From an uncultured virus (IMG/VR IMGVR_UViG_3300042988_001414) (Duplodnaviria; Heunggongvirae; Uroviricota; Caudoviricetes): a stretch of DNA of 64,000 nucleotides. Numbering within the stretch: position 1 is the stretch's first letter; every line of letters starts with the position of its first letter. The notes under the pieces were generated by a model. That model did not search any database. It was not told the DNA's origin and saw only the letters and a list, made by a program, of their open reading frames with translations. A program made the translations under genes and the position numbers. The DNA is taken from IMG/VR virus record IMGVR_UViG_3300042988_001414; one strand, given 5' to 3'. Below, piece by piece: positions 1-64,000 of the stretch.

Positions 1-691
1 GGTCTTCCTTCGAGACCTTCGCGTTGATGTCGCTGGTCGCGACGAGGTGGCCGCCGCCGTTCTTCGCGCTGTAGTAGGCCCAGTCCTGGATGGCGAACTG
101 CTTCAGCAGGTGCCAGAGCGCGATGGCTCGCCAGACGCCGAACGCCCACGGTCGAGAGGTGCCGTACGGCGTGTAGAGGATCCACTTCCCGTCACCCGGG
201 ACGACGTCCTCGATGCCGCCGCCGGCGACCTTCACCGTCCAGACGCGGCGGTCCCAGTCGTAGCGGAGGTGCCGCGGGTTCCAGACTTCGATCTTCGGAA
301 CGATGCGATCGACGTTCGTGCGAACGGTCCACACGATCCGGGCGAGCCCGACGCCGAGCAGGATGCCCCAGTTCAGGAGCTGCGATAGCGCGGTCTCATC
401 GAAGGCGACCCACCAATCCTCGTCCGCTTCGAGCGCCTTGATCGCTCGCTTCGAGCCTGTTCGAGCGGCCTCGAATCGGATGGGTAGCGCAACGAGACCC
501 TTCGTGCGCGTGGAGAGTGCCGCCTGCACGCGGTCGTCGCCCATGGCCGACTCGCAGAAGTCGGCGGCGAGCTCCAGGTTGCCCGCGTCCGCCATCGCGC
601 GCGCAGCACGGATGAGCGGCGGCGTCCACTCCAGGAGTCGTCGTGTTGACGTCGGCTCAAGGAAGACTGCAACGTCCGGTTTGTCAGCCAT
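1..691 (-). CDS. Portal protein, DUF935/Mu gp29-like (runs off the window edge)
   Basis: Own translation from ATG 691: MADKPDVAVFLEPTSTRRLLEWTPPLIRAARAMADAGNLELAADFCESAMGDDRVQAALSTRTKGLVALPIRFE..., resembling the DUF935 N-terminus; downstream of terL. Confidence 0.75.
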   Translation of the reverse strand, partial: MADKPDVAVFLEPTSTRRLLEWTPPLIRAARAMADAGNLELAADFCESAMGDDRVQAALSTRTKGLVALPIRFEAARTGSKRAIKALEADEDWWVAFDETALSQLLNWGILLGVGLARIVWTVRTNVDRIVPKIEVWNPRHLRYDWDRRVWTVKVAGGGIEDVVPGDGKWILYTPYGTSRPWAFGVWRAIALWHLLKQFAIQDWAYYSAKNGGGHLVATSDINAKVSKED

Positions 692-697
692 GAGCTA

Positions 698-730
698 GTC
701 TCGACTCGATAGGTGTCGAGCGACCTTCGT
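698..730 (-). repeat. Dispersed palindromic repeat, copy A (inverted)
   Basis: Reverse complement ACGAAGGTCGCTCGACACCTATCGAGTCGAGAC is identical to 20998-21030. Confidence 0.9.
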
Positions 731-740
731 GGAGGTTTGC

Positions 741-932
741 ATGGAGCTTTCGGTCAACCTCGGTGTCGACGTGCGATGCGTGACGTGCGGTCGAGCGCGG
801 GACTTGCCCGATAGCTCCGAGCGGGTGGTGGAGTCCGACGGCGTTCTCTATGCCGAGTCGGCAGAGCGCTGCCTGTGCGGGTCGCGGTCGGTTCGGATCC
901 GAACGATCATCGGTTCGAGCCCCCACCGATGA
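741..932 (+). CDS. Small Zn-ribbon-like protein, antisense to the late operon
   Basis: GGAGG at 731-735, ATG at 741; CVTC...CLC motifs. Confidence 0.45.
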   Translation: MELSVNLGVDVRCVTCGRARDLPDSSERVVESDGVLYAESAERCLCGSRSVRIRTIIGSSPHR

Positions 933-2535
933 GCACCTCGTTGTCGTCCAGCGGCGTGCTCATGACGGCCCAGGCGATTGCGTGAGCCATGATGAGATCA
1001 TCGTGGTCGCCGTAGGCAGCCTCTGGTCGGCCAGAGCTCGTGACGATGAAGCGAAGCATCTCCGCCAGCGTCTCCTTGTCCGGCGAGACCCAGTGACCTT
1101 CGCGGTGCGCGTCGAGTAGGCCTTCTAGGCTCGTAGCTCTCGACACTGGGTTCGAGTTCCATCCAGCCTTGCCGGTGTGGTCTCGATAGAGGTTTGCGTA
1201 GTGGAGGTTCTCGCTCAGTGCTTGGAGCACGGCGTGGCCGTGGTTGTTGCGCTCCACAACGACGAGAGCTGAGTTGTACTCGAGCCCGAGCGCCGCAATG
1301 TGCCGGCCCATCTCCCAGGTCGAGAACTGACCGTGGAGCGTGGCCACGTGCCGACCCGTTGCCCGCTCGTACACGACGGCGGCGCCTGGGTCTCCGCCGA
1401 CGCCCTCCGAGGGGTCGACAGACACAACGTACTCAACGCCAGGCCTCGGAAGCTCCCAGATGCGGATGCATCCGACGGCTCCCTCTCGGCCCACCGTCCT
1501 GGTCTCAACGGGGTCTGTTGCCTTCCCGATGAGGGACTTCGTCACCGCAACGTCGAAGAACGCTCGGCCGCTCGTCAGCCAGCACGTGTCTTCGTCGAGC
1601 GGGTACTCTTGGTCGACGAGGTCCTGGCTCTTCTTGTCGGCGACCTTCCTCCGGTACCACTTGAGCTGTTCTGCGGTACCGCCGGCCCTGACGATGGCTT
1701 GCTCTCGGTCCGTCTCCGGGAGAACAATCTCACCCGGTTCAAGAGCGACGGCGTATTCGGACTGCTCAAGCCAGCTGAAGAAGCGGGCCTCGAACGAGGA
1801 TTGCCCAGCGCGCGCTGACTTGTACGCCTCGTAGAACCAGCCCTGTGCGCCGTTCGCCGTCGACTCGAGAACGATCTCCGTCCCGAACTCCGGCCCAGGC
1901 ACGCACTCGAGTAGCGCGTTGAGCGTCTCGTCCGCGTGCTCGAAGAACGCGAGCTCGGTGACGTGCAGCCGGTGAATGGTGCCAGATCGGCCCTTCTTGG
2001 CTGCGCTGGCGGCGCTCGCTCCGGCTCCGATGATCTTGATGCTCGCGTCTCGCGCCGGAAGCAGCCAGCGCGTCGTGGCGGCGTCGAGTCCGGGGATCAC
2101 GATGCCCGCATCCCGAAGGGACTCGAACATCACGCGGAGCTTGTCGGCGATCTCTTTGATCGCCGCGTCGTCGCTCATCGACTGCACGACGATGACGACG
2201 CGCGCACCTCGGCGCGTCAGGAAGTACCAGACGTCCCTTGCGAGCTCCCAGGTTGTGAGGCCGACCTGGCGCGGCTTGAGGACGATGTCGCGTCCGTTCT
2301 TCGAACGCGTCGCCTCGAACGCTGCTTGAATGGCGTTCGGCCGAAGCTTCCGCCGCTGACCCCCCTTCGGGATGATGTCGAGCTGCGCGGCAAAGCCGAC
2401 GAAGTCGTCCTTCCACCGATCGAGATCAGTCGTCGGAGCCTCGACCCTCACTTCCGCCGGTGGGCTCTTCGGCAAGCACGCTGCCCGAAGGCGCTGCATG
2501 CGGCGGATCTTCGCGACGATCGCTAGTGCTGACAC
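907..2535 (-). CDS. terL: Terminase large subunit
   Basis: Walker A-like LKPRQVGLTT, LHVTELAF, ESTANG; nuclease motifs VSVDPSEG, VERNNHG, HDDLIMA. Confidence 0.95.
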   Translation of the reverse strand: MSALAIVAKIRRMQRLRAACLPKSPPAEVRVEAPTTDLDRWKDDFVGFAAQLDIIPKGGQRRKLRPNAIQAAFEATRSKNGRDIVLKPRQVGLTTWELARDVWYFLTRRGARVVIVVQSMSDDAAIKEIADKLRVMFESLRDAGIVIPGLDAATTRWLLPARDASIKIIGAGASAASAAKKGRSGTIHRLHVTELAFFEHADETLNALLECVPGPEFGTEIVLESTANGAQGWFYEAYKSARAGQSSFEARFFSWLEQSEYAVALEPGEIVLPETDREQAIVRAGGTAEQLKWYRRKVADKKSQDLVDQEYPLDEDTCWLTSGRAFFDVAVTKSLIGKATDPVETRTVGREGAVGCIRIWELPRPGVEYVVSVDPSEGVGGDPGAAVVYERATGRHVATLHGQFSTWEMGRHIAALGLEYNSALVVVERNNHGHAVLQALSENLHYANLYRDHTGKAGWNSNPVSRATSLEGLLDAHREGHWVSPDKETLAEMLRFIVTSSGRPEAAYGDHDDLIMAHAIAWAVMSTPLDDNEVLIGGGSNR

Positions 2536-2869
2536 CCAATGCCTCGCGTGCGATCTCGAGTTCTCCGACTACTCGTAGAGCCTCGGTGACATCCTTGAGA
2601 TTGCTGACCCCGGCGGCTTCGACCAGCTCCATGAGCTTCTCGAGTCCGCGTCGGAGAAACCGCGACCGCGCTACGTGCCAGCCTTGCTCGCTCTCTTTGG
2701 TCAGCCGCCGGACAATATCGGACAACTCGTGGTCTACCGACAACCGCTGTCGGTATCTTACTATTGTCCTTTCAGCTACTTGATGCCTGTCCGCTGCTGT
2801 CCTATCGCCGAGCGCAATCGCGTCCACGAGGATGCGTGCAGCTCGGTCTCTATCGAATCCGCCAGCCAT
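2426..2869 (-). CDS. Putative terminase small subunit (HTH)
   Basis: Immediately upstream of and overlapping terL; HTH-like N-terminus (AADRHQVAERTIVRYRQRL), helical body. Confidence 0.55.
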   Translation of the reverse strand: MAGGFDRDRAARILVDAIALGDRTAADRHQVAERTIVRYRQRLSVDHELSDIVRRLTKESEQGWHVARSRFLRRGLEKLMELVEAAGVSNLKDVTEALRVVGELEIAREALGVSTSDRREDPPHAAPSGSVLAEEPTGGSEGRGSDD

Positions 2870-3213
2870 GGTGCAGCCACGAGGCACGGGGAGACCCCCG
2901 GGCGGGAAGGAGAAACCCGATCCGAGAGTCTCCCCGAGACGAGGAGGGTCGACGCGCCGGCCAGTCGGGGGAACCAACCGGCGCGCTCGTAAGGGTGCTG
3001 CTCGCGTCGTCCGCCGACGGTCACGGACAGCCACGATCCGATCTCTCAGGCCCTACTTTTTATCGTTAGTTGTGCTCCACAATTGTCACTTAATAGCGAT
3101 TGCTGCCACGCAATCGGCCCTAGGACGCCGTTTCGGAGTCGGGATAGGTCAGCGGCCGTCCAGACACCCAAACGGCGCTCCTGGCATGGCGGGCGCGGCG
3201 GGGACGCCGGGCG

Positions 3214-3552
3214 TCAGAGTTGATCCCCGATGCTCTCGATCGCCACCCCCAGGGCGGTGGTCAGCTTCCGGAGCCGGCGCTGCTCGGCCTCGACTGCCTC
3301 GACCCGGTCCTTCAGTTCCGAGATCGCGTCGTCAGGGCTGGTGAACCACTGGGGGGCCACGCGCTGGAGGTTGGCGAGCGTGACCGTCCATCGGGCGTGT
3401 TTGCCCTTCCCGCCGATGTTGTGCAGGAGTTTGCCGCCGGCTTCGGCATTCAGCCGAAGGAGGTGACGCCGCATGCGCGGCCCGTCCCATCCGGCGATGG
3501 CCGCAACCTCTGGCATCGTGAGGACCTTGCCGAGCTTCGGCTGGGCGCTCAT
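3214..3552 (-). CDS. HTH DNA-binding protein with coiled-coil tail
   Basis: LTMPEVAAIAGW HTH-like start; translationally coupled to the upstream gene. Confidence 0.55.
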   Translation of the reverse strand: MSAQPKLGKVLTMPEVAAIAGWDGPRMRRHLLRLNAEAGGKLLHNIGGKGKHARWTVTLANLQRVAPQWFTSPDDAISELKDRVEAVEAEQRRLRKLTTALGVAIESIGDQL

Positions 3553-4331
3553 GACGCAACCTCATCGTCGACGTAGAGCAAGGCAGCGAGCTTGGCGATC
3601 GCCCCGGTGCGGTGCTCGTCGGTGAAGCCGAGGTCCTGTCGCGTTGCCTTGATCTTGGCGCGCACGCGCTCAGAGGCTCGGATGAGTCGCTGGCTCTCAC
3701 GTTGGGCGTCCTGGTCCTCGCGAGCTCGTCGCTTCGCTCTGGACTCGGACACGACCTGGGCGAACGCCCTCAGCGAGAGATCGCGTTTCGCCTGGCAGTC
3801 GTTCCGGACCTCGGCGAGGAATCGGCTGGAGGCATCGCCGCGGCCGGCTTCGAAGGCGAGGAAGTCCAAGACCGCATCGTGGGTCGGTGGACGATTCGGG
3901 TACCGGCGAGCGAAGGCCGACCGCGTCCGGTCCTGGAGGATCGCCAACCGAACGAAGGACCCGTGCCCCTCGGTCGGTGATAGCGCAACGCGCAGCAGGC
4001 CTAGCTTGTCGGCCTTGAGGTTGCGGTCCTGGACAAGGCCAACGGCGCGCCCGGACGATCGGAGCGCGCTCTCATCGGCCGAGAACGTGTCGGTGCCGAA
4101 CGCGTAGACGAGTTGCAGCCTCGACCGGTGCCCCGGATCGAGATCCCGAAGCATCGCGTCGACGTCCACCCATCGGGCGCGCGCGTGCACGGCTCCCGCT
4201 GACATGATGATCTCTTCGGGCGCAACGTTGCCGCCCTGAACCATCGGCTCGTAGCGTTGCGCCTTGACCCCGATTGCCGACGTGAAGTGCTCCGAGAGCA
4301 TGCGGTCGGCCTCGACCATTGAGCGATCCAT
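3549..4331 (-). CDS. Hypothetical protein, possible late-gene regulator
   Basis: GAGGAG RBS before ATG 4331; position at the end of the early operon just before the terminase. Confidence 0.5.
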   Translation of the reverse strand: MDRSMVEADRMLSEHFTSAIGVKAQRYEPMVQGGNVAPEEIIMSAGAVHARARWVDVDAMLRDLDPGHRSRLQLVYAFGTDTFSADESALRSSGRAVGLVQDRNLKADKLGLLRVALSPTEGHGSFVRLAILQDRTRSAFARRYPNRPPTHDAVLDFLAFEAGRGDASSRFLAEVRNDCQAKRDLSLRAFAQVVSESRAKRRAREDQDAQRESQRLIRASERVRAKIKATRQDLGFTDEHRTGAIAKLAALLYVDDEVAS

Positions 4332-4532
4332 CGTCTCCTCCTTGCCCGCGACCCGCGCGGACTGTACGGTTTGCCTCACCACGCGAGGCGGAGACCATCG
4401 CTCGGAACCCCACTCGATGCCCAGTCGAGTGGGGTTTGCTTCTTTGTGGTCCTCACGGTTGCAGATTGCAAGCTCTCTCGAGAGCTGCACGGAGCACGCT
4501 CGCAGGATCGCGCACCCGTCGGCACCACGACG

Positions 4533-4781
4533 TCACGGCCGCTCCGACCACATGACAGAAGCATCGACCCACCGAAACGGCTCGGTGAACTCGTGGACGA
4601 TCTCTCCGCGCAGCATGCCGGTGGCCATGGGGTTGGTCGTGCGGTCAACACGGAACGTCGTCTTGATGCTCGCCAAAGGAATCCACCCAACGTCGGGGAT
4701 GGTCTCCGGGAGCGGCCATCCAAGCGCGCGCAGCTGTCCGGCCGTGATGCACGTCGTCTCGTCAAACTCGATGTTCACCAC
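4533..4781 (-). CDS. Hypothetical protein
   Basis: ORF track; coupled within the operon. Confidence 0.45.
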   Translation of the reverse strand: MVNIEFDETTCITAGQLRALGWPLPETIPDVGWIPLASIKTTFRVDRTTNPMATGMLRGEIVHEFTEPFRWVDASVMWSERP

Positions 4782-4981
4782 TCTGCTCCTCGCTTTCGGA
4801 TCATGTCCCGTAGCTTCGCGATGGCGCGCGCCTCGATGAGCTGACTCCCTCCATGGGAGATGCCGAGGCGGCGCGCGATCTCGCGATGGGAGAGCACGCG
4901 GCCGCGATCGGTGAGCATCGCTTCGAGCTCACGCAGCGCGGCCTCTTCGTTCGGCGTCACTGGTTCGGTGTCGCTCATCAT
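4775..4981 (-). CDS. Sigma70 region 4-like HTH protein
   Basis: LSHREIARRLGISHGGSQLIEARAIAKLR matches the sigma r4 pattern. Confidence 0.7.
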   Translation of the reverse strand: MMSDTEPVTPNEEAALRELEAMLTDRGRVLSHREIARRLGISHGGSQLIEARAIAKLRDMIRKRGAEW

Positions 4982-5200
4982 CCGGGTCCCCTGCGCCGCA
5001 CGTAGGAGAGCATCAGGCGATGCGAGGAGAACAAGCGCAACCCCGAAGGCCGCCGAGTCGCGCCCCACTCGCGAGCTTGCGCGCGAACCTCGGCAGCCGA
5101 CAGATCCGTCGCTACGCGACCGTGTTCGTGCGGCCCGAGATCGAAGACGTCGCAAACGTTGCAGTAGAAGTCTGGGGACATGTTCATCGCTGCTCCGTTG

Positions 5201-5629
5201 CTAGTACGTGCGCAGGTACGGGCCAAAGAGCTCTTTTTCTAGAGCCTCTATGAGCACGTTCCGCGTCTTGGCTTCTTCGGATCGGAGGATCCTCCCCGCC
5301 ATTGACACCACGTGCATCTGCTTCTCGATCTTCGAGATGAGCGGCCACGGCTTAGTGCTCCACCCTTCGAAGAGCCACACCGAGAGGCATGCGCGAGCCC
5401 AGCACATCATGGGCGGATTGCTCCCTGCAAACTCCTTGGTCGCTCGTATGAACTCTTCCACCTCCGAGAACTTGGCTACCAGCAAGAAGGCGAGCTTTGG
5501 CGTCTCGACACCCATCTCGTGCATCGCGTCGGACAGCACGACGGCCGCGTCTGGATCCTCTGCACCTTGGATGGCGAGCGCGATCAAGTCGTAGCGGCGT
5601 TGCTCTTCGCTGAGGAGGGGTGTCGTCAT
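5201..5629 (-). CDS. Hypothetical protein
   Basis: ORF track; coupled start/stop; protein-like composition. Confidence 0.55.
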   Translation of the reverse strand: MTTPLLSEEQRRYDLIALAIQGAEDPDAAVVLSDAMHEMGVETPKLAFLLVAKFSEVEEFIRATKEFAGSNPPMMCWARACLSVWLFEGWSTKPWPLISKIEKQMHVVSMAGRILRSEEAKTRNVLIEALEKELFGPYLRTY

Positions 5630-5813
5630 CGCTCACCTCTCAGCGTCGCGCGCATCTTGTCGCGCCGTTCCTTCTCCGCCACGCGCTCGATGTAGACCTT
5701 CATCTCGTGCATCAGATCCTCGATGCGAGCAAGTTCCTCCGGCGCGAGCGACTTCAACTCCAAGGTCTGACCGTTGGTCAGGCCGCGGTGTTCGAATGCA
5801 ATCGTGAACCTCG

Positions 5814-6050
5814 TCATCGCACCAACCTCCCAGTCGCCCACCGCGCCGCTTGTTCGATGTTCCACCGACGCACAGCAGCCTGCGCGTCTTCGAGAACGAC
5901 CCATGCAGGCGTGTACGCTCGAAGGATGCCTTCCTCGAGAAGCAGGTCGGCGAGCACGAGCGCGTCGTCCTCCCACTCCGACGTTCGAAAGATCTCGGGG
6001 TAGGCACCTTTCCGGACCTTCCGCGTGAGCTCTTCGAGGTCCCGCCTCAT
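5814..6050 (-). CDS. Hypothetical protein
   Basis: ORF track; ATGA overlap with the RusA-like gene. Confidence 0.5.
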   Translation of the reverse strand: MRRDLEELTRKVRKGAYPEIFRTSEWEDDALVLADLLLEEGILRAYTPAWVVLEDAQAAVRRWNIEQAARWATGRLVR

Positions 6051-6652
6051 CGCAGCAACCTCCTCGCCTCGCTTACGGTCAGCGCAGGCACGCTAGGACT
6101 TGTGCCGATGATCGCGTCGCACTCCGCCTCGGCGTTGACGACCACCTTCTTTGGTTGGGAGTGGGTCACCAGGTAGCGATGGATCTCCACCTCGACTCGG
6201 GGGTTGTCCGGGTCCGGAGGCTGAAGCGCAATCCCAACACCGCGCACGTAGCGGTCGTCGCGATAGGTGACGCCGTTGCAGGCATCTTCGATCGACTTGA
6301 GAACGTTGGATGCGTCCGCGCCGGCGTCCCAGTGCGTGCGGTACACCTTGATGACCATCGAGAAGCGGTCCTTCGTCGACCACGCCCATCGCGATTGGTT
6401 GACGGCGATCTGAGCGATGGTGCGGACCTTCTCTTCGTAGGCTCTGGTCTTCTCGGGGGTCACTGCGCGCGTGATGACCGTGCCGTTCGGATTCACCTTG
6501 CGGAAGACTCGCGCTCGTTCCTTCCCGACGGGCTCGCCCGGAATGGTGAACCGCAGAGTCGTCGGAGCCGCTCGCCCCACGGCGACCTTCTCGCTTGCGC
6601 AGCGCGCGAGCTCCCCCAGCGTTGCCTTCACACCCTCTGATGTCTTGCTCAC
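6047..6652 (-). CDS. rusA: RusA-family Holliday junction resolvase
   Basis: FTIPGEPVGKERAR, DASNVLKSIEDACNGVTYRDDRYV, PRVEVEI. Confidence 0.9.
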   Translation of the reverse strand: MSKTSEGVKATLGELARCASEKVAVGRAAPTTLRFTIPGEPVGKERARVFRKVNPNGTVITRAVTPEKTRAYEEKVRTIAQIAVNQSRWAWSTKDRFSMVIKVYRTHWDAGADASNVLKSIEDACNGVTYRDDRYVRGVGIALQPPDPDNPRVEVEIHRYLVTHSQPKKVVVNAEAECDAIIGTSPSVPALTVSEARRLLR

Positions 6653-6957
6653 GTTCGCTCTCCTCGCTCTCTCCGCCGACGCGTTCGTGCGAACGGGCAG
6701 TCGTACTCGTGGCGTGTGATCGATCGATGGTTGCGTCGCTCAACGACTTCACGTCGTCGCAGATGGTAGGTCAGTTCGATGGTGATCGATCCTGATGCTG
6801 ACGCCACCGACCATGGTGGATCCAGACCATCGGGGCCCTCGTATCCGGCGATGCGGCAAGACACGCCGTCGATCTCGATGGCGGTCGATGCGTCGCACGT
6901 GACGAGGTCTTCGAGCTCGGCGGGCGTTCCGTCTTCGCGCACAAGTCGAAGCTTCAC
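6649..6957 (-). CDS. Hypothetical protein
   Basis: ORF track; coupled. Confidence 0.45.
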   Translation of the reverse strand: MKLRLVREDGTPAELEDLVTCDASTAIEIDGVSCRIAGYEGPDGLDPPWSVASASGSITIELTYHLRRREVVERRNHRSITRHEYDCPFARTRRRRERGERT

Positions 6958-7211
6958 GAACCACCTCGTCGTCGCTCATCGACTGCACGACGATGACGTT
7001 GCGCGCCCATCCATTCGACTTCAGTAATTCCGTCGACCGTTCTAGGGACGTACCCGAACGCCGGTGCCTTGCGACACGTCTCGCGGATGAGCGTCCATGG
7101 TGATCGCGTGCGTCCAGGCCACCTCCGAGGAGTCGGGTTCGTACTAGACAGCCAGTCCTCGAACAGCCACGCAGCGAGGCACGAAGCCATGCGGGCAGCG
7201 AAGTTACTCAC
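6954..7211 (-). CDS. Hypothetical protein whose 3' end carries a terL-identical 32-mer
   Basis: ORF track; shares a CLxxWLFExW motif with 5201-5629. Confidence 0.4.
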   Translation of the reverse strand: MSNFAARMASCLAAWLFEDWLSSTNPTPRRWPGRTRSPWTLIRETCRKAPAFGYVPRTVDGITEVEWMGAQRHRRAVDERRRGGS

Positions 7212-7220
7212 GGGGACACC

Positions 7221-7583
7221 TCATTCGGCTCGTCCGTAAGTCAGACGGACGACGTAGTCGTCAGCATCGCGGGGCGCGATCCCTGTCGGGCCGTTGTCGC
7301 TGCACTCCCCGTGGTTCGAGAACCACACGCGCGTGCGAAGGCTCATTCGATACTCACCGCCCTTGTAGCCATGGAAGGTCTTTCCGACCGCTGCTTCGAG
7401 CTCCGCGAGAAACTCCGCCACCGTGGGCGCCAAGCTGTCCACGTTCACGCCGATGGCCAGATCCTCGTAGTACCCCCGATAGCTCTCGAGCCCTCCCGGG
7501 GTGAGTCGACATGGACCGTCGACGAGGACGATCGCGTCCTTCCTAAGCGGCTTGAGTAGTTCGATCAGTTCGCCAAGATTCAT
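7221..7583 (-). CDS. Conserved phage hypothetical protein
   Basis: MNLGELIELL...SYRGYYEDLA...TFHGYKGGEYRM, a motif set I recognise from phage proteins. Confidence 0.7.
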   Translation of the reverse strand: MNLGELIELLKPLRKDAIVLVDGPCRLTPGGLESYRGYYEDLAIGVNVDSLAPTVAEFLAELEAAVGKTFHGYKGGEYRMSLRTRVWFSNHGECSDNGPTGIAPRDADDYVVRLTYGRAE

Positions 7584-7608
7584 CGCTGTTGTCTCCACAT
7601 GGTTCGGA

Positions 7609-9246
7609 TCAAGCGTCGCCTTCCGGATCGAGCGATCGTCGGAACGACTGCGGGTCGTACTCCTGTCCGTCGTCGTCGATTCCGTCTTCGGGCTTCGCCA
7701 CGTGATTGCGGTTTGCTCGGCTGCTCGGTGGTCGCGACTTGGCCTGATCGGAGGTCTCCCACGGAGAGAATCTGACGAACCTCGGCTCCACGGCGAGCCA
7801 CGCAAGGCCGAGCCGGCCGTTCCTCGCCTTCGCTACGGCGAGCTTGGCGGGCTTGCCTTCCGGGAAGAGCCCGTCCTTGTCGCGCTCGCGATGGAGGATC
7901 AGCACGTTGTTCGTGTCCTGTTCGATCGAGCCGCTCTCCCGCAGGTGATGGAGTTGGGGCATCTTGCTCTTGCCGGCTTGCTTCTCGGACTCGCGACCGA
8001 TCTGCGCCAAGCCGAGCACATGGCAGTCGTAGTCATTCGCCAGGTCGCGAAGACCTCGCGACGTGTTTGCGACCTCCTGCTCACGTGACGGCTTGCGTTC
8101 GTCGGGCTTCACGAGCCCGATGTGATCGACCACGATGAGCCCAAGTCGTTTGCCTTTGGCCTGAGTCTCTCGAGAGACCTTCGACGCCATGCCTCGGATC
8201 TGGGTCAGCGTCAGGTTCTGACGAACGTTGAAGTAGATCTCCTCGCCTCGGATCTGGCGATTCACTTCCAACATCCGTTCGTACTCTGCGTCGGAAACCT
8301 CTCCGCGAAGGATCACGTCCATGTCGACCTTCGCCCGAGACGAAACCATTCGGTCCGTGAACTCGTCTTCGGTCATCTCCATGCTCACGTAGAGCACCGC
8401 GTCCGACGGACGCGCCTCATGCGCGCTGATTGCGATCTCGAGCGCTAGTGCGCTCTTCCCCACCGACGTGCGCGCTCCAAGGATCGTGACCTGTCTACGG
8501 CGAAGGCCGCCGAGGAGGAGTTCATCGACCTTCGCGAAGCCTGTCGTGAGGGCCTCGTTGGATGCAGGCGCTTGCGCCTTGCGCATCGTCCGAGAGAGCG
8601 GCACCGACACGTGCACGAACGACGCATCGCGCGCGCCCTTGCCAGCAGTGTCGCTCAGGCGAACGGCGAAGCCTGCTGCGATCTCGGATGCGTCACCCTT
8701 CGCGTTGCGAGCCTGCGTGTGCAGGTCACGCGCAAGCTCGATGAGGTGACGACGCAGCCAAGTCTCACGTACCGACTCGGCATACTCGCGGAGCTTCAGG
8801 ACTGTCGCCGGGACAGCGCTGATGATCAGCTGCTCTAGGTAGTTCAGGCCATTCGCGATCCGTTCGGACTTCTGCCGAACAAGCTCGCTATGTACCGCGG
8901 TGACGTCGCAAGGAACATCGCGCGACTTGAGAGCAAGCATCGCCGCCCAGATCGCTATGTGGGCCGGAAGGAACATCATCTCCGCGCGGTCGATCAGGTC
9001 GATCACCACGCTCGGAGTGTGCGTGTTCGGCGCGTACGTCCCGCACCAAAGCAGCGCGGCAAGTAGCGACGTCTCGGCCGGCACATCACTCGGCGGCGGC
9101 TGGCGGCCGTTCTGAGCGGCAAGGCCCATCGCCGTTTTGCGAGCGTCGGACTCAAGAGGGATCGGTGCGGCGTCATCGCCAGGATTCGCTGGAAGCGATC
9201 CATCCCGAAGACGATCGTTCTCATCGCGCGCGGTCGATTCAGACAC
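7609..9246 (-). CDS. dnaB: Replicative DNA helicase DnaB
   Basis: N-terminal PPSDVPAE, Walker A GARTSVGKS, SMEM, IVVDHIGL, LRESGSIEQD, VAKARNG; GTG start overlaps the primase stop. Confidence 0.95.
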   Translation of the reverse strand: MSESTARDENDRLRDGSLPANPGDDAAPIPLESDARKTAMGLAAQNGRQPPPSDVPAETSLLAALLWCGTYAPNTHTPSVVIDLIDRAEMMFLPAHIAIWAAMLALKSRDVPCDVTAVHSELVRQKSERIANGLNYLEQLIISAVPATVLKLREYAESVRETWLRRHLIELARDLHTQARNAKGDASEIAAGFAVRLSDTAGKGARDASFVHVSVPLSRTMRKAQAPASNEALTTGFAKVDELLLGGLRRRQVTILGARTSVGKSALALEIAISAHEARPSDAVLYVSMEMTEDEFTDRMVSSRAKVDMDVILRGEVSDAEYERMLEVNRQIRGEEIYFNVRQNLTLTQIRGMASKVSRETQAKGKRLGLIVVDHIGLVKPDERKPSREQEVANTSRGLRDLANDYDCHVLGLAQIGRESEKQAGKSKMPQLHHLRESGSIEQDTNNVLILHRERDKDGLFPEGKPAKLAVAKARNGRLGLAWLAVEPRFVRFSPWETSDQAKSRPPSSRANRNHVAKPEDGIDDDGQEYDPQSFRRSLDPEGDA

Positions 9247-10285
9247 GGATGCCACCTCTCTGGACGAAGCAACCAACCCACCGAAGCGTGCGGGCAATCT
9301 CTGCGGCGTATCGATCACCAGCGGCATCGTGGTCGGTGCGCAGCCAAACGATCGTTCCAGGGGGTAGCCGCTGAGCCATCGCGAGCGACCAGCTCCCAGA
9401 CACGATGCCGATGCGCGCTGTAGGTCGCGCCGTCTTGCGCGTCACCCACGTCAGCCAGTCGGGCTCGCCCTCGACGATGACGACTTCCGGCGGGTTCGCA
9501 GTGCCGTTGAGCATGGCGGTGCCGATCGGGCACGCCATCACGAGACCGGTGGCCTTGTGCCCTCCGGGCGGCAAGCGCTTCGGACTGTCACCGTCGATGA
9601 CTCGGCTTGCGCGCACAGACTTCACCGCGCCAGCGCTGTCGCGCATTGGCACGATCAACCGGTGCCCCGTCTCGGTCCACGACGCGCGCTGGTAGCGCGC
9701 CCACCGAGGAAGGCGTGCGCCCTTCGGAAGCACGCGCGCGGCGTCGTCACTCGCGACAAGGTCCGGATCGAGTCCACGACTGGCGAGCCACGCAACGGCC
9801 TCGGCGTCGTCGGACACCGACTTCGCAGCGGCCCACAGTGCGGCGACTTCCGACTCGGGCGGGTACGTTCGTTCTGGTTCCGGTGCCGGCGGTGGCGGCG
9901 GAGCCGGACGTTCCGCCACACGCTCGCCCGAGTCGAGCTCGTGAACGACCAAGTGCAGTCCGCCGATCTCGGCTCCGATGCGAAGCACCGACCGAAAGTC
10001 GGCCCGAAGATTCAGCGCGTGCACCGTCGCGATCAGGGTCAACGCATCACCGCTCGCGCCGCATGCGTGGCACCTCCAGGCGATCGTCCCGTCGGGCCCC
10101 CGTCGAACAGAGCACGATGGCGTGCGTTCTTGATGTGCGGGGCAACGGATGATCACGCCGCCAGCCTGACGCTTGAACGCGCCTGGACCTGTCAGCAGTC
10201 CGAGGCGCTCGCAAAGCAGGTACGCGTCGGTCAGCGCGTAGCGAACCTCGCGAGCGTGATCCGATCGTGACGGCACCGCGCTCAC
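9239..10285 (-). CDS. DNA primase (CHC2 Zn finger + Toprim)
   Basis: CPAHQERTPS...CHACG; VVIVEGEPD; TDHDAAG. Confidence 0.85.
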   Translation of the reverse strand: MSAVPSRSDHAREVRYALTDAYLLCERLGLLTGPGAFKRQAGGVIIRCPAHQERTPSCSVRRGPDGTIAWRCHACGASGDALTLIATVHALNLRADFRSVLRIGAEIGGLHLVVHELDSGERVAERPAPPPPPAPEPERTYPPESEVAALWAAAKSVSDDAEAVAWLASRGLDPDLVASDDAARVLPKGARLPRWARYQRASWTETGHRLIVPMRDSAGAVKSVRASRVIDGDSPKRLPPGGHKATGLVMACPIGTAMLNGTANPPEVVIVEGEPDWLTWVTRKTARPTARIGIVSGSWSLAMAQRLPPGTIVWLRTDHDAAGDRYAAEIARTLRWVGCFVQRGGIRV

Positions 10286-12060
10286 AGGAACTTGCTCCGG
10301 TAGGCGGGATCGTTTTCGAGCTCGGCGAGCTGGGCCATGCGCTGCGCGCGCTGCGCAGGCGTCATCGGCGGATCGCGGGGTGGCTCGGACTTGGTGGGTG
10401 CCGCGGGCGGCGGCGGTTCGTCGACGTCGACGTCGTGCTCACGCTCGTTCAGCCAGTCCAGAAACTTTCGGGGGCTCCAGCCGGAGGTGAACTTCGGTTG
10501 CTCGCGATTCGCGTCGACCCACTCGGCGACGGCTTCTCGCAGCGCAGCGAGTGCTCCGGAGATGGTACCGTCGGCTCGCAGGTGAGTGTTGATCGCCGCC
10601 GCCAGCGCAACTCGAGGCGAGCGCTCGTTGACCACGGCCACCTCGTGGCCAAGCCCGCGAGCTAGCGCGTCGGAGAATGCGTAAACGGCTTCCTCCATGC
10701 CGGGTGTGCCAAGGTCGACAATGCGCTGGCGAGATGGTCCCGTCTCGCGCGGCGCGCCGAGCCCGACAACGAAGTCCAAGCGAGGATCTTTCCCGATCGG
10801 GTCCGGTGCTTCTCGCAGCACGACGATCCGGTGTGCGTCCGGGACTTGGGCGAGCTTGCGGATCGACTTCTCCCTCGGCGACTCCCGATCCAGTTCGATC
10901 GCGACCACGGTCGATCCGTGTCGCGCGACGATGTCGACGAATCCACGGCGGCCGTCGCCACGGTCTGCAACTTCGAACTCGCGCGAGCATTCGAAGCCGT
11001 GGGCGGTGAGGGTCTCGACCGCGGCATCGTTTAGCAGGCCGGCACCGGAGTAGCCTCGGAGCTTGCGCAACGCTGCCACGGCGTCGTCCGCCGATACCCG
11101 CCCCTTGGGCGGGGTAGGGGAGGGATCTCTTAAGGGGATCGGGATCGGGATCGGGGTACAGTTTTGCTTCGATTTTGCTTGAGCAAGTGCTTGAGCACTT
11201 GCTTGAGCAGGTGCTTGAGCACTTGCTTGAGCAGGTGCTTGAGCAAGTGCTACAGCAAGTGCTTGGTCCGTTTTGAAAACAGAAGCGTTTTCGGAAACTT
11301 GCAAGGCTTCCGACCGATCTCCGTCACGCGACCCTGTCTCATGGGTGGCGGTCAGGACGGTGAGTGGTGCTGCCAATCGGAGACCAGTCTGAGACGCCGC
11401 CGCGGTCAAGACAGCAGGACTCGCTACAGTTTTGCTCGCGCCTTGCTTCGATTTTGCTTGAGCAGGTGCTTGAGCACTTGCTTGAGCAGGTGCTTGAGCA
11501 CTTGCTTGAGCACTTGCTTGAGCACTTGCTTGAGCACTTGCTTGAGCACTTGCTTGAGCACTTGCTTGAGCACTTGCTTGAGCACTTGCTTGAGCAAGTG
11601 CTTCCGGGGTGGCTCGTGTTCGCTTTCGAGCGTTGGCCTGTCCACCCCGCCGACCGGCCTCAGTCCGCGCCGCCTTCTGCGCCTCGGCTTCTTCGCGACT
11701 TGGGTTGTACTCGAGGAAGTCGTGGATCCAGAACCCGCCGCGCTCCTCGTCCTCTCGCCAGAGGCCGCACCCAACAAGGGTCTTGGCGATGTTGTCGGCT
11801 TGAGCTTGCCCGAGGTCGTACAGCGCCTTTTGGGCGCTGTCCTTGAAGCCTTTGATGCTGTCGGTAGCCTCGACAAACTCGACGGCGAGATCGCTCAGGT
11901 CCAGAAGGAGTCGGACGCGTGGGTAAGGGATGAAGCCGTCGGTGAGCTTGCGACAACACCAGGTGATGGCGGCTATGTGCAGCGCAAAGCCGAGCACCCC
12001 AGCATTTGCGATCTTCTCGTTGTCGAGAATTTCATCGTCGATCTTCGCCCAGACCATCAA
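10282..12060 (-). CDS. Phage replication initiator with internal AQAS repeats and a PD-(D/E)xK-like segment
   Basis: WAKIDD...TDGFIP...IHDFLEYNPS phage-Rep N-terminus; PIPIPIP linker; FVDIV...AIELD; upstream of primase/DnaB. Confidence 0.75.
   Translation of the reverse strand: MMVWAKIDDEILDNEKIANAGVLGFALHIAAITWCCRKLTDGFIPYPRVRLLLDLSDLAVEFVEATDSIKGFKDSAQKALYDLGQAQADNIAKTLVGCGLWREDEERGGFWIHDFLEYNPSREEAEAQKAARTEAGRRGGQANARKRTRATPEALAQASAQASAQASAQASAQASAQASAQASAQASAQAPAQASAQAPAQAKSKQGASKTVASPAVLTAAASQTGLRLAAPLTVLTATHETGSRDGDRSEALQVSENASVFKTDQALAVALAQAPAQASAQAPAQASAQALAQAKSKQNCTPIPIPIPLRDPSPTPPKGRVSADDAVAALRKLRGYSGAGLLNDAAVETLTAHGFECSREFEVADRGDGRRGFVDIVARHGSTVVAIELDRESPREKSIRKLAQVPDAHRIVVLREAPDPIGKDPRLDFVVGLGAPRETGPSRQRIVDLGTPGMEEAVYAFSDALARGLGHEVAVVNERSPRVALAAAINTHLRADGTISGALAALREAVAEWVDANREQPKFTSGWSPRKFLDWLNEREHDVDVDEPPPPAAPTKSEPPRDPPMTPAQRAQRMAQLAELENDPAYRSKFL
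11164..11264. repeat. 12-bp tandem repeat block 1 (TGCTTGAGCACT-type), candidate origin iterons
   Basis: About 7 near-identical 12-mers, AT-richer than the background, inside the rep gene. Confidence 0.85.
11443..11602. repeat. 12-bp tandem repeat block 2, candidate origin iterons
   Basis: About 12 copies of GCTTGAGCACTT; same TTGCTTCGATTT lead-in as block 1. Confidence 0.9.
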
Positions 12061-12878
12061 CCACCTCCGTGTCGAGTTGCGAGCACGTCGAAGAGTGCAT
12101 GCTGCCGCGCGCGCGCCGCTTGGACGGTCGACCCGGCCTCTTCGGCGCGGAGCCGCTCGCAGGCGAGCTCGAAGTACCGCTCGTCCCTCTCGACGCCGAT
12201 GAAGCGCCGCCCGAGCCGAAGACAGGCCACGCCTGTCGTCCCGCTACCGGCGAACGGGTCGAGGATCGCTTCACCGTGCTGAGAGAAGTCGGAGACGAGC
12301 TGCAACATGAGCGCAACCGGCTTGGACGTCGGATGCTCGTTCTTCCCGCCGCCGCCAGCGTTGTGGTCCAGCGGAACCGTCCACACCGCGTGCTTCCCGC
12401 CGCCGTTCCAGCGCTTCCGGCCTTTCGGGTGAACGATGGCCAACGACTCGAAGCCCTGACCAGGACGATCGCCGGTCATCTGCGGCATGCCGTTGGGCTT
12501 GATCCAGACGCCAGCTCGGATCCACTGGAGGCCAGCTTCTTCGAACGCCTGGCGCCACAAGCCGATCGCTTCGACCTGACAGAACGTGAGTGTCCATCGG
12601 CGAACGATGCGGGCTTCGAGCCGCGAGACATCGGACCTCAACGCTGAAGTCATGTGCGTGAAGTTGATGAGCAGCGGTCGGTCGATGCGCCGGACCTCTC
12701 CGGTGTTTCGAGCTCCGCGCTTCTGCGTTGCGTCCTTCAGAGACCGACGCGCCTTGGTATGCGCCTCCACCTCGTACGGCGGATCCTGAATGCACACGTC
12801 GACGGGCTCGAGTTTCGGCAAGACGTCGACGCAGTCGGCCAAGTGCATCGGCCAGCCCGCCCCGCACTCGGTCCTCAT
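12057..12878 (-). CDS. DNA methyltransferase (N6-A/N4-C, beta class)
   Basis: QDPPY, HPTSKP, ILDPFAGSGTTG, FIGVE. Confidence 0.92.
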   Translation of the reverse strand: MRTECGAGWPMHLADCVDVLPKLEPVDVCIQDPPYEVEAHTKARRSLKDATQKRGARNTGEVRRIDRPLLINFTHMTSALRSDVSRLEARIVRRWTLTFCQVEAIGLWRQAFEEAGLQWIRAGVWIKPNGMPQMTGDRPGQGFESLAIVHPKGRKRWNGGGKHAVWTVPLDHNAGGGGKNEHPTSKPVALMLQLVSDFSQHGEAILDPFAGSGTTGVACLRLGRRFIGVERDERYFELACERLRAEEAGSTVQAARARQHALFDVLATRHGGG

Positions 12879-13663
12879 GCGTCACGTCCTCGGATCGGGA
12901 TGACCGCGGCAAACCTGGACGGCATCCGAAGCTGAATCGGTGTGCGTCGGAAGTGCGCACGCATCTCTGATTCGTATTCGCGCCACGACGTCGCGCGACG
13001 GGCAATGAAGAGAGTGAGGACCATGTCCTCTCTCCGAATGAGCCGCAGCCTGTCATCACGGATCCACTGTCCGTGGAGGCTCCCGTCCCTTGGCTCCGGA
13101 TTACGGGCCTTCAGCTCGTCGTAGACGGCATCGCCAAGGATGATGCGCCACGTCCTACCGTAGGCGAGGGCGAGTCCCCTTGGCTCAGGACCGTGGCCTG
13201 GACCTGGCGTCCATCCCTTCACCTTCCGGAGTCTGGCGAGCTCCAGCTTCAGCTCCGTATCCCAGGCCGACTCGTAGTCAGCGGAGTTGAGGCGCTGAAT
13301 GCGGAGGGCAAGGTGGACGGCCTCCGGATCGCGAACCGTCAACTGCCCAGTGGCGAAGGCGCGGTAGACGTCGTTGACTCGCGCGTGGAACGCGTGATCG
13401 ATCCACTTGGCGTAGGCCAGCGCGAGCTGCCAGTGCGTCCACGTCTCTCCGCCGCCACCCGCGATTTTGCGGGTTTTCTTGATATGGGCAGGGCCCACAT
13501 CAAGGGAATCAGACAGAAATTGAGCGAATGTCGCCCCCTCAAATCGAAGGAACTCCGCAGGCCGCTTGTCCTTCGGCGCGCCCGCCGCGCGCCACAGATC
13601 GGTGATGCACCACATGTCGCCGTCGCGGCGAACAGAGTGCGGACCAATCACAAGCGCGCTCAT
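12875..13663 (-). CDS. KilA-N domain protein (antirepressor-like)
   Basis: CITDLWRAAG...P.EFLR...GGGETWTHWQLALAYAKW. Confidence 0.85.
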   Translation of the reverse strand: MSALVIGPHSVRRDGDMWCITDLWRAAGAPKDKRPAEFLRFEGATFAQFLSDSLDVGPAHIKKTRKIAGGGGETWTHWQLALAYAKWIDHAFHARVNDVYRAFATGQLTVRDPEAVHLALRIQRLNSADYESAWDTELKLELARLRKVKGWTPGPGHGPEPRGLALAYGRTWRIILGDAVYDELKARNPEPRDGSLHGQWIRDDRLRLIRREDMVLTLFIARRATSWREYESEMRAHFRRTPIQLRMPSRFAAVIPIRGRDA

Positions 13664-14247
13664 TCGTCACCGTCCAGGTCGTCGTCCTCGTCATCGTCGG
13701 AGTCCTGTTCGCCGCTCTGAGCCGCCGCGAGCAGCGCCGCCGGGTCGGTGACGGCCTCGGCATCGCTGTCGTCGATGTCATCAGGGTCCGCGTCGGGTGC
13801 GGCCTTCACGTCGAGTGGTAGCTCCGTCTGTCGTTCTTCCATCGTCAGCGCCCGCTCAGAGACGACCGCCATCGTGACCGGATCGAGGTAGCTCACCTTC
13901 CCAAGGCGATAGTGCGTCTCCATGATCCATTCGCCCTTGCGACGCTGAGAGCCAGACCGCACGGCGGCGTTCCGTTCGCGCACGCGCTGGTCGATCGCGT
14001 CGATGAGAGACTTCTTCGCCTTCACTACGGCCTTCAGGTCGTCGAGCTCCGTGACGAGGGCGAGCCTGTCTTCGTCGTCGGCCGCGTTCTCGCGGGCGAT
14101 CCGAACGAGATCTTGTTCCGTCAGCGTGACGTCGATCGCGTCCTCGACGGTCTCGCGCTCGACATCAGGCTGGGCTTCTGAGCTCGCCGCGATGACGTCG
14201 GACCACGAAGTCTGGGTGCCGTTGGACTCGGTGTTGATCGCTTGCAT
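13660..14247 (-). CDS. Hypothetical acidic coiled-coil protein
   Basis: AAGGAG RBS; ERALTMEERQTELPL; acidic tail. Confidence 0.65.
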   Translation of the reverse strand: MQAINTESNGTQTSWSDVIAASSEAQPDVERETVEDAIDVTLTEQDLVRIARENAADDEDRLALVTELDDLKAVVKAKKSLIDAIDQRVRERNAAVRSGSQRRKGEWIMETHYRLGKVSYLDPVTMAVVSERALTMEERQTELPLDVKAAPDADPDDIDDSDAEAVTDPAALLAAAQSGEQDSDDDEDDDLDGDE

Positions 14248-14306
14248 GTCGCGTCTCCTTGCTGCCGCACGTGCGGCCGATTCGTTGTTGCGTGTCGCGT
14301 CCGACC

Positions 14307-14540
14307 TCATTGCCGGCCATCGATTGGTGTGACCGGAAAGCCGCCGCACTTGGCCGCGATGCCTCCGATCTCGCGTCGAAGAAGCTCCGCGTTCATCTCA
14401 GTCAGCGCTGGCCCGAAGAGCCAGAGCATGCCTGGCGCGGCGAGCAGCGCCCGCACGCACGCGCGGAGCGTCGACGTGGGGATGTGCCGATAGCGCGCGT
14501 GTGAGCGGCTCACATCTCCCCCGGTCTGCTGAAATCGCAC
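14307..14540 (-). CDS. Hypothetical protein
   Basis: ORF track. Confidence 0.35.
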   Translation of the reverse strand: MRFQQTGGDVSRSHARYRHIPTSTLRACVRALLAAPGMLWLFGPALTEMNAELLRREIGGIAAKCGGFPVTPIDGRQ

Positions 14541-14917
14541 GGGCCCTTGTGACCCAGATCCAACAGGCAGCGCCCGCCATCGCCCGAGACATGTTCCGTG
14601 CGACAGCGCGGAGGGTTCGCAGCATTGGCTTGCTGCGCGGCCGACTTCGCTTCCCGTGCACGCGCGGCGCCGAGAAGTCCGTAGCCTGCGATGTCCCCGA
14701 AGGGGGACTCGCCGAGAGCATCGCGATCAGTTGCTGTCCGAAACAGCTTGTCGAGGATGCGCACGACGGCCAGTGCATCGACGTACTGATCGGGCGTAAT
14801 CCCGTTCGGGTACAGGATCCGAAGGACGTCTCCGGCCTTGTCGAACGACGCGCCATACGCCGCATTTTTCAGGTCAACAAGACGACCGATCTCAGTTCCG
14901 AGTTCTTCGTATTTCAT
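14510..14917 (-). CDS. Nucleotide-modification-associated (Nmad1/DUF1599-like) protein
   Basis: KNAAYGASF...RILDKLFR...ESPFGDIAGYGLL. Confidence 0.7.
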   Translation of the reverse strand: MKYEELGTEIGRLVDLKNAAYGASFDKAGDVLRILYPNGITPDQYVDALAVVRILDKLFRTATDRDALGESPFGDIAGYGLLGAARAREAKSAAQQANAANPPRCRTEHVSGDGGRCLLDLGHKGPCDFSRPGEM

Positions 14918-15026
14918 CGAGCACGCCTCCATTCGCATCGCTCGGCGAGCGCCGGAGCGAGCAACAACAGTCCGATCGCCAGCCAGACCGCATCGGGCAA
15001 GCGATCGATCCACTCGCACGTCGCGA

Positions 15027-15521
15027 TCATGCGGTCCGCCTCAGCGACGTCGGTGTGGTGGGTCGTGTCTTGGCGAGCGGACGCGGAGCGGCAAGGGCCG
15101 CGCGGTCCGATCCGATGAGCACTCGGATCCCGCGAGCCTCGTGGCGATCGCGAGCGATGTAGCCCTTCGTCTCGATGCGATCGAGATGATCGACAACGGC
15201 CTTCAGCGAGGTCATGTCGAGCATGCGAGCCAGTTCACGAAGGGTCGGAGGGAATCCATAAGTGCGGAGAAATTGCTCGACACACCGGACCACCTGCACC
15301 TGTCGCAGCGTCAGCGGCGACGCTGAACACGCAGGCATGTCGGACCTATTTGGTGCCTGGTTTTCCGAGTCGGCGTCGTGTTGTTCAGCATCGGACAGCG
15401 AGGACATGTTCAGTCTCCAGTCGTGCGTGGAAAAAGTTGCAGGCTGCATCGTTGTGACCCTGGTACGGATGATCGGTGGTTGCGCACTATCCCCATCCGG
15501 CCCATCTTCCGGGCATGGCAT
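15027..15521 (-). CDS. LexA DNA-binding-domain-only protein (true start uncertain)
   Basis: LTLRQ...GFPPTLRELARMLDMTSLKAVVDHLDRIETKGYIAR...RGIRV; no S24 peptidase domain. Confidence 0.85.
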   Translation of the reverse strand: MPCPEDGPDGDSAQPPIIRTRVTTMQPATFSTHDWRLNMSSLSDAEQHDADSENQAPNRSDMPACSASPLTLRQVQVVRCVEQFLRTYGFPPTLRELARMLDMTSLKAVVDHLDRIETKGYIARDRHEARGIRVLIGSDRAALAAPRPLAKTRPTTPTSLRRTA

Positions 15522-15562
15522 CCAGGGGGACGGGAGCCGCGACAGAACCGCGGCGCGTGCGG

Positions 15563-15871
15563 TCAGACAGCCGAGTCGGGCGAGTCCAACGCGTCTGGCG
15601 CGTCGGTGACAACGTCATCGACGGCATCGCTCGCAGCGGGCTCACTTCCGTCAGCATCGGTTGGCGCGTCGATCGTCCAGTCCCGCATCGGCACGCCGAT
15701 CAGGTCCTCGATGCGGGCCATGCGCGTCGGTGTTGGGATCGCGCGGCCAGCGCACCACGCCGAGATGGCTTGCTGGGAGACCCCCAGTTCACGCGCGAGT
15801 CGCGCCTGATTGATGGTCGGCGTCAGCCGCCGCTTGAGATCAACCGCTGCCTTCGATCGAGTGCCGCTCAT
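15563..15871 (-). CDS. Cro-like XRE HTH regulator
   Basis: NQARLARELGVSQQAISAWCAGRAIP; divergent from the CI-like gene. Confidence 0.85.
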   Translation of the reverse strand: MSGTRSKAAVDLKRRLTPTINQARLARELGVSQQAISAWCAGRAIPTPTRMARIEDLIGVPMRDWTIDAPTDADGSEPAASDAVDDVVTDAPDALDSPDSAV

Positions 15872-15947
15872 ACCCGAGTGCTATACCATGCGTTGTAATG
15901 ATGCAACCATGCTTGGAGACGCGGCGGCACAACACTATGTTGTGCGG
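15872..15947. promoter_or_regulatory. Divergent immunity control region with operator-like palindrome
   Basis: AT-richer spacer between two HTH genes; GCACAACA-CTA-TGTTGTGC at 15927-15945. Confidence 0.6.
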
Positions 15948-16439
15948 GTGGGAAGAACCCAGCTCCCTCCGCATGTTTCCGAGGCTCTTCGGCTCGAAGT
16001 CGAGGCTCAGATCGCGGCTGGAATCTTCAATCAGTCGACGCTGGCGAAGGCTGCCAAGGTCTCGCAGCCCGCGGTCTACAAGATCACGGCGCGCGGAGAG
16101 GGCGGGATCGAGGTCGGCGAGAAGATCCTGAAGGCGCTTGGGTACGCGACCTTCGACGAGCTCATCAAAAAACACCAGACCCGTGCGACCGCGAACGACG
16201 TCGCCATCTACCTGCAAAAATACCCGCGGCTCGCCGAGACCCTCCGGGAGGAGGCGACCCGTTGGAGCATCGAGACGCTCCAACGACTCATCATCGACCT
16301 CCGCCGCGCGCCACGCTTGCACGGCGGCGATGGCGAGCCGCTTCACGGGACGTGGGCCGAGTGGCTTGATGAGGTCGAGCGCGGAGACGAGCCGAAGGTC
16401 CTTCGGGCCGTGCGGAAATTCGAACGACCCGCGAAGTGA
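15948..16439 (+). CDS. CI/ImmR-like repressor (start uncertain)
   Basis: NQSTLAKAAKVSQPAVYKI HTH; followed by an ImmA-like peptidase. Confidence 0.7.
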   Translation: MGRTQLPPHVSEALRLEVEAQIAAGIFNQSTLAKAAKVSQPAVYKITARGEGGIEVGEKILKALGYATFDELIKKHQTRATANDVAIYLQKYPRLAETLREEATRWSIETLQRLIIDLRRAPRLHGGDGEPLHGTWAEWLDEVERGDEPKVLRAVRKFERPAK

Positions 16440-16448
16440 CAACGCCGG

Positions 16449-17111
16449 TTGTCTCTTTACAGCTGCCCCGATAATGGTCTCCATGTTGGGGTGCGCCAAC
16501 TGGAAGTATTTGCGGAGCGCGTGCGGCGAGAGGCGGGGGTGGGGGGCGAAGAGGTGGTGGACGCTGCGGAGCTCGCCACGCGTCTACTGGGCGATGGCAG
16601 CGTCGTGATCGTCGACAAGCTGGCGTGCGGCGCTCGGCTGCGCTGGACGCCGACGGGCTACCGGATCGAGATTCGAGAGGGCTTGGCCGACATGAATTTC
16701 GCGTGTGCTCACGAGGTGGCCCACTGGGCGTTCCGTCGGTACGAGCATGACTGCGGGCCGCATGAGGAACGCATGGCGAACTACGTGGGCGCAGCCCTGC
16801 TTTTCCCACGCGCGCTCGTCCGATCGGCGGTGTCGTTCTACGGGCGCGGACTGGACGCGCTCGAGCCTGTCGCCGATCGATTGATGCTGTCCAAGACGGC
16901 CGTGAACCTCCGACTCGGAGAGGTGCTCAAGGACGAGCGGGTGGTCGTCACGCGAACGGGCCACGTCCTCCGGAGCGATGAGGCTGCATTCCAGGAGCCG
17001 GACAAGATCGTCGTCCGCGTTGCACGCGACGATCGCGCTCGGACCGGGCTGTCGAAGGCCCCCCTGTTCGGAGGCATCGACGAGGGCCGGGTCGCGCTTC
17101 ACCGCCGCTGA
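16449..17111 (+). CDS. ImmA/IrrE-family Zn metallopeptidase
   Basis: FACAHEVAHW (HExxH), EERMANYVGAALLFP. Confidence 0.85.
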   Translation: MSLYSCPDNGLHVGVRQLEVFAERVRREAGVGGEEVVDAAELATRLLGDGSVVIVDKLACGARLRWTPTGYRIEIREGLADMNFACAHEVAHWAFRRYEHDCGPHEERMANYVGAALLFPRALVRSAVSFYGRGLDALEPVADRLMLSKTAVNLRLGEVLKDERVVVTRTGHVLRSDEAAFQEPDKIVVRVARDDRARTGLSKAPLFGGIDEGRVALHRR

Positions 17112-17296
17112 CACGCCACCGCGCGCGTCGTTCAGTGCTAGATGGTTGATGAATCCCGCCGCACGTCCTCCCACGAGGAAGGGTATCCCGGTTCAGAGAT
17201 GGCCGGGACAATGTGCCTGACCCCCGCAGAGCTTAGGCTCGCGGGGGTCCTCCTTTGTCTACGGTGGCCAGCGAGCTGACAAGTCGGCCCAAACAG

Positions 17297-17632
17297 CTAC
17301 CGCCCGCCCCTCCGCGCCCGCTCGGTGGCACGCTGGACGGCGGCCCGCACGTCCGCGTGCGGGTCATCCACCGTGTGGCGGGGCGCGACGGGGCGTGATG
17401 TGATCCAGCGATCCAGCTCGCCACGGCTCACCACCGGGCGACGGCCCGCATGCGCGATCGTGAGCTCGCCCCGGCGGCCCGCATCACGCAGCGCACGAGG
17501 GCTCGTGCCCGCAAGCCCCGCGGCGCGGTCAAGGGTCAGCCACTCATCACGGTCGATCGCGAGCGCCTCACGCAGCGCGGCTCGCACTTCGGGATCGCGG
17601 AGGACCTCGACCAGAATCTGGGCAAGCGTCAT
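17297..17632 (-). CDS. Excisionase-like (HTH_17) DNA-binding protein
   Basis: WLTLDRAAGLAGTSPRALRDAGRRGEL...VSRGELDRWI. Confidence 0.75.
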   Translation of the reverse strand: MTLAQILVEVLRDPEVRAALREALAIDRDEWLTLDRAAGLAGTSPRALRDAGRRGELTIAHAGRRPVVSRGELDRWITSRPVAPRHTVDDPHADVRAAVQRATERARRGGR

Positions 17633-17641
17633 CGGCGGACC

Positions 17642-18142
17642 TCACTCACGAAGATCGTCGCGGTCGCACCAGCCCTCGATGCCGCGATCGGTGCGGACCT
17701 TGATGCTCAGGAATCCGGGCTCCACGATCGTGACCTCGGTGCCGTCATCGACTCCGACGCCGTGCGCGAGTCGATGACGGGCGAAGGCCCGGGCGTCCTT
17801 CCGGGCGGCGATGCGAGCGGCCTCTCGGTCCGCCTCCGCGGTGTCGTAGAGCCAGACGCTGTCGCCTGAGATGCGGACGCGCTTGCCCCGGTAGAACCCC
17901 GTGCGCGCCGCCGCCGTCGCAGATGGCGCCGGGACGGGGGCAGTGGACGCCACCGGCGCCGCCGACGGCTTTGCAGGGGCCGCCACGGGCGTCGGGCGAG
18001 CCGCCTCTTGCGCCCTTCCGAGCAGCGCCACCCCGACGAAGAAGAGCAGCAACACGACGCCACCGGCCACGCCAAGAGCGACCGGAACGAGGGGGAAGGT
18101 CGATTTTGTCTGCGGCTGAAAATGCCCTGGAGATCGGTGCAT
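17642..18142 (-). CDS. Membrane-anchored protein with SH3-like C-terminus
   Basis: N-terminal TM helix, Pro/Ala linker, GTEVTIVE...IKVRT..GIEGW. Confidence 0.6.
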   Translation of the reverse strand: MHRSPGHFQPQTKSTFPLVPVALGVAGGVVLLLFFVGVALLGRAQEAARPTPVAAPAKPSAAPVASTAPVPAPSATAAARTGFYRGKRVRISGDSVWLYDTAEADREAARIAARKDARAFARHRLAHGVGVDDGTEVTIVEPGFLSIKVRTDRGIEGWCDRDDLRE

Positions 18143-18190
18143 TGGACGCCTTCGAGCGAACCACCGCCCGTGAAGTCGCGCAAGCCGCGC

Positions 18191-18218
18191 TTGACTATTA
18201 CTACGCGCGTTATACTAT
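18191..18218 (+). promoter_or_regulatory. Sigma70-type early promoter, probably giving a leaderless mRNA
   Basis: TTGACT-16 bp-TACTAT; ATG at 18226 sits at about +1. Confidence 0.6.
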
Positions 18219-18225
18219 GGGTGTC

Positions 18226-19293
18226 ATGAACGACGTGGTGAAAACGAGTGGCTACCGAGTGGATTCGCTGGGCGGTTCGAAGGTGGTCGCGTCGCTCGCT
18301 GGGTTCGTCGTCTCGGACGAGGAGCTCGACGCCCTCGCGGCTGGGGATGCGGTGGTCCTGGAGACTGGCGAGCGTGTCGAGCGGGTGCAGGAGACGGTGA
18401 GAGCGCCAGCCGCCCCGTCCGCCCCGACGCCGGTGTCGAAGCGCCCCCGTCCGGTGGTGAAGACCGTGTCGGCGGAGGAGCTCGACTGGGATCCGGTTGC
18501 CATCCCGCTCTTCAGCGTGGTCGAGGGCGTGTCGGTCCGCGTTGGCGAGTCCTACGCAGTCGTTCGCCCCGGCATGGAGCGATGGCCGCTCGGCATCGCC
18601 ACGGACCACTATCGAGTCGTCTCGCACCGCGCGACGGCCGCGGCGATTGCGGAGGCCGGGCAGGGTCAGGTGCGGCTGGCGTCGCACGTCATCTCGGGCC
18701 ACGGCTACCACGTCGCCTACACCTACGAGGTCGAGCACCTTCGGTCGACCGACCTGGTCGGCGGGCAAGCGGTGGCGTCGAACATGGTTGTTGTGCACGA
18801 CCACACGGCGAAGGGCTCGCTTCGAGCCTCGATGGTCGTAAGCGTGGGCAGCGTCTCGCTGGGCTCGGTGGTGAGCGCCCGTGCGCTCCACGTCTCGACC
18901 AACCCGGAGATCTGGCAGGGCGAGATCGACGCGATGATCGAGCGATCGATCCTGGCTCAGGACGCGTTGCTTGACCTGCTCCGCGCCGCGGATGCGCATG
19001 TGCTGACGGACGCCGACCGCGAGTTCTTCGCCGGTCGCGGCATGACGATCGACAAGAGCGCGACCACTGCCCTGGAAGCGGTGCAGTCGTGGCACACGGG
19101 CCGGTCGCGCACGGTGACCTGGGGCATCTGGGAGCGGCGCCTGTGGGACGACGGAATCGTCGCCTTGTGCAACCTGCTCGGCCGCGCGACCTTCGGTGCG
19201 GCGCTCGACAACGCGCTAGGGGGCCGCCGCTACGGCGGCGCCGGAGCCAAGCCGGTGACCTCCGCGCGCACGGCTGAGGAGGTGGCAGCATGA
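18226..19293 (+). CDS. DUF932/DUF945-like protein
   Basis: LDW.PV...LGIATDHYRVVSH...VVVHDHTAKGSL pattern. Confidence 0.6.
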   Translation: MNDVVKTSGYRVDSLGGSKVVASLAGFVVSDEELDALAAGDAVVLETGERVERVQETVRAPAAPSAPTPVSKRPRPVVKTVSAEELDWDPVAIPLFSVVEGVSVRVGESYAVVRPGMERWPLGIATDHYRVVSHRATAAAIAEAGQGQVRLASHVISGHGYHVAYTYEVEHLRSTDLVGGQAVASNMVVVHDHTAKGSLRASMVVSVGSVSLGSVVSARALHVSTNPEIWQGEIDAMIERSILAQDALLDLLRAADAHVLTDADREFFAGRGMTIDKSATTALEAVQSWHTGRSRTVTWGIWERRLWDDGIVALCNLLGRATFGAALDNALGGRRYGGAGAKPVTSARTAEEVAA

Positions 19294-19501
19294 TCCGCCG
19301 ACGGCCTACGTCACGCGAGCGTGCGATCGCACAGCAGCGCGCCGCCAAGCGCGGCGACAACGAGGGGGTTCGTCCGGGGGTGGCCTCAGCATTCGGTCTA
19401 GGCCTGCGGGTCGAGGTGTCCCTGGATGCCTCCGGGCACGACGTTGATCGGTGCGACACGTTCGGGTGTCCGATCTGTCTGGATCTCGCGGAGCGTGCGT
19501 C

Positions 19502-19726
19502 ATGAACGCGTGGGACGCAAAAGCGAGTGTTGGGGCGCGAGTGATCGTCAACTCGGCAAACTACGAGGTGAACGGAGTGCACGGCACGATCGTGATGCTC
19601 GGACCGTCACCACTCGGCGCGCGCCCGGCATGGGCGCTGGTCGATCTGGATCGCGGTCCCGAGTGGGGCCCTAGGCGGTACTGGCTAACGGACCTGGAGA
19701 TGGAATCCAGCGAGGTGTCGTCGTGA
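19502..19726 (+). CDS. Hypothetical protein
   Basis: Coupled small early ORF. Confidence 0.45.
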   Translation: MNAWDAKASVGARVIVNSANYEVNGVHGTIVMLGPSPLGARPAWALVDLDRGPEWGPRRYWLTDLEMESSEVSS

Positions 19727-20022
19727 GGTGCCAGTTTTGGGGATGCGCGAACGCGTGGGGCTACTTCATTGTCGAGATTCCAGAGTCGTTGTCGTTCTTG
19801 CTTTCGGGCTCGCGAGTCGCCGCCTGCGGCGAGTGCGCAGCGGGCTTCGCCAACACGCATCGCGTGACCAGACGCTCAGACGGCACTCGGGTCTGGAGGA
19901 ACGCCGAGGACGCGCTTGTCGCGTGGTGCGAGGAGCACGACGACTGCCGCGCATGCGGTGAGCTCGGCGCAGCGTGCGCCGCGCTGCCAAGGACGACGAG
20001 CGAAGAGAGGAAGGCGTCATGA
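19723..20022 (+). CDS. Cys-rich hypothetical protein
   Basis: Coupled ORF; CxxC motifs. Confidence 0.45.
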   Translation: MRCQFWGCANAWGYFIVEIPESLSFLLSGSRVAACGECAAGFANTHRVTRRSDGTRVWRNAEDALVAWCEEHDDCRACGELGAACAALPRTTSEERKAS

Positions 20023-20258
20023 AGCCGGAGCTGCTCTACGAACTCGCCATGCTGTTCGACAAGGAGGCGGAGTCGATCGCGCAACCCTACGCGTGGCACC
20101 CGCGGCCAAGGATGTCAGCCGAGGAGGTTCGCGAGGTCGAGCGGCTCCGCGTCACCGGAACGCGTCTCTACCAGCGCGCCGTCCGTGCACGCTACGAGCG
20201 CGGAGACGACACCACGGCCCGATGGGTTCTGTTTGGCGAAGAGAGGGAGGCGTCATGA
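20019..20258 (+). CDS. Hypothetical protein
   Basis: ATGA coupling; RBS. Confidence 0.5.
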   Translation: MKPELLYELAMLFDKEAESIAQPYAWHPRPRMSAEEVREVERLRVTGTRLYQRAVRARYERGDDTTARWVLFGEEREAS

Positions 20259-20437
20259 GGATCCGAATCACCATCGAGCTCGAGGTCGATGACGACATCA
20301 AGGCGCGCGATGTCCAGGCTGCAGCGCACGACGCTGCATACGACGCAGCCGACACGATCGAGGGGCTGGCGAAAGAACCAGCGCGCGTCATGAGCTCGCG
20401 CGTCTCGTTCTCCTCCACGAGGAGGGGCCCGTCATGA
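20255..20437 (+). CDS. Hypothetical protein
   Basis: GGAGG RBS; ATGA coupling. Confidence 0.5.
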   Translation: MRIRITIELEVDDDIKARDVQAAAHDAAYDAADTIEGLAKEPARVMSSRVSFSSTRRGPS

Positions 20438-20793
20438 GCGCGTGCGCGCGGCACTACCGAGCGGAACGTCTGGCAAGCATCGAAGGACTGCTCCGCAGGA
20501 CGCTCGACACGCTCGCGACAACGCAAGGCCGCGCCGCGGTGGACCAGCGGAGCGTGGGCGCGAGTCGCTACCTTGTCGAGGAAGCGATCAGGAAGCTTGC
20601 TCTGGTTCGTGACGACGTGCTGGACCCATTCCCGGTGATCTGCGGGTGCGGCTCGGCCTACGACGCACGCGAGTGGGCGGAGCTCGACATCGTCGGCGAG
20701 CAAGACGACGGCTACGGCGGCGTCCTTGAGTTGAGGAACTGCGTGGACTGCGGATCGACCAAGTCGATCCAGAAGCGGCGGGAGGTGCGGTGA
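20434..20793 (+). CDS. Hypothetical Zn-binding protein
   Basis: CGCG...LELRNCVDCGST. Confidence 0.55.
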   Translation: MSACARHYRAERLASIEGLLRRTLDTLATTQGRAAVDQRSVGASRYLVEEAIRKLALVRDDVLDPFPVICGCGSAYDAREWAELDIVGEQDDGYGGVLELRNCVDCGSTKSIQKRREVR

Positions 20794-21479
20794 TGGACAT
20801 GGCAGCAAAGGTCGCTCGACACCTTTCAAGTCGAGTCGATGATCGAACGCTCGAAGGACTCGGTCGGTTCGACCTCATCGCGCTCCTTCGACAAGTCTCG
20901 AAGGAACGCGACGCGTACCTTGAGAATCTCACGAGCGTCCAAGCGCGATGCACGGAGCTACTCGAAGAGAAGCGCCGTCTTGTTCACGCACTTAGCAACG
21001 AAGGTCGCTCGACACCTATCGAGTCGAGACAGCGAGACTGCGCGGTCGTTCGATTCATCGGCGAACAGCCGACTCGCGCGACGGATGGGAGTGTCGGGTG
21101 GGATCTGGTCGCGGCTCGCAACGTCAACATCAGGTCCGGCGAGACCGTGATGATCGAGACCAACACGCGCATCGCTCTTCCTCCGGGGTTCGAGGCCTCG
21201 GTTCGAGGCCGGTCCGGACTGTCACGAAGCGGGGTCATCACTTCGATCGGGACGATCGATCACGACTACCGCGGGCCGATCGGCGTGATCGCGACGTATC
21301 TCCCATACCCGATCGACGGCTATGGCAACGTCGGATGGGGACACGTGTGGCCCATCACAGCTGGCGACCGCATCGCGCAGCTCGTGATCCAGCGCGTGCC
21401 CGAGGTGCGTTGGGAGCGCGTCGAGAAGCTCGATGAGACCGCACGCGGCGAGCGTGGGTTTGGGAGCTCGGGCAAATGA
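20790..21479 (+). CDS. dut: Trimeric dUTPase with N-terminal coiled-coil extension
   Basis: GWDL, RSG, GTIDHDYRG, RIAQLV, RGERGFGSSG. Confidence 0.92.
   Translation: MMDMAAKVARHLSSRVDDRTLEGLGRFDLIALLRQVSKERDAYLENLTSVQARCTELLEEKRRLVHALSNEGRSTPIESRQRDCAVVRFIGEQPTRATDGSVGWDLVAARNVNIRSGETVMIETNTRIALPPGFEASVRGRSGLSRSGVITSIGTIDHDYRGPIGVIATYLPYPIDGYGNVGWGHVWPITAGDRIAQLVIQRVPEVRWERVEKLDETARGERGFGSSGK
20801..20835 (+). repeat. Dispersed palindromic repeat, copy B
   Basis: GGCAGCAAAGGTCGCTCGACACCTTTCAAGTCGAG. Confidence 0.9.
20998..21030 (+). repeat. Dispersed palindromic repeat, copy C
   Basis: ACGAAGGTCGCTCGACACCTATCGAGTCGAGAC. Confidence 0.9.
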
Positions 21480-21688
21480 ACGAGCCGATCGACACGGTCC
21501 TCTGGAGCCACCTGGGCGAAGACCTCGCGTTGTTGCTGGCCGAGGATCGTCTTCCAGCACCGCCGATCGTCCCATCGTTCGCGCGCGAGACCGCGCGACC
21601 GCCGAGCAAGCAAGTCGACTGCGCCGACATCATCGTCGAATCGTGAATTGACCACTCGAACGTCACGATGCGCTCCACCGTGGGGCGC

Positions 21689-21725
21689 GGCAGCAAAGGT
21701 CGCTCGACACCTCTCAAGTCGAGAC
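21689..21725 (+). repeat. Dispersed palindromic repeat, copy D
   Basis: GGCAGCAAAGGTCGCTCGACACCTCTCAAGTCGAGAC. Confidence 0.9.
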
Positions 21726-21787
21726 ACCACTGGAACTGAATAAAGAGAAGCGCGCGTCCGCAAGGGACCCGCAAGCAAGGAACGATC

Positions 21788-22981
21788 ATGACCAACGCAA
21801 TGCCGAACCAAGACAAGCCGAACGATCCGATCGACAACCTGATCGGCGCATTCAGCGATCCGAAGTCCATCTCCCAACGACTCCGTTGGGCGAAGGAGAA
21901 CTGCCATCTCATCTCGCCTGGGACGACGTGCGCGCGACTGCCAGAGGGGTGCAGCGTCGCGATCTCGGTCGTCTGGATGGACCCGCGAGTGGATGCCCAT
22001 AGTGTTGGCGGAGGCAAGGTCTCGTTGCTCAAACACGCGCTTGCGGTTCTTGCTGGTGCCGCAGGCGTGCGATTCGATCCGCACTCAAGCGGACGTTTGG
22101 ATGACGGCAGCGATCCCAACTACGTGCACTGGAAGGCCGTAGGTGCCTGGCAGGGTCTTGATGGGTCTGTGCTCCCGATCGTTGGCGACAAGGAGATGGA
22201 TCTCCGCGATGGGTCGGCGCAGGTGGAACGCATTCTCGCAAAAGCGGAGAAGGACCCGCTGGGACAACTCCGTGACGTGAGAGCATTCATTCTGGCGCAC
22301 GCGCAGAGCAAGGCTGAACTGCGTGCAATCCGCAAGGGTCTTGGTCTCCGCTCGTACACTCCAATGGAGCTGAGCGACCGACCGTTCGTGGTCGTGAAGC
22401 TCATGTTCACCGGCTACAGCGACGATCCGCAGATCCGCCGCGAGAACGCTGCCGCGATTCGCGCGACGATGCTCGGCGGAGCGAGTGCGCTGTTTGGACC
22501 TCCGCCAGCTCCCGTGGCGCACGGGCTTGTCGCCCCGATGCCGCTGCCGGCCTTGTCGATGCCGACCCAGCCTGTCGCGGCTCTGACGACGGGACACCGT
22601 CCGCCGCCGGTCGGGTCATCGATGGATGACGACGAGATGGACGAGCCTGCGGCGCCGGTCGCGGCGCCAGCGCCGAGGCTCAAGGCCAGAGCGACCAGCG
22701 CGTCGAGCTCCGACGGGGCCGTGGCGAAGTTCGGGAAGGGCAAGGGGCAGCCGTTGTCCGAGATGTCCCACGAGGATCTCGACTGGTACCTCGGAGCCGT
22801 TCGCAAAAGCGTCGACGATCCCGAGAAGGCTCGCTTCCGCGCAGGCAACGAGGCGCACTACCGCGAGGTGCTGGCAGAGAAGGAGCGACGAGAGGGCGGC
22901 CCAGCGGAACAGCGTTCCGCCCCGAAGTCGCCACCGGCACAGGCCGACTTTGATCGCGGCGACGATCCCAACCAGTACTGA
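21788..22981 (+). CDS. Putative recombination / single-strand annealing protein
   Basis: HAQSKAELRAIRKGLGLRSY...PFVV motif; C-terminal FGKGKG.PL module; acidic SSB-like tail; precedes sbcDC. Confidence 0.55.
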   Translation: MTNAMPNQDKPNDPIDNLIGAFSDPKSISQRLRWAKENCHLISPGTTCARLPEGCSVAISVVWMDPRVDAHSVGGGKVSLLKHALAVLAGAAGVRFDPHSSGRLDDGSDPNYVHWKAVGAWQGLDGSVLPIVGDKEMDLRDGSAQVERILAKAEKDPLGQLRDVRAFILAHAQSKAELRAIRKGLGLRSYTPMELSDRPFVVVKLMFTGYSDDPQIRRENAAAIRATMLGGASALFGPPPAPVAHGLVAPMPLPALSMPTQPVAALTTGHRPPPVGSSMDDDEMDEPAAPVAAPAPRLKARATSASSSDGAVAKFGKGKGQPLSEMSHEDLDWYLGAVRKSVDDPEKARFRAGNEAHYREVLAEKERREGGPAEQRSAPKSPPAQADFDRGDDPNQY

Positions 22982-22995
22982 CAAGGATCACCACG

Positions 22996-24150
22996 ATGAA
23001 GTTCATTGCCTCTGGCGACCATCACTGGGACGAGCACTCTCGGTTTGACGAGTGCATCCGCATCCACTCGTGGATGGTGGATCTGGTCCGACGCGAACGG
23101 CCCGACGTCTTCCTGTCCGCCGGCGACATCTACGAGCGCGCTTCGACTCCGAAGGAACGTGAGGAAGTCGCAGCGTGGCTCGTGGCAATCGCCGAAGTCA
23201 GCCCAGTCGTGGTCGTCAAAGGCAACCACGATCGAGCCTTCGATGCCCATCTGCTGCGCAGGCTCAAGTCCGTTCACCCCATCATCGTCGATGAGCGCTG
23301 CGGCGTTCATCGCGTTGGCGGCGCCGCGATCGCGACCCTGGCGTGGCCGAGCCGCGCGAGCATTCTCGCGATGCTGGGACGATCGGCCTCCTCACAAGAC
23401 GCTGACGTCGCCGCGACTCTGGCGTTGCAGGACGTTCTACGAGGGCTCGGGGCCGAGCTCGCAGAACACGATGGGCCTCGCGTGCTCCTCACGCACGCGA
23501 TGATCGATGGGGCGGTGACGAGCCTCGGACAGCCGCTCATCGGCGCCGAGATGAGGATCACCCTGTCAGACCTGGCGCTGGCCCAGGCGCAGGTGGTCAT
23601 CGCAGGGCATATTCACTGTCCACAGCGGTGGGACTACGGCGCGATGCCTGTGATCTACACGGGGTCACCTTTCCGAACGGCCTTCGGCGAGACCGAAGAG
23701 AAGTCGGTTTTGCTGGTCGAGATCGATGGCGCGACCGTCCGATGCGAGCGCGTCCCGACACCAGCCACGCCCATGCTCCTCATCGAGGGAGTGTGGCGTC
23801 CAGAAAGCGGATCGCTCGACGTCACGAGTGAGACGGCACCTGTTCCTCAACGGTGTACCGGTGCGGAAGTGCGGCTCCGCTACACGGTAGACGCGGACCA
23901 CCGCGATGCGGCGAAGCGCGCTCTGTCCGAGCAGCGTCAGCGTCTCATGGACGCAGGCGCGCGGTCGGTGAAGCTCGAAGAGGTGGTGACGGCGACGGTG
24001 CGTGCGCGCGCGCCGGAGATCGCGGCAGCGAAGACTCTGGAAGAGAAGCTTGGAGCGTTGTGGCGAGCTCGGAAGAACGAGCCCACGCCCGAGCGCGCCG
24101 CGCGACTCATCACGAAGACGCACGAACTGGAGAGCGAGGTAGCGGCATGA
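22996..24150 (+). CDS. sbcD: SbcD/Mre11 nuclease
   Basis: GDHH, AGDIY, GNHD, AGHIH, YTGSP. Confidence 0.9.
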   Translation: MKFIASGDHHWDEHSRFDECIRIHSWMVDLVRRERPDVFLSAGDIYERASTPKEREEVAAWLVAIAEVSPVVVVKGNHDRAFDAHLLRRLKSVHPIIVDERCGVHRVGGAAIATLAWPSRASILAMLGRSASSQDADVAATLALQDVLRGLGAELAEHDGPRVLLTHAMIDGAVTSLGQPLIGAEMRITLSDLALAQAQVVIAGHIHCPQRWDYGAMPVIYTGSPFRTAFGETEEKSVLLVEIDGATVRCERVPTPATPMLLIEGVWRPESGSLDVTSETAPVPQRCTGAEVRLRYTVDADHRDAAKRALSEQRQRLMDAGARSVKLEEVVTATVRARAPEIAAAKTLEEKLGALWRARKNEPTPERAARLITKTHELESEVAA

Positions 24151-26579
24151 AGTTCGATCGCTTGCGAGCAAAGGGCTTCGGGCCATTCAAGGACGAGATC
24201 GACGTCGACCTGGCAAGTATCGACGGGAAGATCATCGCGGTGACCGGCGCGAACGGTGCGGGCAAGAGCACGTTGATCGAGCTTCTGGCCGCATCCATCT
24301 ACCGGAACTGCCCAACGCGCGGGTCGCTCGCAGAACTGGCGACAGCGCGGGACGCGTTCCTGGAGGTGAGCGTAGTGAACGGGGCGTCTCATCGCGTCCG
24401 ACACATCGTGGACGCGGTGAGCAAGAAGGGCGAGGCCATCGTCACCGACGCGGAAGGTAGGTCGCTCGTCGCGTCAGCGAAGGTGAGGGACTACGACGCT
24501 TGGGCGGCAAAGCACTTCCCGCCGGCGGAGGTCTTCTACGCGTCGACGTTCGCGGCGCAGGGGTCCGGTGGATTCCTCGATCTGAAGCCCGGAGAGCGGA
24601 AGGGCGTGCTCTTGAGGGCGCTCGGGATCGAGCGGCTCGAAGCGCTGGCCGAGAAGGCTCGCGAGCATGCTCGGGCGACGAAGGGTGAGATCACTGTCCT
24701 GGAGGCACGCATCGCAGACGAGCGAAGTCGAGCGAGCGATCCGGTCAAGGTGTCCTCGGAGTTGGAGACTCTTGGTTCACGCAGGTCCGAGCTGGAGATC
24801 TCGCTTACTAGAGCCCGCGCAGCGCTCGCCGATGTCCTCGCCAAAGAGCAGGCTGCGAAGGCCGCCATTCGTGCCGCAGAGGACGTGCGGCGCCGACGGT
24901 CGGAGCTGGAGGCGCGGCTCAACGATGCGCGCACGAAACGCGATGACCTGTCCCGTCGCATCGGCAACAACGAAGGCTTGATCGCGCAAGCATCGGAGAT
25001 CCGATCCGCCCAGGAAGCTGCCCTTCGACTCGACCTCGAACTCGCCGAGCTGGTCTCCGACGAGCGCGAAGCACGATCCGCAGAGGCAGCGGCACGCCGC
25101 GACCGTGCAGCGCAACGGGACGCGCTCGCGGATGTGAACAACCGAGCGATGCGGGCCGCCGACCGGAGGCGGCGCGCCGAGTCCAGACTCGCGGACAAGT
25201 CCGCGGTCGAGGCCGCGGTAGCGTCGCTGTCTGATCTGCGCGCTGCGGTGGTTTCGGCCGAATCCGTCGTGAAGTTGCTCGAGACGGCGTTCAAGAGGAC
25301 GGCAGACGTCACACTCACATCGACATCGTCTCGTATCGACAACCTTCGTGCTCCGCTCACCGCCATCGCCGATGGCGCGGACAACGCCGCGACCATCGCC
25401 ATGGAGGCACTGGCTGCGGACGACAAGGCCGCTCGTGAGGTTGTTGAGGCCTCCGAACGAATGATTCGCGAGCAGTCCGATCTGGATCGCGCTCGCGCGT
25501 GTCTCGCGTCGACGCAACGTGACCTCGCTTCGGCCGAACGCACGGCCGCGCGCGCGAAAGAGATCGAGGCGGCGGAGTTGGAGTTGACGGAGGCGCAAGC
25601 CGAGGTGACTCGTCTCCTGGACGAGGCCACGGCCGCACAAGCGGCCTTCAAGGCAGCCAAGCGGTCGCTGGTCGTGGCAGCGGAGTCGGCGACGAAGGTG
25701 ATGAGTCAGCGCGATGCGCTTCAGGCAAAGCGCACGCAGCTCGATCCGCTGGTGAAACTGGCCGACCGGCTCACCCAAGCCGAGACGCGCATCAGCGAGC
25801 TCTTGCCTCAGTCAGCGTCAATCGCGGCAGACATCGAAGCACTGGAGAGGGAACTCGCGAGCACCCCGATGCCGTCGGATCCGGACCCGCTGCCAGACGT
25901 CATCTCGGTGCGAGACATCGCCGATGTGCTCGACCACGAACTGCGGGGCGTCGAGGCCGCCATCGCCGTCAGGGAGGCGCAGCTTTCGGACGCGCGCAGC
26001 GCAGAAGCGCGGCTCCGCGATCTGGAGACCGAGCGGCGCCGTGTGGATCAGGAGCTGGCGGACTGGACGCGGCTTGCTGACGATCTGGGGCGCGATGGTC
26101 TTCAGGCAATGGAGATCGACGCGGCCGGCCCGGAGTTGACCGAGTTGGTGAACGATCTTCTTCGGACGTGCGTGGGATCGCGCTGGACGGTGACGATCGA
26201 GGCATCGCGACAGTCGAGCGACGGAAAGCGGCAGCTCGAAGGGTGTGAGGTGCGCGTGCTCGACACCGAGCGCGGTCGAGAGGGCACCGCGGAGACGTTG
26301 AGCGGCGGCGAGCGCGTCATCGTCGGTGAGGCGGTGAGCTTGGCTCTCAGCATGCTGGCGTGTCGCCGAAGCGGGGTGCAAGGGGCGACGCTCGTTCGTG
26401 ACGAGTCGGGGGCAGCGCTCGATCCGGCGAACGCTCCCGCATACGTGGCGATGCTGCGACGGGCTTCGACCATCGTGGGCGCGAGTCACGTTCTGTTCGT
26501 CTCGCACTCTCCGGAAATCCAGGACCTTGCTGACGCTCGGATCGTCGTCCAAGGCGGGAAGGTGCAGGTGGCAGCGTGA
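24147..26579 (+). CDS. sbcC: SbcC/Rad50 SMC ATPase
   Basis: GANGAGKST, long coiled coil, LSGGE, RDES..ALD, FVSH. Confidence 0.92.
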   Translation: MKFDRLRAKGFGPFKDEIDVDLASIDGKIIAVTGANGAGKSTLIELLAASIYRNCPTRGSLAELATARDAFLEVSVVNGASHRVRHIVDAVSKKGEAIVTDAEGRSLVASAKVRDYDAWAAKHFPPAEVFYASTFAAQGSGGFLDLKPGERKGVLLRALGIERLEALAEKAREHARATKGEITVLEARIADERSRASDPVKVSSELETLGSRRSELEISLTRARAALADVLAKEQAAKAAIRAAEDVRRRRSELEARLNDARTKRDDLSRRIGNNEGLIAQASEIRSAQEAALRLDLELAELVSDEREARSAEAAARRDRAAQRDALADVNNRAMRAADRRRRAESRLADKSAVEAAVASLSDLRAAVVSAESVVKLLETAFKRTADVTLTSTSSRIDNLRAPLTAIADGADNAATIAMEALAADDKAAREVVEASERMIREQSDLDRARACLASTQRDLASAERTAARAKEIEAAELELTEAQAEVTRLLDEATAAQAAFKAAKRSLVVAAESATKVMSQRDALQAKRTQLDPLVKLADRLTQAETRISELLPQSASIAADIEALERELASTPMPSDPDPLPDVISVRDIADVLDHELRGVEAAIAVREAQLSDARSAEARLRDLETERRRVDQELADWTRLADDLGRDGLQAMEIDAAGPELTELVNDLLRTCVGSRWTVTIEASRQSSDGKRQLEGCEVRVLDTERGREGTAETLSGGERVIVGEAVSLALSMLACRRSGVQGATLVRDESGAALDPANAPAYVAMLRRASTIVGASHVLFVSHSPEIQDLADARIVVQGGKVQVAA

Positions 26580-26583
26580 CCAA

Positions 26584-26823
26584 GGCAGGCACGGACTGGC
26601 CCGGCGGGGACTGGCTCGGCAAGGCGCGGCATGGCGAGTCGTGGAGTGGCGAGGCACGGCTAGGCAGGCACGGCCCGGCGAGGAGTGGCGCGGCGGGGCG
26701 GGGCTGGGCGGGGCTGGGCAGGGCCTGGCGCGGCAGGAGCGGCTAGGCGCGGCGGGCATGGCGGGGCGAGGCAAGGCGAGTCTCGGCTAGGCCAGGCGCG
26801 GCTTGGCGGGGCGGGACGGGCGC
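26584..26823 (+). repeat. GGC-NN pentamer array 1 (candidate guide ncRNA)
   Basis: About 45 units of GGC/GGA + variable dinucleotide in strict 5-nt phase, broken by 4-nt units; intergenic. Confidence 0.9.
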
Positions 26824-26872
26824 AACAACTTTGGGACGACAACTTAGTAACGACAAATCAGAAGAGGAAACC

Positions 26873-27661
26873 ATGGCAAAGCAAAACACACCGACCGAAA
26901 TCGACATCCTCCGAGTCACGCATGGACGCTTCGAGGCGTGCGTGCTCGGGACAACACCGCTCGTCCTCAACCGGATGAGCGAGAAGGCGAAGCGAGAGCT
27001 ACTCCAGCCAAGCGGAAAGAAGAACGCGGCGCAAAAGGCGAGCACCGCGAAGCACGACCCGATCGCAGAGTTTCGCGCCTCCGCGTACCAGGACCGCGAC
27101 AAGTCATCGCCTGCGCTGCTTCAGCATCTTTCGAGCGCGTTCAAGGGTGCGATCGCGTCAGCGGCGCTCGACCTTCCAGGCGCGAACAAGGCGCAGATCT
27201 CACGGCTCACGTGGGTCGTCGGCGAACGGATCCACATCTTCGGACGCCCGAAGATCTTCTGCGCGGTCACGCGCTCGGCGGACATGAACAAGACGCCCGA
27301 CGTTCGGACACGCGTGATCGTCCCCGAGTGGGCTTGCCGAATCACCGTCGCGTTCGTGACGCCTCTTCTCAAGGACGTTGGCGTCGCCAACCTGCTTGCG
27401 TCGGCTGGAGTCACTCAGGGCGTTGGTGATTGGCGAACGGGCAAGGGGAAGGGCACCTACGGCAGCTTCGAGCTCGTGAACAACGACAACCCCGAATGGC
27501 TTCGAAGGATGGCCATCGGGCGCAAGGACCAAGAACAAGCCATGGCTCACCCAGAACCTTACGACGACGACACCGAGGAACTCCTGTCTTGGTGGGGCGG
27601 TGAAATGACGAAGCGCGGGTTCGCCAGCTCCGTCTCGACGAACGGGGTGGCTGCGTCATGA
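26873..27661 (+). CDS. Stand-alone Cas7/RAMP-like protein
   Basis: N-terminal strand VLGTTPLVLN, SAFKGAI helix, C-terminal glycine-rich loop GVGDWRTGKGKGTYGSF; GAGGA RBS. Confidence 0.7.
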   Translation: MAKQNTPTEIDILRVTHGRFEACVLGTTPLVLNRMSEKAKRELLQPSGKKNAAQKASTAKHDPIAEFRASAYQDRDKSSPALLQHLSSAFKGAIASAALDLPGANKAQISRLTWVVGERIHIFGRPKIFCAVTRSADMNKTPDVRTRVIVPEWACRITVAFVTPLLKDVGVANLLASAGVTQGVGDWRTGKGKGTYGSFELVNNDNPEWLRRMAIGRKDQEQAMAHPEPYDDDTEELLSWWGGEMTKRGFASSVSTNGVAAS

Positions 27662-28125
27662 CGTCCAGGCAGAAGAGAGTCATCGCAGCGATCGCTGAGC
27701 TGGAACTCCGCTCGCCCGGTAACGAGATCACTCCGCGCGCGCTCTGGGAGTCAGCGCGAGAGGAGTCGCATCCACTTCACGACGAGTTCGAATGGGACGA
27801 CTCGGTTGCGGCCGCCGCACATCGTGACGAGCAAGCGCGGCGTCTGCTTCGTCTTCGCATCACGACAACGATCGAAGACCGAATCATCCGAGCTCCGATC
27901 TGCGTGCGCTCACCGGATGCTCTAAAAGGCGAGGCAGGCTACACGCGGACGATGTCGATCTTGGACGACAAGGCACGAGCCAAGCGTGCCTTCCTGGAGG
28001 AGGCCGATCGCGTCGCTCGCATCGTTGAGCGATTGCAAACACTGGCCTCCGCGTTCGGTCTCGAGGCACAGTGCGCGGAGATCCTCCGCGAGCTCGGAGA
28101 AATACGCCGCGCGGCTGCTGCGTGA
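27658..28125 (+). CDS. Conserved phage protein coupled to the RAMP-like gene
   Basis: HPLHDEFEWDDSVAA...QAR motif; ATGA overlap. Confidence 0.75.
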   Translation: MTSRQKRVIAAIAELELRSPGNEITPRALWESAREESHPLHDEFEWDDSVAAAAHRDEQARRLLRLRITTTIEDRIIRAPICVRSPDALKGEAGYTRTMSILDDKARAKRAFLEEADRVARIVERLQTLASAFGLEAQCAEILRELGEIRRAAAA

Positions 28126-28131
28126 TTGATC

Positions 28132-28646
28132 GGCGTGGCATGGCGGGCGAGGCCTGGCTCGGCGAGGCCTGGCGAGGCGCGGAATGGCGGGACGTGGCGA
28201 GGCAGGCGCGGAATGGCGAGTCTCGGCTAGGCCAGGCGCGGCTTGGCGGGGCCAGGCGTGGCGATGCAGGCGCGGAATGGCGGGGCCAGGCGTGGCGAGG
28301 CGATGCGGGCAGGGCGTGGAATGGCGGGGCATGGCGGGGCCAGGCGTGGCGAGGCGATGCGGGCAGGGCGTGGAACGGCTAGGCGGGGCCTGGTCAGACG
28401 ATGCGGGCGAGGACCGGCGAGGACCGGCGCGGCTGGGCTTGGCGCGGCGCGGCATGGCGAGGCATGGCATGGCGGGCGAGGATAGGCGGGGCCGGGCGAG
28501 TCGCGGATGGGAGCGGACCGGCAGGCGAGGCGCGGCCAGGACAGGCGCGGCCGGGCATGGCGGGGCGGGCAAGGCATGGCAGGGCCGGGCGGGGCCGGGC
28601 ATGGCAAGGCGCGGATCGGAACGGCGGGCGAGGCATGGAACGGAGA
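28132..28646 (+). repeat. GGC-NN pentamer array 2 (candidate multi-guide ncRNA)
   Basis: About 95 pentamers arranged in about 9 blocks separated by (G/T)GC(A/G) tetramers. Confidence 0.9.
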
Positions 28647-28653
28647 TGAATGG

Positions 28654-29091
28654 ATGAACACGAGCAAGACATCAGGGCGCGCGCAACGACGAGCCGCCGC
28701 GGCCATCGTGCGAAGAGAGATGAAACGCTCGTGGCAGGAGTTCGAACTGGTTCGCGATGCGGACTACGCCGGACTGTTCGAGCGACAGCGAGCCAACGTC
28801 GGCGACCTGGAGTCGGTTTGGAAGAACAACCTCTTCGTCGTTCAGGTTTATCGACGCGCAACAGTCCACGGCGTGGCACTTCATCTGGCGATTCGACGCA
28901 ATGATGCGTCTGAGGTTCAGGGGTGGGACGACCTCCAGCGCATCAAGAATTCGATCGTCGGAGTCGACCGTGTGGCGATCGAGATCTACCCACGACAGGA
29001 CGACGTCATGGATCAGGCGAACATGCGACACCTCTTCGTTCTGCCGCCGGGTGTGGCAGCTCCATTCACGCGTCATGGACGGTGGGAGTGA
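28654..29091 (+). CDS. Conserved phage hypothetical protein
   Basis: WDDLQRIKN...AIEIYP...DQANMRHL motif. Confidence 0.75.
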   Translation: MNTSKTSGRAQRRAAAAIVRREMKRSWQEFELVRDADYAGLFERQRANVGDLESVWKNNLFVVQVYRRATVHGVALHLAIRRNDASEVQGWDDLQRIKNSIVGVDRVAIEIYPRQDDVMDQANMRHLFVLPPGVAAPFTRHGRWE

Positions 29092-29429
29092 TGACGATCG
29101 CAAACTACGAACGACTGGTCGACCGATGCCGAATGCTCGGCGTCCTCCACGTCGCAAACCGCGTCTCTCGAGAGGTTGGCATCCCGTTGCAGGCGATGCT
29201 GAGCGCGTCTCGCTCTGGGACTCTCGTGAGAGCTCGCCGAGCGCTCTACCTCGCGTTGCGTGCGGAGGGCCTGAGCTACCAGGAGATCGGCCGCTGCGTC
29301 GGTCGCGACCACACGACCATCATCGCAGCACTGAAGGGACGAGCGAGCGACCAGTGTGCCCAGTGCGGGAAGCCAATCGACCAACACGCGCCGCAACCTG
29401 ACCTCGCCGAACGAGTGCGGGTCGCCTGA
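29091..29429 (+). CDS. DnaA C-terminal (domain IV)-like HTH protein
   Basis: LVRARR...LSYQEIGRCVGRDHTTII. Confidence 0.8.
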   Translation: MTIANYERLVDRCRMLGVLHVANRVSREVGIPLQAMLSASRSGTLVRARRALYLALRAEGLSYQEIGRCVGRDHTTIIAALKGRASDQCAQCGKPIDQHAPQPDLAERVRVA

Positions 29430-29509
29430 CGCTTCGAAGAGAGCGAGGCCGATCCGACAGCAACGATCCGGAAATTCCGGATCGTTCCCACACGCCACAA
29501 GAGGACTAG

Positions 29510-30640
29510 ATGGACATCACCGTATCGAAGAAAGAGCTACTGAAGGTCGCCGCACGCATGGCCGGCATCGCGGAGCGCAAGAGCACCATGCCGATGCTCG
29601 CCAGCGTGCTCTTGGTCGCTAGGGACCAGGAGTTGGAGCTCGCCGCAACCGACCTCTATCTTGCCCTGCGCGGGACGATTCCCGTCGCGGAGTCCCGCCA
29701 AAGCGGAAGCGTCGCGATTGGTGCGAAGGACTTCGTCGACCGCATCAAGATGCTCCCAGACGGACCTGTTCGTCTGACGGCGGACGAGAGATCGCTGACG
29801 ATCAAGGGCGGAGGCGCACGCAAGTTCACCATGCGCGGCTTCGGCGGCGGCGACTTCCCGCCGATCCCAGCGCCTGATGAGCACGCCCAGGTGATCATGA
29901 TCGACGCGACGGCGCTCGTGGCGTTGATCGAGACAACGAGCTTCGCGGTGAGCCCAGACGAGACGCGCCCGCACATCAACTCGGCACTGATCGAGTGGAA
30001 GGGGCAGTCCCTCCGCATGGTGGCAACGGACGGACACCGTCTTGCTTATGCCGCGCGGCAGGTGGCAGGGACGGCGGAGTCATCGATCTTGATCCCACTC
30101 AAGGCACTTCGAGAGGTACGGCAGCTCGCGGAGGACGTTGCAGCGTCGGCTGGGGAGCAAGTCATCAAGCTGGTGACCTCATGGAGACATGCCTTCCTGA
30201 CAGCGAATGCGGCGCAGTCGATGACGTTCGGGCTCAAGATCGTGGAGGCTGTCTTCCCTCCGTACGAGCAAGTGATTCCGACCGCGAACACCCATCGTGC
30301 ACGCGCGCCACGCGTGCAACTGCTCGACGCCGTCCGTGCGGTGGCCATCGCCGCCCCAGACAGAACAGGTGCACTGAGGTTCGAATTCTCAAACGGTCGC
30401 CTGCTCATCACTGGGGCCGATGCCGACTCAGGTGATGGCGAGGACGAGGTTTCGGTCGACTACGTGGGTCCGAATATCGCGCTTGGATTCAACTCGCGCT
30501 ACATCGCCGAGGCGCTTGGCGCACTAGACGCCGATGACGTGGAGCTTGCCTTCAACGGTGAGCTCGACCCCATCGTTCTACGACCACTTGGTGAGTGCGC
30601 GACCGACGCGATCCACGTCGTGATGCCGATGCGAGTGTGA
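29510..30640 (+). CDS. dnaN: DNA polymerase III beta clamp
   Basis: ATDL, DETRPHIN, VATDGHRLA, FPPYEQVIP, GFNSRY, VVMPMRV. Confidence 0.95.
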   Translation: MDITVSKKELLKVAARMAGIAERKSTMPMLASVLLVARDQELELAATDLYLALRGTIPVAESRQSGSVAIGAKDFVDRIKMLPDGPVRLTADERSLTIKGGGARKFTMRGFGGGDFPPIPAPDEHAQVIMIDATALVALIETTSFAVSPDETRPHINSALIEWKGQSLRMVATDGHRLAYAARQVAGTAESSILIPLKALREVRQLAEDVAASAGEQVIKLVTSWRHAFLTANAAQSMTFGLKIVEAVFPPYEQVIPTANTHRARAPRVQLLDAVRAVAIAAPDRTGALRFEFSNGRLLITGADADSGDGEDEVSVDYVGPNIALGFNSRYIAEALGALDADDVELAFNGELDPIVLRPLGECATDAIHVVMPMRV

Positions 30641-30659
30641 CGACGCAAGGAGGACCACC

Positions 30660-30938
30660 ATGACCGATCGCGTGCGATGTCCATACGAGCCTCAGGCCAA
30701 GCGCGGCGTGTGCGAGCGCAACGGGTGCAATCACTACGCGGCGAACAGAGCGCGCATCTGTCGCTGTTGCCTTGCGCAACTTCCGAGCGAGCTGGCGAAC
30801 AAGCTCTCGCTGATGTGCCAGATGGCGAACGACCTTGCTGTGCTGGATGCGGAGCAAGACAAGGCGCTAGCTACCCTCAACGCAACGGAGCCGCGCAAGG
30901 TCTTCGGTCGGCGATGGAAGCCGACCACCTGGCAATGA
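30660..30938 (+). CDS. Cys-rich hypothetical protein
   Basis: AGGAGG RBS; ORF track. Confidence 0.5.
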   Translation: MTDRVRCPYEPQAKRGVCERNGCNHYAANRARICRCCLAQLPSELANKLSLMCQMANDLAVLDAEQDKALATLNATEPRKVFGRRWKPTTWQ

Positions 30939-30958
30939 AAGAACGAACCGGAGGAACC

Positions 30959-31234
30959 ATGAGCCAATTGAGCAAGGGTATTTCGAACGCAGCGCGCGAC
31001 CACTTCCACGTGGAGGTTGGGAGGCAGCTCCAGGAGATTCGCAAGTCGAAGGGCATGACGTGTCGTGAGCTCGGTGCGAAGACCGGTCTGACTCTGTCAT
31101 CGATCACGCACGCGGAGGCAGGGCAAAGCCTCTCTTTCATCGCCGCGGCCCTCATTGCCAAGGCGCTCGGCGTGACGCTCGCAGAGCTCGTTCCGCCATC
31201 GTCTCTCGAGAGGCCTTGGGAGCGAGCCGGATAG
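30959..31234 (+). CDS. XRE-family HTH regulator
   Basis: LQEIRKSKGMTCRELGAKTGL...IAKALGVTLAEL. Confidence 0.8.
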   Translation: MSQLSKGISNAARDHFHVEVGRQLQEIRKSKGMTCRELGAKTGLTLSSITHAEAGQSLSFIAAALIAKALGVTLAELVPPSSLERPWERAG

Positions 31235-31426
31235 GACTTCGCCGAGTCGCACCCCTCCCCCTCCTGCGATTCGACGGCCCGCTGGCAGACCGGGCAATGT
31301 CTGCCGCCTGACTCACCAGGGAACCATCGCGCTGCAACGCGATGCTTCGAAGCAAGCTGGCAGACCTTGTCCCGCAAGTCTGCAAGAGGGTGGCTGGCGA
31401 TGTCTGCTCGCTCGCCACTCTCGCCT

Positions 31427-31522
31427 GACTCGGTAGCTCAGACGGTAGAGCAGTGATGGCGCTCTTTGTTCACCGGAGCGTCGTCACATGGGTCGCAGGT
31501 TCGAGTCCTGCCCGAGTCACCA
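31427..31522 (+). tRNA. tRNA-like RNA with aberrant extended anticodon arm (no assignable anticodon)
   Basis: Acceptor GACTCGG/CCGAGTC + ACCA; D arm GCTC..GAGC; T arm GCAGG-TTCGAGT-CCTGC; 12-bp stem with 11-nt loop in the anticodon position. Confidence 0.8.
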
Positions 31523-31541
31523 GCGAAAGGTGTATGATGCA

Positions 31542-31751
31542 ATGAACAAGAGACAACGAGTCGAGAAGTACTGGTCGATCTGGAAGCTGAGCGACAGTGG
31601 GGATGACTGGCACCCATACGACGAGGGAATCACGACGCGTCGCAGGGCAGAGGAGGAGCTGCGCGAACTCCTTCAGGATGGCTGGCCGGGGGAAGAATTC
31701 TGCATCGTGCGCACGACGCACGAGCGCGTTCGGGAGAGGAGGAAGAAGTGA
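31542..31751 (+). CDS. Hypothetical protein
   Basis: Coupled small ORF. Confidence 0.45.
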   Translation: MNKRQRVEKYWSIWKLSDSGDDWHPYDEGITTRRRAEEELRELLQDGWPGEEFCIVRTTHERVRERRKK

Positions 31752-32083
31752 CCCCCGCATCTGACTGCGCATGCGAGTCGCGCGTATTTGACCCAGACAT
31801 GATCGGGCAGACCTGCGGCGACCTGTGGCTGCAAGGCTGGGACGTCTGCACTCGATGCGGCAAGTGCTGGCTGTCCAAAGACTGCAAGCCGTGTGCTGCG
31901 CTGGTGTGGACACTGTGCAAGGGAGGACGATCCGTGGACATCGGCAACGGTCGCATTCGATGCACGATCAAGGCGGAGAGTGGTGAGCGACTCGACGTGC
32001 AAGGACTCATGGCACGGATCGCGAGACTGCCAGAGCTCGAACGCGAACTGGCAGAACTGCGCGCAAAGGGTGGGAGACAATGA
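31748..32083 (+). CDS. Cys-rich hypothetical protein
   Basis: Coupled ORF. Confidence 0.45.
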   Translation: MTPASDCACESRVFDPDMIGQTCGDLWLQGWDVCTRCGKCWLSKDCKPCAALVWTLCKGGRSVDIGNGRIRCTIKAESGERLDVQGLMARIARLPELERELAELRAKGGRQ

Positions 32084-33144
32084 CATCCGCAATCGACGCA
32101 ACAGCATGGCTCCGCGACATGAAGGCCGCCGAGTCCGACAAGCTTGCGCGCCTCGAGACAGAGGCTGTGCATGACGAGGCCGCACGAGAGGTGCTGGCTG
32201 ACGTGTACGAGGGAGCCGGTCGCAGCAAAGATGCGGCGTTGCTTCGTGGCGAGATCTTCCCACTACCGCCGAAGCGACCGCGCAAGCGTATCGAGAAGCT
32301 TACGAGCACCGAGGAAAACAAAATGCGCGGGTGGGCGCAGCGCTGGATCGAGATTGGGCTACGCCATGGCCCGACTACGGCCATCGACGTGGCACAGTTT
32401 CGGGCTGGGATCTGCGCGGCGTACGAGGCCGCGAAGCTAGCTCCGCCGAAGCGAATCGTGTGGACGACGTCGCCGCTCGCCGCGGTGCTCGCGGGGCCCA
32501 TCGCGATGCATGTGCTGGGCAGCGGAGCGCTGAACGTAGCAGTACCTGGAGCAATCAGGCAGGCCGTGGGCATCGCGGTGCGCGGCGCGGTGGACGTCGC
32601 GGTGGACGTCGCGGTGGACGACGCGGTGAGCGGCGCGGTGGACGTCGCGGTGCGCGATGCGGTGAGCGACGCGGTGAGCGACGCGGTGGACGACGCGGTG
32701 AGCGGCGCGGTGAGCGGCGCGGTGAGCGACGCGGTGGACGACGCGGTGAGCGGCGCCCCATCGGTCATTAGGGACAACTGGTACCGGTACCTAGGAGGCC
32801 AGCCGTGGGTCGGATGGGGATACGGTTATCGGGGACCAGCCTACGTCTCGTTCCTCCAGGACGTGTGCAGACTGCAACTGGCTCCCGCCATCGAGCGAGC
32901 TGCGCGAGCGTATCAGGCGATCTGCCGGTCGTGCTGGTGGCTCTGGCCTCACAGTGACTTCGTGATCGTGGCTCCTCGTCCGATGCGGATCGAGCGTGAC
33001 GCGGATGGTCGGCTGACGCTGGCGGAGTGGCCCGATGGGTCACGTGTCGAGCGTGGCAAGGATGGGACGTATCGGCTCAACGTGGATGTCCGCAAGGTGC
33101 TGGCGATGCTGGGAGGTGAGCGCGAAGGGAAGGAGGGCTCGTGA
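32080..33144 (+). CDS. DUF6745-like protein with internal tetrapeptide repeats
   Basis: YEAAKLAPPKRIVW.TSP; (AVSD/AVDD)n; CWWLWPHSDFVIV.PRP.RIERDADGRL. Confidence 0.65.
   Translation: MTSAIDATAWLRDMKAAESDKLARLETEAVHDEAAREVLADVYEGAGRSKDAALLRGEIFPLPPKRPRKRIEKLTSTEENKMRGWAQRWIEIGLRHGPTTAIDVAQFRAGICAAYEAAKLAPPKRIVWTTSPLAAVLAGPIAMHVLGSGALNVAVPGAIRQAVGIAVRGAVDVAVDVAVDDAVSGAVDVAVRDAVSDAVSDAVDDAVSGAVSGAVSDAVDDAVSGAPSVIRDNWYRYLGGQPWVGWGYGYRGPAYVSFLQDVCRLQLAPAIERAARAYQAICRSCWWLWPHSDFVIVAPRPMRIERDADGRLTLAEWPDGSRVERGKDGTYRLNVDVRKVLAMLGGEREGKEGS
32574..32756 (+). repeat. 12-bp coding tandem repeat (GCGGTGNNNNNC)
   Basis: About 15 units encoding AVxx. Confidence 0.85.
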
Positions 33145-33446
33145 TGTCGAAAGCGAAGCTGGGACGCGTAACAGTGCGGCAGGAGCCGCACGAGAGCGGG
33201 CTGGCGCAGGTGACGCAAAGCCCGCGCGGATTCATCATCTCGGTCAACGGCAAGCGCGTTGGATGCGTGCGTTATGCACGGAGAGTGTTGGGGTCGGGCG
33301 CTCCGTGGTTTTGGTACGCGCACGTCGGGAATAGCGCCGGAGGTCACAAGTCCTTTGCGACGCGCGAAGAGGCGCGCGACGCGTGCGTTGCGTGGGTCAA
33401 GGCGGCGATGAAGGAAGAGGCGCGTGCAAAGGAAGGTGGGACGTGA
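33141..33446 (+). CDS. Hypothetical protein
   Basis: Coupled ORF. Confidence 0.5.
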   Translation: MMSKAKLGRVTVRQEPHESGLAQVTQSPRGFIISVNGKRVGCVRYARRVLGSGAPWFWYAHVGNSAGGHKSFATREEARDACVAWVKAAMKEEARAKEGGT

Positions 33447-33672
33447 AGAACAGCAGGCAGATCACGGCACCGCCAACGACCCGAGACGAGGTTGATATGG
33501 GCGGTTACCAGGGTCCTATCCAGAGACCATTCGAGGTGTGGACCGACTTTGTCGGTTGGTGCTCCGCGTGTCTCCGCGTGGGAGTCGAGACCATCAAGTT
33601 CGGCACACGGGAGCGCTGCGTCGGCATCTGCGGCGACTGCCTCGATCGACTCAACGAAGAGCGAGGTGAGAC

Positions 33673-33885
33673 GTGAGCGCCAACCAGCGACGTCTCGGAG
33701 AGGCGCTGCGCGCGAAGTACGCGCGCGTGTTTGGGATGCGCGTTGACGACGTCGCGTTGGACTTCATTGGCGAGGACAACGCTGAAGTCTACAGCCGTGT
33801 TGACGGCACATTGCCTAGGTGGTCACTCACGCACGCGACAGTCGAAGAGTGGAACATGAAGACTGGGAGCAGGTGGAAAACATGA
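33673..33885 (+). CDS. Hypothetical protein
   Basis: Coupled ORF. Confidence 0.45.
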   Translation: MSANQRRLGEALRAKYARVFGMRVDDVALDFIGEDNAEVYSRVDGTLPRWSLTHATVEEWNMKTGSRWKT

Positions 33886-34214
33886 ACCTCTGTGTACGAT
33901 GCATCTGCGCTTGCGACTGCTGCGCTGACATGCCGGCAATGCGCGAGCGAGCCGAGGGGGCGGAGGCGGTGCGGGACGAAGCGATGGCGAAGTTCGCCAA
34001 CCTCGAGATGCACAGCAAAGTCATTGCGAAGGCCGCTGACAGGATGCGCGCGCACGAGAAAAAACAGGATGAGATGCTTCGTGGCGCGCTATCCCGCGCC
34101 GATAAGGCGGAGCGCCGAGTCCGCGTACTGAAGGCCGAAGTCGCCGAGCTGAAGAAGTGCCTCAAGGCACTTGGCGCTGCATACAGCCAGGTCACGGAAG
34201 GAGGTGACGATTGA
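33882..34214 (+). CDS. Coiled-coil hypothetical protein
   Basis: Coupled ORF. Confidence 0.5.
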   Translation: MNLCVRCICACDCCADMPAMRERAEGAEAVRDEAMAKFANLEMHSKVIAKAADRMRAHEKKQDEMLRGALSRADKAERRVRVLKAEVAELKKCLKALGAAYSQVTEGGDD

Positions 34215-34876
34215 GCGGCAAGAAGTGCTCGCGTTGCGGGGCTCCGTATCGGGATTCGTGCTCATTCGTCGAGTGCGTCATCGAAGACCTTCGAATGCGC
34301 GCCGAGCGAGCGGAGAGGGAGCGTGACGAGGCGCTCGGCGACCGCGAGAAACCGTCCGCATCGGAGCTTTTGCAAAAGGGTGGCGAGTGGCTTGGCGCTG
34401 CGAGGAACTGGCTCAAGTGGCACACGCTCAACGGCGATCGGTTGACGTGGGGAAGCAACGACCAGGTCGAACCACCATTTACGGTCGCCATGATCGAAGG
34501 CTTGGCCGCGGATGTCGCGGTCGCCGCCATGCGGCCGCAGCCGACAGAGAAGCTGGTCGAGACCTGTCTGCTTGCGCGATGGCGCGCGGAGAGCGAACTA
34601 GCGAGCGCGCGCGCGGAGATCGAGCAACTCAAAGAGCGCGCCGAGAAGGCTGAGGCGCGCGTTGTCGAACTTGAAAAAGCTTGTTGCGAATGCGGCCAGG
34701 TGGGGATGGCTGGGGTGTTCTGTCGCGATTGCACCCGCAGCATCAGCCAATTTCGAGAGCGATCCGAGAAGGCCGAACGTGAGGTGAAGAGGCTTTGCAA
34801 GGTGCTCGACACGCTTGGCGGTGACTTGGTGGCGTTGGTTCGCACGTACTTCCCTGGCATGGACGGTGTCCGATGA
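34211..34876 (+). CDS. Coiled-coil hypothetical protein
   Basis: Repeated ERAE(R/K)AE motifs. Confidence 0.55.
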   Translation: MSGKKCSRCGAPYRDSCSFVECVIEDLRMRAERAERERDEALGDREKPSASELLQKGGEWLGAARNWLKWHTLNGDRLTWGSNDQVEPPFTVAMIEGLAADVAVAAMRPQPTEKLVETCLLARWRAESELASARAEIEQLKERAEKAEARVVELEKACCECGQVGMAGVFCRDCTRSISQFRERSEKAEREVKRLCKVLDTLGGDLVALVRTYFPGMDGVR

Positions 34877-35319
34877 TGCGCGAGCGGCACCCCTTCGATC
34901 TCGACGTCTGCGCGAAGTGCGAGACGACGTTCCGTCGCCCGACGCCAGAGATGGTGGGATCGCTGGCGATCAAGCCTGCGCTCAAGGTCGTCTACCGCGT
35001 GGAGATTGGCGGCAAAGCAAAGCACTTCCTGAAGCGGAGTTCTGCATATCAGCGATACGCGTGGAAGAGGCTTGCCGAGAAGTACAAGTGCGACGGCTCA
35101 TGCGATGTTGGCCCAGTCAGTCATGAAGACCCGATCAACGAGGGAAGGTGCTACCGCGGAGTCTGCCATCCGTGGCGAACAAACGACGACTACGGGTATC
35201 GTCGAAATCCTAGCAAGCGGTCCGTGGAGTTTCTTCAGCGGCGCTTCGTTCGCTGGTTGCTCTGGCACGATAAGGAGACGCGCAAGCGCGGACGGTCGCC
35301 AATGAGGGTGTCGACATGA
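34873..35319 (+). CDS. Hypothetical protein
   Basis: Coupled ORF. Confidence 0.5.
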   Translation: MMRERHPFDLDVCAKCETTFRRPTPEMVGSLAIKPALKVVYRVEIGGKAKHFLKRSSAYQRYAWKRLAEKYKCDGSCDVGPVSHEDPINEGRCYRGVCHPWRTNDDYGYRRNPSKRSVEFLQRRFVRWLLWHDKETRKRGRSPMRVST

Positions 35320-35660
35320 AGCACCGATCGATTACCACCACCGAACTGACGCCTGAGGCCCGCATCGATGCGGCTCGACGAGCGATCGCCAACGCGATCG
35401 ATGAACTGATCGAGGCGAAGATCGCCATGGGCGTTGCGTCCAGTGAGTGGGTCGACCAGATGACCAGCCCGTTGGGCAAACGTCGACACCTACGACTGGT
35501 CCGCGAAGGCGTCCTCCAGGCCGTGAAGGACGGGCGACGAAGACTCGTGCGGCGGTCGGACATCAACGCGTACCTGGAGTCTCAGCCCGTTCGGACTCCT
35601 CCTAAGCGAGAGGACGACGTCGATGAGATGATGTTGCGAATCGTCGGAGGTCATCGATGA
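35316..35660 (+). CDS. Excisionase-like HTH protein
   Basis: VREGVLQAVKDGRRRLVRRSDINAYL; overlaps the integrase start. Confidence 0.75.
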   Translation: MKHRSITTTELTPEARIDAARRAIANAIDELIEAKIAMGVASSEWVDQMTSPLGKRRHLRLVREGVLQAVKDGRRRLVRRSDINAYLESQPVRTPPKREDDVDEMMLRIVGGHR

Positions 35661-37267
35661 GCGAGCGAGGTGGAATCAGTGTCCGCAAGGGCCGTGTCTA
35701 CGCGCGCATTCGATTCGGCAAGAACGAGCGCTTCGAAGAGCGCCTTCCGTGGGCCACACCGGACGACGAGGGCGCATCGCGAGAGAGATCGCGTCTCATC
35801 GCCGAGCTCGTGGACCGCCTGGTCTCCGCAGGACGGCGCGACCTGGTGAGACGCACGGCGCGAGAGGCGGCGCAAGCGATGTCGCCACGCGTCCTCGACA
35901 CGATTCGGAAGACGATCGATGTCGTCATCAAGACCCCCGCGCCGCGACAAGACCTGACGACCTTCAAGGATGTCGCTGACGCTTGGGTCAGCGGCGAGCT
36001 CAGGAAGCTCCATCCCGATCATGTGCGATCGAAGGCTGACTTCCGACTCGAGGTCGGGCGACTCAAGCGCTACATCTACCCGCACGTGAAGGACGTCCCC
36101 GTCGTCGCGTTCGAGAAAGCTCACGCCGATCTGGTGATGTCGAAGCTCCCGGCGTCGAGAGTGAAGACGCCTGCCGCGCGGCGACACATTGCTCAGATCA
36201 TGAGCCGCGTGATGAACATGTGCGTTCACCCTCTTGGGCTGATCAAGTCATCACCTCTAGGCAAGGGCTTCCTTCCGATCGTGACGAGGTCGAAGCACTA
36301 CACGTGTCTCTTCCCGAAGGAGGAAGCGAAGCTTCTGGGTTGCGAGGAGGTGGACGAGGCGTTCCGACTGTTCATGGGCATCCTCGACCGTGAAGGGATG
36401 CGAATCAGCGAGCTCGCAGACAGCGAGTGGTGGCAGTGGAACCTTGAGGTCGGCACGTTCACCGCAACGAAGACGAAGGGCGGGGACCCTCGGATGTGGG
36501 CTCTGCGGCCGGACGTTGTCCGAGCGATGAGGATTTGGGCCGAGCGCTTCAGCAAGAAGAAGGCGCGCCCCTTCATTGACGTCACACCAACGCTCGAGGC
36601 GAAGAAGAAGCTGGCCAAGCGGCTGCGCGAAGCGCTGGCTCTTGCTGGAGTCCAGCGTCAGGAGTTGTTCCGCTCGACGCAGCACACCGGCATGCTGCGC
36701 GCGCATGATCTCCGGGCCACGTTCGTCACGGTGTCGCTCGCGGAAGGCCGGCCCGAGGCGTGGATCCGAGACCGAACGGCGCACAAGTCCACGATGATGA
36801 TCGACCGGTACAGGCGCACCGCCAGGCAGTTCGAGGAACTGAATCTCGGGTCGCTGGTCGACCTTGTCGAAGGCCTAGGGTGGGCGATCTCCTGGGTGAT
36901 CCGCTCCGCGGTGGGGGGTGCTGAGACGTCGGATCGTGCTGTTGTTACGAGCAGTTCCGGCGCAGGGATTCGAACCCCGATAGGAGGATCCAAAATCCGC
37001 TCAGGGCATGATCACGAGCCGCGTCAGGCCCAGAATGACGTGGTTTTCGATGCAGGTGACGACCCGCAAGAGCAGGGATCACCCACCCGTCACCCAGGGG
37101 TCAGGCGCCTCCCGGCGGACGTCCAGGAGTACGTCGCGGGTCAGCTTGCCGAGGCCTACCGGGAGGCCATTCGAGGCGAGCAGGTTGCGACGCTGCGACC
37201 TCTCGCACGCGCCGCGACTGCAATCGAGCAGGGGCGGACCCCACGACGTCGCCGAGGTGCACGATGA
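35657..37267 (+). CDS. int: Tyrosine integrase with attP inside its C-terminal region
   Basis: GMRISEL, TKTK, HDLRATF, TAHKS...DRY. Confidence 0.9.
   Translation: MSERGGISVRKGRVYARIRFGKNERFEERLPWATPDDEGASRERSRLIAELVDRLVSAGRRDLVRRTAREAAQAMSPRVLDTIRKTIDVVIKTPAPRQDLTTFKDVADAWVSGELRKLHPDHVRSKADFRLEVGRLKRYIYPHVKDVPVVAFEKAHADLVMSKLPASRVKTPAARRHIAQIMSRVMNMCVHPLGLIKSSPLGKGFLPIVTRSKHYTCLFPKEEAKLLGCEEVDEAFRLFMGILDREGMRISELADSEWWQWNLEVGTFTATKTKGGDPRMWALRPDVVRAMRIWAERFSKKKARPFIDVTPTLEAKKKLAKRLREALALAGVQRQELFRSTQHTGMLRAHDLRATFVTVSLAEGRPEAWIRDRTAHKSTMMIDRYRRTARQFEELNLGSLVDLVEGLGWAISWVIRSAVGGAETSDRAVVTSSSGAGIRTPIGGSKIRSGHDHEPRQAQNDVVFDAGDDPQEQGSPTRHPGVRRLPADVQEYVAGQLAEAYREAIRGEQVATLRPLARAATAIEQGRTPRRRRGAR
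36954..36998 (-). other. attP core: 3' half of tRNA-Gln(TTG)
   Basis: Minus strand GGA-TTTTGGA-TCCTC CTAT CGGGG-TTCGAAT-CCCTG CGCCGGA A; no 5' half present. Confidence 0.8.
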
Positions 37268-37605
37268 GGATCATCTACGAGACGTACTTGACCGTTGCCC
37301 AAGACGACGTGGACCGGATGAACGAGGCCATCGCGTCGTTGCCGGCATCACTGGTCCCGCGTGCTGGCGAGCGCGTTCGGGTCCCGTTCATCGACGTCAA
37401 GCGCGACGGGCACTTTGATCTGGAGGTGGCGAAGGTCACGCACTGCCCGTGCGATAACATCGTGGTCGTCAGACTCACCATCCCATCGGACCATCGGCCT
37501 TGGACCGCAGAGAGCTGGTCGGAGTGGTTTCGGCAACGGCGCGGCGAGCAGCCGAACCATTCGGCCATTCCTAATGGTTCGACGGCGGAGGCGCCTCATG
37601 GTTGA
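37264..37605 (+). CDS. Hypothetical protein
   Basis: Coupled to the int stop. Confidence 0.5.
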   Translation: MRIIYETYLTVAQDDVDRMNEAIASLPASLVPRAGERVRVPFIDVKRDGHFDLEVAKVTHCPCDNIVVVRLTIPSDHRPWTAESWSEWFRQRRGEQPNHSAIPNGSTAEAPHG

Positions 37606-37870
37606 GGGCCCGTTCTTCATCACCCCGCACGCGATCGATCGATACATTGAGCGCGTGCGTCCAGGAATCTCCCGAGGTCAGGCGCTCCGAGATCTCATCG
37701 AGATGAGCAGAGGCGCGCACGTGGTGAAAGAGATCGAGCCGGGTCTGTGGCTGTGGAGAGGCCCGAAGCCGCGTAGGCTTCGTCTTCGGGTGTCGTCCCG
37801 AGAGCCTGGGTTGCCTCAACTGGTGACCGTCATCGAGGCGCATGACGGCCTCCAGGCGAACCGACGATGA
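37598..37870 (+). CDS. Small protein, possible RelE/DUF4258-like fold
   Basis: ITPHAIDRYIER...LVTVI; coupled to csf1. Confidence 0.5.
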   Translation: MVEGPFFITPHAIDRYIERVRPGISRGQALRDLIEMSRGAHVVKEIEPGLWLWRGPKPRRLRLRVSSREPGLPQLVTVIEAHDGLQANRR

Positions 37871-38835
37871 AGGCGAGTCATCTGATCTGGACGGGAGCAG
37901 GGCGGCCATCTCCGTGCGAGACCAACGGCGACCCGATCCCGGCGCGTGGCCGTGGAGCCCCGTGTGCCGCTTGCGGTGAGCCTGGCACGTTCCGCCTTCG
38001 AGAGGCCATCAGCGACAACTTCACGACCGTGAAGAACGGGTCGCGTGCGTGGCCGTTCGGCGGCTCGGACGTCTGCGCGGCGTGCGTGTTTGCGTGCAAG
38101 ACCTTGGCGCTACGACTTGCGATCTCGTTCTCGAGAGAGGACGGCGTGTGGTTCATTGGGACGCGGCCGCTGCCTGGTCTCCCGTGGTCGCGACCCGATG
38201 CACTGAGCGCGATCCTGGCGCCACCGAAGCCGCCGTTCGTCGCGATGTGGCCTGCGTACGGCATCGATCACGGCGGCGAGTCGAACCTGGACCGCGCTTG
38301 GTGGCCCGGTTCGACGCCGCACCCAAACCCGATCGTGAAGCTACAGAGCAAGCATGTGGCGATCTACGCTCGCGTCGCGACGTCCCGCGATCGCTACCCG
38401 ATCCAGATCGATGACGTGCATGACGTCATCGTCGACGTGGATCTCTGGTCGCGGCTGCGTGTCGTCTGCGGCGTGCTACTGACTGAGCTCCGCGCTGGCG
38501 GCGTCGGTGCGAACGACGCACGGACGGCCCTCGTCACGCTACGCGCCCCGCTTGGTACGCCGAGCCGTGTGGCCGCGCATTGGCCCAGCCTGACCGCGCC
38601 GCTGAGGCCGCACCATGGATCGGTGTGGTGGCCACACTTCGTTTCGCTACTCGACATGCCTGCACTGAAGAAGGAGAACGCTGATGGAACGACCGACCGT
38701 AGTGCTCGACCAGTCCCACGTTGGGAAGACCGTGAAGGAGGCGCGCCGAGTGCTCTCGTACCTGCTTCGGGCGATGAAGAAGCGCGTCGATGCGAGCGCG
38801 ATCGGAAGGGAGAGATTCAGGGGTCTCTCTTCTGA
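37867..38835 (+). CDS. csf1: Type IV CRISPR-associated Csf1 (Cas8-like)
   Basis: CAACG...SDNFT...SDVCAAC Zn finger; PPKPPFV; QSKH; position in the operon. Confidence 0.75.
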   Translation: MKASHLIWTGAGRPSPCETNGDPIPARGRGAPCAACGEPGTFRLREAISDNFTTVKNGSRAWPFGGSDVCAACVFACKTLALRLAISFSREDGVWFIGTRPLPGLPWSRPDALSAILAPPKPPFVAMWPAYGIDHGGESNLDRAWWPGSTPHPNPIVKLQSKHVAIYARVATSRDRYPIQIDDVHDVIVDVDLWSRLRVVCGVLLTELRAGGVGANDARTALVTLRAPLGTPSRVAAHWPSLTAPLRPHHGSVWWPHFVSLLDMPALKKENADGTTDRSARPVPRWEDREGGAPSALVPASGDEEARRCERDRKGEIQGSLF

Positions 38836-40141
38836 GTTGAGCAACAGCCTTGTGCCGCTCGTCGTCAGCGAGAAGAGCACGCTTGCGTTTGGCAAGGCGC
38901 TGGCGAACCGCTTCGGGATCGACCTCACCGGCGGCGACACGGAGTGGGGGCCCGTAGAGGCGTGGCTCCCTGAGGGTCGGATCCGGTGGGACCGCGCTCT
39001 TGCTGCACTCGACTACCGTCACGTTCGCCTGGTCGTTCACGAGAACCCAGCGTTCCTTGCGACGTTCGCCTGCGATCGAGAATGCGAGGGAGAGGACAGC
39101 ATCTTCGCCTCGTTCCCAGAGCCCGTCGGTGACGGAGCGTACAGAGCGACGCTGCCAAGGGGACTCATCCAGCCACGCAACCACGCCACGGTGTGGACGC
39201 TGACGAGTCCGATGGCACACGGCGCGGACGAGAAGAGCGGCAACGTGAACCTGTTCCGGCGGCATCGCGTGGTGAATCCGCTGACTGGCGAGCAGTCGTT
39301 CGTTCCGTTCATGAGCGGCAACGCCGTACGCGGTGTGTGGCGAGACATGGTGATGGCTCGCTTCTGCGAGCTCGTGGGGGTGAGCCCGAAGGCGCTCCCA
39401 TCGTCACGCGTCCACGCACTCTTCTCCGGCGGTGGAGTGGAGAAGGGCGCCGACGGAGCCAGCGTGAACCTGCGCGTGCGCGACCAAGCACGTGAGATGT
39501 GTCCTGCGTGGGATCTCTTCGCTGGATGCACGGACCAGCAAATCATGCAGGGCCGAATCCGCGTGCACGATGCCGTACTCGTCTGCGCCGAGAACGATTG
39601 GCTCGTCTTCCCTCATCTGAACCCCGGTGTCGAGATGACGGCGGAGGCTCTGGCCACGTTCTCTGACTCGCTGCCGGAGGCGGCGGAGCTGACCCAGCTT
39701 CGACTCGGCACGAGGCACGCGCACAAGGACTATGCTGGGAGCGAGGGGGCCCAGATGATCTTCAACACCGAGGTCGTCCTTGGTGGAGCTCAGTTCGTCC
39801 ACTCGTTCCAGATCTACGGCATTGACGGCGTCTCACCCATCACAGCGGCTTGCTTGGCTGACCTCGTGACGAACTTCCGCGACTGGGGCGTGGTCGGAGC
39901 CTCGAATGCGCGCGGTCTTGGGCTCATCGCCTTCGACGCGTACCAGCCCGGACCAGGCACCCCCACGTTGCCCGATCCGTCGATCTACCTGGCGCACGTG
40001 GACCGCAACAAGGACGCCATGCGTGAGTGGCTGATGCGGGTCGGTGACGAGTCACCGCCGAAGGCGGAACGTCCGGCCAAAGGCACACGCACACGCCAAC
40101 TCCCGCCGACGCTGAAGGAGCCGTCCAGTGACGTGGGTTGA
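38684..40141 (+). CDS. csf2: Csf2 (Cas7) with N-terminal helical Cas11/Csf4-like domain
   Basis: TLTSPMAHG, VPFMSGNAVRG, LFSGG, LFAG, GRIRV, GASNARGLG; extra ~140-aa helical N-terminus. Confidence 0.85.
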   Translation: MERPTVVLDQSHVGKTVKEARRVLSYLLRAMKKRVDASAIGRERFRGLSSELSNSLVPLVVSEKSTLAFGKALANRFGIDLTGGDTEWGPVEAWLPEGRIRWDRALAALDYRHVRLVVHENPAFLATFACDRECEGEDSIFASFPEPVGDGAYRATLPRGLIQPRNHATVWTLTSPMAHGADEKSGNVNLFRRHRVVNPLTGEQSFVPFMSGNAVRGVWRDMVMARFCELVGVSPKALPSSRVHALFSGGGVEKGADGASVNLRVRDQAREMCPAWDLFAGCTDQQIMQGRIRVHDAVLVCAENDWLVFPHLNPGVEMTAEALATFSDSLPEAAELTQLRLGTRHAHKDYAGSEGAQMIFNTEVVLGGAQFVHSFQIYGIDGVSPITAACLADLVTNFRDWGVVGASNARGLGLIAFDAYQPGPGTPTLPDPSIYLAHVDRNKDAMREWLMRVGDESPPKAERPAKGTRTRQLPPTLKEPSSDVG

Positions 40142-40907
40142 GACGTCCGCTGCGTGGCGAGCTCGCTGCGAACGCTGGCTTCCGAGTCGGGTAGAGCCTG
40201 TCCAAATCCGCGTGTGGCTGCGAGCTCCGCTCGCATGGGACCCCTACGACGGAATCACGATCGAGGGCGCGCTACAGTCCGTGGTCGTTACGAGGGAGTC
40301 ATCGCGACTTCCCGACGACGCGTTCGATGGGGCACCGAGTGACTTCTTCGCTGACGTCCCGATCCCAATCGCCGATCAGGAGGTCTACGGCATCAAGATC
40401 GCCCTCGTCTCGTGGGCGATCCCAGCCACCAACATCGAGACCGTTCGACGCTTGCGCCGTCGGTCCAGAGTGGACCTGTTCCGACCCGCCGGAGGTCGAG
40501 GACTCTTGGTCGTGTCCGGTGGATCGTTCAAAAATACTGACGTACCTGTGTCCACGATGACGACTCCGTTCGTTGACTTCTTCGCGCACGGTGACGCCGA
40601 GAAGATCGCTGACCTTGCCCGAGACCTCGGATCTCTTGGTCGTGCACGTGGCGGAGGGCTTGGAGCCATCCACGGTGTGGAGGTCGACACCGGATGCCCG
40701 ATGCGCCACCCGTTGAGTCATCACCGCAGACCTCAGCGCACCATCCCGGTGCTCGATGGGACCAACGCCGCAGATCGATTTGAGGTCGGATCGTACGAGG
40801 TCCGCGAGCGTCAGCTCCGCGCGCCATACTGGCACCTCGGCGGACCTCGAGCGCTCTGCGCGGTTCCGACACCAGTCGCATTCACGGAGGACGCATGCGC
40901 CGCTTGA
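40128..40907 (+). CDS. csf3: Csf3 (Cas5-like)
   Basis: IRVWLRAP..., GSFK, FFAHGDAEKI, LGRARGGGLGAI, RTIP, RAPYWH. Confidence 0.8.
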   Translation: MTWVETSAAWRARCERWLPSRVEPVQIRVWLRAPLAWDPYDGITIEGALQSVVVTRESSRLPDDAFDGAPSDFFADVPIPIADQEVYGIKIALVSWAIPATNIETVRRLRRRSRVDLFRPAGGRGLLVVSGGSFKNTDVPVSTMTTPFVDFFAHGDAEKIADLARDLGSLGRARGGGLGAIHGVEVDTGCPMRHPLSHHRRPQRTIPVLDGTNAADRFEVGSYEVRERQLRAPYWHLGGPRALCAVPTPVAFTEDACAA

Positions 40908-41530
40908 TACGTGGTCCGCTTGAGCAACGGCTCGCGGTGGCGGACCTTACGACGCCCGAAGGACTGGCCACGTTCAGAGGCCTTCTCGAGGGTCTCTCGG
41001 TCTCGGTCGTCTACAGCGACCCGCCGTGGAACCCTGGGAATGAGAAATACTGGCGACGCTACGCCGGGGCGAGTGTGCCGACGAGCTACGGCAAGCTGCT
41101 CGACGGTTGGATCGCGTGCGTTGTGGCCTGCCGCCCGGAGCACGTCTTCGTCGAGCAGTCAGTCAACCAAGCTCACAAGGCCATGCTGGTCGACGCGATC
41201 GGCCGGTGCCCAGCGTGGTCGCTGCCGCTGATTGAAGAGTGGGTCGTTGAGTACGGATCTCCCAAGAGGCCGAACGCGCTCCTCCACTTCGGCCGCAACA
41301 AGAGCACCACCGATCCTTCGGGGATGTCTGGCGTCACGATGACGAGGACGGCGCTGATGGGCATCGACATCCCATCCCGCACCGCCATCGCCGATCCGTG
41401 CATGGGGCTTGGGACTACCTCACGCGTAGCTCACATGTTGGAGACCTCGTGCGTCGGGACTGAGTTGAACGAGAAGCGTCTTGATGTGACGATCGACCGA
41501 CTGCGGAAGATGGGGTACGTGGAGGCATGA
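40895..41530 (+). CDS. Amino-methyltransferase-like (DPPW) protein
   Basis: VVYSDPPW; ADPCMGLGTT; GTELNEKR. Confidence 0.75.
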   Translation: MRRLIRGPLEQRLAVADLTTPEGLATFRGLLEGLSVSVVYSDPPWNPGNEKYWRRYAGASVPTSYGKLLDGWIACVVACRPEHVFVEQSVNQAHKAMLVDAIGRCPAWSLPLIEEWVVEYGSPKRPNALLHFGRNKSTTDPSGMSGVTMTRTALMGIDIPSRTAIADPCMGLGTTSRVAHMLETSCVGTELNEKRLDVTIDRLRKMGYVEA

Positions 41531-42390
41531 TCGCGCTCGGGCTCTCGGCTGAGGAGAAACGCCGTGCGGTGACGGACTACTGCGCCGAGCACCGCATCCA
41601 GCGCGTGGTCGCGTTGAGCCCGTCGAAGTACCGCGTGGTGTTCGACCACGACCAGGTGCGCCACACGGAGTGGGCGGAGATCATCCAGTACAAGCACTTC
41701 TACCCAATCCTCCAGGAGACCGACCGGCACACGCTGGTCGTCGTCAACGAGTGCCTGAGGACGAGCGACCGAAACTGCCTCACGTACAACTGCATCCGGC
41801 ACTTCCTCAACCAAACGCCACACGCCATCGTGTTTCAGCGGTTCCCCATTCTCGAGACGTTCGATGACGTGATGATCCTGGTCGACTTCGCGACCAATAG
41901 CCGATGGAAGCGTGACCGCTTCGATCGCCGCTTTCTCGATGGTGTCGATGTTCGAGGCACCGTCCAGCCACTGACTCTTGAGCGCGTGCACGTGCCGACG
42001 TCAGACCAAGATCATGCGGCCTACGCCAAGGCACGCGCCGAGCTCTTCGCCAACATCGGCGCTCGCGACCCGCACACGATCCCGCGCACGCTGCACCTCT
42101 TGTCCGGCAAAGCCAAGCTCCGTGTCGTGAATCCTGGCGCGCGCTACGTCGGTCGGAACAACCGCTTCTCACTCGAGAACCTGGTCACGTTCGACGAAGA
42201 GTCGTTCGGTGGGACCGAGACGGTCTTCGAGTTCTGCCACGGCATGCTGGCCTTCAGCGACTTCGTCGCGCTCTCCGGCCAGACCAAGGTGACCGCACTC
42301 GTCTCCGAACTGAAGGTCGACCGGTGGTACGCGGAACGCGCCGAGACATGGATGAAGGAGGTGGCTCGTGCCTACGCAGCGCTACTCTGA
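41527..42390 (+). CDS. Hypothetical protein, degenerate helicase-like
   Basis: LVVVNECLR resembles a decayed Walker B; no Walker A seen. Confidence 0.55.
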   Translation: MIALGLSAEEKRRAVTDYCAEHRIQRVVALSPSKYRVVFDHDQVRHTEWAEIIQYKHFYPILQETDRHTLVVVNECLRTSDRNCLTYNCIRHFLNQTPHAIVFQRFPILETFDDVMILVDFATNSRWKRDRFDRRFLDGVDVRGTVQPLTLERVHVPTSDQDHAAYAKARAELFANIGARDPHTIPRTLHLLSGKAKLRVVNPGARYVGRNNRFSLENLVTFDEESFGGTETVFEFCHGMLAFSDFVALSGQTKVTALVSELKVDRWYAERAETWMKEVARAYAALL

Positions 42391-43495
42391 CGTTGACGTT
42401 CTGAGCGCCGCACGAAAGCGCATGGCGTTCATCTTCGACTCGTTCTCGGAGATCATCGTTTCGATCTCCGGTGGGAAGGATTCCACGGTGCTCGCTCATA
42501 TTGCGTTGCAAGAGGCGAAGCGCCGCGACCGACGCGTTGGCTTCTTCTTCCTCGATGAGGAGGTCTGCTACCAGAGCAGCGTCGACCAGGTCGAGTACCT
42601 GATGACCCTCGAGCCAGCGCACACCAAGCCGCTCTGGCTTCAGGTGCCGTTTTTCCTGACCAACGCGACCAGCCTCACCGAGGGCCAGCTCCAATGCTGG
42701 GAGCCTGGCAAGCACAAGGTGTGGATGCGATCCAAGCGAGCCGGATCGATCCAGCACAAGCCGTGGGACGTGGCGACCGAGACCGTGCGCAATCGCGCCA
42801 AGGGCTTCGGCTTCTACGATGCGATCGAGAACTTCGAGCGCAGCTTCTCCGGCGCTGCCTTCCTTGTTGGCTTGCGTGCCGCCGGCGAGTCGCCGAACCG
42901 TTGGCGCGCGGTGGTGAAGAACCCCGTGACGGTCGGCGGAGAGACGACCTACTGGGGCACTCGCAAGGGCGAGAACACTGCGCTCTATCCGATCTACGAC
43001 TGGAACTTCCACGACGTGTGGCGCTACATCCACGAGCACGGCGTGCGCTACTCGAAGATCTACGACTTCCAGTTTCGCAAGGGGTACCCGATCCACGAGA
43101 TGCGTGTGAGCTCGCTCATTCACGAGCGTTCGTTCAAGAGCATCTGTGACCTCCCCGAATTCGAGCCGAAGACGTACGCTCGACTGCTGAAGCGCATCAA
43201 GGGGATCGCGCTCGCACAAGAGACGGGCAAGTCTGCCAAGCTGTTTGCTGCGCGGAAGCTTCCTCACCAGCACGCGACGTGGGCAGCGTACCGGGACTTC
43301 CTCCTTGCGACGCATCCGAGTCAGGAGCACGCCGCCATGTTTCGAGCGCGATTCGCTCGCCATCTCGACAACGAGTTCGTGGCGCGCCAGCAATGCCGGC
43401 AGCTGCTTCTCAACGACTACGAGAACAACCTTCCCATCACCAACGACGAAGACCCGCGGGCGAAGTTGCTGCGGTACTACGAGGGCGTCCTATGA
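42368..43495 (+). CDS. IbrA-like PAPS-reductase/PP-loop protein
   Basis: VSISGGKDS, FLDEE, VGLRAAGESPNR, YPIYDW...DVW, MRVS. Confidence 0.85.
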   Translation: MPTQRYSDVDVLSAARKRMAFIFDSFSEIIVSISGGKDSTVLAHIALQEAKRRDRRVGFFFLDEEVCYQSSVDQVEYLMTLEPAHTKPLWLQVPFFLTNATSLTEGQLQCWEPGKHKVWMRSKRAGSIQHKPWDVATETVRNRAKGFGFYDAIENFERSFSGAAFLVGLRAAGESPNRWRAVVKNPVTVGGETTYWGTRKGENTALYPIYDWNFHDVWRYIHEHGVRYSKIYDFQFRKGYPIHEMRVSSLIHERSFKSICDLPEFEPKTYARLLKRIKGIALAQETGKSAKLFAARKLPHQHATWAAYRDFLLATHPSQEHAAMFRARFARHLDNEFVARQQCRQLLLNDYENNLPITNDEDPRAKLLRYYEGVL

Positions 43496-44004
43496 AGATC
43501 TCGATGCCGTGCCTGGAGACGAAGCTCGTGCCACGCGACTCGATCGTGGCCAACAACTACAACCCGAATTTCGTTTCACCCGACAAGATGGACCTTCTTC
43601 GACAGAGCATCGTCGACAACGGGTTCTGCTTCCCCATCGTGACGATCTGGGACGATGACCTCGAGAAGTACGTCATCGTCGATGGCTTCCACCGCTTCAC
43701 GATCTGCTCTCCCGAGTGGCTGGACATCGAGCTGGTGCCCGTCGTCGTCCTTGAGCACGACATCACCAAGCGGCTCGTTGCGACGGTCCAGTTCAATAAG
43801 GCTCGTGGAACGCACGCCGTGGATTTGGATGCGGACCTCATTCGAACGCTCATCCAACAAGGCATGACCGATGAGCAGGTCTCGACGCATCTCGGGATCG
43901 ATCTCGACACCGTGCACCGGTACAAGCAGGTCAGCGGCGTCGCATCGCTCTTCGCAAACGTCGAGTACTCCGCCAGCTGGTCGATGGTCGAGGATGCCGG
44001 CTGA
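43492..44004 (+). CDS. IbrB-like ParB/Srx-domain protein
   Basis: ANNYNPN, SIVDNGF, IVDGFHR, NKARGTH. Confidence 0.85.
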   Translation: MKISMPCLETKLVPRDSIVANNYNPNFVSPDKMDLLRQSIVDNGFCFPIVTIWDDDLEKYVIVDGFHRFTICSPEWLDIELVPVVVLEHDITKRLVATVQFNKARGTHAVDLDADLIRTLIQQGMTDEQVSTHLGIDLDTVHRYKQVSGVASLFANVEYSASWSMVEDAG

Positions 44005-44809
44005 GCCGCTCCTCCGACCGGAGGACGACGCGGAGTGGTCGCGCTGGCAGATCATCGCTCGCCAGCACGCCCGCACACGCAAGCACGCATCTCGTGTCGA
44101 CCGCGCCAAGCGCATCGTCGACGAATGCCTCACGCGAGCGCCCAACGCCGCGGTGATGTGGTCCGGAGGGAAGGACTCGACCGTGTTGACTCATCTCGTA
44201 TGCGTCGAGATGGGCCGAGCACTTCCAGTGTTCAGCGAGAAGGACGATCTCGACTTCCCCGGCGAACGCGCGTACGTCGAGACGTGGGCCGCACGTTGGA
44301 AGATCGATCTCCGCGTGCTGGTACCTGACGTGTCGCCGCTGGCGTGGGTTGAGGCTCACCGCGCCGAGCTCGTGGCGGGAGACGATCTCCACTCACGCGC
44401 CGCTGGCCTGAGCAAGGCTTGCTTCTACGAGGTGGTCGAGCGCGCCACCGAGACCTTCGACGCGGTCCTCTTGGGGCTTCGGTCTGAGGAGAGCCGCGGG
44501 CGGCGAATGAACCGCGCGCTGCGCGGACCGACGTACCAGAAGACGAGCGGCCAGTGGGTGTGCTCGCCGCTGGTCGACTGGTCTGGGATCGACGTGATGG
44601 CGTACCTCGCCGCGAGAGACATCGACCCGTTGCCGCTCTATCGGTGCATCGCGTTCGCGCACGCGCGCGAGCCGTGGAGAGTCCGCAAGTCGTGGTGGCT
44701 CCCAGGTCAGAGCTCGAATCACGGGCAGATGGCGTGGCTCCGGCACTACTGGCCATCACTCTACGAACTCGCCCGCGAGCTAGTCATCGGTGCCCAGCGG
44801 ATGTCGTGA
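43994..44809 (+). CDS. CysH-like PAPS reductase family protein (type IV-B associated)
   Basis: MWSGGKDS, LGLRSEESRGR, PLVDWSGIDVMAY. Confidence 0.85.
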   Translation: MPAEPLLRPEDDAEWSRWQIIARQHARTRKHASRVDRAKRIVDECLTRAPNAAVMWSGGKDSTVLTHLVCVEMGRALPVFSEKDDLDFPGERAYVETWAARWKIDLRVLVPDVSPLAWVEAHRAELVAGDDLHSRAAGLSKACFYEVVERATETFDAVLLGLRSEESRGRRMNRALRGPTYQKTSGQWVCSPLVDWSGIDVMAYLAARDIDPLPLYRCIAFAHAREPWRVRKSWWLPGQSSNHGQMAWLRHYWPSLYELARELVIGAQRMS

Positions 44810-45196
44810 GTCCGTCCGACGTCTCCGCGTCGGCCGCAGGCCCGCCGCGGCAAGCCACTCGTCCACATCGTCGCTCGCGACCGAAGTCGACTCGGTCCTC
44901 GGCTGAGGATCGCGGCGGCGCGCAGCCTCCCACGCGGCGCGTGTGCATCGCCAGATGGCGCCGTCGCGATGGGAGCCTACGACACGACCTGACGCGCAAG
45001 TCTCACGAAATACGCGTCGACTCACCCCAGGCGGCAGATCAACAGAGGAGTACCCCGCGCCACCGCCGACCATCACGAGGACAGGAGATCGGCACGCACC
45101 GCAGACTACGGCCCCACGATCCACGACCAACGGGGCCGTCGTGCAACGGCACGATGCACGCAACTCTGCCGCATCTGATCTCAGGATCCTTGACAT
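44780..45196 (-). CDS. Excisionase-like small protein (true start probably internal)
   Basis: SRRVFRETCASGRVVG...IWRCTRAAW...DDVDEWL. Confidence 0.5.
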   Translation of the reverse strand: MSRILRSDAAELRASCRCTTAPLVVDRGAVVCGACRSPVLVMVGGGAGYSSVDLPPGVSRRVFRETCASGRVVGSHRDGAIWRCTRAAWEAARRRDPQPRTESTSVASDDVDEWLAAAGLRPTRRRRTDSRHPLGTDD

Positions 45197-45264
45197 AACG
45201 AGATGTTACCAACCTCCGCCAAGGGCGCCCCAAAAAAACATCCCAACAATCGACATGCGTGGGC

Positions 45265-45292
45265 TTGCGCTGGGCACCCAGCGAGTTAGATT
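45265..45292 (+). promoter_or_regulatory. Putative sigma70 promoter with operator palindrome
   Basis: TTGCGC-16 bp-TAGATT enclosing CGCTGGG-CA-CCCAGCG. Confidence 0.5.
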
Positions 45293-45350
45293 GTCTTGTG
45301 TTGAGGCGAGACACCTCAACAAACCACCACCACCACCAAGGAGACACGTC

Positions 45351-45602
45351 ATGATCATCACCGCCAAGTTCGCCTCTGTTTGCCCCTGCTGCTCCACCCG
45401 CATCACCGTCGGCGAGAAGGTTGAGTGGTCGAAGGGGGAGAAGGCCCGCCACGTGCGATGCGCGGGCAAGCCTGCGGTCGCGAGCACCGCGCGCCGGTCG
45501 TACGCGCGCCGCTCTGGCGCTGGGTGGGCCGCGCCGGTCCCTGGGTACTCTAGCTGGTGTACCGACTCGCCGAGCTGCGGCTGCTACGACTGCGCGTCCT
45601 GA
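45351..45602 (+). CDS. Small Cys-rich hypothetical protein
   Basis: AAGGAG RBS; AKFASVCPCC...H..C. Confidence 0.6.
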   Translation: MIITAKFASVCPCCSTRITVGEKVEWSKGEKARHVRCAGKPAVASTARRSYARRSGAGWAAPVPGYSSWCTDSPSCGCYDCAS

Positions 45603-45678
45603 CTTCGGTGTCGCGCTCGGGGCCCTGAGGGGCCTCGACCGCGGCGTCGAAGCCGCCAACCAAAAGAAGAGAACCACC

Positions 45679-46101
45679 ATGACCACCACCGAAAAACGAA
45701 CTATCCGCCTCAGTGACTCCGCGCCCGTGAAGATCTCCACCACGGAATGGGAGGTCGTCGCGACGAGCGAGGACCACGACAATCAACACAGGAGCCAGGC
45801 GAACACGCTGTGGACCATCGAGGTGCTCGAACACCGAGACGGCCGGCGCATCGTCGCGGGCCAAGCGGTCGCAGGCCCTGGCGGGAAACCGATCACGTGG
45901 CGCAATCAATACGCCGGGTGGCTCGTGCCTGCCGTGACCGATCCGACCCGCATGCGTCAGCCGGCGGACGGCGGGCCGCTAACCTCAATGCACCCCGACG
46001 ATGCTGGGACCATCCGAGCGATCCGCCGAGTCGGTGGCGTCATCGGACGCGAGGATCTCGCTACCGAGTGCATCGGCTCGCTGCCCGCCACTGAGATCTG
46101 A
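45679..46101 (+). CDS. Hypothetical protein
   Basis: TIRLSDSAPVKI...HRDGRRIV...CIGSLPATEI. Confidence 0.6.
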   Translation: MTTTEKRTIRLSDSAPVKISTTEWEVVATSEDHDNQHRSQANTLWTIEVLEHRDGRRIVAGQAVAGPGGKPITWRNQYAGWLVPAVTDPTRMRQPADGGPLTSMHPDDAGTIRAIRRVGGVIGREDLATECIGSLPATEI

Positions 46102-46178
46102 CACGACGTCTTCGACGCGCGCTCCCAACGGGGCGCGCGTAGCGGGCGCCGTGTTGGCGAGACGAGGAGGTTGAGACG

Positions 46179-46367
46179 ATGACAAAGCAAGAGGCAATCG
46201 CGCGACTCCGAGAGGCCGCGGAGGACGAGGACATGAGCGACGAGGCCGAGGAGCTGTTCGAGGCGATGTTCGAACGCAAGCCCGACCCCGATGACGGTGA
46301 CTTGGGCGAGCTCATCTCTCACGCTTACGCAGCGCTGCATGCGCACGATCGCGCGAACGGAGGATGA
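46179..46367 (+). CDS. Small acidic hypothetical protein
   Basis: GAGGAGG RBS. Confidence 0.55.
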   Translation: MTKQEAIARLREAAEDEDMSDEAEELFEAMFERKPDPDDGDLGELISHAYAALHAHDRANGG

Positions 46368-46368
46368 G

Positions 46369-46569
46369 ATGGCAGCGAAGAAAAAGACCAAAGACCCGCC
46401 CAAGAAGGCGTCCGGCGAAAACATCGGCGAGTGGCAACGTCGGACGGAGCGAATCGTCCTGCGAGTGCAGCCGTCCGTGGCTGAGCGAATCCGGCTAGAC
46501 GCAGCGCTGCGCGGTCAGACGATCAGTTCCTACGTGAGTGATCTGGTGATCCAGGAAGACGAGCCATGA
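46369..46569 (+). CDS. Ribbon-helix-helix-like DNA-binding protein
   Basis: RIVLRVQPSVAERIRLDAALRGQTISSYVSDLV. Confidence 0.65.
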   Translation: MAAKKKTKDPPKKASGENIGEWQRRTERIVLRVQPSVAERIRLDAALRGQTISSYVSDLVIQEDEP

Positions 46570-46871
46570 AGCAAGGAACCATCTTCATTCTCACGTCGGG
46601 ATGCTACTCCGACTTCGGCATCTACGAGGTCATGCGTGCGAAGGCCGACTTTGACTTCGACGACGTCGTGGCGACCGTGCCGAAGGACTCTCACTCCATC
46701 AGGAAGCTTGTGGACAGGCTTCTCGAGACGGGACTCGCGGAGTCCGTATCCGCGCCGGCGATTTGGCTTGGTGAGTATGGCAGCATCGAGACTCCGACGG
46801 AGTCCTTCGAGGTCACCATGAGGAAGCGCTATCCGAGCCCGGACCGGTGGGTTCGACAAGGACGAGAATGA
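46566..46871 (+). CDS. Hypothetical protein
   Basis: TSGCYSDFGI; coupled. Confidence 0.55.
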   Translation: MKQGTIFILTSGCYSDFGIYEVMRAKADFDFDDVVATVPKDSHSIRKLVDRLLETGLAESVSAPAIWLGEYGSIETPTESFEVTMRKRYPSPDRWVRQGRE

Positions 46872-47560
46872 ACCTGACCGACCTCTACAACCTGACCTTC
46901 GCCGCGGCGCAGGCTTCGAACGAACCGCTGACGCGAGAGAACGTCGAAGCGTGTCAGGTGCTCGCCGATGTGTTGTTGGAGCACGGTCTGATCTCGCCTC
47001 ACGTGCCGAACGCCGTCGGAGTCACAGCGGCGACCACCGATGGCGTTCCGAATCCATGGAGAGCCACCGTATTCTCCACGACCGACGACGAGGAGATGTC
47101 CCGTCGACAATCCATTCGGGGCAACGAGCTCGCCGCGCGACGCTGGGCGCGTCAGCAATTCGCGCTGCTCTGGAAGGCATGCGTGAGTCCAAGAAACCCG
47201 CGCGACCTTCGTGGATCGATCGAGCTGTTCGACGAGCACGGCGTGACCATCGCCAAACTGGAGGCCTCATTTCAGGTACGAAGTCTGGCGTATCCCGACC
47301 GAAAAGATCTGGTCTTGGATCTTGTCTGGGCCGAAGACCTCGTCGTCGAGAAGACGCAGTCGATCTTCATGGTCGCGTTCCGGATCAACGATTGTGACTT
47401 CGACGTCACGAGTCGGAGGCCTGCTTCGGAGGTCATGAGCAACACGACGCCGACAGCCTTCTCGGTGGTTCGGTTCGATTCGAGAACGCTGACTGGCACC
47501 ACCACTTTGGGCGACCTCATCGCTGTGCGCGCTTCGATGCCGTCGACCGAGATGCCGTGA
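46868..47560 (+). CDS. Hypothetical protein
   Basis: Coupled ORF. Confidence 0.55.
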   Translation: MNLTDLYNLTFAAAQASNEPLTRENVEACQVLADVLLEHGLISPHVPNAVGVTAATTDGVPNPWRATVFSTTDDEEMSRRQSIRGNELAARRWARQQFALLWKACVSPRNPRDLRGSIELFDEHGVTIAKLEASFQVRSLAYPDRKDLVLDLVWAEDLVVEKTQSIFMVAFRINDCDFDVTSRRPASEVMSNTTPTAFSVVRFDSRTLTGTTTLGDLIAVRASMPSTEMP

Positions 47561-47567
47561 AATGACG

Positions 47568-47598
47568 AAACGCCGCCCTCCCGAAGGAGAGCGGCGTG
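47568..47598. terminator. Intrinsic terminator between convergent operons
   Basis: ACGCCGCCCTCC-CGAA-GGAGAGCGGCGT hairpin with a short T run on the minus strand. Confidence 0.7.
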
Positions 47599-47704
47599 GT
47601 TACTTTCGAGAGTGCGACGGGCCCGAGGACACAGGCGCCTCGGGCTTCGCCGTTCGTGGCCGATAGGCTATCGGCCACTGGCCGTTAGCGCCAACGATGG
47701 TGGG

Positions 47705-48557
47705 TCAGCGAGACAGCCAGATCGGAGCGGAGATGCACTTGCCACGCTCGCTGTCGATCAGGAACCAGGATTGCTAGGAAGCGCTCGCAGTGGTCGATCA
47801 GGAACACCTGCTCTTCGGGCGGGGAGAGTAGGTTGTTCTCTACGAGCTCGGGGTGGATATAGCCCGTCATCATGTCACCCATCAGTGCGATGACGGCCGT
47901 GCGGCAGTCGAAGCGATCGTCCCGCAACATCCACTCGAATCCGTCGGCGAGTCGGTCAATGCACTTGGCCGCGATCTCGGTGTTGTAGACGTTCAGGCCG
48001 TTGACCGTCTCGGGGCTGACCTCTTCGCCCACGTGCCAGTCGGAGCAGAGGAGAACAGGGACGCCCTTGCGTTGCGTGCCGCCGGCGGTCTTCGGCACCT
48101 CGATGGGGCGCGGCGTTCGCGCCACGGCCTTGAAGTTGGATAGTTCGTCCTCCTTCGCTGCGAGCTCCTGGAGTAGCGCACGCGTGCGGACCTCGAAGGA
48201 GGCGAGACGTTGCCGCATGCGATGCATGCCGACTTGGTCGGCTGGAGTCACCGAAGGCGAGCTTGACGGGATGGTGGTCGCGCTGTCGTCCGGCAACGGA
48301 ACGGCGGTGGCGATCTCCATGCGCTCCGTGTCTCGCTCATCGACTGGCGGGATGCGCGGAGAGCGCTTCTTCAGAAAGGTGAATGGACTTGGCAGCCCAG
48401 CCTTCCTGAAGGCCGAATCGGCGGAGTGACGAGACACGTCGAAGCCTAGCGCGTCGGCAATTGCCTCGATCGCCGTGGCGAGATCACGGTGCTCGCCCAG
48501 GATCTGTTTGGCGCGCTCGATGTTCTCGACGGACCAACGGTACGTTGAGCACGTCAT
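47705..48557 (-). pseudogene. Metallophosphoesterase with apparent internal deletion/frameshift
   Basis: SDWHVGE and GDMM present but no GNH motif; C-terminal QSWFLIDSERGKCISAPIW lies in another frame. Confidence 0.6.
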
Positions 48558-48742
48558 GACGTCTCGCCCGGCGAGCCTGCCTCGTTCTCGCTGTCATCGT
48601 CGCGCCCGACGAGCGCATCGACGATGTGCTCGCCGATCTTCGTGCCGATGGCGGCGGCCGTGGACAGAACGAGCTTGGACAGTGCGCTTCGTCCAAGCTT
48701 GCGCCACCACTGGCGCGACTCATCGCTCATCGGTGCGAGCAT
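48554..48742 (-). CDS. Small hypothetical protein
   Basis: GGAGG RBS; coupled. Confidence 0.5.
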   Translation of the reverse strand: MLAPMSDESRQWWRKLGRSALSKLVLSTAAAIGTKIGEHIVDALVGRDDDSENEAGSPGETS

Positions 48743-48847
48743 CGAGGCCTCCTTGATTCTCCAGCGTGTGGTGAAGCTAAGCGGAAGGAATGAGGTCGCG
48801 AGTCGTGCGCAGCACTCGGCTGCGCTTGGAACGAGCTGTGTCCTGCG

Positions 48848-49633
48848 CTACCGCATGGCCAGCGCTGACTCGAGCGCGGCTCGTGTCTGCGGACCGACGA
48901 TGCCGTCCTGACGGATCATCGACCACCGTTGGAAGGCCAGCACGGCCTCGCGCGTGCGCGGCCCCGCGATGCCGTCGGCCGGACCAGGATCGAATCCAAG
49001 ACGAGCCAGCGCGATCTGAATTCCGCGGACCGAGCGCACGTCGGGATTGTCGTTCGACGGTGCTTCCGTTGGCTCGATGCCGGTCAGGCGCGTGACGATC
49101 TCATCCCAGCGAGCTCCGCGTGCGTTGCGTCGAACGGCGTCTTCGAGCTCACCAACGGTGATCGCGAAGTCGCGGTTCGTGTCGAAGACCGCGTTCGGTC
49201 CGTAGGCCCACCCGAGCGGGCCGTTCTTCGCCGTCAGGATGAAGCTCGGATCGTCGCAGTGCTTGACGAGCGCTGGCAGGAAGGTCGCGACGTAGAGTCC
49301 AGCGACCGAGCCGAGGTGACCTCGATACGGCAGGTAGTAGCGTCGAACGTAGGGGAGCTGTTCGGCCGCGGTGAGTTGTCGGAAGGCTGCGTGTCCGTGC
49401 GTCCAACCGAGCCCCATCAGTGTCGCTGGCATGAACTGGATCAAGCCCGACGCGTTCCAACGCTTCTCCGGAGGCAGATCCTTCGGCGCGTCGTTGTGCG
49501 CGTTCGCTCGGCATCCGCTCTCCGAGAACATGACCGAGAGCATGTCGATCGGGGTGGCGCCGAGCTCGATGGCGATCGGCTTGAGGTTCTCGAAGAAGCT
49601 TGCGTTGAGGTCTGACGTGTGGCGGATGATCAT
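48848..49633 (-). CDS. Endolysin (lysozyme/SLT-like + peptidoglycan-binding domain)
   Basis: VMFSESG, ASGLIQFMPAT; IQIALARLGFDPGPADGIAGPRTREAV...DGIVGPQT. Confidence 0.9.
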   Translation of the reverse strand: MIIRHTSDLNASFFENLKPIAIELGATPIDMLSVMFSESGCRANAHNDAPKDLPPEKRWNASGLIQFMPATLMGLGWTHGHAAFRQLTAAEQLPYVRRYYLPYRGHLGSVAGLYVATFLPALVKHCDDPSFILTAKNGPLGWAYGPNAVFDTNRDFAITVGELEDAVRRNARGARWDEIVTRLTGIEPTEAPSNDNPDVRSVRGIQIALARLGFDPGPADGIAGPRTREAVLAFQRWSMIRQDGIVGPQTRAALESALAMR

Positions 49634-52473
49634 GCTGCCCTCTTGACGGTTGAAGCGTCGGCGTGGACGACGAACGAGTAAGCCGTGTCTCGGTGGATGC
49701 CGTCCGCCGAGACCGAATCGGCGACCACCGCAACGTCGGCCCTCGCAACGTCTCTCGTGATCGGCGCGCACACGGCGGCGTCAGTCGACATCGCCACCGC
49801 GCTGACGATGTCAGACGCGATGATGACCGGAATGAAGGTGGTGACGACGCCCGTCGCAAGCGCGGTGAGCGGGCCGAGCGTGACGACCAGGCTGCCGAAG
49901 GCGAGCGTCTTGACCGAACCATCGGCAAGGACGGTGAGCGGCCCAAGCGTCACGGAGGACGCCCCCCGAACGAGAACGACACCGGCAGCCGACGAGGTGA
50001 GGCCTTCGAGCGTGGCGGATACGGATCCAGCCACGCGGGCGGTGCCGGTGCTCGCGACGGTGAGCGAGTCGAGCGTCGCGGCTCCGTCCCCGACGATGGC
50101 CACGCGGCCAGCCGAGGAGGACGTGAGAGCGCCGAGGGTGGCATCCGCCGACCCCTTGACGGCGACGGTGCCCAAGCTCGAAGCGGTGAGCGCGCCGAGG
50201 GTCTGGGCCACGCTGCCGGCCACCGCAGCGACGCCGGAGCCTGCCGCGGTGAGCGCACCGAGCGCCGACGTGAGAGAGCCGGTGACGACGGCGGCAAGGG
50301 TCCCAGACGCCGACAGCGTGACGTCGCCAAGGGTCGCGGCCAGCGCGCCCTTGACGAGCACGCCACCGGCAGAGGCCGATGTGATGGCGTCAAGCGTTGG
50401 GCTGCCGGACCCGCGCACGGCAACCTGACCGGCGGCCGCGGAGGTGAGCTCACCGAGCGTCGTCCCGGTCGCGCCCTGAACCAAGACGCCCGCCGCCGAC
50501 GTCGACGTGAGCGCGCCGAGGGTCTTGGCGAGCGTCCCTTGGACCGCGACGGCACCGGCAGAGGACGACGTGAGGGTGCCAAGGGTCGGCGCGCCGGTGC
50601 CCTTGACCAACACGACGCCAGCCGCCGAAGAGGTGAGGGCATCGAGTGTCTTGGCGACGTCGCCCTTGACCGCGACCTGCCCGGAGCTCGACGCGGTGAG
50701 GGCGTCGAGCGTCACGGAGAGCGCGCCGGTGATGCCTCCTGATGTGACCGTGCCGGCGGAAGCCAGCGTGACCGCGTCGAGCGTCTTGGCGAGGGTGCCC
50801 TGGACGGCGACCGCGCCAGCCGCGGAGGACGTCAGCGCGCCGAGCGTTGGAGCTGCGTCACCCTTGACCGCAACCGATCCGGCCGATGCGGAGGTGAGCG
50901 ACCCAAGCGTCTGGGCCAGAACTCCGGCAACGGCCACCGCCCCAGCGCTCGAAGACGTGAGGGTCCCGAGCGTCGCTGACGTCGCGCCGGCAACGCGCAC
51001 GACTCCGGTGCCGACCGCGGTGAGTGCGCCGAGGGTCTGAGACAGGGTCCCGATGAACCCGGAGACGGTCGGGGTCGGGAGGTCTTCGTCGAACCAGGAC
51101 CGCGCGGTGAGTCCGCCGAACCAGCCGGCGAGCTCGAACTCGTGCTCGGTCGCATCGTAGTCCGTCGCTCGCAGCCTCTGTGACGGTGAGCCTTGGATCG
51201 TCGTCCCGCCGGAGGGGGTGAAGACGATCGTGAGCTGCGCTGGGGTACCGGTCGCGTGCCTCTCGTCCGATGCGATGTGGGACCACGAGACCGTCGAGAT
51301 CCCCCACATGTTCGCGCCGCCGACGCCGAACATGATCGCGTCGGAGGTGCCGCCCGAATACGAGTAGGCCGCGCCGTTGACGAGGTCGCTCACCAACGAT
51401 TGCACGTTGATGTTCAGCGTCGCGTTGCTCGCAGGAACGCTTGTGTCGACGCTCGCCGATCGGTAGGACCTCCCAAACGGACGATCGCCAGCGGATGCCG
51501 TCGCAGGGGTGTTCGAGTCTTGGCACTTCGTCCTGACGGTCCACGGGCCGCCGCCGCCACCCGTGTCACCGGTGCTTCGATCGCACGTGATCTGCGTGCC
51601 TGCGTCGATGGACGTCGGTCGGCCGCCAAGGTTGATCGAAGCCCACCGGAGGCCGACGCAGTCCTGCGGGCCGGGGTCGGAGTCGTCGACGTAGAGCTGC
51701 CACTCGTACCGGGTGTCGCCCGGTGAGGACTCGATGCCGTCGATCCAGAGCGTCGTCCCGTCGCTCTGGGAGTCGTTGCCGGATCCGGTGTTGGTGAGCG
51801 GTCCAATCGTGTCCGGCGAGACCCAAAGGACAGGGGCCGCCCGATGCCGAGCGCGACGGCGAACGCTTGGGAGCTCGATGCGGATCCCGCGCGCTGTCCT
51901 CCGGACGACACGGGACTTCGCTTCCTCGGACGTCCAGGCAACACGCCATCCGGATTCATCGATGACGTGCGTGGCGGTCTCGCGAGCCACGCGACGAAGC
52001 TCGTGGTCGACGACGACGCGGTGCTCACCGACAGCCTTCGCTACGACCTCCGTGTCGAGTCGAGCTCGGTCTCGGCAGCCGGCGACAAAGACAACGGTGG
52101 CGCGCGCATGATCGGTCTCAAGGACGAGCGCGATGCGAGCGCTGACGGTGGCTTCGAGCTGGTCTTCGTCGGCGAGCTTCTCGACGCGGACGCGCGGTAG
52201 CTCGTCGCGGAACGCGCCACCGATCTTGCGCTGGAGTCGCGGGACAAAACGCGAAAGGCGCTCAGAACCACGCCAGATCTCGACAGCGCCGGCGATGAAC
52301 CGTGCTTCGAGATCCGCGTAGCTGAGCGCCATGCGGTCGCTGCTCCACACGTACGGCACGAACGAGCCGTCATGGAGAGCGACGTTGAGTTGTCCGATGA
52401 GGGCCTTGTACGCCCGCTGGCCAGTCGACAGCGAGAGGAGTCGACCCTCGCGCGTCCAGCCGAGATGCTTCAT
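49630..52473 (-). CDS. Large virion fibre/adhesin-like protein with ~22-aa repeats
   Basis: Many G..A.TLG.LT..A.G.V.V repeats in the C-terminal half. Confidence 0.6.
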   Translation of the reverse strand: MKHLGWTREGRLLSLSTGQRAYKALIGQLNVALHDGSFVPYVWSSDRMALSYADLEARFIAGAVEIWRGSERLSRFVPRLQRKIGGAFRDELPRVRVEKLADEDQLEATVSARIALVLETDHARATVVFVAGCRDRARLDTEVVAKAVGEHRVVVDHELRRVARETATHVIDESGWRVAWTSEEAKSRVVRRTARGIRIELPSVRRRARHRAAPVLWVSPDTIGPLTNTGSGNDSQSDGTTLWIDGIESSPGDTRYEWQLYVDDSDPGPQDCVGLRWASINLGGRPTSIDAGTQITCDRSTGDTGGGGGPWTVRTKCQDSNTPATASAGDRPFGRSYRSASVDTSVPASNATLNINVQSLVSDLVNGAAYSYSGGTSDAIMFGVGGANMWGISTVSWSHIASDERHATGTPAQLTIVFTPSGGTTIQGSPSQRLRATDYDATEHEFELAGWFGGLTARSWFDEDLPTPTVSGFIGTLSQTLGALTAVGTGVVRVAGATSATLGTLTSSSAGAVAVAGVLAQTLGSLTSASAGSVAVKGDAAPTLGALTSSAAGAVAVQGTLAKTLDAVTLASAGTVTSGGITGALSVTLDALTASSSGQVAVKGDVAKTLDALTSSAAGVVLVKGTGAPTLGTLTSSSAGAVAVQGTLAKTLGALTSTSAAGVLVQGATGTTLGELTSAAAGQVAVRGSGSPTLDAITSASAGGVLVKGALAATLGDVTLSASGTLAAVVTGSLTSALGALTAAGSGVAAVAGSVAQTLGALTASSLGTVAVKGSADATLGALTSSSAGRVAIVGDGAATLDSLTVASTGTARVAGSVSATLEGLTSSAAGVVLVRGASSVTLGPLTVLADGSVKTLAFGSLVVTLGPLTALATGVVTTFIPVIIASDIVSAVAMSTDAAVCAPITRDVARADVAVVADSVSADGIHRDTAYSFVVHADASTVKRAA

Positions 52474-52477
52474 TGGG

Positions 52478-53809
52478 TCACCAGGTGTAAACGATGCAGT
52501 ACCCGCCGCCGCCCACTCCACCGGCGCCGCCGAGGCCAGGGTTCATCCCGACGCCGCCGCCGCCACCACCGCCACCGCCGAGACCTCCTGCACCGCCCGC
52601 CGCGCCGGCTGTGGATGCCGTGACGGTCGTGCCGCCGCCGCCACCACCACCGCCGCCCTTGCCGCTGTTACAAGCGGCGCCATCGCCGCCTGCCGTAGGC
52701 GTGGCGCCGGAGGTGCCTACCGATGCACCACCGCCAGCCGCGTACGAGCCAGACCGACCGCCAGCGCCGCCGGCGACGATCGCTGGGACGTTGCTGTGAG
52801 ATCCGCCCGCGCCGCCACCGCCGCCGCCGCGGAGCGATGAGCCGCCAAGAGAAGAAGCGACTGGCGTCGCTGCGATGCCGGCGCCACCCGCGCCGCCGAA
52901 TTCTGCATTCGCGGTCGTGGACACCGCCGCGCTACCGGTGACCCCCTGCCCGCCTGCGCCGTTCGTGGCCGCCGTTGGAAGGCCGCCAGTGCCTCCGGAT
53001 GTGGTCCCGGACGCGCCCGCGCCGCCAGCGCCGCCACCACCGCCGCCGCCGGTGACCGCCGCGGAGATTGCGCCGCCAGCGCCGCCACCACCGCCGTACG
53101 CGGTGAGCCACGTCCCGAACGTCGTGTTGCCTCCGATGCCACCCGCGCCGCCCGCGGCGCCTGCCGCGCCGGGCGCGCCCGCGGTCCCGCCGGCGCCGCA
53201 CGTGACGGACTCCGTCGAGCCGAGATCAGCAGCGTTGAACACGCCGCGAACCCACGCACCGCCACCGCCGCCACCGCCACCCTTGGCCACGGTCGCAGTC
53301 GCGAGTGATGCGCCCGCACCTCCGCCGCCGCCGGCGCCGATCGCCTCGACGATGACGACCTTCGGGGTGAACGCCGTGGGCTTCGTCCACGTGCCGCTCG
53401 CGGTGAAGATCTGAATGTCAGGAGGCCCAGCGTTCGTCGTGAGGAGCTCCGCGCCGCCCGCGCCGAAGCGGACCCACGATCCGTTCTGCGTGAACAGGAC
53501 CGACTCGCCAGCGGCGAGCGTTCCCTTCCACAGCGTGACCTCGGTGGTGCCGTCCGTGTGCGTGACCTCGACCAGGTTGGACGTCGAGCCGTGGTCGTTG
53601 CGGATGTGGATCCCGCGGACGTTGCGCTGGACGCTCGAGCCCGGACTTCCAACGATGTTGGTGGTGGTCGCCGTTGAGATCGTGAAGTTGTCCGCCGCCG
53701 CCGTGATGGTGCCCGCGTTGTTGTCGGCGTAGCTGACCTGCACCTCGACGGTGCCCGCCGAGCCCGTGATGAGCTTCACGAGCGATGTGTTCGTGTCGAG
53801 GATCAGCAT
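52478..53809 (-). CDS. Glycine-rich virion/fibre protein
   Basis: FTASGTWTKP...GAGGGGG glycine-rich domain. Confidence 0.7.
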   Translation of the reverse strand: MLILDTNTSLVKLITGSAGTVEVQVSYADNNAGTITAAADNFTISTATTTNIVGSPGSSVQRNVRGIHIRNDHGSTSNLVEVTHTDGTTEVTLWKGTLAAGESVLFTQNGSWVRFGAGGAELLTTNAGPPDIQIFTASGTWTKPTAFTPKVVIVEAIGAGGGGGAGASLATATVAKGGGGGGGGAWVRGVFNAADLGSTESVTCGAGGTAGAPGAAGAAGGAGGIGGNTTFGTWLTAYGGGGGAGGAISAAVTGGGGGGGAGGAGASGTTSGGTGGLPTAATNGAGGQGVTGSAAVSTTANAEFGGAGGAGIAATPVASSLGGSSLRGGGGGGAGGSHSNVPAIVAGGAGGRSGSYAAGGGASVGTSGATPTAGGDGAACNSGKGGGGGGGGGTTVTASTAGAAGGAGGLGGGGGGGGGVGMNPGLGGAGGVGGGGYCIVYTW

Positions 53810-53815
53810 GGCCGA

Positions 53816-54223
53816 TTACGCGTTGCCGTCGGTGAGCGTGAAGCTGGTGATGGTGATCTGTTGACCGAGCGTGACGACGTTGTTGTCGAGCGTCATGTCT
53901 CCACCGCCGCCGGAGATCGTGACGGTGCCTTGCAGGTGGCACGTCGAGCCGCCCGAGTCGTAGATGCGGAAGTGAGCGACGGTTCCGGCTGCGTCCGCCG
54001 AGAGGTCCTGCCACGTTCCGGCGAGCGCCTTCGATCCGCCGGACGCAGCCGCCGCCCAGTCCGCAGGAAGAGTCATCGTCGCGACGACCGTGCCGGAGTC
54101 GGCCGTTCCGCAGTTGGCTGGCGCGGCACCCGTTCGAAGACGAAGGATCGGTGACGCTCCGATCGTGGTCTCGATCACGTCGAGTCGGGCGTTGCGAACC
54201 GTGGTCGAAAGCTGAATGGCCAT
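53816..54223 (-). CDS. Conserved virion structural protein
   Basis: STTVRNARLD...GTVAHFRI...QGTV...GDMTLDN. Confidence 0.7.
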   Translation of the reverse strand: MAIQLSTTVRNARLDVIETTIGASPILRLRTGAAPANCGTADSGTVVATMTLPADWAAAASGGSKALAGTWQDLSADAAGTVAHFRIYDSGGSTCHLQGTVTISGGGGDMTLDNNVVTLGQQITITSFTLTDGNA

Positions 54224-54230
54224 GATGTCC

Positions 54231-54539
54231 TCAGTTGGAAAGGCCGAAGCGCGCGAGCACCTGCCGCTTGACCGTTGTGGATCGAATGGTCCCGCCGGGG
54301 ACCGTCAGCTCGGCGAAGAAGTAGTGGTCGCCCTCGGTGACCAGCTCGCCACTCATGACGTGTGTGACCTCGATCGCGTTCGTGGTCGCGTTCGACGTCG
54401 TGGCCGTCCACGTCGACTCGTTGCCGAACGGATCGCGGACGATGATCTTGGCAGCGGTCACCGTCGTGAGGTCGACGTCCTTCGACGTCACCGTGAGGCG
54501 GTAGGCCTCTGGTGCTTGCGCTCCGACGTAGAGGGGCAT
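54231..54539 (-). CDS. Ig-like (BppU-like) structural protein
   Basis: VDLTTVTAAKIIVRDP...W.A beta-rich pattern. Confidence 0.5.
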   Translation of the reverse strand: MPLYVGAQAPEAYRLTVTSKDVDLTTVTAAKIIVRDPFGNESTWTATTSNATTNAIEVTHVMSGELVTEGDHYFFAELTVPGGTIRSTTVKRQVLARFGLSN

Positions 54540-54757
54540 CAGAACCTCTTGGGTGGGTAGCTCGATCGGAACGTGTGCGCTGACTCGACCGAGGTGAGCT
54601 GCGTCCCGTCACACACGCCGCACGCATCGCAGTAGGCGCACGAGAGAGCGTGCGGTGGCGTGCACGCGAAGCACATGACTTGCCCACCACCGCCGCACGA
54701 AACGCAGTCCGCACACGCCGGACACGGGACAAGCGTTGGAGCGTCGCGGTCGATCAT
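54539..54757 (-). CDS. Small Cys-rich Zn-finger protein
   Basis: Multiple CxxC motifs; coupled. Confidence 0.5.
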   Translation of the reverse strand: MIDRDAPTLVPCPACADCVSCGGGGQVMCFACTPPHALSCAYCDACGVCDGTQLTSVESAHTFRSSYPPKRF

Positions 54758-55191
54758 CGGATTCCCAACGCTCGACCGATGACCGCGGACAGCACCATCC
54801 CGAGGCTGATGGATATGGACATGGAGATCGTGAGAGCGAGCGCGTAGCGACGCACGATCCGACCGACGTCCATGTCGTTCGCGTCGCGACGCACAAGCTC
54901 GGTGTGGACTTGGTCGTGGTCGATCGTCCACCTCTTGAGCTTCTGCAACTCGTCAGCGAGGCCGGCTTCGACGCTTCTCGCAAGGTCGACCTTCTCCGAC
55001 AGCTCATCGAGCTTGATCGACAGAGGTGCGACGCACGACCGAACGCTGTCAGCGATCTCGTCCTTGATCTGCGCGCGCACGTCAGCAGCGACGCGCCGCT
55101 GCGATGTCTCGATCTTCTGGGCGAGGTCAGCGACGATGCCGCGAAGCACGTCGACTTGGTCAACGTTGCGAGTCACCTTACCGTCGTTCAC
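54754..55191 (-). CDS. Coiled-coil protein with C-terminal TM helix
   Basis: Hydrophobic C-terminus. Confidence 0.55.
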   Translation of the reverse strand: MNDGKVTRNVDQVDVLRGIVADLAQKIETSQRRVAADVRAQIKDEIADSVRSCVAPLSIKLDELSEKVDLARSVEAGLADELQKLKRWTIDHDQVHTELVRRDANDMDVGRIVRRYALALTISMSISISLGMVLSAVIGRALGIR

Positions 55192-55199
55192 CGGTCACC

Positions 55200-55517
55200 T
55201 CACTTCTTGCAGCGGACTCGAAGCGTGCCGCCAGCGCCGCACTCGCGGACCTCGGCGGGCGTCCCAGCCTCGATGAGACATCCGGTCGGAACGACCGCGA
55301 TCCACGAGGCTCGGTAGAGTGTTTGCGCGCACGTGTTGCCGCCGTCCGGAGCGTCGCCCTCAGGACATCCGACCGCGCGAAGGTTCGCGCAGACCTGGAC
55401 GAACGGGCCGGGCGCTTGGGTCTCGCGCTCGACGATCGGAGGCTCGGGCGGTGGCGACGATGTCCCGCACGCCATCGTGAGAGCGAAGGCTGCAAGGGCG
55501 ACCAGACATAGCTTCAT
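55200..55517 (-). CDS. Cys-rich lipoprotein
   Basis: MKLCLVALAAFALTMAC lipobox. Confidence 0.65.
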   Translation of the reverse strand: MKLCLVALAAFALTMACGTSSPPPEPPIVERETQAPGPFVQVCANLRAVGCPEGDAPDGGNTCAQTLYRASWIAVVPTGCLIEAGTPAEVRECGAGGTLRVRCKK

Positions 55518-56284
55518 CGGATCTCCTTCGGCACGAGCGTCATGACCCACATGTCCGCGAACGTCTCGGTCTCGAAGAACGAGGAAGCGATCCACGCGAA
55601 GCCGCCATCACCCCAGTCCTCACCCCACGAGTTGAGGACTCGGAAGGCATCGCGCGTCTTCGAGTAGCCGACGACGACCTGCGCGTGGCCGCCGACAGCC
55701 TTGCCTCCGCGCTCGTAGATGCCGCTGCCTCGGAGGTTGAGGTACGCGTCATCGACGACCATCCCGAACATCGGAACGAGGCCCTTCATCAGAGCGAGGC
55801 GCATGGCCATCGGGGCATCGGCGCCGCGCTTGATTCGGTAGAAGCCTCCAACGCGGGCGGTGTCTCCGGCGACGAAGGCGTCGAGCGGCGGGACGTTGTT
55901 CGCTTCGGCCTCGGTCTCCGGCCAGCGCGACTCGGCGACGAGCCCGAAGTCGCGCATGGAGCGAAGTGCATGACGGAACATGCAGCCCGTGTCGGTGATC
56001 GGCGGGCCAGCGGCGAGGCGAGCCAGCGAGTAGGCCCAGAGCGCGGACGGTCTTGCGAGCTCGACACCTTCGACGCCGGCGGTGATGACCGCCGCGTTCG
56101 CGATCGAGTGACCGACGCACGAGTTGAGCTTCTGCCGCTGGATCGCGTCGACGTGTTGCGACAGGTCTAGCGATGCGATCTCGCCGGACCGGCCGACGCC
56201 GAGAAGGCCGCGCGAGTGGATGACCGGATGCGTGTCGAAGAACCAGTCACGGTTGTCTTCGACGTCCTCGATGTAGCCGAGCAT
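55514..56284 (-). CDS. Papain-like (C1A) cysteine peptidase
   Basis: Q...NSCVGH, GGHAQVVVGY, LNSWGEDWGDGG. Confidence 0.9.
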   Translation of the reverse strand: MLGYIEDVEDNRDWFFDTHPVIHSRGLLGVGRSGEIASLDLSQHVDAIQRQKLNSCVGHSIANAAVITAGVEGVELARPSALWAYSLARLAAGPPITDTGCMFRHALRSMRDFGLVAESRWPETEAEANNVPPLDAFVAGDTARVGGFYRIKRGADAPMAMRLALMKGLVPMFGMVVDDAYLNLRGSGIYERGGKAVGGHAQVVVGYSKTRDAFRVLNSWGEDWGDGGFAWIASSFFETETFADMWVMTLVPKEIR

Positions 56285-56760
56285 CACGGCGCCCCAGCGT
56301 CCGACGCTTGCCACACGACGCCAGCCTTCCGAGCTCCGTTGCGTTGCGAGATCAGTTCTCGGATGAGCGGGATGAGGTCCTTCGCGACGCCGCAGATCTT
56401 CGACAGCGCGTCAGCGTCATCGCTGGACGATGCGAAAATGCATGTGATCGCCGCTGCGTCGAGGGCCGACTTTGCGGCCTGCTTCGGCGAGAGCAGCGAG
56501 CACCCCGGGAGGGCGGCCGCTCCGATCATCGTCGCGCTCAGGATGAGCGCAGGCAGCAGTGAGCTCGGACCCTTCGGAGGCTGCTCATCGTCTCCGTTCG
56601 AGAGGCGAAACGCAGCCGGAAGGTTCAGCGCTGCGAAGCCGGCGGCGAACTCGACCCACCCGATCTTGCCGAGCGCAAGGCACACGATGAGGCCCACGAG
56701 GAACGTCCCGTAGAGGGCAAGAGCGAGGACCGACCGATGGAGCTTGATCATGGATGTCAC
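56284..56760 (-). CDS. Membrane protein (holin-like) with internal lipobox
   Basis: Two N-terminal TMs, then LILSATMIGAAALPGC. Confidence 0.55.
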   Translation of the reverse strand: MTSMIKLHRSVLALALYGTFLVGLIVCLALGKIGWVEFAAGFAALNLPAAFRLSNGDDEQPPKGPSSLLPALILSATMIGAAALPGCSLLSPKQAAKSALDAAAITCIFASSSDDADALSKICGVAKDLIPLIRELISQRNGARKAGVVWQASDAGAP

Positions 56761-56925
56761 CTGTATTCGTCTTTCCGTTCGATCGACTCGACGCGCTCTT
56801 GGAGTGCGGCGACCTTCTCAACGAGCGACTCGAGAAGCGCGATGACGGCCTGATGGAACGACTCGTCTCTGGCGGACTCCCTGACGTCTTCGAGTCGCCT
56901 GCGAATCACGTGCATCGGATCGCTC

Positions 56926-57438
56926 CTACTGTTGGATGTGCGTCGGCTGGTAGGGCTGCTGTTGATGCGATGCTGTGTAGGCCTGCGCCAAGATGTTGAG
57001 CACGGCGACGATGAACGAGAGGACGAGTGACAGCTTCGTCAGCTTCTTGACGTTGGTGACGTCGTTCGACACCGCCGTCTGTCCGACGACCAGCGCGCTC
57101 GTCGCTGCGCCCGCCGTTGCGGCTCGAGCCATGGCGCCCTTCTCGAGTGCGTCGATCCTCTTGTCGAACGCTTCGAGTCGGTCGTTCGTGATCGACTGAG
57201 CCGCGAGGATCTGCTCTCCGACCGTGACGCGGATCTCTTGCGAGGACTGACGTACGCTTTCGGCGAGGTCCTTGTGCGCGCCGGAGTGCCGACGCACGGC
57301 CTCATCGTGGCGCGTGTCGACGGCACGAAGCGCGTCGATGTCCGTCCTGAGATCCTGGGTGACCTGCTTGACGGCGCGTGCGACCTCGGTGGAGATCAGG
57401 AGGCGCATCTTGGCGAGGTCTTCGTTCGTCATGGTCAC
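56926..57438 (-). CDS. Coiled-coil protein with C-terminal TM helix
   Basis: LSLVLSFIVAVLNILA. Confidence 0.6.
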   Translation of the reverse strand: MTMTNEDLAKMRLLISTEVARAVKQVTQDLRTDIDALRAVDTRHDEAVRRHSGAHKDLAESVRQSSQEIRVTVGEQILAAQSITNDRLEAFDKRIDALEKGAMARAATAGAATSALVVGQTAVSNDVTNVKKLTKLSLVLSFIVAVLNILAQAYTASHQQQPYQPTHIQQ

Positions 57439-57782
57439 TCCGTCTTGGCAGTGCTCTCGATGGCAGACAGCGCGGCCTCGCGTTGAGCGAGCTCGAACGC
57501 CTTGGCCTCGATGGCGGATGCCCTGCGTGCGAGCTCGTCGGGGTCGGAGACGACCCGTTCGTGCGCCTCGACCACCTTCGGGATGATGCCAGCAAGGAAC
57601 GTGAGGAAGAGCGACTGTAGATCAGTCGGGAGCTCCGATACGGGGAAGCGCACGGTGGGCTCGGGGACTCCGAGCTGCCGCACGAATTCGCCGGGCACAT
57701 GCTCGGACTCGCGAACGGCCGACACGGAAACGAGCACGGACGCCGACCCGGCGTCGTAGATCATCGACAAGACCTCTTGCAT
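57435..57782 (-). CDS. Hypothetical protein (tail-associated)
   Basis: Coupled ORF after fibre genes. Confidence 0.55.
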   Translation of the reverse strand: MQEVLSMIYDAGSASVLVSVSAVRESEHVPGEFVRQLGVPEPTVRFPVSELPTDLQSLFLTFLAGIIPKVVEAHERVVSDPDELARRASAIEAKAFELAQREAALSAIESTAKTE

Positions 57783-57791
57783 TGGAACCTC

Positions 57792-58517
57792 TCAGGCGAC
57801 CGTGAAGGACGCGATCGAATAGACGCCAGCGGGACGGAACCCGAGGACAGCTCGATTGCCTGCGGCCATCGTGATCGTCGTGCCGGTTCCGGTCGAGATG
57901 ACGATGACGTTACCGGTCCCGTTGTGATGGATGTACGCCGAGTAAGAGCGATCGGCGGACGATGGGTGAGGGAACGTCATCGTGCGGGACGCGGTGAGAG
58001 CGCCGGTGAACTCGATGTGCTTCCGCGAGTAGTCGCCGGCGAGAAGCGTCTGGTTCGCGTCGGCCATCGCCTTCGTCGTCAGTCCGTGGACTCCGAACGG
58101 CTGCGAGTTACCGATGATCGGGACGCCCGCATACATCAGCGAGCCGTCGGCCTTGAGCTGCGTGACGAACGATGATCCGTTCCACACCTTCAGCTCGGCG
58201 TTGCCGCTGACCTGATTCAGGAGCCAGTACGAGAAGCCGGAGACGTCATCGCCGATGATCGCCTCGTTCGAGGCGTTCAGCCGAGCGAGCTTGATCGCAA
58301 CGGCTGTCGTCGTGCGAGAGAGAACCGCGTAGTCGTTCGCGAGACGGAGGCCGCTTCCAGTCGGCGTGGTCGCGCCGATGGCGACCGCGTCCGCCGCCGC
58401 GGCCACGTTGGTCTGAGCGGAGAACCCGCCCGCGCCGTTGGATGTTTGGATCGCGCCAGACGCGCCGCTCGAAGTCGCGCCTCCGCCTGCACCGCCGCCG
58501 CCTTGAACGAGTCCCAT
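57792..58517 (-). CDS. Tail fibre-like protein
   Basis: Gly/Ser/Thr-rich; IEFTGALTASRT. Confidence 0.6.
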   Translation of the reverse strand: MGLVQGGGGAGGGATSSGASGAIQTSNGAGGFSAQTNVAAAADAVAIGATTPTGSGLRLANDYAVLSRTTTAVAIKLARLNASNEAIIGDDVSGFSYWLLNQVSGNAELKVWNGSSFVTQLKADGSLMYAGVPIIGNSQPFGVHGLTTKAMADANQTLLAGDYSRKHIEFTGALTASRTMTFPHPSSADRSYSAYIHHNGTGNVIVISTGTGTTITMAAGNRAVLGFRPAGVYSIASFTVA

Positions 58518-58518
58518 G

Positions 58519-58980
58519 TCACTCGTACTCCACCGCGACCTGGAAGGCCGCGGTCGCGTCGTAGGTGAACGTTGCGTCGGTGGACGACACCGACCAGAAG
58601 AGTCCTGTCGAGAAGGCGCGCGGTCGAACGAGGTCGATCGAGAACGCCTCTCCGGCCTTCACCTTCACCGGGCAGAAGAGCTGTCCGGTGGCTCCGTTGC
58701 CGGGGCGGGTGAGCGAGTTGAAGATGAAGATGTATTTGTCGGAGCCGCCGGTGTTGCGTCCGAAGATCTGATGGAGCTTGCCGCCCGCGTTCTTGACCTG
58801 CTTCTCGGTGACCGCCGCACCGGAGTCCTGCCAGATGGTGTTGGCCGGCTGCGTGTTGACGAGGAGCCTGCCGCTCGCGTCGCACTGCGCTTCGCTCGTG
58901 TCGCCGTTGACGAGCGTCGGCGTGACGGAGTTGTAGCGGAGAAACGGAAGGAACTTGAAGACGTTGTCGAGCCACGCCAT
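58519..58980 (-). CDS. Virion structural protein
   Basis: Beta-rich; within the tail cluster. Confidence 0.6.
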   Translation of the reverse strand: MAWLDNVFKFLPFLRYNSVTPTLVNGDTSEAQCDASGRLLVNTQPANTIWQDSGAAVTEKQVKNAGGKLHQIFGRNTGGSDKYIFIFNSLTRPGNGATGQLFCPVKVKAGEAFSIDLVRPRAFSTGLFWSVSSTDATFTYDATAAFQVAVEYE

Positions 58981-58989
58981 GGAGTCACC

Positions 58990-59886
58990 TCAGGGGCGGA
59001 AGACTTGCGCGCAGAGATTCAGGTTGACCAGCGTGACCGTGCCGCCCGCCGCGCCCGCGTCTGCCTTGTGAAGGACCTTGAACGTGTGCGTGCCCGCGAC
59101 GGTCGCGACGAAGACTCCGTTGAAGCATCGCGCGGTGTACTCGTTCAGAGCGGCCGTCTTGATCTTCTGTTCTGTGAGACCGACCATCACCAGCGTCGAG
59201 CTCGGCGGCGTGTAGCAACCAACCTGCGTCCAGTGGAACGAAGGCGTAGCGTCTCCTTGGTAGCCGTAGGCCTGACCGGTGATGACGACGCGATCGTTGA
59301 CCTCGAGAGTCAGGGCCAGCGAGATCGTGCCGGCATCGGCGTACGTCGTCGACGTGGTCGATCGAGGGCCTGCGTCCGTGCCGTAGGTGACGGAGACCAA
59401 GCCGTTCTGGACGTACGCCGGAAGGATCTTGGAGCCGCCCTCCGATGCAGCCATCTTCGCGACCGCGAGCCGCGCGTTCGCATCGAGCTTGGCCAGACCG
59501 TTCGCGACGTCGACGGAGAGGTACGCCTCCCAAAGCCATCGACCAGCGCCGCCGCCGACCGACGTAGGCGTGACGACGAACGGATCGAGCGCGGTTGCCG
59601 CCGAGCTCGCATCGTAGATGTAGAGCCCGACGCCATCGACGATGATGACCGCGTTTTCGGTCAGATCCGTGATGGCTCGTAGCGCGGTGAGCGATGCCGC
59701 GTAACGGAGCTTTCGCACGCCGCCGTTGTCGGGGTCGACCGCGATGATGCGATCGCGAGCGAAGCGCGCGCGGTCGGCCGCGTTCTGCAACGCGGTCTCG
59801 ATCGAGCCAGCCGTTCGCGCGTCGCCAACGACGGGACAGGTCTGCGACGGGAAGGACCCGATGTTGTCGGTGAGGGTCTTGGGCAT
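58990..59886 (-). CDS. Tail fibre protein
   Basis: N-terminal ALQNAADRAR anchor; VANGLAKLDA. Confidence 0.65.
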   Translation of the reverse strand: MPKTLTDNIGSFPSQTCPVVGDARTAGSIETALQNAADRARFARDRIIAVDPDNGGVRKLRYAASLTALRAITDLTENAVIIVDGVGLYIYDASSAATALDPFVVTPTSVGGGAGRWLWEAYLSVDVANGLAKLDANARLAVAKMAASEGGSKILPAYVQNGLVSVTYGTDAGPRSTTSTTYADAGTISLALTLEVNDRVVITGQAYGYQGDATPSFHWTQVGCYTPPSSTLVMVGLTEQKIKTAALNEYTARCFNGVFVATVAGTHTFKVLHKADAGAAGGTVTLVNLNLCAQVFRP

Positions 59887-59887
59887 A

Positions 59888-60901
59888 TCAACACTCCATT
59901 GTCCCGCGAATGCCTGAGACGCCGATTGGTGCGTTGCCACTCACTGTGGGGTGACCGAAGGTGATGATCCCCGCGGACGCGTCCCTCATTCCCTCGACCC
60001 ACCAAAGCTTGTGGTACCCGATCGAGTTGATGGACCTGTAGGTCGCTGTGACATGCCGGAACGACGGAGTGCCGTTGGTGATGTGTCCGATGTTGAAGTC
60101 CGCATCGTTGGTGCCAGATGAATCGACCCCGATTCCAACGCTCGCGACCCAACTGTTTGCGGCAGCTGACGCAGCCGCAGCGTTGCACCTGACAGCGATG
60201 TCCACCTCGGCTCCAAGAAGCCCGGCGACATACTCGACATATTCTGTTGAGCCAGCGGCCCGGGCTCGCCAAACGAGAGTGGTCGTCTGAATGGTCCAGG
60301 TTCCGGACTGCGTGTAAAGAAGCGTTCGCTTCACGCGGTTGGCGTGATTCCAAACGAGCCTCTTCGATGTGCTGTCGACGGTGGTGTTCGCAGCGCTTCC
60401 TCGGATGGTTCCGACGTAGCGATCCGTTGGCGTTCCGGTCTTGACCAGAGCCCCATCCTGGTAGGCAAGCGCGGTCGCCCTGGTAGTGTCGTTCGTCCAC
60501 GCGGTGAGCGACAGGACAACCGCAGAGCCGTTCCAGCTTGCGAAGACGTCATAGTTGACGCCGGTGGAGACGATGCCCGAGAGAGAAAGCGAGACCTCGG
60601 CGGTCGTGCGCGGGACCCAGAAGCCAAGCGTCGAGTCGTAGATCGCGATCTGGTTGTGCGCGAACGGAGTGAGGTAGAGAGTTGTCCCGCCAGCCGAGTC
60701 GGTCAGCGGACTTCCGGACACGAGCCCGAGACGAAAGCCGTTCACGCCAGCCGCGCCCACGCTTAGCCGGTTGAGCAGGTAACGCGTTCGGTTCGCGAGA
60801 AGCTGAAGATGAGCCAGCACGCCAGCCGCGTTGCGGATGTCGGACCCAGCCGGAGCGGTCGCGGTAGGGAACGCATCGACGTCAGTGATGTTGACGGGCA
60901 T
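59888..60901 (-). CDS. Tail fibre protein
   Basis: LQLLANRTRYL anchor motif typical of myovirus fibres. Confidence 0.7.
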   Translation of the reverse strand: MPVNITDVDAFPTATAPAGSDIRNAAGVLAHLQLLANRTRYLLNRLSVGAAGVNGFRLGLVSGSPLTDSAGGTTLYLTPFAHNQIAIYDSTLGFWVPRTTAEVSLSLSGIVSTGVNYDVFASWNGSAVVLSLTAWTNDTTRATALAYQDGALVKTGTPTDRYVGTIRGSAANTTVDSTSKRLVWNHANRVKRTLLYTQSGTWTIQTTTLVWRARAAGSTEYVEYVAGLLGAEVDIAVRCNAAAASAAANSWVASVGIGVDSSGTNDADFNIGHITNGTPSFRHVTATYRSINSIGYHKLWWVEGMRDASAGIITFGHPTVSGNAPIGVSGIRGTMEC

Positions 60902-60908
60902 GGAGTCC

Positions 60909-61574
60909 TCAGACGGTCAGATATGAAGTCGGCGTGTCCCACGTAGCGAACGGGTCATCGTCCCAAGTCGCGCCAGGAAGCGAGTCCCATGTCAGGTCGG
61001 CTGTCGTTCCGTGAACGACGACGAGGTAGCGGCAAGACGAGTGCAGCGCCTTCCACTTGCGAATGAGGACGCGCAGTCGAGTCAGCGCGTCCTCGGGCAT
61101 GTCACCGGCCCACGAGCCGCCGTCTTCCCAGATGCCGCCGTCGCCCCAAGTCCCATCGGCGAGGAACGTCTCGGCCCACGGGAACGGTTGGTAGATGTAA
61201 ACGTCGAACTCCCACCAATTCAGCGACCCATCACCCGCCGCAGTGACGACCTGGAAGGTGGTGTACCCCGCTTGTTGGAGCGCGGCCTCGATGGCTTGTA
61301 CGGTGCCCGACAGGTCCCACGTGATCCACGCATCGCGGATGCGTTGGCGAACGGACGACTCGGTCTCGTTCCACGCAGGAGGAAGGTTCTTCTCGGCGAG
61401 CAGCGAGGCGAGCGAGGAGACGTGCGCGAAGTCTACGAAGCGCTGGAACACCGCCGTCATGGCAGCCTGACGGAAGGCGTCCTTCATCATGCCGAGGCAT
61501 CGATTCCAGAGCGATCCGTTCTCGCCGGCGAGCCACGCCGGAGCGGATGCGACTTGGTAATCGTCGTAGTCCAT
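60909..61574 (-). CDS. Baseplate wedge / P2 gpI-like protein
   Basis: Follows J; ETESSVRQRI..AW..W..SGT..AI..AL. Confidence 0.7.
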   Translation of the reverse strand: MDYDDYQVASAPAWLAGENGSLWNRCLGMMKDAFRQAAMTAVFQRFVDFAHVSSLASLLAEKNLPPAWNETESSVRQRIRDAWITWDLSGTVQAIEAALQQAGYTTFQVVTAAGDGSLNWWEFDVYIYQPFPWAETFLADGTWGDGGIWEDGGSWAGDMPEDALTRLRVLIRKWKALHSSCRYLVVVHGTTADLTWDSLPGATWDDDPFATWDTPTSYLTV

Positions 61575-62692
61575 CAGCTCGCCGCCGTGGTGACGAGGAA
61601 GGTCGGCACCCAGATCTCGTTGTCGAGAAGGGCGAAGTCGGTGGCAGGAGCGCTCATCTCGAGGTCGGTGACCCCGTCGACGTCCAGGGCGCGGATGATC
61701 TTCTCTCTGGAGACCTTCTTCGCGCCGATGTCGAGCGTGCGTGCGAACGCGTTGACGGCCTTCTGCGCTGCGGAGATGACGCCGGCAGGATCGCGCCCGA
61801 GCTCAATGGCGAGCACCGCGACCACGGACTGCGCGTTCACGCCAGCGTTGAGCGTGAGGATGTCAGGCACGCCGAGCGGCCTGCGTGAGAGCACCGCCGT
61901 GTCTGCTAGTGCGAGCGCCGCCGTCGAGACGGGACCCGAATCGCCAGCGACAACAACGCGTACAGCGCCAGCGCCCGGAGAGTAGGGACGAACGCGGGTG
62001 ATCTCAGCACTCGAAGAAGCCGCGCGATATCGATAACCCGCTTCGTCCGCGCCGCTTCCGATCTGGGCCCACTTGTCGAGGCATCGTGCGGCATAGCGAT
62101 CGTTCGACTCCTTGTCTGCGCCTTGCTGAGTGATCCACGTGCCGGTGTCGAGCGATGGGTTCGACATCGTGACGCCGGGGATCGGGGTGAGGACTTCGGT
62201 GAGAGCGAGGTTGCCGACGTTCCAATCGACGCCCGCCGTCTCCGCCTCGAAGGTCAGATCGACGTAGCCGTTGAGCGGAACGACTCCCGCTTCGACGTTG
62301 CGGAAGCGAAGCGTCTTGTCGGCATTCGCGACCCAGAAGCTGGAGTCGTTGATCGTGACCGGACCGACGGCGGCCGAGTCGGTGAGACGGACCTTGCCGC
62401 GCGTGTAGACCGCAGCCTTCCGCTCTTCGGAGAAGACGTTCTCGCCGAGGAGATCGACCCAGTCGTCGGACACCTGCCCCGCGTACTTGATGTAACCGCC
62501 GAGTCCGATCTTCTGGACCGACGTGGCGAGGTCGACAAGCAGTGAGCTCTCGCCCTCGACCGTGTGACGCATGAAGCTCGCGGTCTGCCACGATGCCGTC
62601 GGGAAGCCTGCGATGCGGAGGAGCGTGACGAACTTGTCGAGGATGACGTCCTTCGTCTCGACCGTCAGCAGATCAAGGATAGAGACGCTCAT
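61574..62692 (-). CDS. Baseplate J-like protein
   Basis: AETAGVDWN, GADKESNDRYAAR, GAGAVRVVV. Confidence 0.85.
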   Translation of the reverse strand: MSVSILDLLTVETKDVILDKFVTLLRIAGFPTASWQTASFMRHTVEGESSLLVDLATSVQKIGLGGYIKYAGQVSDDWVDLLGENVFSEERKAAVYTRGKVRLTDSAAVGPVTINDSSFWVANADKTLRFRNVEAGVVPLNGYVDLTFEAETAGVDWNVGNLALTEVLTPIPGVTMSNPSLDTGTWITQQGADKESNDRYAARCLDKWAQIGSGADEAGYRYRAASSSAEITRVRPYSPGAGAVRVVVAGDSGPVSTAALALADTAVLSRRPLGVPDILTLNAGVNAQSVVAVLAIELGRDPAGVISAAQKAVNAFARTLDIGAKKVSREKIIRALDVDGVTDLEMSAPATDFALLDNEIWVPTFLVTTAAS

Positions 62693-63084
62693 GACACCTC
62701 GAGAAGGTCCGCCGAGATCTGGGTGATGGACGCGGTGAGCGAGAAGTCGCGATCGTCCAAGAGGACGCCGACGGCGCGGACGGTGAGCGTGAACTTCGAC
62801 GCGTCGAGCTCCATCGTCACCGTCATTCGCTGGATGCGTTCATCCTTCTCCGCTTCGATGCCCGCACGGGCCGCGTAACGGCGAAGGTCGCTCGCAGACA
62901 GATCCTCGTTGAGTAGATCGCGGAGGTCGAATCCAGCGTCTCGGTCGTATTCGAGCTGGGCCTCCTCCGTCGTCCAGCGCCGGAGCACGGCTTCCGCAAC
63001 CGACCTCTTGTCGGAGATCCCTCGCCCGGTGACATCGAGGTCTGGGAAGGTGGAGACGTCAGAACCGTACTGATCAAGCGCCAT
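62689..63084 (-). CDS. Baseplate gp25/gpW-like protein
   Basis: AVLRRWTT..G.DL...EKDERI; between the spike and J genes. Confidence 0.7.
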   Translation of the reverse strand: MALDQYGSDVSTFPDLDVTGRGISDKRSVAEAVLRRWTTEEAQLEYDRDAGFDLRDLLNEDLSASDLRRYAARAGIEAEKDERIQRMTVTMELDASKFTLTVRAVGVLLDDRDFSLTASITQISADLLEVS

Positions 63085-63085
63085 G

Positions 63086-64000
63086 TCACGCGCTCGCCTT
63101 CGTGGTGATCGAGTAATTGGTCGGAAGGTTGGCGACGACTTGGAGTGCTGTCGCTGCCGCGATGACTCCGGCCGCGGTGCCAGCCGAGAGAGCGTTGATC
63201 GGCGAGTTGAGGAATGGTTGCAGCGATGCGAGGAACGCATTCAGCGCAACCATGAACGGGGTGAGCGTGGCCTGCGTAACGACGCCCGTGCCTCCCGTCC
63301 CGATCTCGTTCATCGCCGCGGCTAGCTTCGCGGAAGCTGGTGTGAGCTCCAACGTCGTGGGACCAACCGAGACCTTGGCCGACGTGACCGCCGTGACGGT
63401 GATCTCCAACAGCCCGCTTGAGTCGATGACCACCGCACGCGGTGACTTGGGCGAGCCGTCCGCAAACTCGACGTGGACGCGAGCGCCCGGCTTGACCTTC
63501 GCTTCGATGCCTGGGATTCCGTAAGCGATGGGGATCTTCGTCATGCCCGGCATCGACGGATCGTCGAGCTTCAGGTCGAGCGTCCCATCGCCTCGCTGAG
63601 AGACGACCTTGCCGGCGCGCACGGCGAAGAAGTCGACGTGCTTGGTCTCCTGTCGCACGAGCCCAGCGATGGCCGTGCGGAGCGGGTCGGCGGAGGAGCC
63701 ATCACCGAACGCGACGGTCGTGCGAGTCTTGCCCGACTCGATCGTGTGCTCTACGCGTTCGACCTTGCGACCGGAGAACGTGACGCCAGGGACGAGCGAT
63801 GGCGACTCGCTCGCGAGCGTCATCCTGGACTCTTTGGGGTCTTCGGTGAGGACGACCAGATCCTTCAGTGTCGCGGTCGGCCATGTCTCGGTACCGATCC
63901 AGATGGTCCCATCGGCGAGCACACGCCAGGTCGCGCCGATGTCATCGAGCAAGACCTCCAACGCCTCGCTGACGGTGCCCGCGTGACGAGTCCAGAACGG
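63086..64000 (-). CDS. Baseplate hub/spike (gpD-gpV-like) protein, 5' end outside the window
   Basis: WRVLADG; OB-fold GKVVSQ...IPIAYGIPG...PGARVHVEFADG. Confidence 0.7.
   Translation of the reverse strand, partial: PFWTRHAGTVSEALEVLLDDIGATWRVLADGTIWIGTETWPTATLKDLVVLTEDPKESRMTLASESPSLVPGVTFSGRKVERVEHTIESGKTRTTVAFGDGSSADPLRTAIAGLVRQETKHVDFFAVRAGKVVSQRGDGTLDLKLDDPSMPGMTKIPIAYGIPGIEAKVKPGARVHVEFADGSPKSPRAVVIDSSGLLEITVTAVTSAKVSVGPTTLELTPASAKLAAAMNEIGTGGTGVVTQATLTPFMVALNAFLASLQPFLNSPINALSAGTAAGVIAAATALQVVANLPTNYSITTKASA

What the first reader, a model, noticed from the sequence alone, without database searches (positions are those of the whole stretch)
26584..28646. Cas7/RAMP-like gene and partner flanked by GGC-NN pentamer arrays: candidate RNA-guided system with a non-contiguous guide code
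Seen: two intergenic G-rich arrays (26584-26823, 28132-28646) bracket a two-gene unit. Both parse as a near-constant triplet (GGC, sometimes GGA/GTC/GAC) plus a variable dinucleotide in exact 5-nt phase, e.g. GGC AC GGA CT GGC CC GGC GG GGA CT GGC TC GGC AA GGC GC GGC AT GGC GA. All 16 dinucleotides occur, so this is not a slippage microsatellite, and 5-nt phase does not fit protein coding. The 26873-27661 protein has RAMP hallmarks (LGTTPL strand, GVGDWRxxKGxGxYGxF glycine loop). Established: Cas7-type RAMPs polymerise on RNA with a fixed nucleotide step. Inference: each subunit grips one GGC and displays NN, so the NN string is the guide. No cas1/cas2, canonical array or nuclease is nearby, which suggests binding or repression (e.g. 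of rival phages). From memory and unverified here, a viral RAMP + GGY/NN repeat RNA system has recently been reported under the name VIPR, so novelty should be checked against that.
Basis: partly seen in the sequence, partly recalled or inferred. Interest (0 to 1): 0.96.

Follow-up and report, generated by a model that had tools for sequence, protein, structure and literature searches.

The report
Phage VIPR guide-RNA system, staggered arrays
This uncultured temperate phage carries a VIPR system, a CRISPR-related RNA-guided DNA silencer first described in 2026: a small Cas7-like protein, a partner gene and two arrays of five-base guide units, so it is a new example of a known kind.

Summary
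Both G-rich tracts are GGC-NN pentamer arrays on the gene strand: 154 units, G at position 1 in 149 and at position 2 in 148, all 16 NN dinucleotides. The 5-nt phase is not exact. Fourteen one-base-short units (GGCR|GGC) cut the arrays into 12 blocks of 8-17 units.

Of 96 homologue loci with at least 1500 nt of downstream flank, 90 carry same-strand arrays. The partner gene is a neighbour in 89 of 176 loci.

All this matches VIPR systems with "staggered" vrRNA arrays (bioRxiv 10.64898/2026.04.26.720920). This is therefore a new member of a known kind, and this scan has noted VIPR loci on other DNA before.

No target was found for any of the 12 window guides. In relatives I found one perfect 1-nt-skip match in a rival phage's terminase gene and one unexplained perfect 0-skip match. 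Cultured Mycobacterium and Gordonia phages carry the same family, with arrays annotated as genes.

The parts
26584..26823 (+). Upstream vrRNA array (array 1): GGC-NN pentamers starting 5 nt after the upstream gene's stop codon. It holds three blocks of 12-17 units plus two short fragments.
26583..26667 (+). Candidate vrRNA block, 17 units. It ends at the one-base-short unit GGCA|G.
26667..26736 (+). Candidate vrRNA block, 14 units.
26736..26755 (+). Short fragment, 4 units.
26755..26814 (+). Candidate vrRNA block, 12 units. Its last 38 nt (26775-26812) are identical to 28215-28252 in array 2.
26873..27661 (+). vipr gene: a 262-aa Cas7-like RAMP with thumb R147 and G-loop G183-G197 (GVGDWR at 183-188). 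It also has a C-terminal helical extension (about residues 203-250) that the 195-aa SUSP1 Vipr lacks.
27658..28125 (+). vap-like accessory gene, 155 aa. Its start overlaps the vipr stop (ATGA). The model shows a weakly winged-helix-like N-terminal part and a helical hairpin.
28132..28646 (+). Downstream vrRNA array (array 2): nine blocks of 8-14 units plus two short fragments. It starts 7 nt after the vap stop.
28146..28205 (+). Candidate vrRNA block, 12 units.
28205..28269 (+). Candidate vrRNA block, 13 units.
28269..28308 (+). Candidate vrRNA block, 8 units. It lies in a 54-nt tandem duplication (28269-28379, 94% matches).
28308..28362 (+). Candidate vrRNA block, 11 units.
28362..28406 (+). 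Candidate vrRNA block, 9 units.
28406..28475 (+). Candidate vrRNA block, 14 units.
28475..28524 (+). Candidate vrRNA block, 10 units.
28524..28568 (+). Candidate vrRNA block, 9 units.
28568..28627 (+). Candidate vrRNA block, 12 units.

Best explanation
The locus 26584-28646 is a VIPR (Viral Interference Programmable Repeat) system of an uncultured temperate phage. It consists of a vipr gene (a Cas7-like RAMP), an overlapping accessory (vap-like) gene, and two 'staggered' vrRNA arrays on the same strand.

Shown here:
- the RAMP fold;
- sequence homology to the characterised SUSP1 Vipr, including the thumb arginine and the D-W-R of the G-loop, which contact GGY in the published structure;
- GGC-NN arrays with constant GG(C) and variable NN;
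- near-universal linkage of such arrays to this protein family;
- one-base-short junctions that divide the arrays into blocks of about 9-14 units, in this window and across the family.

Inferred from the published SUSP1 and P. fulva work. The arrays are transcribed and cut, or otherwise delimited, at the junctions into about 12 vrRNAs. Vipr protomers polymerise one per pentamer, bury each GGC and present the NN pairs. The filament reads double-stranded DNA with a gapped code, most likely NN plus one skipped base, which is the codon wobble position. It silences transcription of genes in rival phages or satellites. The partner protein probably assists on DNA.

Which elements this phage targets is unknown.

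For: Homology to SUSP1 Vipr.
- The family profile A1 (113 sequences) hits one ORF of Escherichia phage SUSP1 at E 4.7e-10.
- That ORF is followed by a 146-aa gene and has 449-nt and 531-nt intergenic flanks. My detector finds pentamer arrays in both flanks on the gene strand.
- Its numbering reproduces the preprint's R138, C173, D177, W178 and R179.
- hhalign gives 97% probability and E 9.5e-11 over 52 columns. It aligns R138/D177/W178/R179 with window R147/D186/W187/R188. In the family, R188 is invariant and R147 and D186 are at least 90% conserved.

Arrays. Of 154 units, GG is held in 148-149, and NN covers all 16 kinds.

Linkage.
- 89 of 96 genome or viral homologue loci have a same-strand array of at least 10 units within -2000/+2500 nt: 72 downstream only, 3 upstream only, 14 on both sides. 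Four loci have any minus-strand chain of at least 10 units.
- 52 of 80 metagenome loci have such an array. Of the 28 without, 23 have under 700 nt of downstream flank.
- Among the 96 loci with at least 1500 nt of downstream flank, 90 have an array.

Staggered layout, family-wide (141 loci parsed).
- There are 799 four-base steps against 67 six-base, 17 three-base and 8 eight-base steps.
- Internal block length peaks at 9, 10 and 11 units (110, 108 and 89 of 712 blocks).
- The commonest junctions are GGCG|GTC (287) and GGCA|GGC (221).
- This fits the legend of fig. S18 of the preprint: vrRNAs overlap by 1 nt, and the end of one marks the start of the next.

Partner gene. It is a neighbour in 30 of 96 and 59 of 80 loci. 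SbcC, SbcD and DnaN occur in 0 of 96 and DUF7694 in 1 of 96.

Context. The window encodes portal, terminase, DnaB, integrase and baseplate genes.

Code in this family. One relative's 10-unit guide matches a rival Vipr-bearing phage's TerL gene at 20 of 20 positions under the 1-nt skip, with the skipped base at the codon wobble position. The chance expectation is about 0.009.
Against: - No RNA data exist for this locus, so transcription, processing and binding are untested (one search listed no RNA run; this is not evidence either way).
- No target was found for any of the 12 window guides. This held in the window, in 176 homologue loci, in 40 further stretches of related phage contigs, in 8 exact collection scans and in 4 mismatch-tolerant searches of 39-41 genomes or records.
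- Position 3 of the unit is A in 22 of 154 units, although the published pocket excludes purines.
- There is no conserved 3' tail or pseudoknot like that of type II vrRNAs, and no Rfam family, ribozymes included, was found in 26000-32000 apart from one tRNA.
- Only the C-terminal 52 columns align to SUSP1 Vipr by profile. The SUSP1 residue H17 aligns by eye with N33 here. K33, R39, K82 and K88 could not be aligned.
- The partner shows no similarity to SUSP1 vap1, and its DNA-binding fold is only weakly indicated (best Foldseek E 0.16).
- In the family-wide target search, one perfect match also appeared under a 0-nt skip (18 of 18). Natural targets therefore do not settle the reading rule for this clade.
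Confidence: 0.88

Rival explanations
1. It is a VIPR-type machine that serves another purpose than inter-phage silencing. It might regulate the phage's own or host genes, or target RNA rather than DNA.
For: No rival-element target was found for any of the 12 guides. The published filament can also pair with single-stranded RNA in vitro, though incompletely (10.64898/2026.04.26.720927, Results).
Against: No self-match in the 64-kb window exceeds shuffled guides: for every guide, 8 to 97 of 100 shuffles reach the observed best score. The one clear natural match in this family lies in a rival phage's terminase gene. Published systems act on double-stranded DNA of competing elements.
Confidence: 0.07
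2. The G-rich tracts are DNA-level elements, such as G-quadruplex-prone simple repeats or replication or packaging signals. They merely sit beside an unrelated RAMP-fold gene.
For: The arrays are 78-80% G+C and G-rich on one strand. No promoter-like site was found.
Against: The constant-GG, variable-NN pentamer structure and its strand are linked to this protein family across many phyla (90 of 96 loci with enough flank). Block lengths are discrete and the junction motif is conserved. The same protein-plus-array layout in SUSP1 is shown experimentally to give guide RNAs.
Confidence: 0.03
3. The arrays are protein-coding, as GenBank annotates the equivalent tracts in Mycobacterium phage Zizzle (gene 53) and Gordonia phage Pipp (gene 43).
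For: Open frames run through both arrays (for example 28184-28657, 157 aa). Relatives carry CDS annotations over their arrays.
Against: A 5-nt period with -1 slips cannot keep a codon frame. All three forward frames are open only because of the composition.
Confidence: 0.01
4. It is a degenerate or minimal CRISPR-Cas class 1 remnant: a stand-alone Cas7 with a decayed array.
For: The best structural matches are Csm3, Cmr4 and Cas7 chains.
Against: Tandem repeat and repeat searches show only pentamer-derived periods, so there is no repeat-spacer array. No PADLOC model matches the three proteins of the locus. No cas gene turned up among the 37 window proteins scanned against Pfam or PHROGs. The protein is a sequence homologue of Vipr, not of any Cas7 family.
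Confidence: 0.01

Closest known systems
VIPR systems with staggered vrRNA arrays (bioRxiv 10.64898/2026.04.26.720920; Results, Discussion, three Methods sections and figure-legend passages including fig. S18 read, plus word searches of the main text and of the supplement PDF)
   Same: A single small RAMP gene plus one accessory gene in a phage. Same-strand arrays of GGY-NN pentamers flank the genes. Blocks of 8-17 units are separated by one-base-short junctions, as in the 1-nt-overlap layout. There is no CRISPR array and there are no cas genes.
   Different: The preprint's type for this clade could not be determined, because its data files with type assignments and locus lists were not available to me. 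Here the third base is C or A and almost never T (GGC 120, GGA 22, GGT 1 of 154). The protein is 262 aa with a C-terminal helical extension, against about 20 kDa in the preprint.
Escherichia phage SUSP1 VIPR (type II), the characterised reference (same preprint and 10.64898/2026.04.26.720927, Results part 1 read)
   Same: The gene order is array, vipr, vap, array on one strand. The GVGDWR G-loop is shared and the thumb arginine aligns. The unit period is 5 nt.
   Different: Only the C-terminal 52 columns align by profile. SUSP1 vrRNAs carry an invariant 3' tail with a pseudoknot, and none is seen here. SUSP1 has 4 vrRNAs against about 12 here. The accessory proteins are unrelated in sequence.
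Csm3/Cmr4 (Cas7-family RAMP backbone subunits of type III CRISPR-Cas)
   Different: Sequence identity is 7-18%. There is no Cas10, Cas5 or Cas6, no small subunit and no repeat-spacer array. The guide period is 5 nt with 2 read bases, instead of 6 nt with 5 read bases (the latter recalled from the literature and stated's text).
Actinobacteriophage homologues: Mycobacterium phage Zizzle gp54 with relatives, and Gordonia phage Pipp gp42
   Same: The same protein family (28-34% identity over 64-78% of the query; 32 records). The same GGC-NN arrays with GGCA|GGC junctions lie directly beside the gene.
   Different: There is a single array per phage (46 and 42 units), and it is annotated as a protein-coding gene in GenBank. 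The hosts are cultured (M. smegmatis mc2 155, Gordonia terrae).

Membership tests
VIPR system | Sequence homology to a characterised Vipr. | tested here: met
   The family profile hits the SUSP1 Vipr ORF at E 4.7e-10. hhalign gives 97% and E 9.5e-11, but over only 52 C-terminal columns.
VIPR system | Residues that hold GGY in the SUSP1 structure (H17, R138, D177, W178, R179). | tested here: met
   R138/D177/W178/R179 align with R147/D186/W187/R188. H17 corresponds by eye to N33 and is not conserved. So 4 of 5 are conserved. The DNA-contact residues K33, R39, K82 and K88 could not be aligned.
VIPR system | Tandem YNNGG (GGY/NN) repeats of at least 4 units flank vipr on its strand, with a constant GGY and variable NN. 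| tested here: met
   There are 154 units; GG is held in 148-149; position 3 is C in 130 and A in 22; all 16 NN occur. 90 of 96 homologue loci with enough flank have such arrays.
VIPR system | Individual vrRNAs have 9-16 repeats. | tested here: met
   Twelve blocks of 8-17 units lie between one-base-short junctions. The family-wide mode is 9-11 units. The boundaries are inferred from sequence, not from RNA ends.
VIPR system | An adjacent accessory (vap) gene. | tested here: met
   The 155-aa gene overlaps the vipr stop. Homologues lie next to vipr in 89 of 176 loci. I could not tell which of vap1 to vap6 it is.
VIPR system | A viral or proviral context, without a CRISPR array or cas genes. | tested here: met
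   Phage structural, replication and integrase genes are present. No CRISPR-like repeats were found. No PADLOC model matched.
VIPR system | vrRNAs are expressed and co-purify with Vipr. | not testable with these tools
   No RNA run was listed for this DNA.
VIPR system | Gapped target recognition (1-nt skip), with natural targets in competing elements. | tested here: inconclusive
   No target was found for the 12 window guides. In relatives there is one perfect skip-1 match in TerL and one perfect skip-0 match in an HNH-like gene.
VIPR type II (SUSP1 / P. fulva clade) | An invariant 3' tail with a conserved structure after each repeat tract, and a vap1 accessory gene. | tested here: not met
   Blocks abut each other with no spacer. 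The sequences after the two arrays differ. The partner is unrelated to SUSP1 vap1.
CRISPR-Cas type III | Cas10 and other effector subunits, Cas6 processing and a repeat-spacer array. | tested here: not met
   None is seen in the locus.

The most novel reading that the evidence does not exclude
In this tail-less, ribozyme-less clade the guide boundaries may be written into the repeat register itself. A one-base-short unit (GGCR|GGC) would break Vipr filament phase, so the protein acts as the ruler that defines each vrRNA, and the unprotected junction is trimmed. In addition, parts of the clade may read DNA with a rule other than the published 1-nt skip, as hinted by the perfect contiguous (0-skip) match of a relative's guide to a rival phage's HNH-like gene.
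Probability: 0.2. Interest if true: 0.65.

Novelty: new member of a known kind. Interest (0 to 1): 0.4.

Why it matters
VIPR is a months-old discovery, and only two type II systems have been studied in depth. This locus adds a well-resolved example of the staggered-array form, with about 12 guides. Four points could help work on that form.
- It shows that the one-base-short junction and the 9-11-unit block length are family-wide.
- It ties the clade to the characterised protein through the exact GGY-binding residues.
- It points to cultured, laboratory-friendly phages of M. smegmatis and Gordonia that carry the same family, with their arrays mis-annotated as genes. Processing, the reading rule and the targets could be tested there.
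- The single perfect skip-0 match raises the testable question of whether the gapped code is uniform across VIPR clades.

Tried and rejected
- Sequence-only annotation gave nothing useful. Pfam has no hit for vipr or the partner. PHROGs gives only unknown-function families, phrog_4652 and phrog_15946. The PDB sequence search gave no meaningful hit. PADLOC gave none.
- I first thought the window's H17 matched SUSP1 H17. The motif alignment puts SUSP1 H17 opposite N33, so I dropped that.
- The window's own assembly is not held. The nearest virus record, G001 (31 kb), has no Vipr. Relatives cannot be drawn for a virus record. The host therefore stays unknown. Terminase matches to cultured phages are only about 28-29% identical and uninformative. 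Cluster look-up of three close homologues gave no names.
- Target hunting under the NN+1 rule gave the following.
  - Window self-scan: nothing above shuffles.
  - 96 and 80 homologue loci: nothing above shuffles.
  - Exact scans of viral contigs with 9-11-unit cores of 7 guides: 0 hits six times and 1 hit once. That hit, L100, is an AT-rich 176-kb contig with no extension beyond the seed (18 of 26), so I read it as chance.
  - One exact scan of metagenome contigs: 0 hits.
  - Four guides with up to 3 mismatches in 39-41 genomes or records: one 3-mismatch hit in G006, which I read as chance level, and otherwise none.
- The reverse test, 523 guides of relatives against the window, gave 15 hits at 80% or more against 13 for shuffles.
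- Partner fold: Foldseek has no match at E<=0.001 and only weak winged-helix rows. The wide VIA search was filled by the C-terminal helical hairpin.
- Complex prediction of Vipr with the partner returned 'no answer'. That is no evidence either way.
- The look-up of sequencing runs listed no RNA holder. That is no evidence on expression.
- The sigma-70 promoter scan found 0 sites, and the terminator-like sites are near the shuffle level.
- An Rfam scan of 26000-32000 found only a tRNA.
- Earlier notes of this scan: none for this genome or this protein sequence.
Full report
**1. The observation**

GGC triplets recur at 5-nt spacing in long runs. Base identity at lags 5, 10 and 15 is 0.56-0.62, against 0.26-0.40 at the other lags from 1 to 14. 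In 1000 shuffles of each tract, the number of units in GGY chains never approached the observed value: 41 against a maximum of 27, and 81 against a maximum of 40.

Parsed into 154 pentamers, position 1 is G in 149 and position 2 is G in 148. Position 3 is C in 130 and A in 22. Positions 4-5 cover all 16 dinucleotides. Elsewhere in the 64-kb window only two short chains of 8-9 units occur.

The phase drops by one at 14 places, where a four-base unit (GGCR, or TGCR in four cases) is followed directly by GGC. These junctions cut the arrays into 12 blocks of 8-17 units and four short fragments. The arrays also contain internal duplications. One is a 54-nt tandem copy at 28269-28379. Another is a 38-nt stretch shared between array 1 (26775-26812) and array 2 (28215-28252).

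**2. The protein**

The 262-aa product of 26873-27661 has no Pfam, PADLOC or PDB-sequence match, and only an unknown-function PHROG. It belongs to a large family: 1657 proteins at E<=0.001 in the 90% clusters, and 1454 representatives in the 50% clusters.

**3. The link to the published system**

A literature search found three 2026 preprints on VIPR.
- Discovery paper: I read the Results, the Discussion, three Methods sections and passages of the figure legends, and ran word searches of the main text and of the one supplement PDF held under its PubMed Central copy.
- Structure paper: I read the abstract and Results part 1.
- Third paper: I read the abstract only.

They describe a phage-borne Vipr RAMP, an accessory vap gene, and vrRNAs of 9-16 YNNGG repeats. 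Each protomer buries one GGY and presents NN. The filament reads double-stranded DNA while skipping every third base, and it silences rival elements.

I located the reference system in Escherichia phage SUSP1. The window family's profile hits one ORF there at E 4.7e-10. That ORF is followed by a 146-aa gene and has 449-nt and 531-nt intergenic flanks. My detector finds pentamer arrays in both flanks on the gene strand. The ORF's numbering reproduces the preprint's R138, C173, D177, W178 and R179.

Profile-to-sequence alignment gives 97% probability (E 9.5e-11) over 52 columns. It places SUSP1 R138, D177, W178 and R179 opposite window R147, D186, W187 and R188, within a shared GVGDWR. In the family, R188 is invariant, and R147 and D186 are at least 90% conserved.

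The rest of the protein does not align by profile. The SUSP1 residue H17 corresponds by eye to N33 here. The window protein has about 60 extra C-terminal residues that form conserved helices.

**4. Linkage of arrays and partner to the family**

I fetched 16 loci from species genomes, 80 of 198 from viral contigs and 80 of 425 from metagenome contigs. Some are the same contig held in two collections, so they are not all independent.

Arrays:
- In the first 96 loci, 89 have a same-strand chain of at least 10 GGY units within -2000/+2500 nt of the gene: 72 downstream only, 3 upstream only and 14 on both sides. Four loci have any minus-strand chain of that size. Four of the 7 loci without an array have under 900 nt of downstream flank.
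- In the metagenome set, 52 of 80 have an array. Of the 28 without, 23 have under 700 nt downstream.
- Taking all 176 loci, 96 have at least 1500 nt of downstream flank, and 90 of these have an array.

Partner gene: homologues of the 155-aa partner lie beside vipr in 30 of 96 and 59 of 80 loci. The window's other neighbours are not linked: SbcC, SbcD and DnaN in 0 of 96, and DUF7694 in 1 of 96.

The conserved module is therefore arrays plus vipr plus partner, as in the published two-gene loci.

**5. The staggered layout**

Across the arrays of 141 loci, with identical arrays counted once, irregular steps are overwhelmingly one base short: 799 four-base steps against 67, 17 and 8 of six, three and eight bases. 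Internal blocks peak at 9, 10 and 11 units (110, 108 and 89 of 712). The junctions are mostly GGCG|GTC (287) or GGCA|GGC (221). 111 of the 141 loci have at least two such steps.

This is the 'staggered vrRNA array' of the preprint's fig. S18 legend, in which neighbouring vrRNAs overlap by one nucleotide. The window lacks what type II systems have, namely a constant 3' tail between guides. No ribozyme or other Rfam family lies in the arrays.

Which of the seven published types this clade is I cannot say. The type tables are in data files I could not see, and the supplement PDF does not say.

**6. The partner**

Its start overlaps the vipr stop (ATGA). The model is fair (pLDDT 87.3). Foldseek finds nothing at E<=0.001. 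The best rows are winged-helix DNA-binding domains (forkhead, MarR/PadR, Fur; E 0.16 and above) covering the N-terminal 100 residues or so. The wide search only matched the C-terminal helical hairpin.

It is unrelated in sequence to SUSP1 vap1. A DNA-binding role is plausible and fits the preprint's statement that several vaps are winged-helix-like, but it is not shown here.

**7. Targets**

Using the published rule (each GGY replaced by one free base), I looked for targets of the 12 window guides. All of the following failed to give a hit above chance.
- The window itself: no self-match beyond shuffled guides.
- 176 homologue loci.
- 40 further stretches of related phage contigs.
- Eight exact collection scans. 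One returned a seed-only hit in an AT-rich contig that does not extend.
- Four mismatch-tolerant searches of 39-41 genomes or records. One returned a single 3-mismatch hit.
- Guides of relatives do not hit the window either.

The host is unknown, because the assembly is not held. The most relevant database, rival elements of the same host, therefore could not be searched.

**8. The reading rule in this family**

An all-against-all search used 534 guides of at least 9 units and 1.86 Mb of sequence on both strands, at skips 0-3. It gave two perfect matches. About 0.009 are expected per skip model, and 12 shuffle replicates at skip 0 gave none.
- Skip 1: a 10-unit guide of L088 matches L054:32-61 at 20 of 20 positions. 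The site is in a terminase large-subunit gene (PF20441, E 7.4e-41) of another Vipr-bearing phage, and every skipped base falls at the codon wobble position. This agrees with the published rule and with its rationale.
- Skip 0: a 9-unit guide of L071 matches 18 contiguous bases in an HNH-endonuclease-like ORF of a third phage. I cannot explain this match. It may be chance (p about 0.01 before allowing for four models and two databases), or it may hint that the rule is not uniform.

Near-perfect matches (85% or more) are no more frequent than in shuffles at any skip. The data are therefore thin.

**9. Cultured relatives**

A tblastn search finds the family in 32 phage records, 27 from Mycobacterium and 5 from Gordonia, at 28-34% identity.
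- In Mycobacterium phage Zizzle, a 46-unit array lies directly upstream of gp54, under the annotated 'gene 53'.
- In Gordonia phage Pipp, a 42-unit array lies directly downstream of gp42, under 'gene 43'.
- Both arrays have GGCA|GGC junctions and blocks of 8-12 units.

These are practical systems for experiments.

**10. Verdict**

The locus is a VIPR system of the staggered-array form in a temperate phage (portal, terminase, DnaB, integrase and baseplate genes). It is a new member of a known kind. Earlier notes of this scan report VIPR loci in other genomes, including a staggered-type soil phage. None concerns this genome or this protein.

Open questions: the targets of its 12 guides, how guides are cut out without a tail or ribozyme, why 14% of units carry A at the 'pyrimidine' position, what the partner does, and whether the 1-nt skip holds throughout the clade.

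Noticed in passing
L223:2092-2344 (Mycobacterium phage Zizzle, MZ274306.1 about 37299-37551); L224:3071-3299 (Gordonia phage Pipp, MN234179.1 about 33095-33323): Cultured actinobacteriophages carry the same Vipr family. Their GGC-NN arrays (46 and 42 units, with GGCA|GGC junctions) are annotated in GenBank as hypothetical protein genes (Zizzle gene 53, Pipp gene 43).
   Followed up: partly
L088:4465-4514 against L054:32-61: A 10-unit guide of one uncultured Vipr phage matches the terminase large-subunit gene of another Vipr-bearing phage at 20 of 20 NN positions under the 1-nt skip, with skipped bases at codon wobble positions. About 0.009 such matches are expected by chance.
   Followed up: yes
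L071:4937-4981 against L195:3877-3894 (minus strand): A 9-unit guide matches 18 contiguous bases (0-nt skip) in an HNH-endonuclease-like ORF of a third phage. The chance expectation is the same, and the match is unexplained under the published 1-nt-skip rule.
   Followed up: partly
window 26825-26856: A 14-nt direct repeat (2.3 copies, consensus ACAACTTAGGAACG) lies between the end of array 1 and the vipr start codon. It could be an operator or a leader element.
   Followed up: no
window 31427-31522: A long tRNA-like gene (Rfam tRNA 50.2 bits, E 8e-9). ARAGORN could not assign its anticodon.
   Followed up: no
window 11176-11265 and 11454-11596: Two arrays of a 12-nt tandem repeat (TTGCTTGAGCAC, about 7.5 and 12 copies). 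They lie in a stretch of about 1.4 kb where my rough ORF picking placed no gene. Nearby are a DNA methyltransferase gene and, next to it, a gene matching a PHROG transcriptional-regulator family (12875-13663). They may be iterons or a partition site.
   Followed up: no
window 32574-32756: A 12-nt tandem repeat (15 copies) inside the ORF 32080-33144, which implies a four-residue protein repeat.
   Followed up: no
L110:1790-4236; L141:7778-7985: Two relatives carry further same-strand pentamer arrays 5-8 kb away from their vipr gene. These may be solo vrRNA arrays.
   Followed up: no
window arrays, 22 of 154 units: The third base of the constant triplet is A (GGA) in 14% of units and T in only one. 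The published consensus is GGY, with a pocket said to exclude purines.
   Followed up: partly

Follow-up and report, generated by a model that had tools for sequence, protein, structure and literature searches.

The locus and its phage

The stretch of DNA analysed here (64 kb; hereafter the window) is wholly phage DNA. Its replication and packaging genes (large terminase, DnaB-type helicase, primase and replication initiator) are accompanied by methyltransferases, a dUTPase, an SbcCD pair, two PAPS-reductase-like genes, and baseplate and tail genes. The phage proteins are less than 35% identical to any in the isolate-phage and plasmid collections, and the best matches, 28-34% identical, are scattered over Alphaproteobacteria phages and Actinobacteria plasmids. 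Judged by this distance at the protein level, this uncultured freshwater phage is novel; it is probably temperate. The features that surround the gene studied here are the following.

29510-30640: beta clamp (DnaN) gene, the phage's own
30677-31234, + strand: HTH regulator gene of the Cro/CI type, 185 aa (Pfam HTH_3, 1.1e-9; PHROG transcriptional regulators and repressors)
31235-31426, + strand: structured leader from the HTH gene to the tRNA-like gene (fold z -3.52; direct repeats D2, D6 and D10)
31427-31522, + strand: tRNA-shaped gene, 96 nt including an encoded CCA (ARAGORN, Rfam RF00005, cloverleaf fold)
31542-31751, + strand: downstream ORF, 69 aa; start ATG 19 nt past the CCA, with AAAGGTG (31526-31532) ahead of it
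35316-37267: excisionase-integrase pair (tyrosine integrase)

A gap of 307 nt separates the HTH gene from the 69-aa ORF and contains the tRNA-shaped gene; beyond this ORF runs a series of small + strand ORFs. The leader that fills the upstream part of this gap holds two related units (~31277-31314 and ~31352-31431), both terminating in CGCCTGACTC. Neither the 69-aa ORF nor the small + strand ORFs that follow it matched any family in Pfam or NCBIfam, and the neighbouring ORFs include no tRNA-related enzyme, ligase or nuclease family. According to ARAGORN and Rfam, the gene is the sole tRNA-type gene of the 64-kb window. In addition, no other tRNA fragment, which would be a sign of an attachment site, was found near the integrase gene at E <= 5. 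A promoter scan between the flanking genes, weak for a high-GC host, returned no consensus site. The sole terminator-like site is on the - strand at 30883-30864, inside the HTH gene, and is no more than shuffled sequences give. The lack of a promoter or terminator between the flanking genes, in so weak a scan, fits co-transcription.

A lysine-type cloverleaf with a long arm at the anticodon position

A first-pass annotation of the sequence had proposed a tRNA-like RNA at 31427-31522, with perfect acceptor, D and T arms. ARAGORN, Rfam/Infernal, folding and direct reading of the sequence all bear out this position and anatomy, the parts of which are listed here.

31427-31433 / 31512-31518, + strand: acceptor stem GACTCGG/CCGAGTC, 7/7 pairs
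31436-31451, + strand: D arm, stem GCTC/GAGC, 4/4 pairs
31453-31487, + strand: long arm in the anticodon position, a bulge-free and mismatch-free helix of 12-13 bp with 2-3 G.U pairs
31488-31494, + strand: variable region ATGGGTC, 7 nt, as delimited with the long arm formed
31495-31511, + strand: T arm, stem GCAGG/CCTGC, 5/5 pairs
31519, + strand: discriminator A (A73), followed by CCA at 31520-31522

Read directly from the sequence, U8, A14, G15, G18, G19, A21, T54-T55-C56 and A58 are all present. ARAGORN reports one gene in the 64-kb window, 31427-31522 (+), and calls it 'tRNA-???' with no amino acid assigned. The Rfam tRNA model RF00005 gives a 50.2-bit match to 31427-31519 (E 8.7e-8; gathering score 29) that spans model positions 1-71; the alignment places a 31-nt local end where 11 model positions at the centre of the anticodon hairpin would stand. 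The minimum-energy fold of the 96-nt RNA is a cloverleaf of -45.9 kcal/mol (z -4.64), which none of 200 shuffles equalled. The gene has the score, the 7/4/5-bp acceptor, D and T stems and the conserved positions of a tRNA. What it lacks is a regular anticodon arm, with 5 bp in the stem, 7 nt in the loop, U33, and a purine at position 37.

In place of the anticodon arm, GTGATGGCGCTC and GAGCGTCGTCAC form 12 pairs, two of them G.U, that close the loop TTTGTTCACCG. A 12-bp anticodon arm with two G-U pairs and an 11-nt loop was also what had first been described, and both the sequence and the fold agree with it. With a possible 13th pair (U.G) formed, the loop would span 31466-31474 (9 nt); with this pair left open, it spans 31465-31475 (11 nt). 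Folded in isolation, the arm reaches -19.6 kcal/mol on the + strand (z -5.19; 0/200 shuffles as good), and -9.8 kcal/mol on the - strand (z -1.64). The three pairs that are not Watson-Crick are all G.U when read on the + strand and would be A-C on the opposite one. Taken as DNA, the two strands of the arm are symmetric at 10/13 positions, the three exceptions being these G.U pairs. If each arm mismatch is a transition, we calculate that all would fall on the tolerated side in about 1 case in 8 for three mismatches and 1 in 16 for four. The extra pairs extend the anticodon stem without a bulge, for which we estimate a chance of ~(6/16)^7, about 0.001, from a random insert. Searches for the arm motif in the window gave 20 matches where 14.4 were expected and 33 where 23.9 were. 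Apart from the arm itself, these matches are scattered and carry 1-2 mismatches, so that no repeated palindromic element or second half-site beyond chance was found in the 64-kb window. Because the exceptions to symmetry are all G.U pairs and the half-site does not recur, a + strand RNA is favoured over a protein-binding DNA palindrome or a repeat. On this pattern of pairing, constraint on the long arm looks to act at the RNA level, on the + strand.

The rest of the molecule is of lysine-tRNA type. A search of IMG/VR with the exact acceptor strand and D arm returned five loci, each of them an ordinary tRNA-Lys gene of 74 nt with the variable loop GGGTC; the anticodon is UUU in four and CUU in one. 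In an alignment with two of these genes, the surplus of the window RNA, ~20 nt, lies entirely within the anticodon arm; as delimited above, its variable region is ATGGGTC (7 nt) against GGGTC (5 nt) in the tRNA-Lys genes of the same body. Since all five matches are tRNA-Lys and the surplus is confined to the anticodon arm, the body is by sequence of the lysine-tRNA type, with A73. Acceptor and D stems are identical to those of canonical tRNA-Lys, and A73, the GGGTC variable core and the type of T arm are common to both. A real tRNA-Lys, however, decodes, and bears UUU or CUU in a 7-nt loop on a 5-bp stem, whereas the window RNA has 12-13 pairs and no UUU or CUU anticodon in the normal place. 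Its UUU run is found at the 5' edge of the loop, displaced by 7-8 pairs from the normal anticodon position. Without a 7-nt loop, the RNA therefore cannot replace a destroyed tRNA-Lys.

Charging that does not depend on the anticodon is marked by G3.U70, G-1 or a long variable arm. None of these marks is present: the 3-70 pair is C-G, a T occupies position -1, and a long variable arm is lacking. Lysine identity, as one source gives it, consists of the anticodon triplet and A73 (PMC9976931). Given that identity rests on the anticodon and A73, and that the other marks are absent, efficient charging with lysine looks unlikely. Of the roles that had been suggested for the RNA, that of an aminoacyl donor is, judged from these identity elements, unlikely. 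A stringent-response role is also unlikely: it would need codon pairing in the A site, which the lengthened arm should prevent. The more general suggestion of a non-decoding tRNA mimic fits the intact core, the missing 7-nt anticodon loop and a long helix that is found again in two relatives. The product of 31427-31522 is probably a stable RNA, tRNA-shaped but unable to decode.

Relatives and the search for a wider family

Two relatives, X3 and X4, were found in freshwater sequencing runs from two other studies; two further runs, X1 and X2, are probably the window's own source. Each relative contributes a copy of the RNA on a single short contig of low depth (2.2 and 3.3), and the differences listed here may include errors.

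X3, coverage 31422-31567
31471 C>A and 31472 A>G: both in the loop
31487 C>T: pair G27-C61 becomes G.U, the fourth G.U of the arm
31492, 2 nt missing: variable region of 5 nt
31503 G>A: T-loop purine
31520, 4 nt missing: no encoded CCA
X4, coverage 31445-31542
extra T after 31459: 5' strand of the arm
31470, 3 nt missing: loop
31477 A>C: one arm pair broken
31503 G>A: as in X3
31520, 4 nt missing: as in X3, no encoded CCA

Both versions of the RNA were rebuilt by script from these differences and then folded. X3 gives the same cloverleaf with a 13-pair arm (-44.1 kcal/mol); X4 gives the same cloverleaf with a 12-pair arm that contains one bulge and one mismatch (-38.6 kcal/mol). It had been proposed that homologues be examined for the long stem, and both of these retain it. 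It had also been proposed that they be examined for covariation, and here the outcome is negative: neither X3 nor X4, the two relatives at hand, has a compensatory double change in the long arm. Together they show five distinct substitutions within the RNA, of which three are in loops, one preserves a pair and one breaks a pair. Judged by these two copies, there is weak support for the view that the long arm is maintained.

Conservation of the RNA is not clearly above that of its flanks. X3 has 6 differences and 6 gap letters in 146 nt across the RNA, versus 2 differences in 149 nt further downstream; the flanking pieces of X4 range from 3/170 nt to 23/173 nt differing, and other pieces of the X3 and X4 runs differ from the window by 1-13%. 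The loop, the CCA and the length of the variable region differ among the three phages, the loop being the most variable, and a sequence-specific function of the loop is therefore unsupported. The CCA end, stressed by the first-pass annotation, is indeed encoded in the window but is not a conserved trait, as the 4 nt missing at 31520 in both relatives include it. In X4, a leader segment of 117 nt (31305-31421) is also missing, with the joint 31304->31422 contained in one contig.

No wider family was found in the collections searched, in scans that depend on exact anchors and can miss diverged copies. Among isolate phages, blastn with the RNA returned no relative, only seven records that each match 31 nt of an Erwinia phage tRNA-Asn T arm and acceptor, and the 5 kb around the gene had no match. 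Plasmids gave two records with generic T-arm matches only, and the one that was checked is a tRNA-Met. Exact or gapped arm patterns had no match in IMG/VR, and two patterns had none in JGI metagenome contigs, although the first of these demanded the CCA that is absent in X3 and X4. IMG/VR relatives of the DnaN protein (8 loci, 27-40% identity) carry no tRNA gene by ARAGORN and Rfam; relatives of the HTH protein were not found in IMG/VR. The nearest record to the window (G001) does not cover 22-41 kb.

Broader scans looked for lysine- or Asn-type D and T arms spaced 28-50 nt apart. One of them matched at least 116 loci; among the matches listed, 93 are out of register (initiator-tRNA type) and 23 are in the D-arm register. 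Two further scans yielded 117 and 43 distinct sequences, of which 92 and 24, respectively, are tRNA-Asn(GUU) genes with short inserts, mostly archaeal or from giant viruses. This leaves about 44 distinct bacterial or phage sequences in which assorted structures replace the anticodon arm, and a few of these terminate in CCA (for example L283, L224 and L263). Forty of them were folded and inspected by eye: none has a bulge-free helix of at least 12 pairs, and the nearest, L250, has 9 pairs and then an inner hairpin. At 16 viral look-alike loci tested, no protein in common with the window was found (0/16). A literature search of titles and abstract openings turned up no report of a 12-bp anticodon arm in a phage tRNA.

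Known counterparts and possible roles

The closest kind to the window RNA is, on the best reading of these likenesses, the tRNA-like stable RNAs of phages T5 and T4. T5 RNA1 (misc_RNA rna1, AY543070.1 30501-30644), annotated as 'tRNA-like stable RNA with unknown functions', is likewise phage-encoded, and in its predicted fold, too, a long structured arm takes the site of the anticodon arm beside acceptor, D and T arms. It is non-decoding by annotation, as the window RNA appears to be from its want of a usable anticodon loop. However, T5 RNA1 is 144 nt long, with a branched and bulged arm and an extra arm, whereas the window RNA is 96 nt with a plain, bulge-free helix. On the Rfam tRNA model it reaches 24 bits, short of the gathering score, against 50.2 bits here, and its fold is unexceptional (z -1.78). 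It lies inside a tRNA gene cluster, whereas the window RNA is alone in its phage. T4 RNA C, or species 1 RNA (NC_000866.4 70908-71046), shares the tRNA-type T arm and has long hairpins, but neither a D arm nor a cloverleaf can be recognised in it; the window RNA, in contrast, is a full cloverleaf. Its only match on tRNA models at E <= 1 is a 17.5-bit match to tRNA-Sec, and it is found at the end of the T4 tRNA cluster, in contrast to the window RNA, which has no tRNA neighbours. As a member of a loose, uncurated class of phage tRNA-like stable RNAs, the window RNA is phage-encoded and has the acceptor and T arm and the long non-decoding arm, but not the location in or beside a phage tRNA cluster.

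Phage RNAs that are tRNA-shaped but cannot decode are a long-established kind (T4 RNA C and D, the T5 stable RNAs), and what they are for has gone unexplained for decades. In the sources consulted, T4 RNA C and RNA D are described as small stable phage RNAs whose roles are still unexplained (PMC3014915, PMC9697503). The window RNA is an unusually clean and minimal case, being a high-scoring lysine cloverleaf with one change, a straight helix for the anticodon loop, in a phage without other tRNAs. This makes it a handy minimal test object for processing and stability, for charging, and for protection from nucleases that attack tRNA-Lys.

A man-made counterpart is provided by the engineered tRNA scaffolds of Ponchon and Dardel, which as described have the same design, with acceptor, D and T arms retained. 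According to one account, such scaffolds, with a hairpin for the anticodon stem-loop, are processed and accumulate in E. coli (PMC3753655). They differ from the window RNA in being artificial and in carrying a chosen cargo, whereas the insert here is a helix extension with a small variable loop. By analogy, this work shows that a tRNA with a hairpin for its anticodon arm can be viable as a stable RNA.

The reading we favour, at about even confidence, is a maintained, non-decoding and probably uncharged tRNA-shaped RNA that is cut out by tRNA-processing enzymes. The gene would be a lysine-tRNA derivative in which a small loop on about 7-8 more pairs has taken the place of the 7-nt anticodon loop. 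Transcription would run through it and its + strand neighbours together, and the intact acceptor/T-arm half would be recognised by RNase P, with a cut at 31427, and by the enzymes that process tRNA 3' ends, CCA being added where it is not encoded. Such processing would cut the message of the HTH regulator from the small accessory ORFs downstream and free a stable RNA some 93-96 nt in length. Its long rigid arm is expected to exclude this RNA from the ribosome decoding site and from anticodon-reading enzymes, while the tRNA 'top half' would remain exposed. An action in trans can also be envisaged, in which the RNA would titrate a protein that binds tRNA or tRNA-Lys.

A specific form of this action, in our view rather unlikely, would make the RNA a decoy. 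As a natural 'tRNA scaffold', its lysine-tRNA body would bind a host factor for tRNA-Lys or for tRNA top halves, for example a PrrC- or PARIS-type defence nuclease directed at tRNA-Lys, a toxin acting on the acceptor end by modification, or an immune protein that senses tRNAs. Owing to its rigid arm of 12-13 bp, the RNA would be uncleavable and would stay out of translation. What makes this reading the most interesting one in our view is that tRNA-Lys is a known target of defence nucleases and that AriB cleaves within the anticodon stem. The AriB cut, as reported for PARIS, falls between positions 40 and 41 of tRNA-Lys, and the same report describes that phage T5's tRNA-Lys differs from that of the host in the anticodon stem-loop and thereby escapes this nuclease (PMC11464382). 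If the window RNA were a decoy, it would be an RNA-only counter-defence of a new kind, unlike the known supply of a cleavage-resistant working tRNA.

Next to the maintained RNA, a dead gene has to be considered, a possibility to which we give clearly less, though appreciable, credence. The gene would be a former working tRNA-Lys of the kind that other phages carry, put out of action recently when a small self-complementary sequence inserted into its anticodon loop, with too little time since then for decay; the ancestral tRNA-Lys might, for example, have replaced host tRNA-Lys destroyed by defence nucleases. X3 and X4 are only ~4-13% diverged, so that their intact fold proves little. The RNA is conserved no better than its flanks, the X4 arm carries a bulge and a mismatch, and loop, CCA and variable region all vary. 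The absence of a wider family in IMG/VR, JGI contigs, isolate phages and plasmids would also suit a relic, as would the signs of duplication and deletion in the leader, which point to a rearrangement-prone locus. On the other hand, a bulge-free 7-pair extension of the helix would rarely come from a random insert, and the arm motif is not repeated elsewhere in the window in the manner of a palindromic repeat element. All non-canonical pairs of the arm are G.U on the transcribed strand, and the sole stem substitution of X3 adds one more. Every conserved position of the tRNA core is intact. If the gene is merely disabled, it is an ordinary relic.

An inverted repeat of 13-9-13 layout may also be considered at the DNA level, as a binding or crossover site for the tyrosine integrase or the adjacent HTH regulator, built upon the natural dyad of the tRNA anticodon arm; this we consider improbable. 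Core sites of recombinases have inverted arms that flank a short spacer, which this layout resembles, and tRNA genes are common attachment sites. The phage does encode an excisionase-integrase pair, and the HTH regulator gene is directly upstream. However, the arms match at 10/13 positions and the three mismatches are just those that an RNA tolerates on the + strand, while the C>T change of X3 reduces the symmetry of the DNA and keeps the RNA pairing. Moreover, the integrase gene is 4 kb away, the half-site has no second copy in the window, and an attachment site needs no complete 5' half of a tRNA.

Control in cis, with the loop pairing to the start region of the downstream ORF and controlling its translation, is highly improbable: the loop bases UUGUUCA (31467-31473) could pair with UGAACAA (31543-31549), a stretch overlapping the ATG at 31542, but a 7-nt match within 100 nt occurs by chance in a few per cent of cases by our estimate, and the pairing is lost in the relatives (loop CA to AG in X3, TCA deleted in X4) while 31543-31549 is unchanged in the contigs that cover it.

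The tRNA-like domain of tmRNA also sets an acceptor/T-arm module on a long helix in place of an anticodon arm. tmRNA has no normal D arm, carries the alanine identity pair G3.U70 and a coding region, and exceeds 300 nt. The window RNA shares the module on its long helix and differs in pair 3-70, which is C-G. A tmRNA, with its tRNA-like domain, tag reading frame and pseudoknots, is found in the window by neither ARAGORN nor Rfam, and this identity was rejected.

The first-pass annotation had further offered a precursor with an excised insert, which would mature into a working tRNA-Lys or tRNA-Asn. This does not hold up, and we consider it very unlikely. It is true that the loop contains UUU and GUU, that UUGUUCA within it resembles an Asn anticodon loop, and that short introns are present in many tRNA-Asn genes of archaea and giant viruses whose D and T arms are similar (92/117 and 24/43 distinct pattern matches). 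However, the helix of the long arm is bulge-free, and there is thus no bulge-helix-bulge at this place. We tried every single contiguous cut that leaves a 17-nt anticodon hairpin and a variable loop of 4 or 5 nt. Fourteen excisions keep at least 4 stem pairs; all 14 give the loop GGCGCTC, and none has U33 or a purine at 37. Excisions that retain the 7-nt variable region, checked by hand, likewise give no usable anticodon loop. An intron-bearing pre-tRNA of the archaeal/eukaryal type was rejected on these two grounds, the missing bulges and the 0/14 canonical excisions; to our knowledge, no splicing endonuclease occurs in bacteria. A tRNA with a group I intron, for which we took an intron of about 200 nt or more with a group I fold, was rejected as well: the surplus of ~20 nt is far below this size, and Rfam finds no intron family in the window at the gathering score. 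Finally, the intron-bearing tRNA genes that we did find have their intron 3' of position 37 and mostly no CCA, and the window gene differs from them.

Look-alikes in bacterial and phage contigs

Pattern scans for similar D and T arms set 28-50 nt apart matched the following loci, designated by L-numbers.

L143, L149, L150, L156, L157, L163, L168, L171, L130, L208, L231, L234, genome contigs: one chromosomal tRNA-like gene of Flavobacteriales
L283 1491-1589, 51-kb IMG/VR contig of an unrelated phage: tRNA look-alike, 99 nt
L224 292-384, genome contig: look-alike, 93 nt, ending in CCA
L262 / L082, IMG/VR contig: tRNA-Asn(GUU) with an intron after position 37; a T run follows the gene
L198, genome contig of an uncultured betaproteobacterium: tRNA-Lys(UUU) in which about 23 nt are tandemly duplicated within the gene

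In the Flavobacteriales gene, whose loci include the named genera Chryseobacterium, Epilithonimonas and Cloacibacterium, the acceptor, D and T arms are all normal, and the D and T arms are 44-47 nt apart. Within this spacing, its representatives have in common the core ACTTT(C/T)CGC...GGCA...AAAGTTCCTA. At L143, the one locus run through ARAGORN, the program called a tRNA-Arg(ccg) of 99 nt. That the gene is conserved from species to species points to a non-standard tRNA, or a look-alike, that is being maintained.

The phage look-alike L283 is identical to the window's RNA (31427-31522, plus strand) in the D loop (AGACGG) and the T arm, and CCA is encoded in both. It carries a 7-bp stem around a 25-nt region holding the near-palindrome CTGATGTACAACAG, and its acceptor region shows an A-G mismatch and one additional G. 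No flanking proteins are common to its contig and the window. In the L224 look-alike, a 5-bp stem followed by an inner hairpin occupies the anticodon position, and a normal tRNA-Asn(GUU) lies about 150 nt downstream (536-622).

Inserts and duplications in ordinary tRNA genes

The L198 tRNA-Lys(UUU) contains TTAATCCGTTGGTCGCAGGTTCG twice, which shows that tRNA-Lys genes do undergo small internal duplications. The intron of the L262 / L082 tRNA-Asn(GUU) contains the decamer TTTGTTCACC, and the loop of the long arm in the window has it too. The match is probably a coincidence; its chance is roughly estimated at about 1 in 1000, given the number of comparisons made.

Surroundings of the tRNA-like gene

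Upstream of the tRNA-like gene, the leader looks like a tandem duplication (31277-31431): both units contain GCTGGCAGACC and ATGTCTGC, plus CGCCTGACTC at the unit end. The first unit is followed by ACCAG, so that 31305-31319 resembles a fusion of the two ends of the tRNA-like gene, 5 nt from its start and 5 nt (plus one) from its end. This segment may be a leftover of a deleted first copy. In one contig of the diverged freshwater relative X4, 31304 is joined straight to 31422, and the intervening 117 nt are missing.

On the downstream side, the loop heptamer UUGUUCA (31467-31473) is complementary to UGAACAA (31543-31549), a stretch that shares bases with the start codon of the following ORF. 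This complementarity is gone in both diverged relatives, through loop changes in X3 and loop deletion in X4.

Possible DNA-modification genes

Window 42368-44809: two adjacent phosphoadenosine-phosphosulfate-reductase-like genes (PHROG matches: phrog_2302 at 1e-78 and 7.6e-17)
Window 40895-41530: methyltransferase-like genes, next to this pair

Together, these genes may form a phage DNA-modification module.

Follow-up and report, generated by a model that had tools for sequence, protein, structure and literature searches.

The csf1-cas11::csf2-csf3 genes at positions 37867-40907 (+ strand) form a phage-borne type IV-B CRISPR-Cas effector operon, which is array-less in the window, i.e., in the whole 64,000-nt stretch of DNA analysed here, a part of a 78,839-base contig. 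The operon very probably represents a IV-B variant in which Cas11 is fused to Csf2. The carrier is a tailed phage, as judged from the genes for terminase, DnaB, primase, baseplate J and endolysin in the window. The phage encodes a tyrosine integrase (35657-37267, +; PF00589, E 1.5e-9; phrog_1 integrase, E 7.5e-20) and is thus temperate. Its host is probably a member of the Myxococcota (myxobacterium). Phage-borne IV-B systems have been published previously and the locus does not alter their classification.

Operon layout and core genes

The three core ORFs, 37867-38835, 38684-40141 and 40128-40907, overlap on the + strand. They belong to a longer operon with the order small ORF, csf1, cas11::csf2, csf3, the genes for a DPPW methyltransferase and a 287-aa protein, and the IbrA-like, ParB-like and cysH-like genes, in which neighbours overlap or abut from the small ORF through the cysH-like gene. 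The first-pass annotation proposed an overlapping csf1-csf2-csf3 operon downstream of int, assigned it to type IV-B and suggested Cas HMM profiling as a check. This profiling confirms the operon, as the three genes match type IV profiles of PADLOC (E 3.8e-13, 4.9e-43 and 1.6e-21 for csf1, csf2 and csf3, respectively), and the assignment is supported also by structure, the closest solved relative being the IV-B complex 7JHY. In NCBIfam and Pfam, the curated models of Csf1, Csf3 and RAMP proteins stay far below their cut-offs (TIGR03114, E 6.5e-4, with 19.4 bits on Csf1 against a cut-off of 140; TIGR03116, E 0.015; PF03787, E 0.09), therefore the Csf assignment depends on the PADLOC profiles and on structure. 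The csf1-csf2L-csf3 synteny is kept in 12 of 13 viral loci with the long form of csf2.

The operon starts with a conserved ORF of 90 aa (37598-37870, +), the stop of which overlaps the csf1 start. It has no Pfam match, and the Atlas search gave unnamed clusters alone (score 0.90); its tblastn relatives lie close to csf genes in 5 of the 13 long-form viral loci. csf1 (37867-38835, +) encodes the Cas8-like large subunit of 322 aa, which matches typeIV_Cas8 (PDLC01721) over residues 24-135. Near its N-terminus there is a four-cysteine cluster, with C33 invariant and C36, C70 and C73 nearly invariant in the alignment A3 of the Csf1 family (77 relatives). The conserved core stops near residue 266. 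csf3 (40128-40907, +) encodes the Cas5-like protein of 259 aa, matched by typeIV_Cas5 (PDLC01727) with near-full profile coverage and by phrog_34599 (E 3.4e-8); it also weakly matches chain 8rc3_F, a Csf3 of IV-A1 (E 0.032).

No CRISPR array was found in the window, where all local repeats are tandem units of 5, 10, 12 or 15 nt or coding repeats. PADLOC gave no match to cas6, dinG, cas1 or cas2 among 71 window ORFs, and Pfam gave no Cas family among 76 window ORFs beyond the sub-threshold RAMP match on Csf2 itself. Hence, the absence of these genes and of an array from the window, stated in the first-pass annotation, is borne out. The second, unrelated RAMP module that it placed on the same phage was not found, either by PADLOC among the 62 other window ORFs or by Pfam among 52 + 15 ORFs (11 of the 15 outside the csf1-to-cysH region). 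As to the candidate small RNAs listed there, 35-nt repeats, GGCNN arrays and a tRNA-like element (31427-31522) are real; they lie 6-17 kb away from the operon and nothing connects them to it.

Fused Cas11 domain of Csf2 and C-terminal tail of Csf1

The cas11::csf2 gene (38684-40141, +) encodes 485 aa, comprising a Cas11-like helical domain, a linker and a Cas7/Csf2 RAMP domain; GAAGGAG is located 7 nt upstream of its ATG at 38684. The RAMP domain (about residues 170-453; 39191-40042, +) carries the match to typeIV_Cas7 (PDLC01572). By sequence, Csf2 matches the solved IV-B Csf2 of 7JHY (E 1.5e-9), and its AF2 model, with pLDDT of 82 for the whole fusion, matches IV-A and IV-B Csf2 chains in Foldseek at E 1e-9 to 5e-9. 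The long Csf2 family counts 93 clusters.

The gene cas11 is among those that define IV-B, and its lack as a gene of its own here went unremarked in the first-pass annotation. By predicted fold and operon position, with no link at the sequence level, Cas11 is the N-terminal domain of Csf2 (about residues 1-145; 38684-39118, +); the N-terminal Cas11 region spans about 145-165 residues. The fold search with the model of the N domain (pLDDT 88.9) gives 7jhy_h, which is Csf4 (Cas11), as the sole chain at Z of at least 5 among 48,161 chains: 114 of 143 residues are aligned with rmsd of 3.6 and Z of 8.6, a value in the range where, according to the note of the tool, helical bundles may match through arrangement alone. 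The next chain has Z of 3.9, and further down are other chains of the Cas11 type with Z of 2.7-3.8 (8fcj_J, 6thh_C, 7zoq_B, 8bmw_A and 8h67_M). The domain is placed where cas11 sits in the canonical loci of Skermania phage SPI1 and of the Gordonia and JS623 plasmids, and the space between csf1 and csf2 leaves no room for a cas11 ORF of its own, either in the window or in the long-form loci.

Residues 16-51 of the N domain are conserved in the family. Among 1.84 billion representatives its profile gave 47 matches, 37 of them in proteins of 452-578 aa with the domain N-terminal and 6 in proteins of 116-152 aa, which may be fragments or stand-alone forms; no match was attributable to canonical cas11. 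The PADLOC Cas11 profiles do not match the domain, hhalign against 20 presumed Cas11 ORFs gives a probability of 0.45%, and Foldseek with the N domain returns nothing at E≤0.001.

The C-terminal tail of Csf1 (about residues 267-322; 38665-38835, +) is encoded as a second frame across the first 51 codons of cas11::csf2 and ends, in translation, in QGSLF (38818-38832). The region is variable and gap-rich in the alignment A3, and its model is of low confidence. The Q..LF ending is present in 16 of 78 Csf1 family members, and a looser pattern in 24 of 78, versus 0 of 120 clamp-family controls scored with this looser pattern; 47 of the 78 have no such tail. QLSLF proper ends the Csf1 relatives of loci L005, L014, L037 and L051, and QGSLF deviates at position two from the QL[SD]LF consensus. 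Only 12 of 2,557 ORFs (six-frame, at least 100 aa, from the window and 57 viral loci) end in Q..LF, and 6 of these are Csf1 and 3 are Csf2. This corresponds to an estimated enrichment of about hundred-fold in Csf subunits, if about 110 of the 2,557 ORFs are taken to be csf1 or csf2. In the loci examined the motif is on Csf1 in some and on Csf2 in others, never on both, and in several loci it is absent from every subunit.

Bacterial beta-clamp clients such as Pol II, Pol IV, MutS, Hda and others have terminal QL[SD]LF-type motifs. Like the Csf1 tail, they present a short Q..LF-type peptide at the extreme C-terminus after a flexible linker. Judged from its sequence, the QGSLF-tipped tail looks like a peptide of the beta-clamp-binding type, with the phage-encoded beta sliding clamp, a DnaN homologue (29510-30640, +; PF00712, PF02767 and PF02768; phrog_947, E 1.3e-61), as the candidate partner. 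We know of no Cas protein among the beta-clamp clients, and a search of the literature for a link between the clamp and type IV-B or Csf1 gave nothing relevant. The predicted complex of the tail and the phage clamp scores 0.51, the best of three controls scoring 0.00, with at least 67% contact agreement between the runs, partner pLDDT of at least 42 and no interface reported. The result was graded as weak support: of 157 solved complexes 116 pass the mark, as do 2 of 215 mismatched pairs, and passes at 0.60 or lower comprise just 18 of the 157 solved complexes plus both of the passing mismatched pairs. As clamp-peptide complexes have already been solved, the pass may reflect memory. That the Csf1 tail tethers the RNP to beta clamps, those of the phage or of the host, on replicating DNA is conceivable, somewhat short of an even chance.

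CysH-like gene, its neighbours and known systems

The linkage of IV-B to cysH, cited in the first-pass annotation as background, is realized here within the same operon. The cysH-like gene (CasCysH; 43994-44809, +) encodes 271 aa when read from its ATG (position 43994), matches PF01507 (E 3.8e-15) and has the PP-loop SGGKDS. True PAPS reductases have a C-terminal catalytic cysteine motif, the ECGLH-type ending; judged from the translation, no such ending is seen in the CysH-like protein. Relatives of the protein adjoin csf genes in 39 of the 57 viral loci (11 of the 13 long-form and 28 of the 44 others).

Four genes separate it from csf3. The one next to csf3 (40895-41530, +) encodes a small DNA methyltransferase-like protein of 211 aa (PF01555, E 5.4e-5, below cut-off; phrog_67, E 4.8e-10) with DPPW in translation and a C-terminal SAM-binding motif; among the viral csf2 loci, relatives are encoded in 3 of the 13 with the long form and in 3 of the remaining 44. 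It is followed by the gene of the 287-aa protein (41527-42390, +), to which no family is assigned: Pfam, PADLOC and PHROG gave no match, NCBIfam none above noise, and the Atlas search weakly suggests SNF2-type N lobes (model pLDDT 0.50). Its relatives, with 45-51% identity, are encoded immediately upstream of the IbrA-like gene in loci L006, L009, L018 and L036. The IbrA-like gene of the window (42368-43495, +) encodes a PP-loop protein of 375 aa with PAPS_reduct and DUF3440 domains (PF01507, E 1.4e-11; PF11922, E 1.8e-8; phrog_2302, E 1e-78). The ParB-like (IbrB-like) gene (43492-44004, +), overlooked when only the longest ORFs are used, encodes 170 aa with a C-terminal HTH (HTH_23, E 0.003), the DGFHR motif in translation and a match to PF02195 ParB_N (E 3.8e-4; 20.9 bits against a cut-off of 26.3). 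Of the viral loci, 7 of the 13 with the long form and 5 of the remaining 44 have relatives of the ParB-like protein. Both genes, which make up an IbrA/IbrB-like pair of PAPS_reduct-DUF3440 and ParB-like proteins, occur in 12 of the 57 viral csf2 loci, mostly side by side.

The Csf complex of IV-B was solved for the Mycobacterium sp. JS623 plasmid pMYCSM02 (PDB 7JHY), as described in parts of PMC7937560 and of the review PMC8175902. The JS623 system shares with the window Csf1, Csf2, Csf3, the Cas11 fold and the CysH-like neighbour, neither of the two has an array or cas6, and their CysH-like proteins are 28% identical over about 250 residues (E 2e-19). However, JS623 cas11 is a separate gene of 162 aa on a plasmid, whereas in the window Cas11 is fused to Csf2 and phage-borne. 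Moreover, the window Csf1 is about 70-100 residues longer, with the QGSLF-ending tail, the four genes between csf3 and cysH are extra, and the Csf2 proteins are about 26% identical.

Skermania phage SPI1 (KR011061.1), a cultured actinophage, demonstrates that a genuine phage can carry IV-B. Its Orf40-Orf44 comprise csf1, cas11, csf2, csf3 and a PAPS-reductase-like gene (paps2) in a row, with PADLOC E of 1.9e-28, 5.9e-15, 1.2e-66 and 2.1e-36 for the four csf and cas genes and tblastn E of 7e-13 for paps2. Unlike the window, SPI1 has a separate cas11, and its Csf2 is 32% identical over 130 residues. All five genes are annotated as ‘hypothetical protein’ in the SPI1 record. The IV-B system of the ‘Fuxiviridae’, which are viruses of archaea, is likewise a virus-encoded effector module with CysH-like beside csf3 and without an adaptation module, but it includes a mini-array of two repeats, its Cas11 is separate, and excerpts of PMC10848311 describe no clamp tail. 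For Cas11 and Cas7 in a single polypeptide, the precedent is type III-E Cas7-11 (gRAMP, PDB 7zoq), residues 289-400 of which (chain 7zoq_B) match the N domain weakly in fold (Z 3.4). Cas7-11, however, is a single very large polypeptide containing several Cas7 domains, crRNA-guided and nucleolytic, whereas the protein of the window is a single Cas11-Cas7 unit, which presumably polymerises.

Proposed mode of action and alternatives

Judging from the solved complex of JS623, the Csf proteins would assemble on RNA into a Cascade-like filament, in which the Cas11:Cas7 ratio would be fixed at 1:1, as each Cas7 carries its own Cas11. With the RNP tethered to the clamp, the CysH-like PP-loop enzyme would act on nucleic acid at replicating DNA, where in this phage the methyltransferase and the IbrA/ParB-like pair perhaps also act. 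The system would thus be a replication-coupled marking or protection device, not one of adaptive immunity. Extended to the subtype, we tentatively suggest, while holding it rather doubtful, that IV-B complexes are RNA-scaffolded machines, tethered to the clamp by the tail of Csf1 or Csf2, that ride the replication fork of their own mobile element, with the CysH-like enzyme, in this phage together with the methyltransferase and the IbrA/ParB-like pair, chemically marking or protecting new DNA or DNA-bound RNA, and are not immune effectors.

The Cascade-like architecture, with Csf2 and Cas11 folds matching the RNA-bound 7JHY filament, would also fit an RNA-guided silencer for competition between mobile elements, like type IV-A. 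Loaded with host crRNAs or with a guide encoded by the phage, the silencer would stop rival phages or plasmids from being transcribed or replicated, the clamp tail merely placing the complex at the replication forks of its targets. We consider this unlikely: an array, a mini-array and cas6 are all absent from the window, the RNA in the solved IV-B complex was heterogeneous and not the co-expressed crRNA (as reported in part of PMC8175902), and IV-B is negatively correlated with other CRISPR systems of the host in the analysis of Pinilla-Redondo et al. (excerpts of PMC7038947). The strict CysH-like partner would also be left without an explanation. The same excerpts raise the idea of neutralising crRNAs. 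A phage-borne, array-less system could accordingly be a counter-defence sponge, which absorbs host crRNAs or other small RNAs, or ties up the sliding clamp by a tail competing with host clamp clients, and so disarms immunity or redirects replication. However, Pinilla-Redondo et al. call the neutralising function unlikely owing to the complexity of the system (PMC7038947, excerpts), and a five-protein machine with a conserved PP-loop enzyme exceeds the needs of a sponge; we hold this reading to be very improbable.

A further alternative concerns the parts themselves: the N domain of Csf2 would be an unrelated helical domain, with Cas11 lost as in IV-A, and the Q..LF endings would not bind clamps. 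The lack of a sequence link and of a Foldseek match to Cas11, a Z within the caution zone of the tool and the weak tail-clamp score are in its favour. On the other hand, a Cas11 chain stands alone on top of the fold list (Z 8.6 versus 3.9) with most of the domain covered, several more Cas11-type chains follow, the domain occupies the exact position of cas11 in canonical loci, and the Q..LF endings are concentrated in Csf subunits, by the estimate given above, and shift between Csf1 and Csf2. We regard this alternative as quite improbable.

IV-B is described in parts of PMC8175902 and PMC11656645 as the sole widespread CRISPR-Cas subtype without a known function, RNA partner or role of the CysH-like protein. 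The natural Cas11-Cas7 fusion of the phage would fix the subunit ratio and make reconstitution simpler. The putative clamp-type tail, which is strongly concentrated among the Csf subunits of different phage lineages, suggests that the system acts at replicating DNA, and neighbours of the DNA-modification type (methyltransferase, IbrA-like and ParB-like) recur alongside the operon. If true, the fork-riding reading would explain why the system can do without an array, why it always requires CysH and why its home is on phages and plasmids.

Identity of the csf operon and its neighbours

Three mutually overlapping ORFs on the (+) strand, csf1 (type IV Cas8, 37867-38835), csf2 (type IV Cas7, 38684-40141) and csf3 (type IV Cas5, 40128-40907), are matched by PADLOC profiles with E-values of 3.8e-13, 4.9e-43 and 1.6e-21, respectively. 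The curated NCBIfam and Pfam models match the csf genes below threshold only, which fits the identity of ~26% between the window Csf2 and the plasmid-borne IV-B Csf2 proteins. Plasmid records matching the window Csf2 number 32, of which 18 are from Rhodococcus and one is the plasmid of Mycobacterium sp. JS623, the source of the solved IV-B Csf complex. At the sequence level the window Csf2 resembles its solved IV-B counterpart (7jhy, E 1.5e-9), and its AlphaFold model (pLDDT 82) matches IV-A and IV-B Csf2 chains and type III Csm3 chains. For Csf1 no solved relative was found by sequence at E <=1.

The window, which covers 64,000 of the 78,839 contig bases, contains no CRISPR-like array; the repeats that do occur locally fall into 12-nt iterons, runs of GGCNN and coding repeats. 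No match to cas6, dinG, cas1 or cas2 was found among the window ORFs scanned. Within the window, the PADLOC profiles and the repeat search thus bear out the first-pass annotation of an overlapping csf1-csf2-csf3 operon without these elements, and the Cas profile check proposed with it is positive for all three proteins and, for Csf2, also by sequence and fold. The type IV-B reading as a whole is partly supported: the identity of the effector operon stands, while the “second, unrelated RAMP module” assigned to the same phage was not found among ORF sets of 62, 52 and 15 (mostly at least about 80 aa).

In the portions of the literature available to us, IV-B is defined by csf1, csf2, csf3, cas11 and a cysH-like gene, without an array or cas6 (PMC8175902; PMC7038947). 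The carriers described there are plasmids and at times prophages (PMC7038947), several phages with a lytic lifestyle plus one archaeal virus (PMC10848311) and, in PMC11656645, some phages and prophages; the function of IV-B is described as unknown (PMC8175902, PMC7038947, PMC10848311, PMC11656645). Array-less IV-B operons on phages have therefore been described before. Orf40-Orf44 of the cultured Skermania phage SPI1 (viral csf2 locus L001; KR011061.1, record 32609-36242), all annotated as ‘hypothetical protein’, make up a canonical csf1-cas11-csf2-csf3-cysH-like cassette. However, cas11 is a separate gene in SPI1, whereas in the window it appears to be fused. A scan of viral contigs with a single protein gave nothing, and an alignment-based scan yielded matches. 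The viral csf2 loci compared here number 57, 13 of them with the long form of Csf2, which carries an additional N-terminal domain, and 44 others.

The cysH-like ORF occupies 43871-44809, and its start is most likely the ATG at 43994, since the relatives align only from there. Its product matches PAPS_reduct (E 3.8e-15), has the PP-loop SGGKDS and shows 28% identity over ~250 residues (E 2e-19) to the JS623 CysH-like protein encoded beside the IV-B locus. At 11 of the 13 long-form and 28 of the 44 other viral loci a relative is encoded next to csf genes (tblastn E <=1e-5). Linkage to cysH had been mentioned as general background only; the gene itself is found at this locus.

The interval between csf3 and cysH holds four genes, every one of which overlaps or abuts its successor. 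These encode, in order, a methyltransferase-like protein of 211 aa with a DPPW motif, a 287-aa protein, a PAPS_reduct and DUF3440 protein, which we take to be IbrA-like, and a ParB-like protein of 170 aa with an HTH, hidden by longest-ORF calling. The IbrA-like and ParB-like genes are both found in 12 of the 57 viral csf2 loci, and the gene for the 287-aa protein directly precedes the IbrA-like one in four. A 90-aa ORF is coupled to the csf1 start, with relatives near csf genes in 5 of the 13 long-form loci. For this ORF and for the 287-aa protein, the Atlas search gave nothing beyond unnamed clusters or weak leads of SNF2 type, and neither the CysH-like nor the IbrA-like protein has a solved relative by sequence at E <=0.01.

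The carrier phage and its probable host

The window has a G+C content of 62-70% and carries phage genes along its whole length. Its products include the large terminase (907-2535, -), RusA, DnaB helicase, primase, a replication initiator whose gene has 12-nt iterons, a LexA-like repressor, SbcCD, a beta sliding clamp, endolysin, baseplate J and P2-I-like tail proteins. A tyrosine integrase with family matches (35657-37267) indicates that the phage is temperate. The closest named cellular relatives of the phage clamp belong to Polyangiaceae, Myxococcales and Labilithrix (47-49% identity), and among 185,579 species genomes the long form of Csf2 occurs on only two contigs, both of a Myxococcota MAG. 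From these relationships we infer that the host is probably a myxobacterium. The 36000-46000 interval has no megablast match among 50,697 phage records. The only runs listed with the csf locus are two, both of DNA and both from a single freshwater sample, which is probably the source; no RNA run is listed. Promoter-like sites in 33000-47800 number 0 against 1.4 expected, and terminator-like sites 7 against 7.4.

Several other elements are present in the window. At 11140-11640 a 12-nt unit (TTGCTTGAGCAC and variants) is repeated in tandem about 19 times, in two blocks. These copies fall within the reading frame of the replication-initiator-like gene (10282-12060, -) and are probably origin iterons. 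GGCNN-type 5-nt units, with apparent periods of 5, 10 and 15, make up two long G-rich arrays at 26590-26830 and 28117-28644 (+); one follows sbcC, the other overlaps an ORF without a family match (28184-28657), and no link to the csf operon is seen. A 35-nt repeat with an imperfect palindrome inside occurs in three copies (20801-20835, 20994-21028 and 21689-21723; 86-100% identity to the reference copy), spaced by 193 and 695 nt, around the dUTPase gene start and upstream of 21788. These copies look like operator/promoter elements, not CRISPR repeats. The tRNA-like element at 31427-31522 (93-96 nt) scores 50.2 bits with the Rfam tRNA model and was assigned no anticodon by ARAGORN. An IrrE/ImmA-type metalloprotease (Peptidase_M78; PADLOC capP-like, E 1.2e-10) and an HTH_3 regulator (capH-like, E 1.1e-6) are encoded at 16449-17111 and 30677-31234; together with the protein with a LexA DNA-binding domain beside them (15027-15521, -), they are probably a lysogeny switch.

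A Cas11-like N-terminal domain in Csf2

In canonical IV-B loci a separate cas11 lies between csf1 and csf2, as is the case in Skermania phage SPI1 and on the plasmids of Gordonia and JS623 examined. No such gene is present between them in the window, and ~170 residues precede the RAMP domain in the window Csf2 ORF. The extension is kept in 93 metagenomic clusters (430-530 aa) and 13 IMG/VR viral loci. Folded alone, this N domain is helical and confidently modelled (pLDDT 88.9). In a search of 48,161 PDB representatives, independent of Foldseek, the sole chain at Z >=5 is 7jhy_h, which is Csf4 (Cas11), with Z 8.6, rmsd 3.6 and 114 of 143 residues aligned; the next chain has Z 3.9, and further Cas11-type chains stand lower among the fold matches.

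The sequence comparisons are negative. BLASTP of the N domain gives E 0.29 with SPI1 Cas11 and 13 with Gordonia Cas11, PADLOC Cas11 profiles do not match it, hhalign against 20 presumed Cas11 ORFs gives a probability of 0.45%, and Foldseek against the PDB returns nothing at E <=0.001. The N domain profile has 47 matches among 1.84 billion representatives; fusions of 452-578 aa account for 37, and the remaining 10 are shorter (116-328 aa) and may be fragments or stand-alone forms. Judging from the predicted fold, the position and the missing separate gene, we consider it quite likely that Cas11 is fused to Csf2 as its N domain. By every defining feature testable the window system is a member of IV-B, with Cas11 present as this putative fused domain. 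The sole type IV fusion mentioned in the literature portions cited above is Csf3-Csf1 in IV-E (PMC7038947); supplements may list fused forms.

A later csf2 start, TTG at 38837, would abolish the overlap with csf1. It was rejected in view of the conservation of residues 16-51 and their place in the modelled Cas11 fold. GAAGGAG lies 7 nt upstream of 38684; with the conserved, fold-forming residues that follow, it indicates that csf2 truly overlaps the last 152 nt of csf1.

At other viral loci (L016, L018-L020, L023, L025, L028, L031-L034, L036, L037, L042, L044, L048 and L053) the csf2 open frame has 404-435 codons, and its start does not coincide with the end of a separate ORF of 110-170 aa. 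Some of these may be further Cas11-Csf2 fusions with an N domain of unrelated sequence, although in G+C-rich DNA longest-ORF extension can mimic long csf2 frames, as in SPI1 and the Gordonia plasmid.

The Csf1 tail, the sliding clamp and a proposed mechanism

Four cysteines of Csf1 are conserved; its core stops near residue 266 and is followed by a variable tail with the last residues QGSLF. Such Q..LF endings are of the bacterial beta-clamp-binding type, and the phage carries its own beta clamp gene. The ending is found in 16 of 78 Csf1 family members and a looser pattern in 24 of 78, QLSLF and QLRLF being common. The looser pattern is found in 0 of 120 clamp-family controls. At loci L009, L011 and L013 the motif is on Csf2 in place of Csf1, and 3 of 93 in the Csf2 family carry it; at the loci examined it is never on both. 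Among 2,557 six-frame ORFs of at least 100 aa from the window and all 57 viral loci, 12 end in Q..LF: six Csf1, three Csf2, one DNA methyltransferase and two of no assigned family. Three of the six Csf1 ORFs are from distant lineages, in which cas11 is separate or the genes are ordered differently. As all these sequences are related, the counts do not represent independent events. That the motif shifts from one subunit to the other speaks for selection acting on the complex.

The complex predicted for the phage clamp and Csf1 residues 273-322 scores 0.51 versus 0.00 for the best of three controls and was graded as weak support: at scores <=0.60 only 18 of 157 solved complexes passed, plus both mismatched pairs that ever passed. 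Contact agreement between runs was at least 67% and partner pLDDT at least 42; the score may reflect the model's memory of solved clamp-peptide complexes. In the literature searched, nothing relevant was found on a sliding clamp (DnaN) or clamp-binding motif with type IV CRISPR, Csf1 or Cas8.

Those with a Q..LF end include a DNA methyltransferase and a small protein encoded near csf2 in other viral contigs (L048 6492-7448, L023 5496-5834, L025 5997-6377), and clamp-type tails may extend to companions of the Csf complex. By eye, about half of the long Csf2 proteins (P0002-P0093) end in a Lys/Arg-rich linker, an acidic or glycine-rich tip and a terminal F or L (such as ...EETF, ...EGAL, ...GGAL). 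Such tips are distinct from Q..LF and could serve as a second motif for docking.

We suggest that, most likely, the Csf proteins would form a Cascade-like RNP with a Cas11:Cas7 ratio of 1:1, as the proposed fusion implies. This RNP would be tethered to the sliding clamp, and the CysH-like enzyme and the neighbouring DNA-modification-type proteins would act at replicating DNA.
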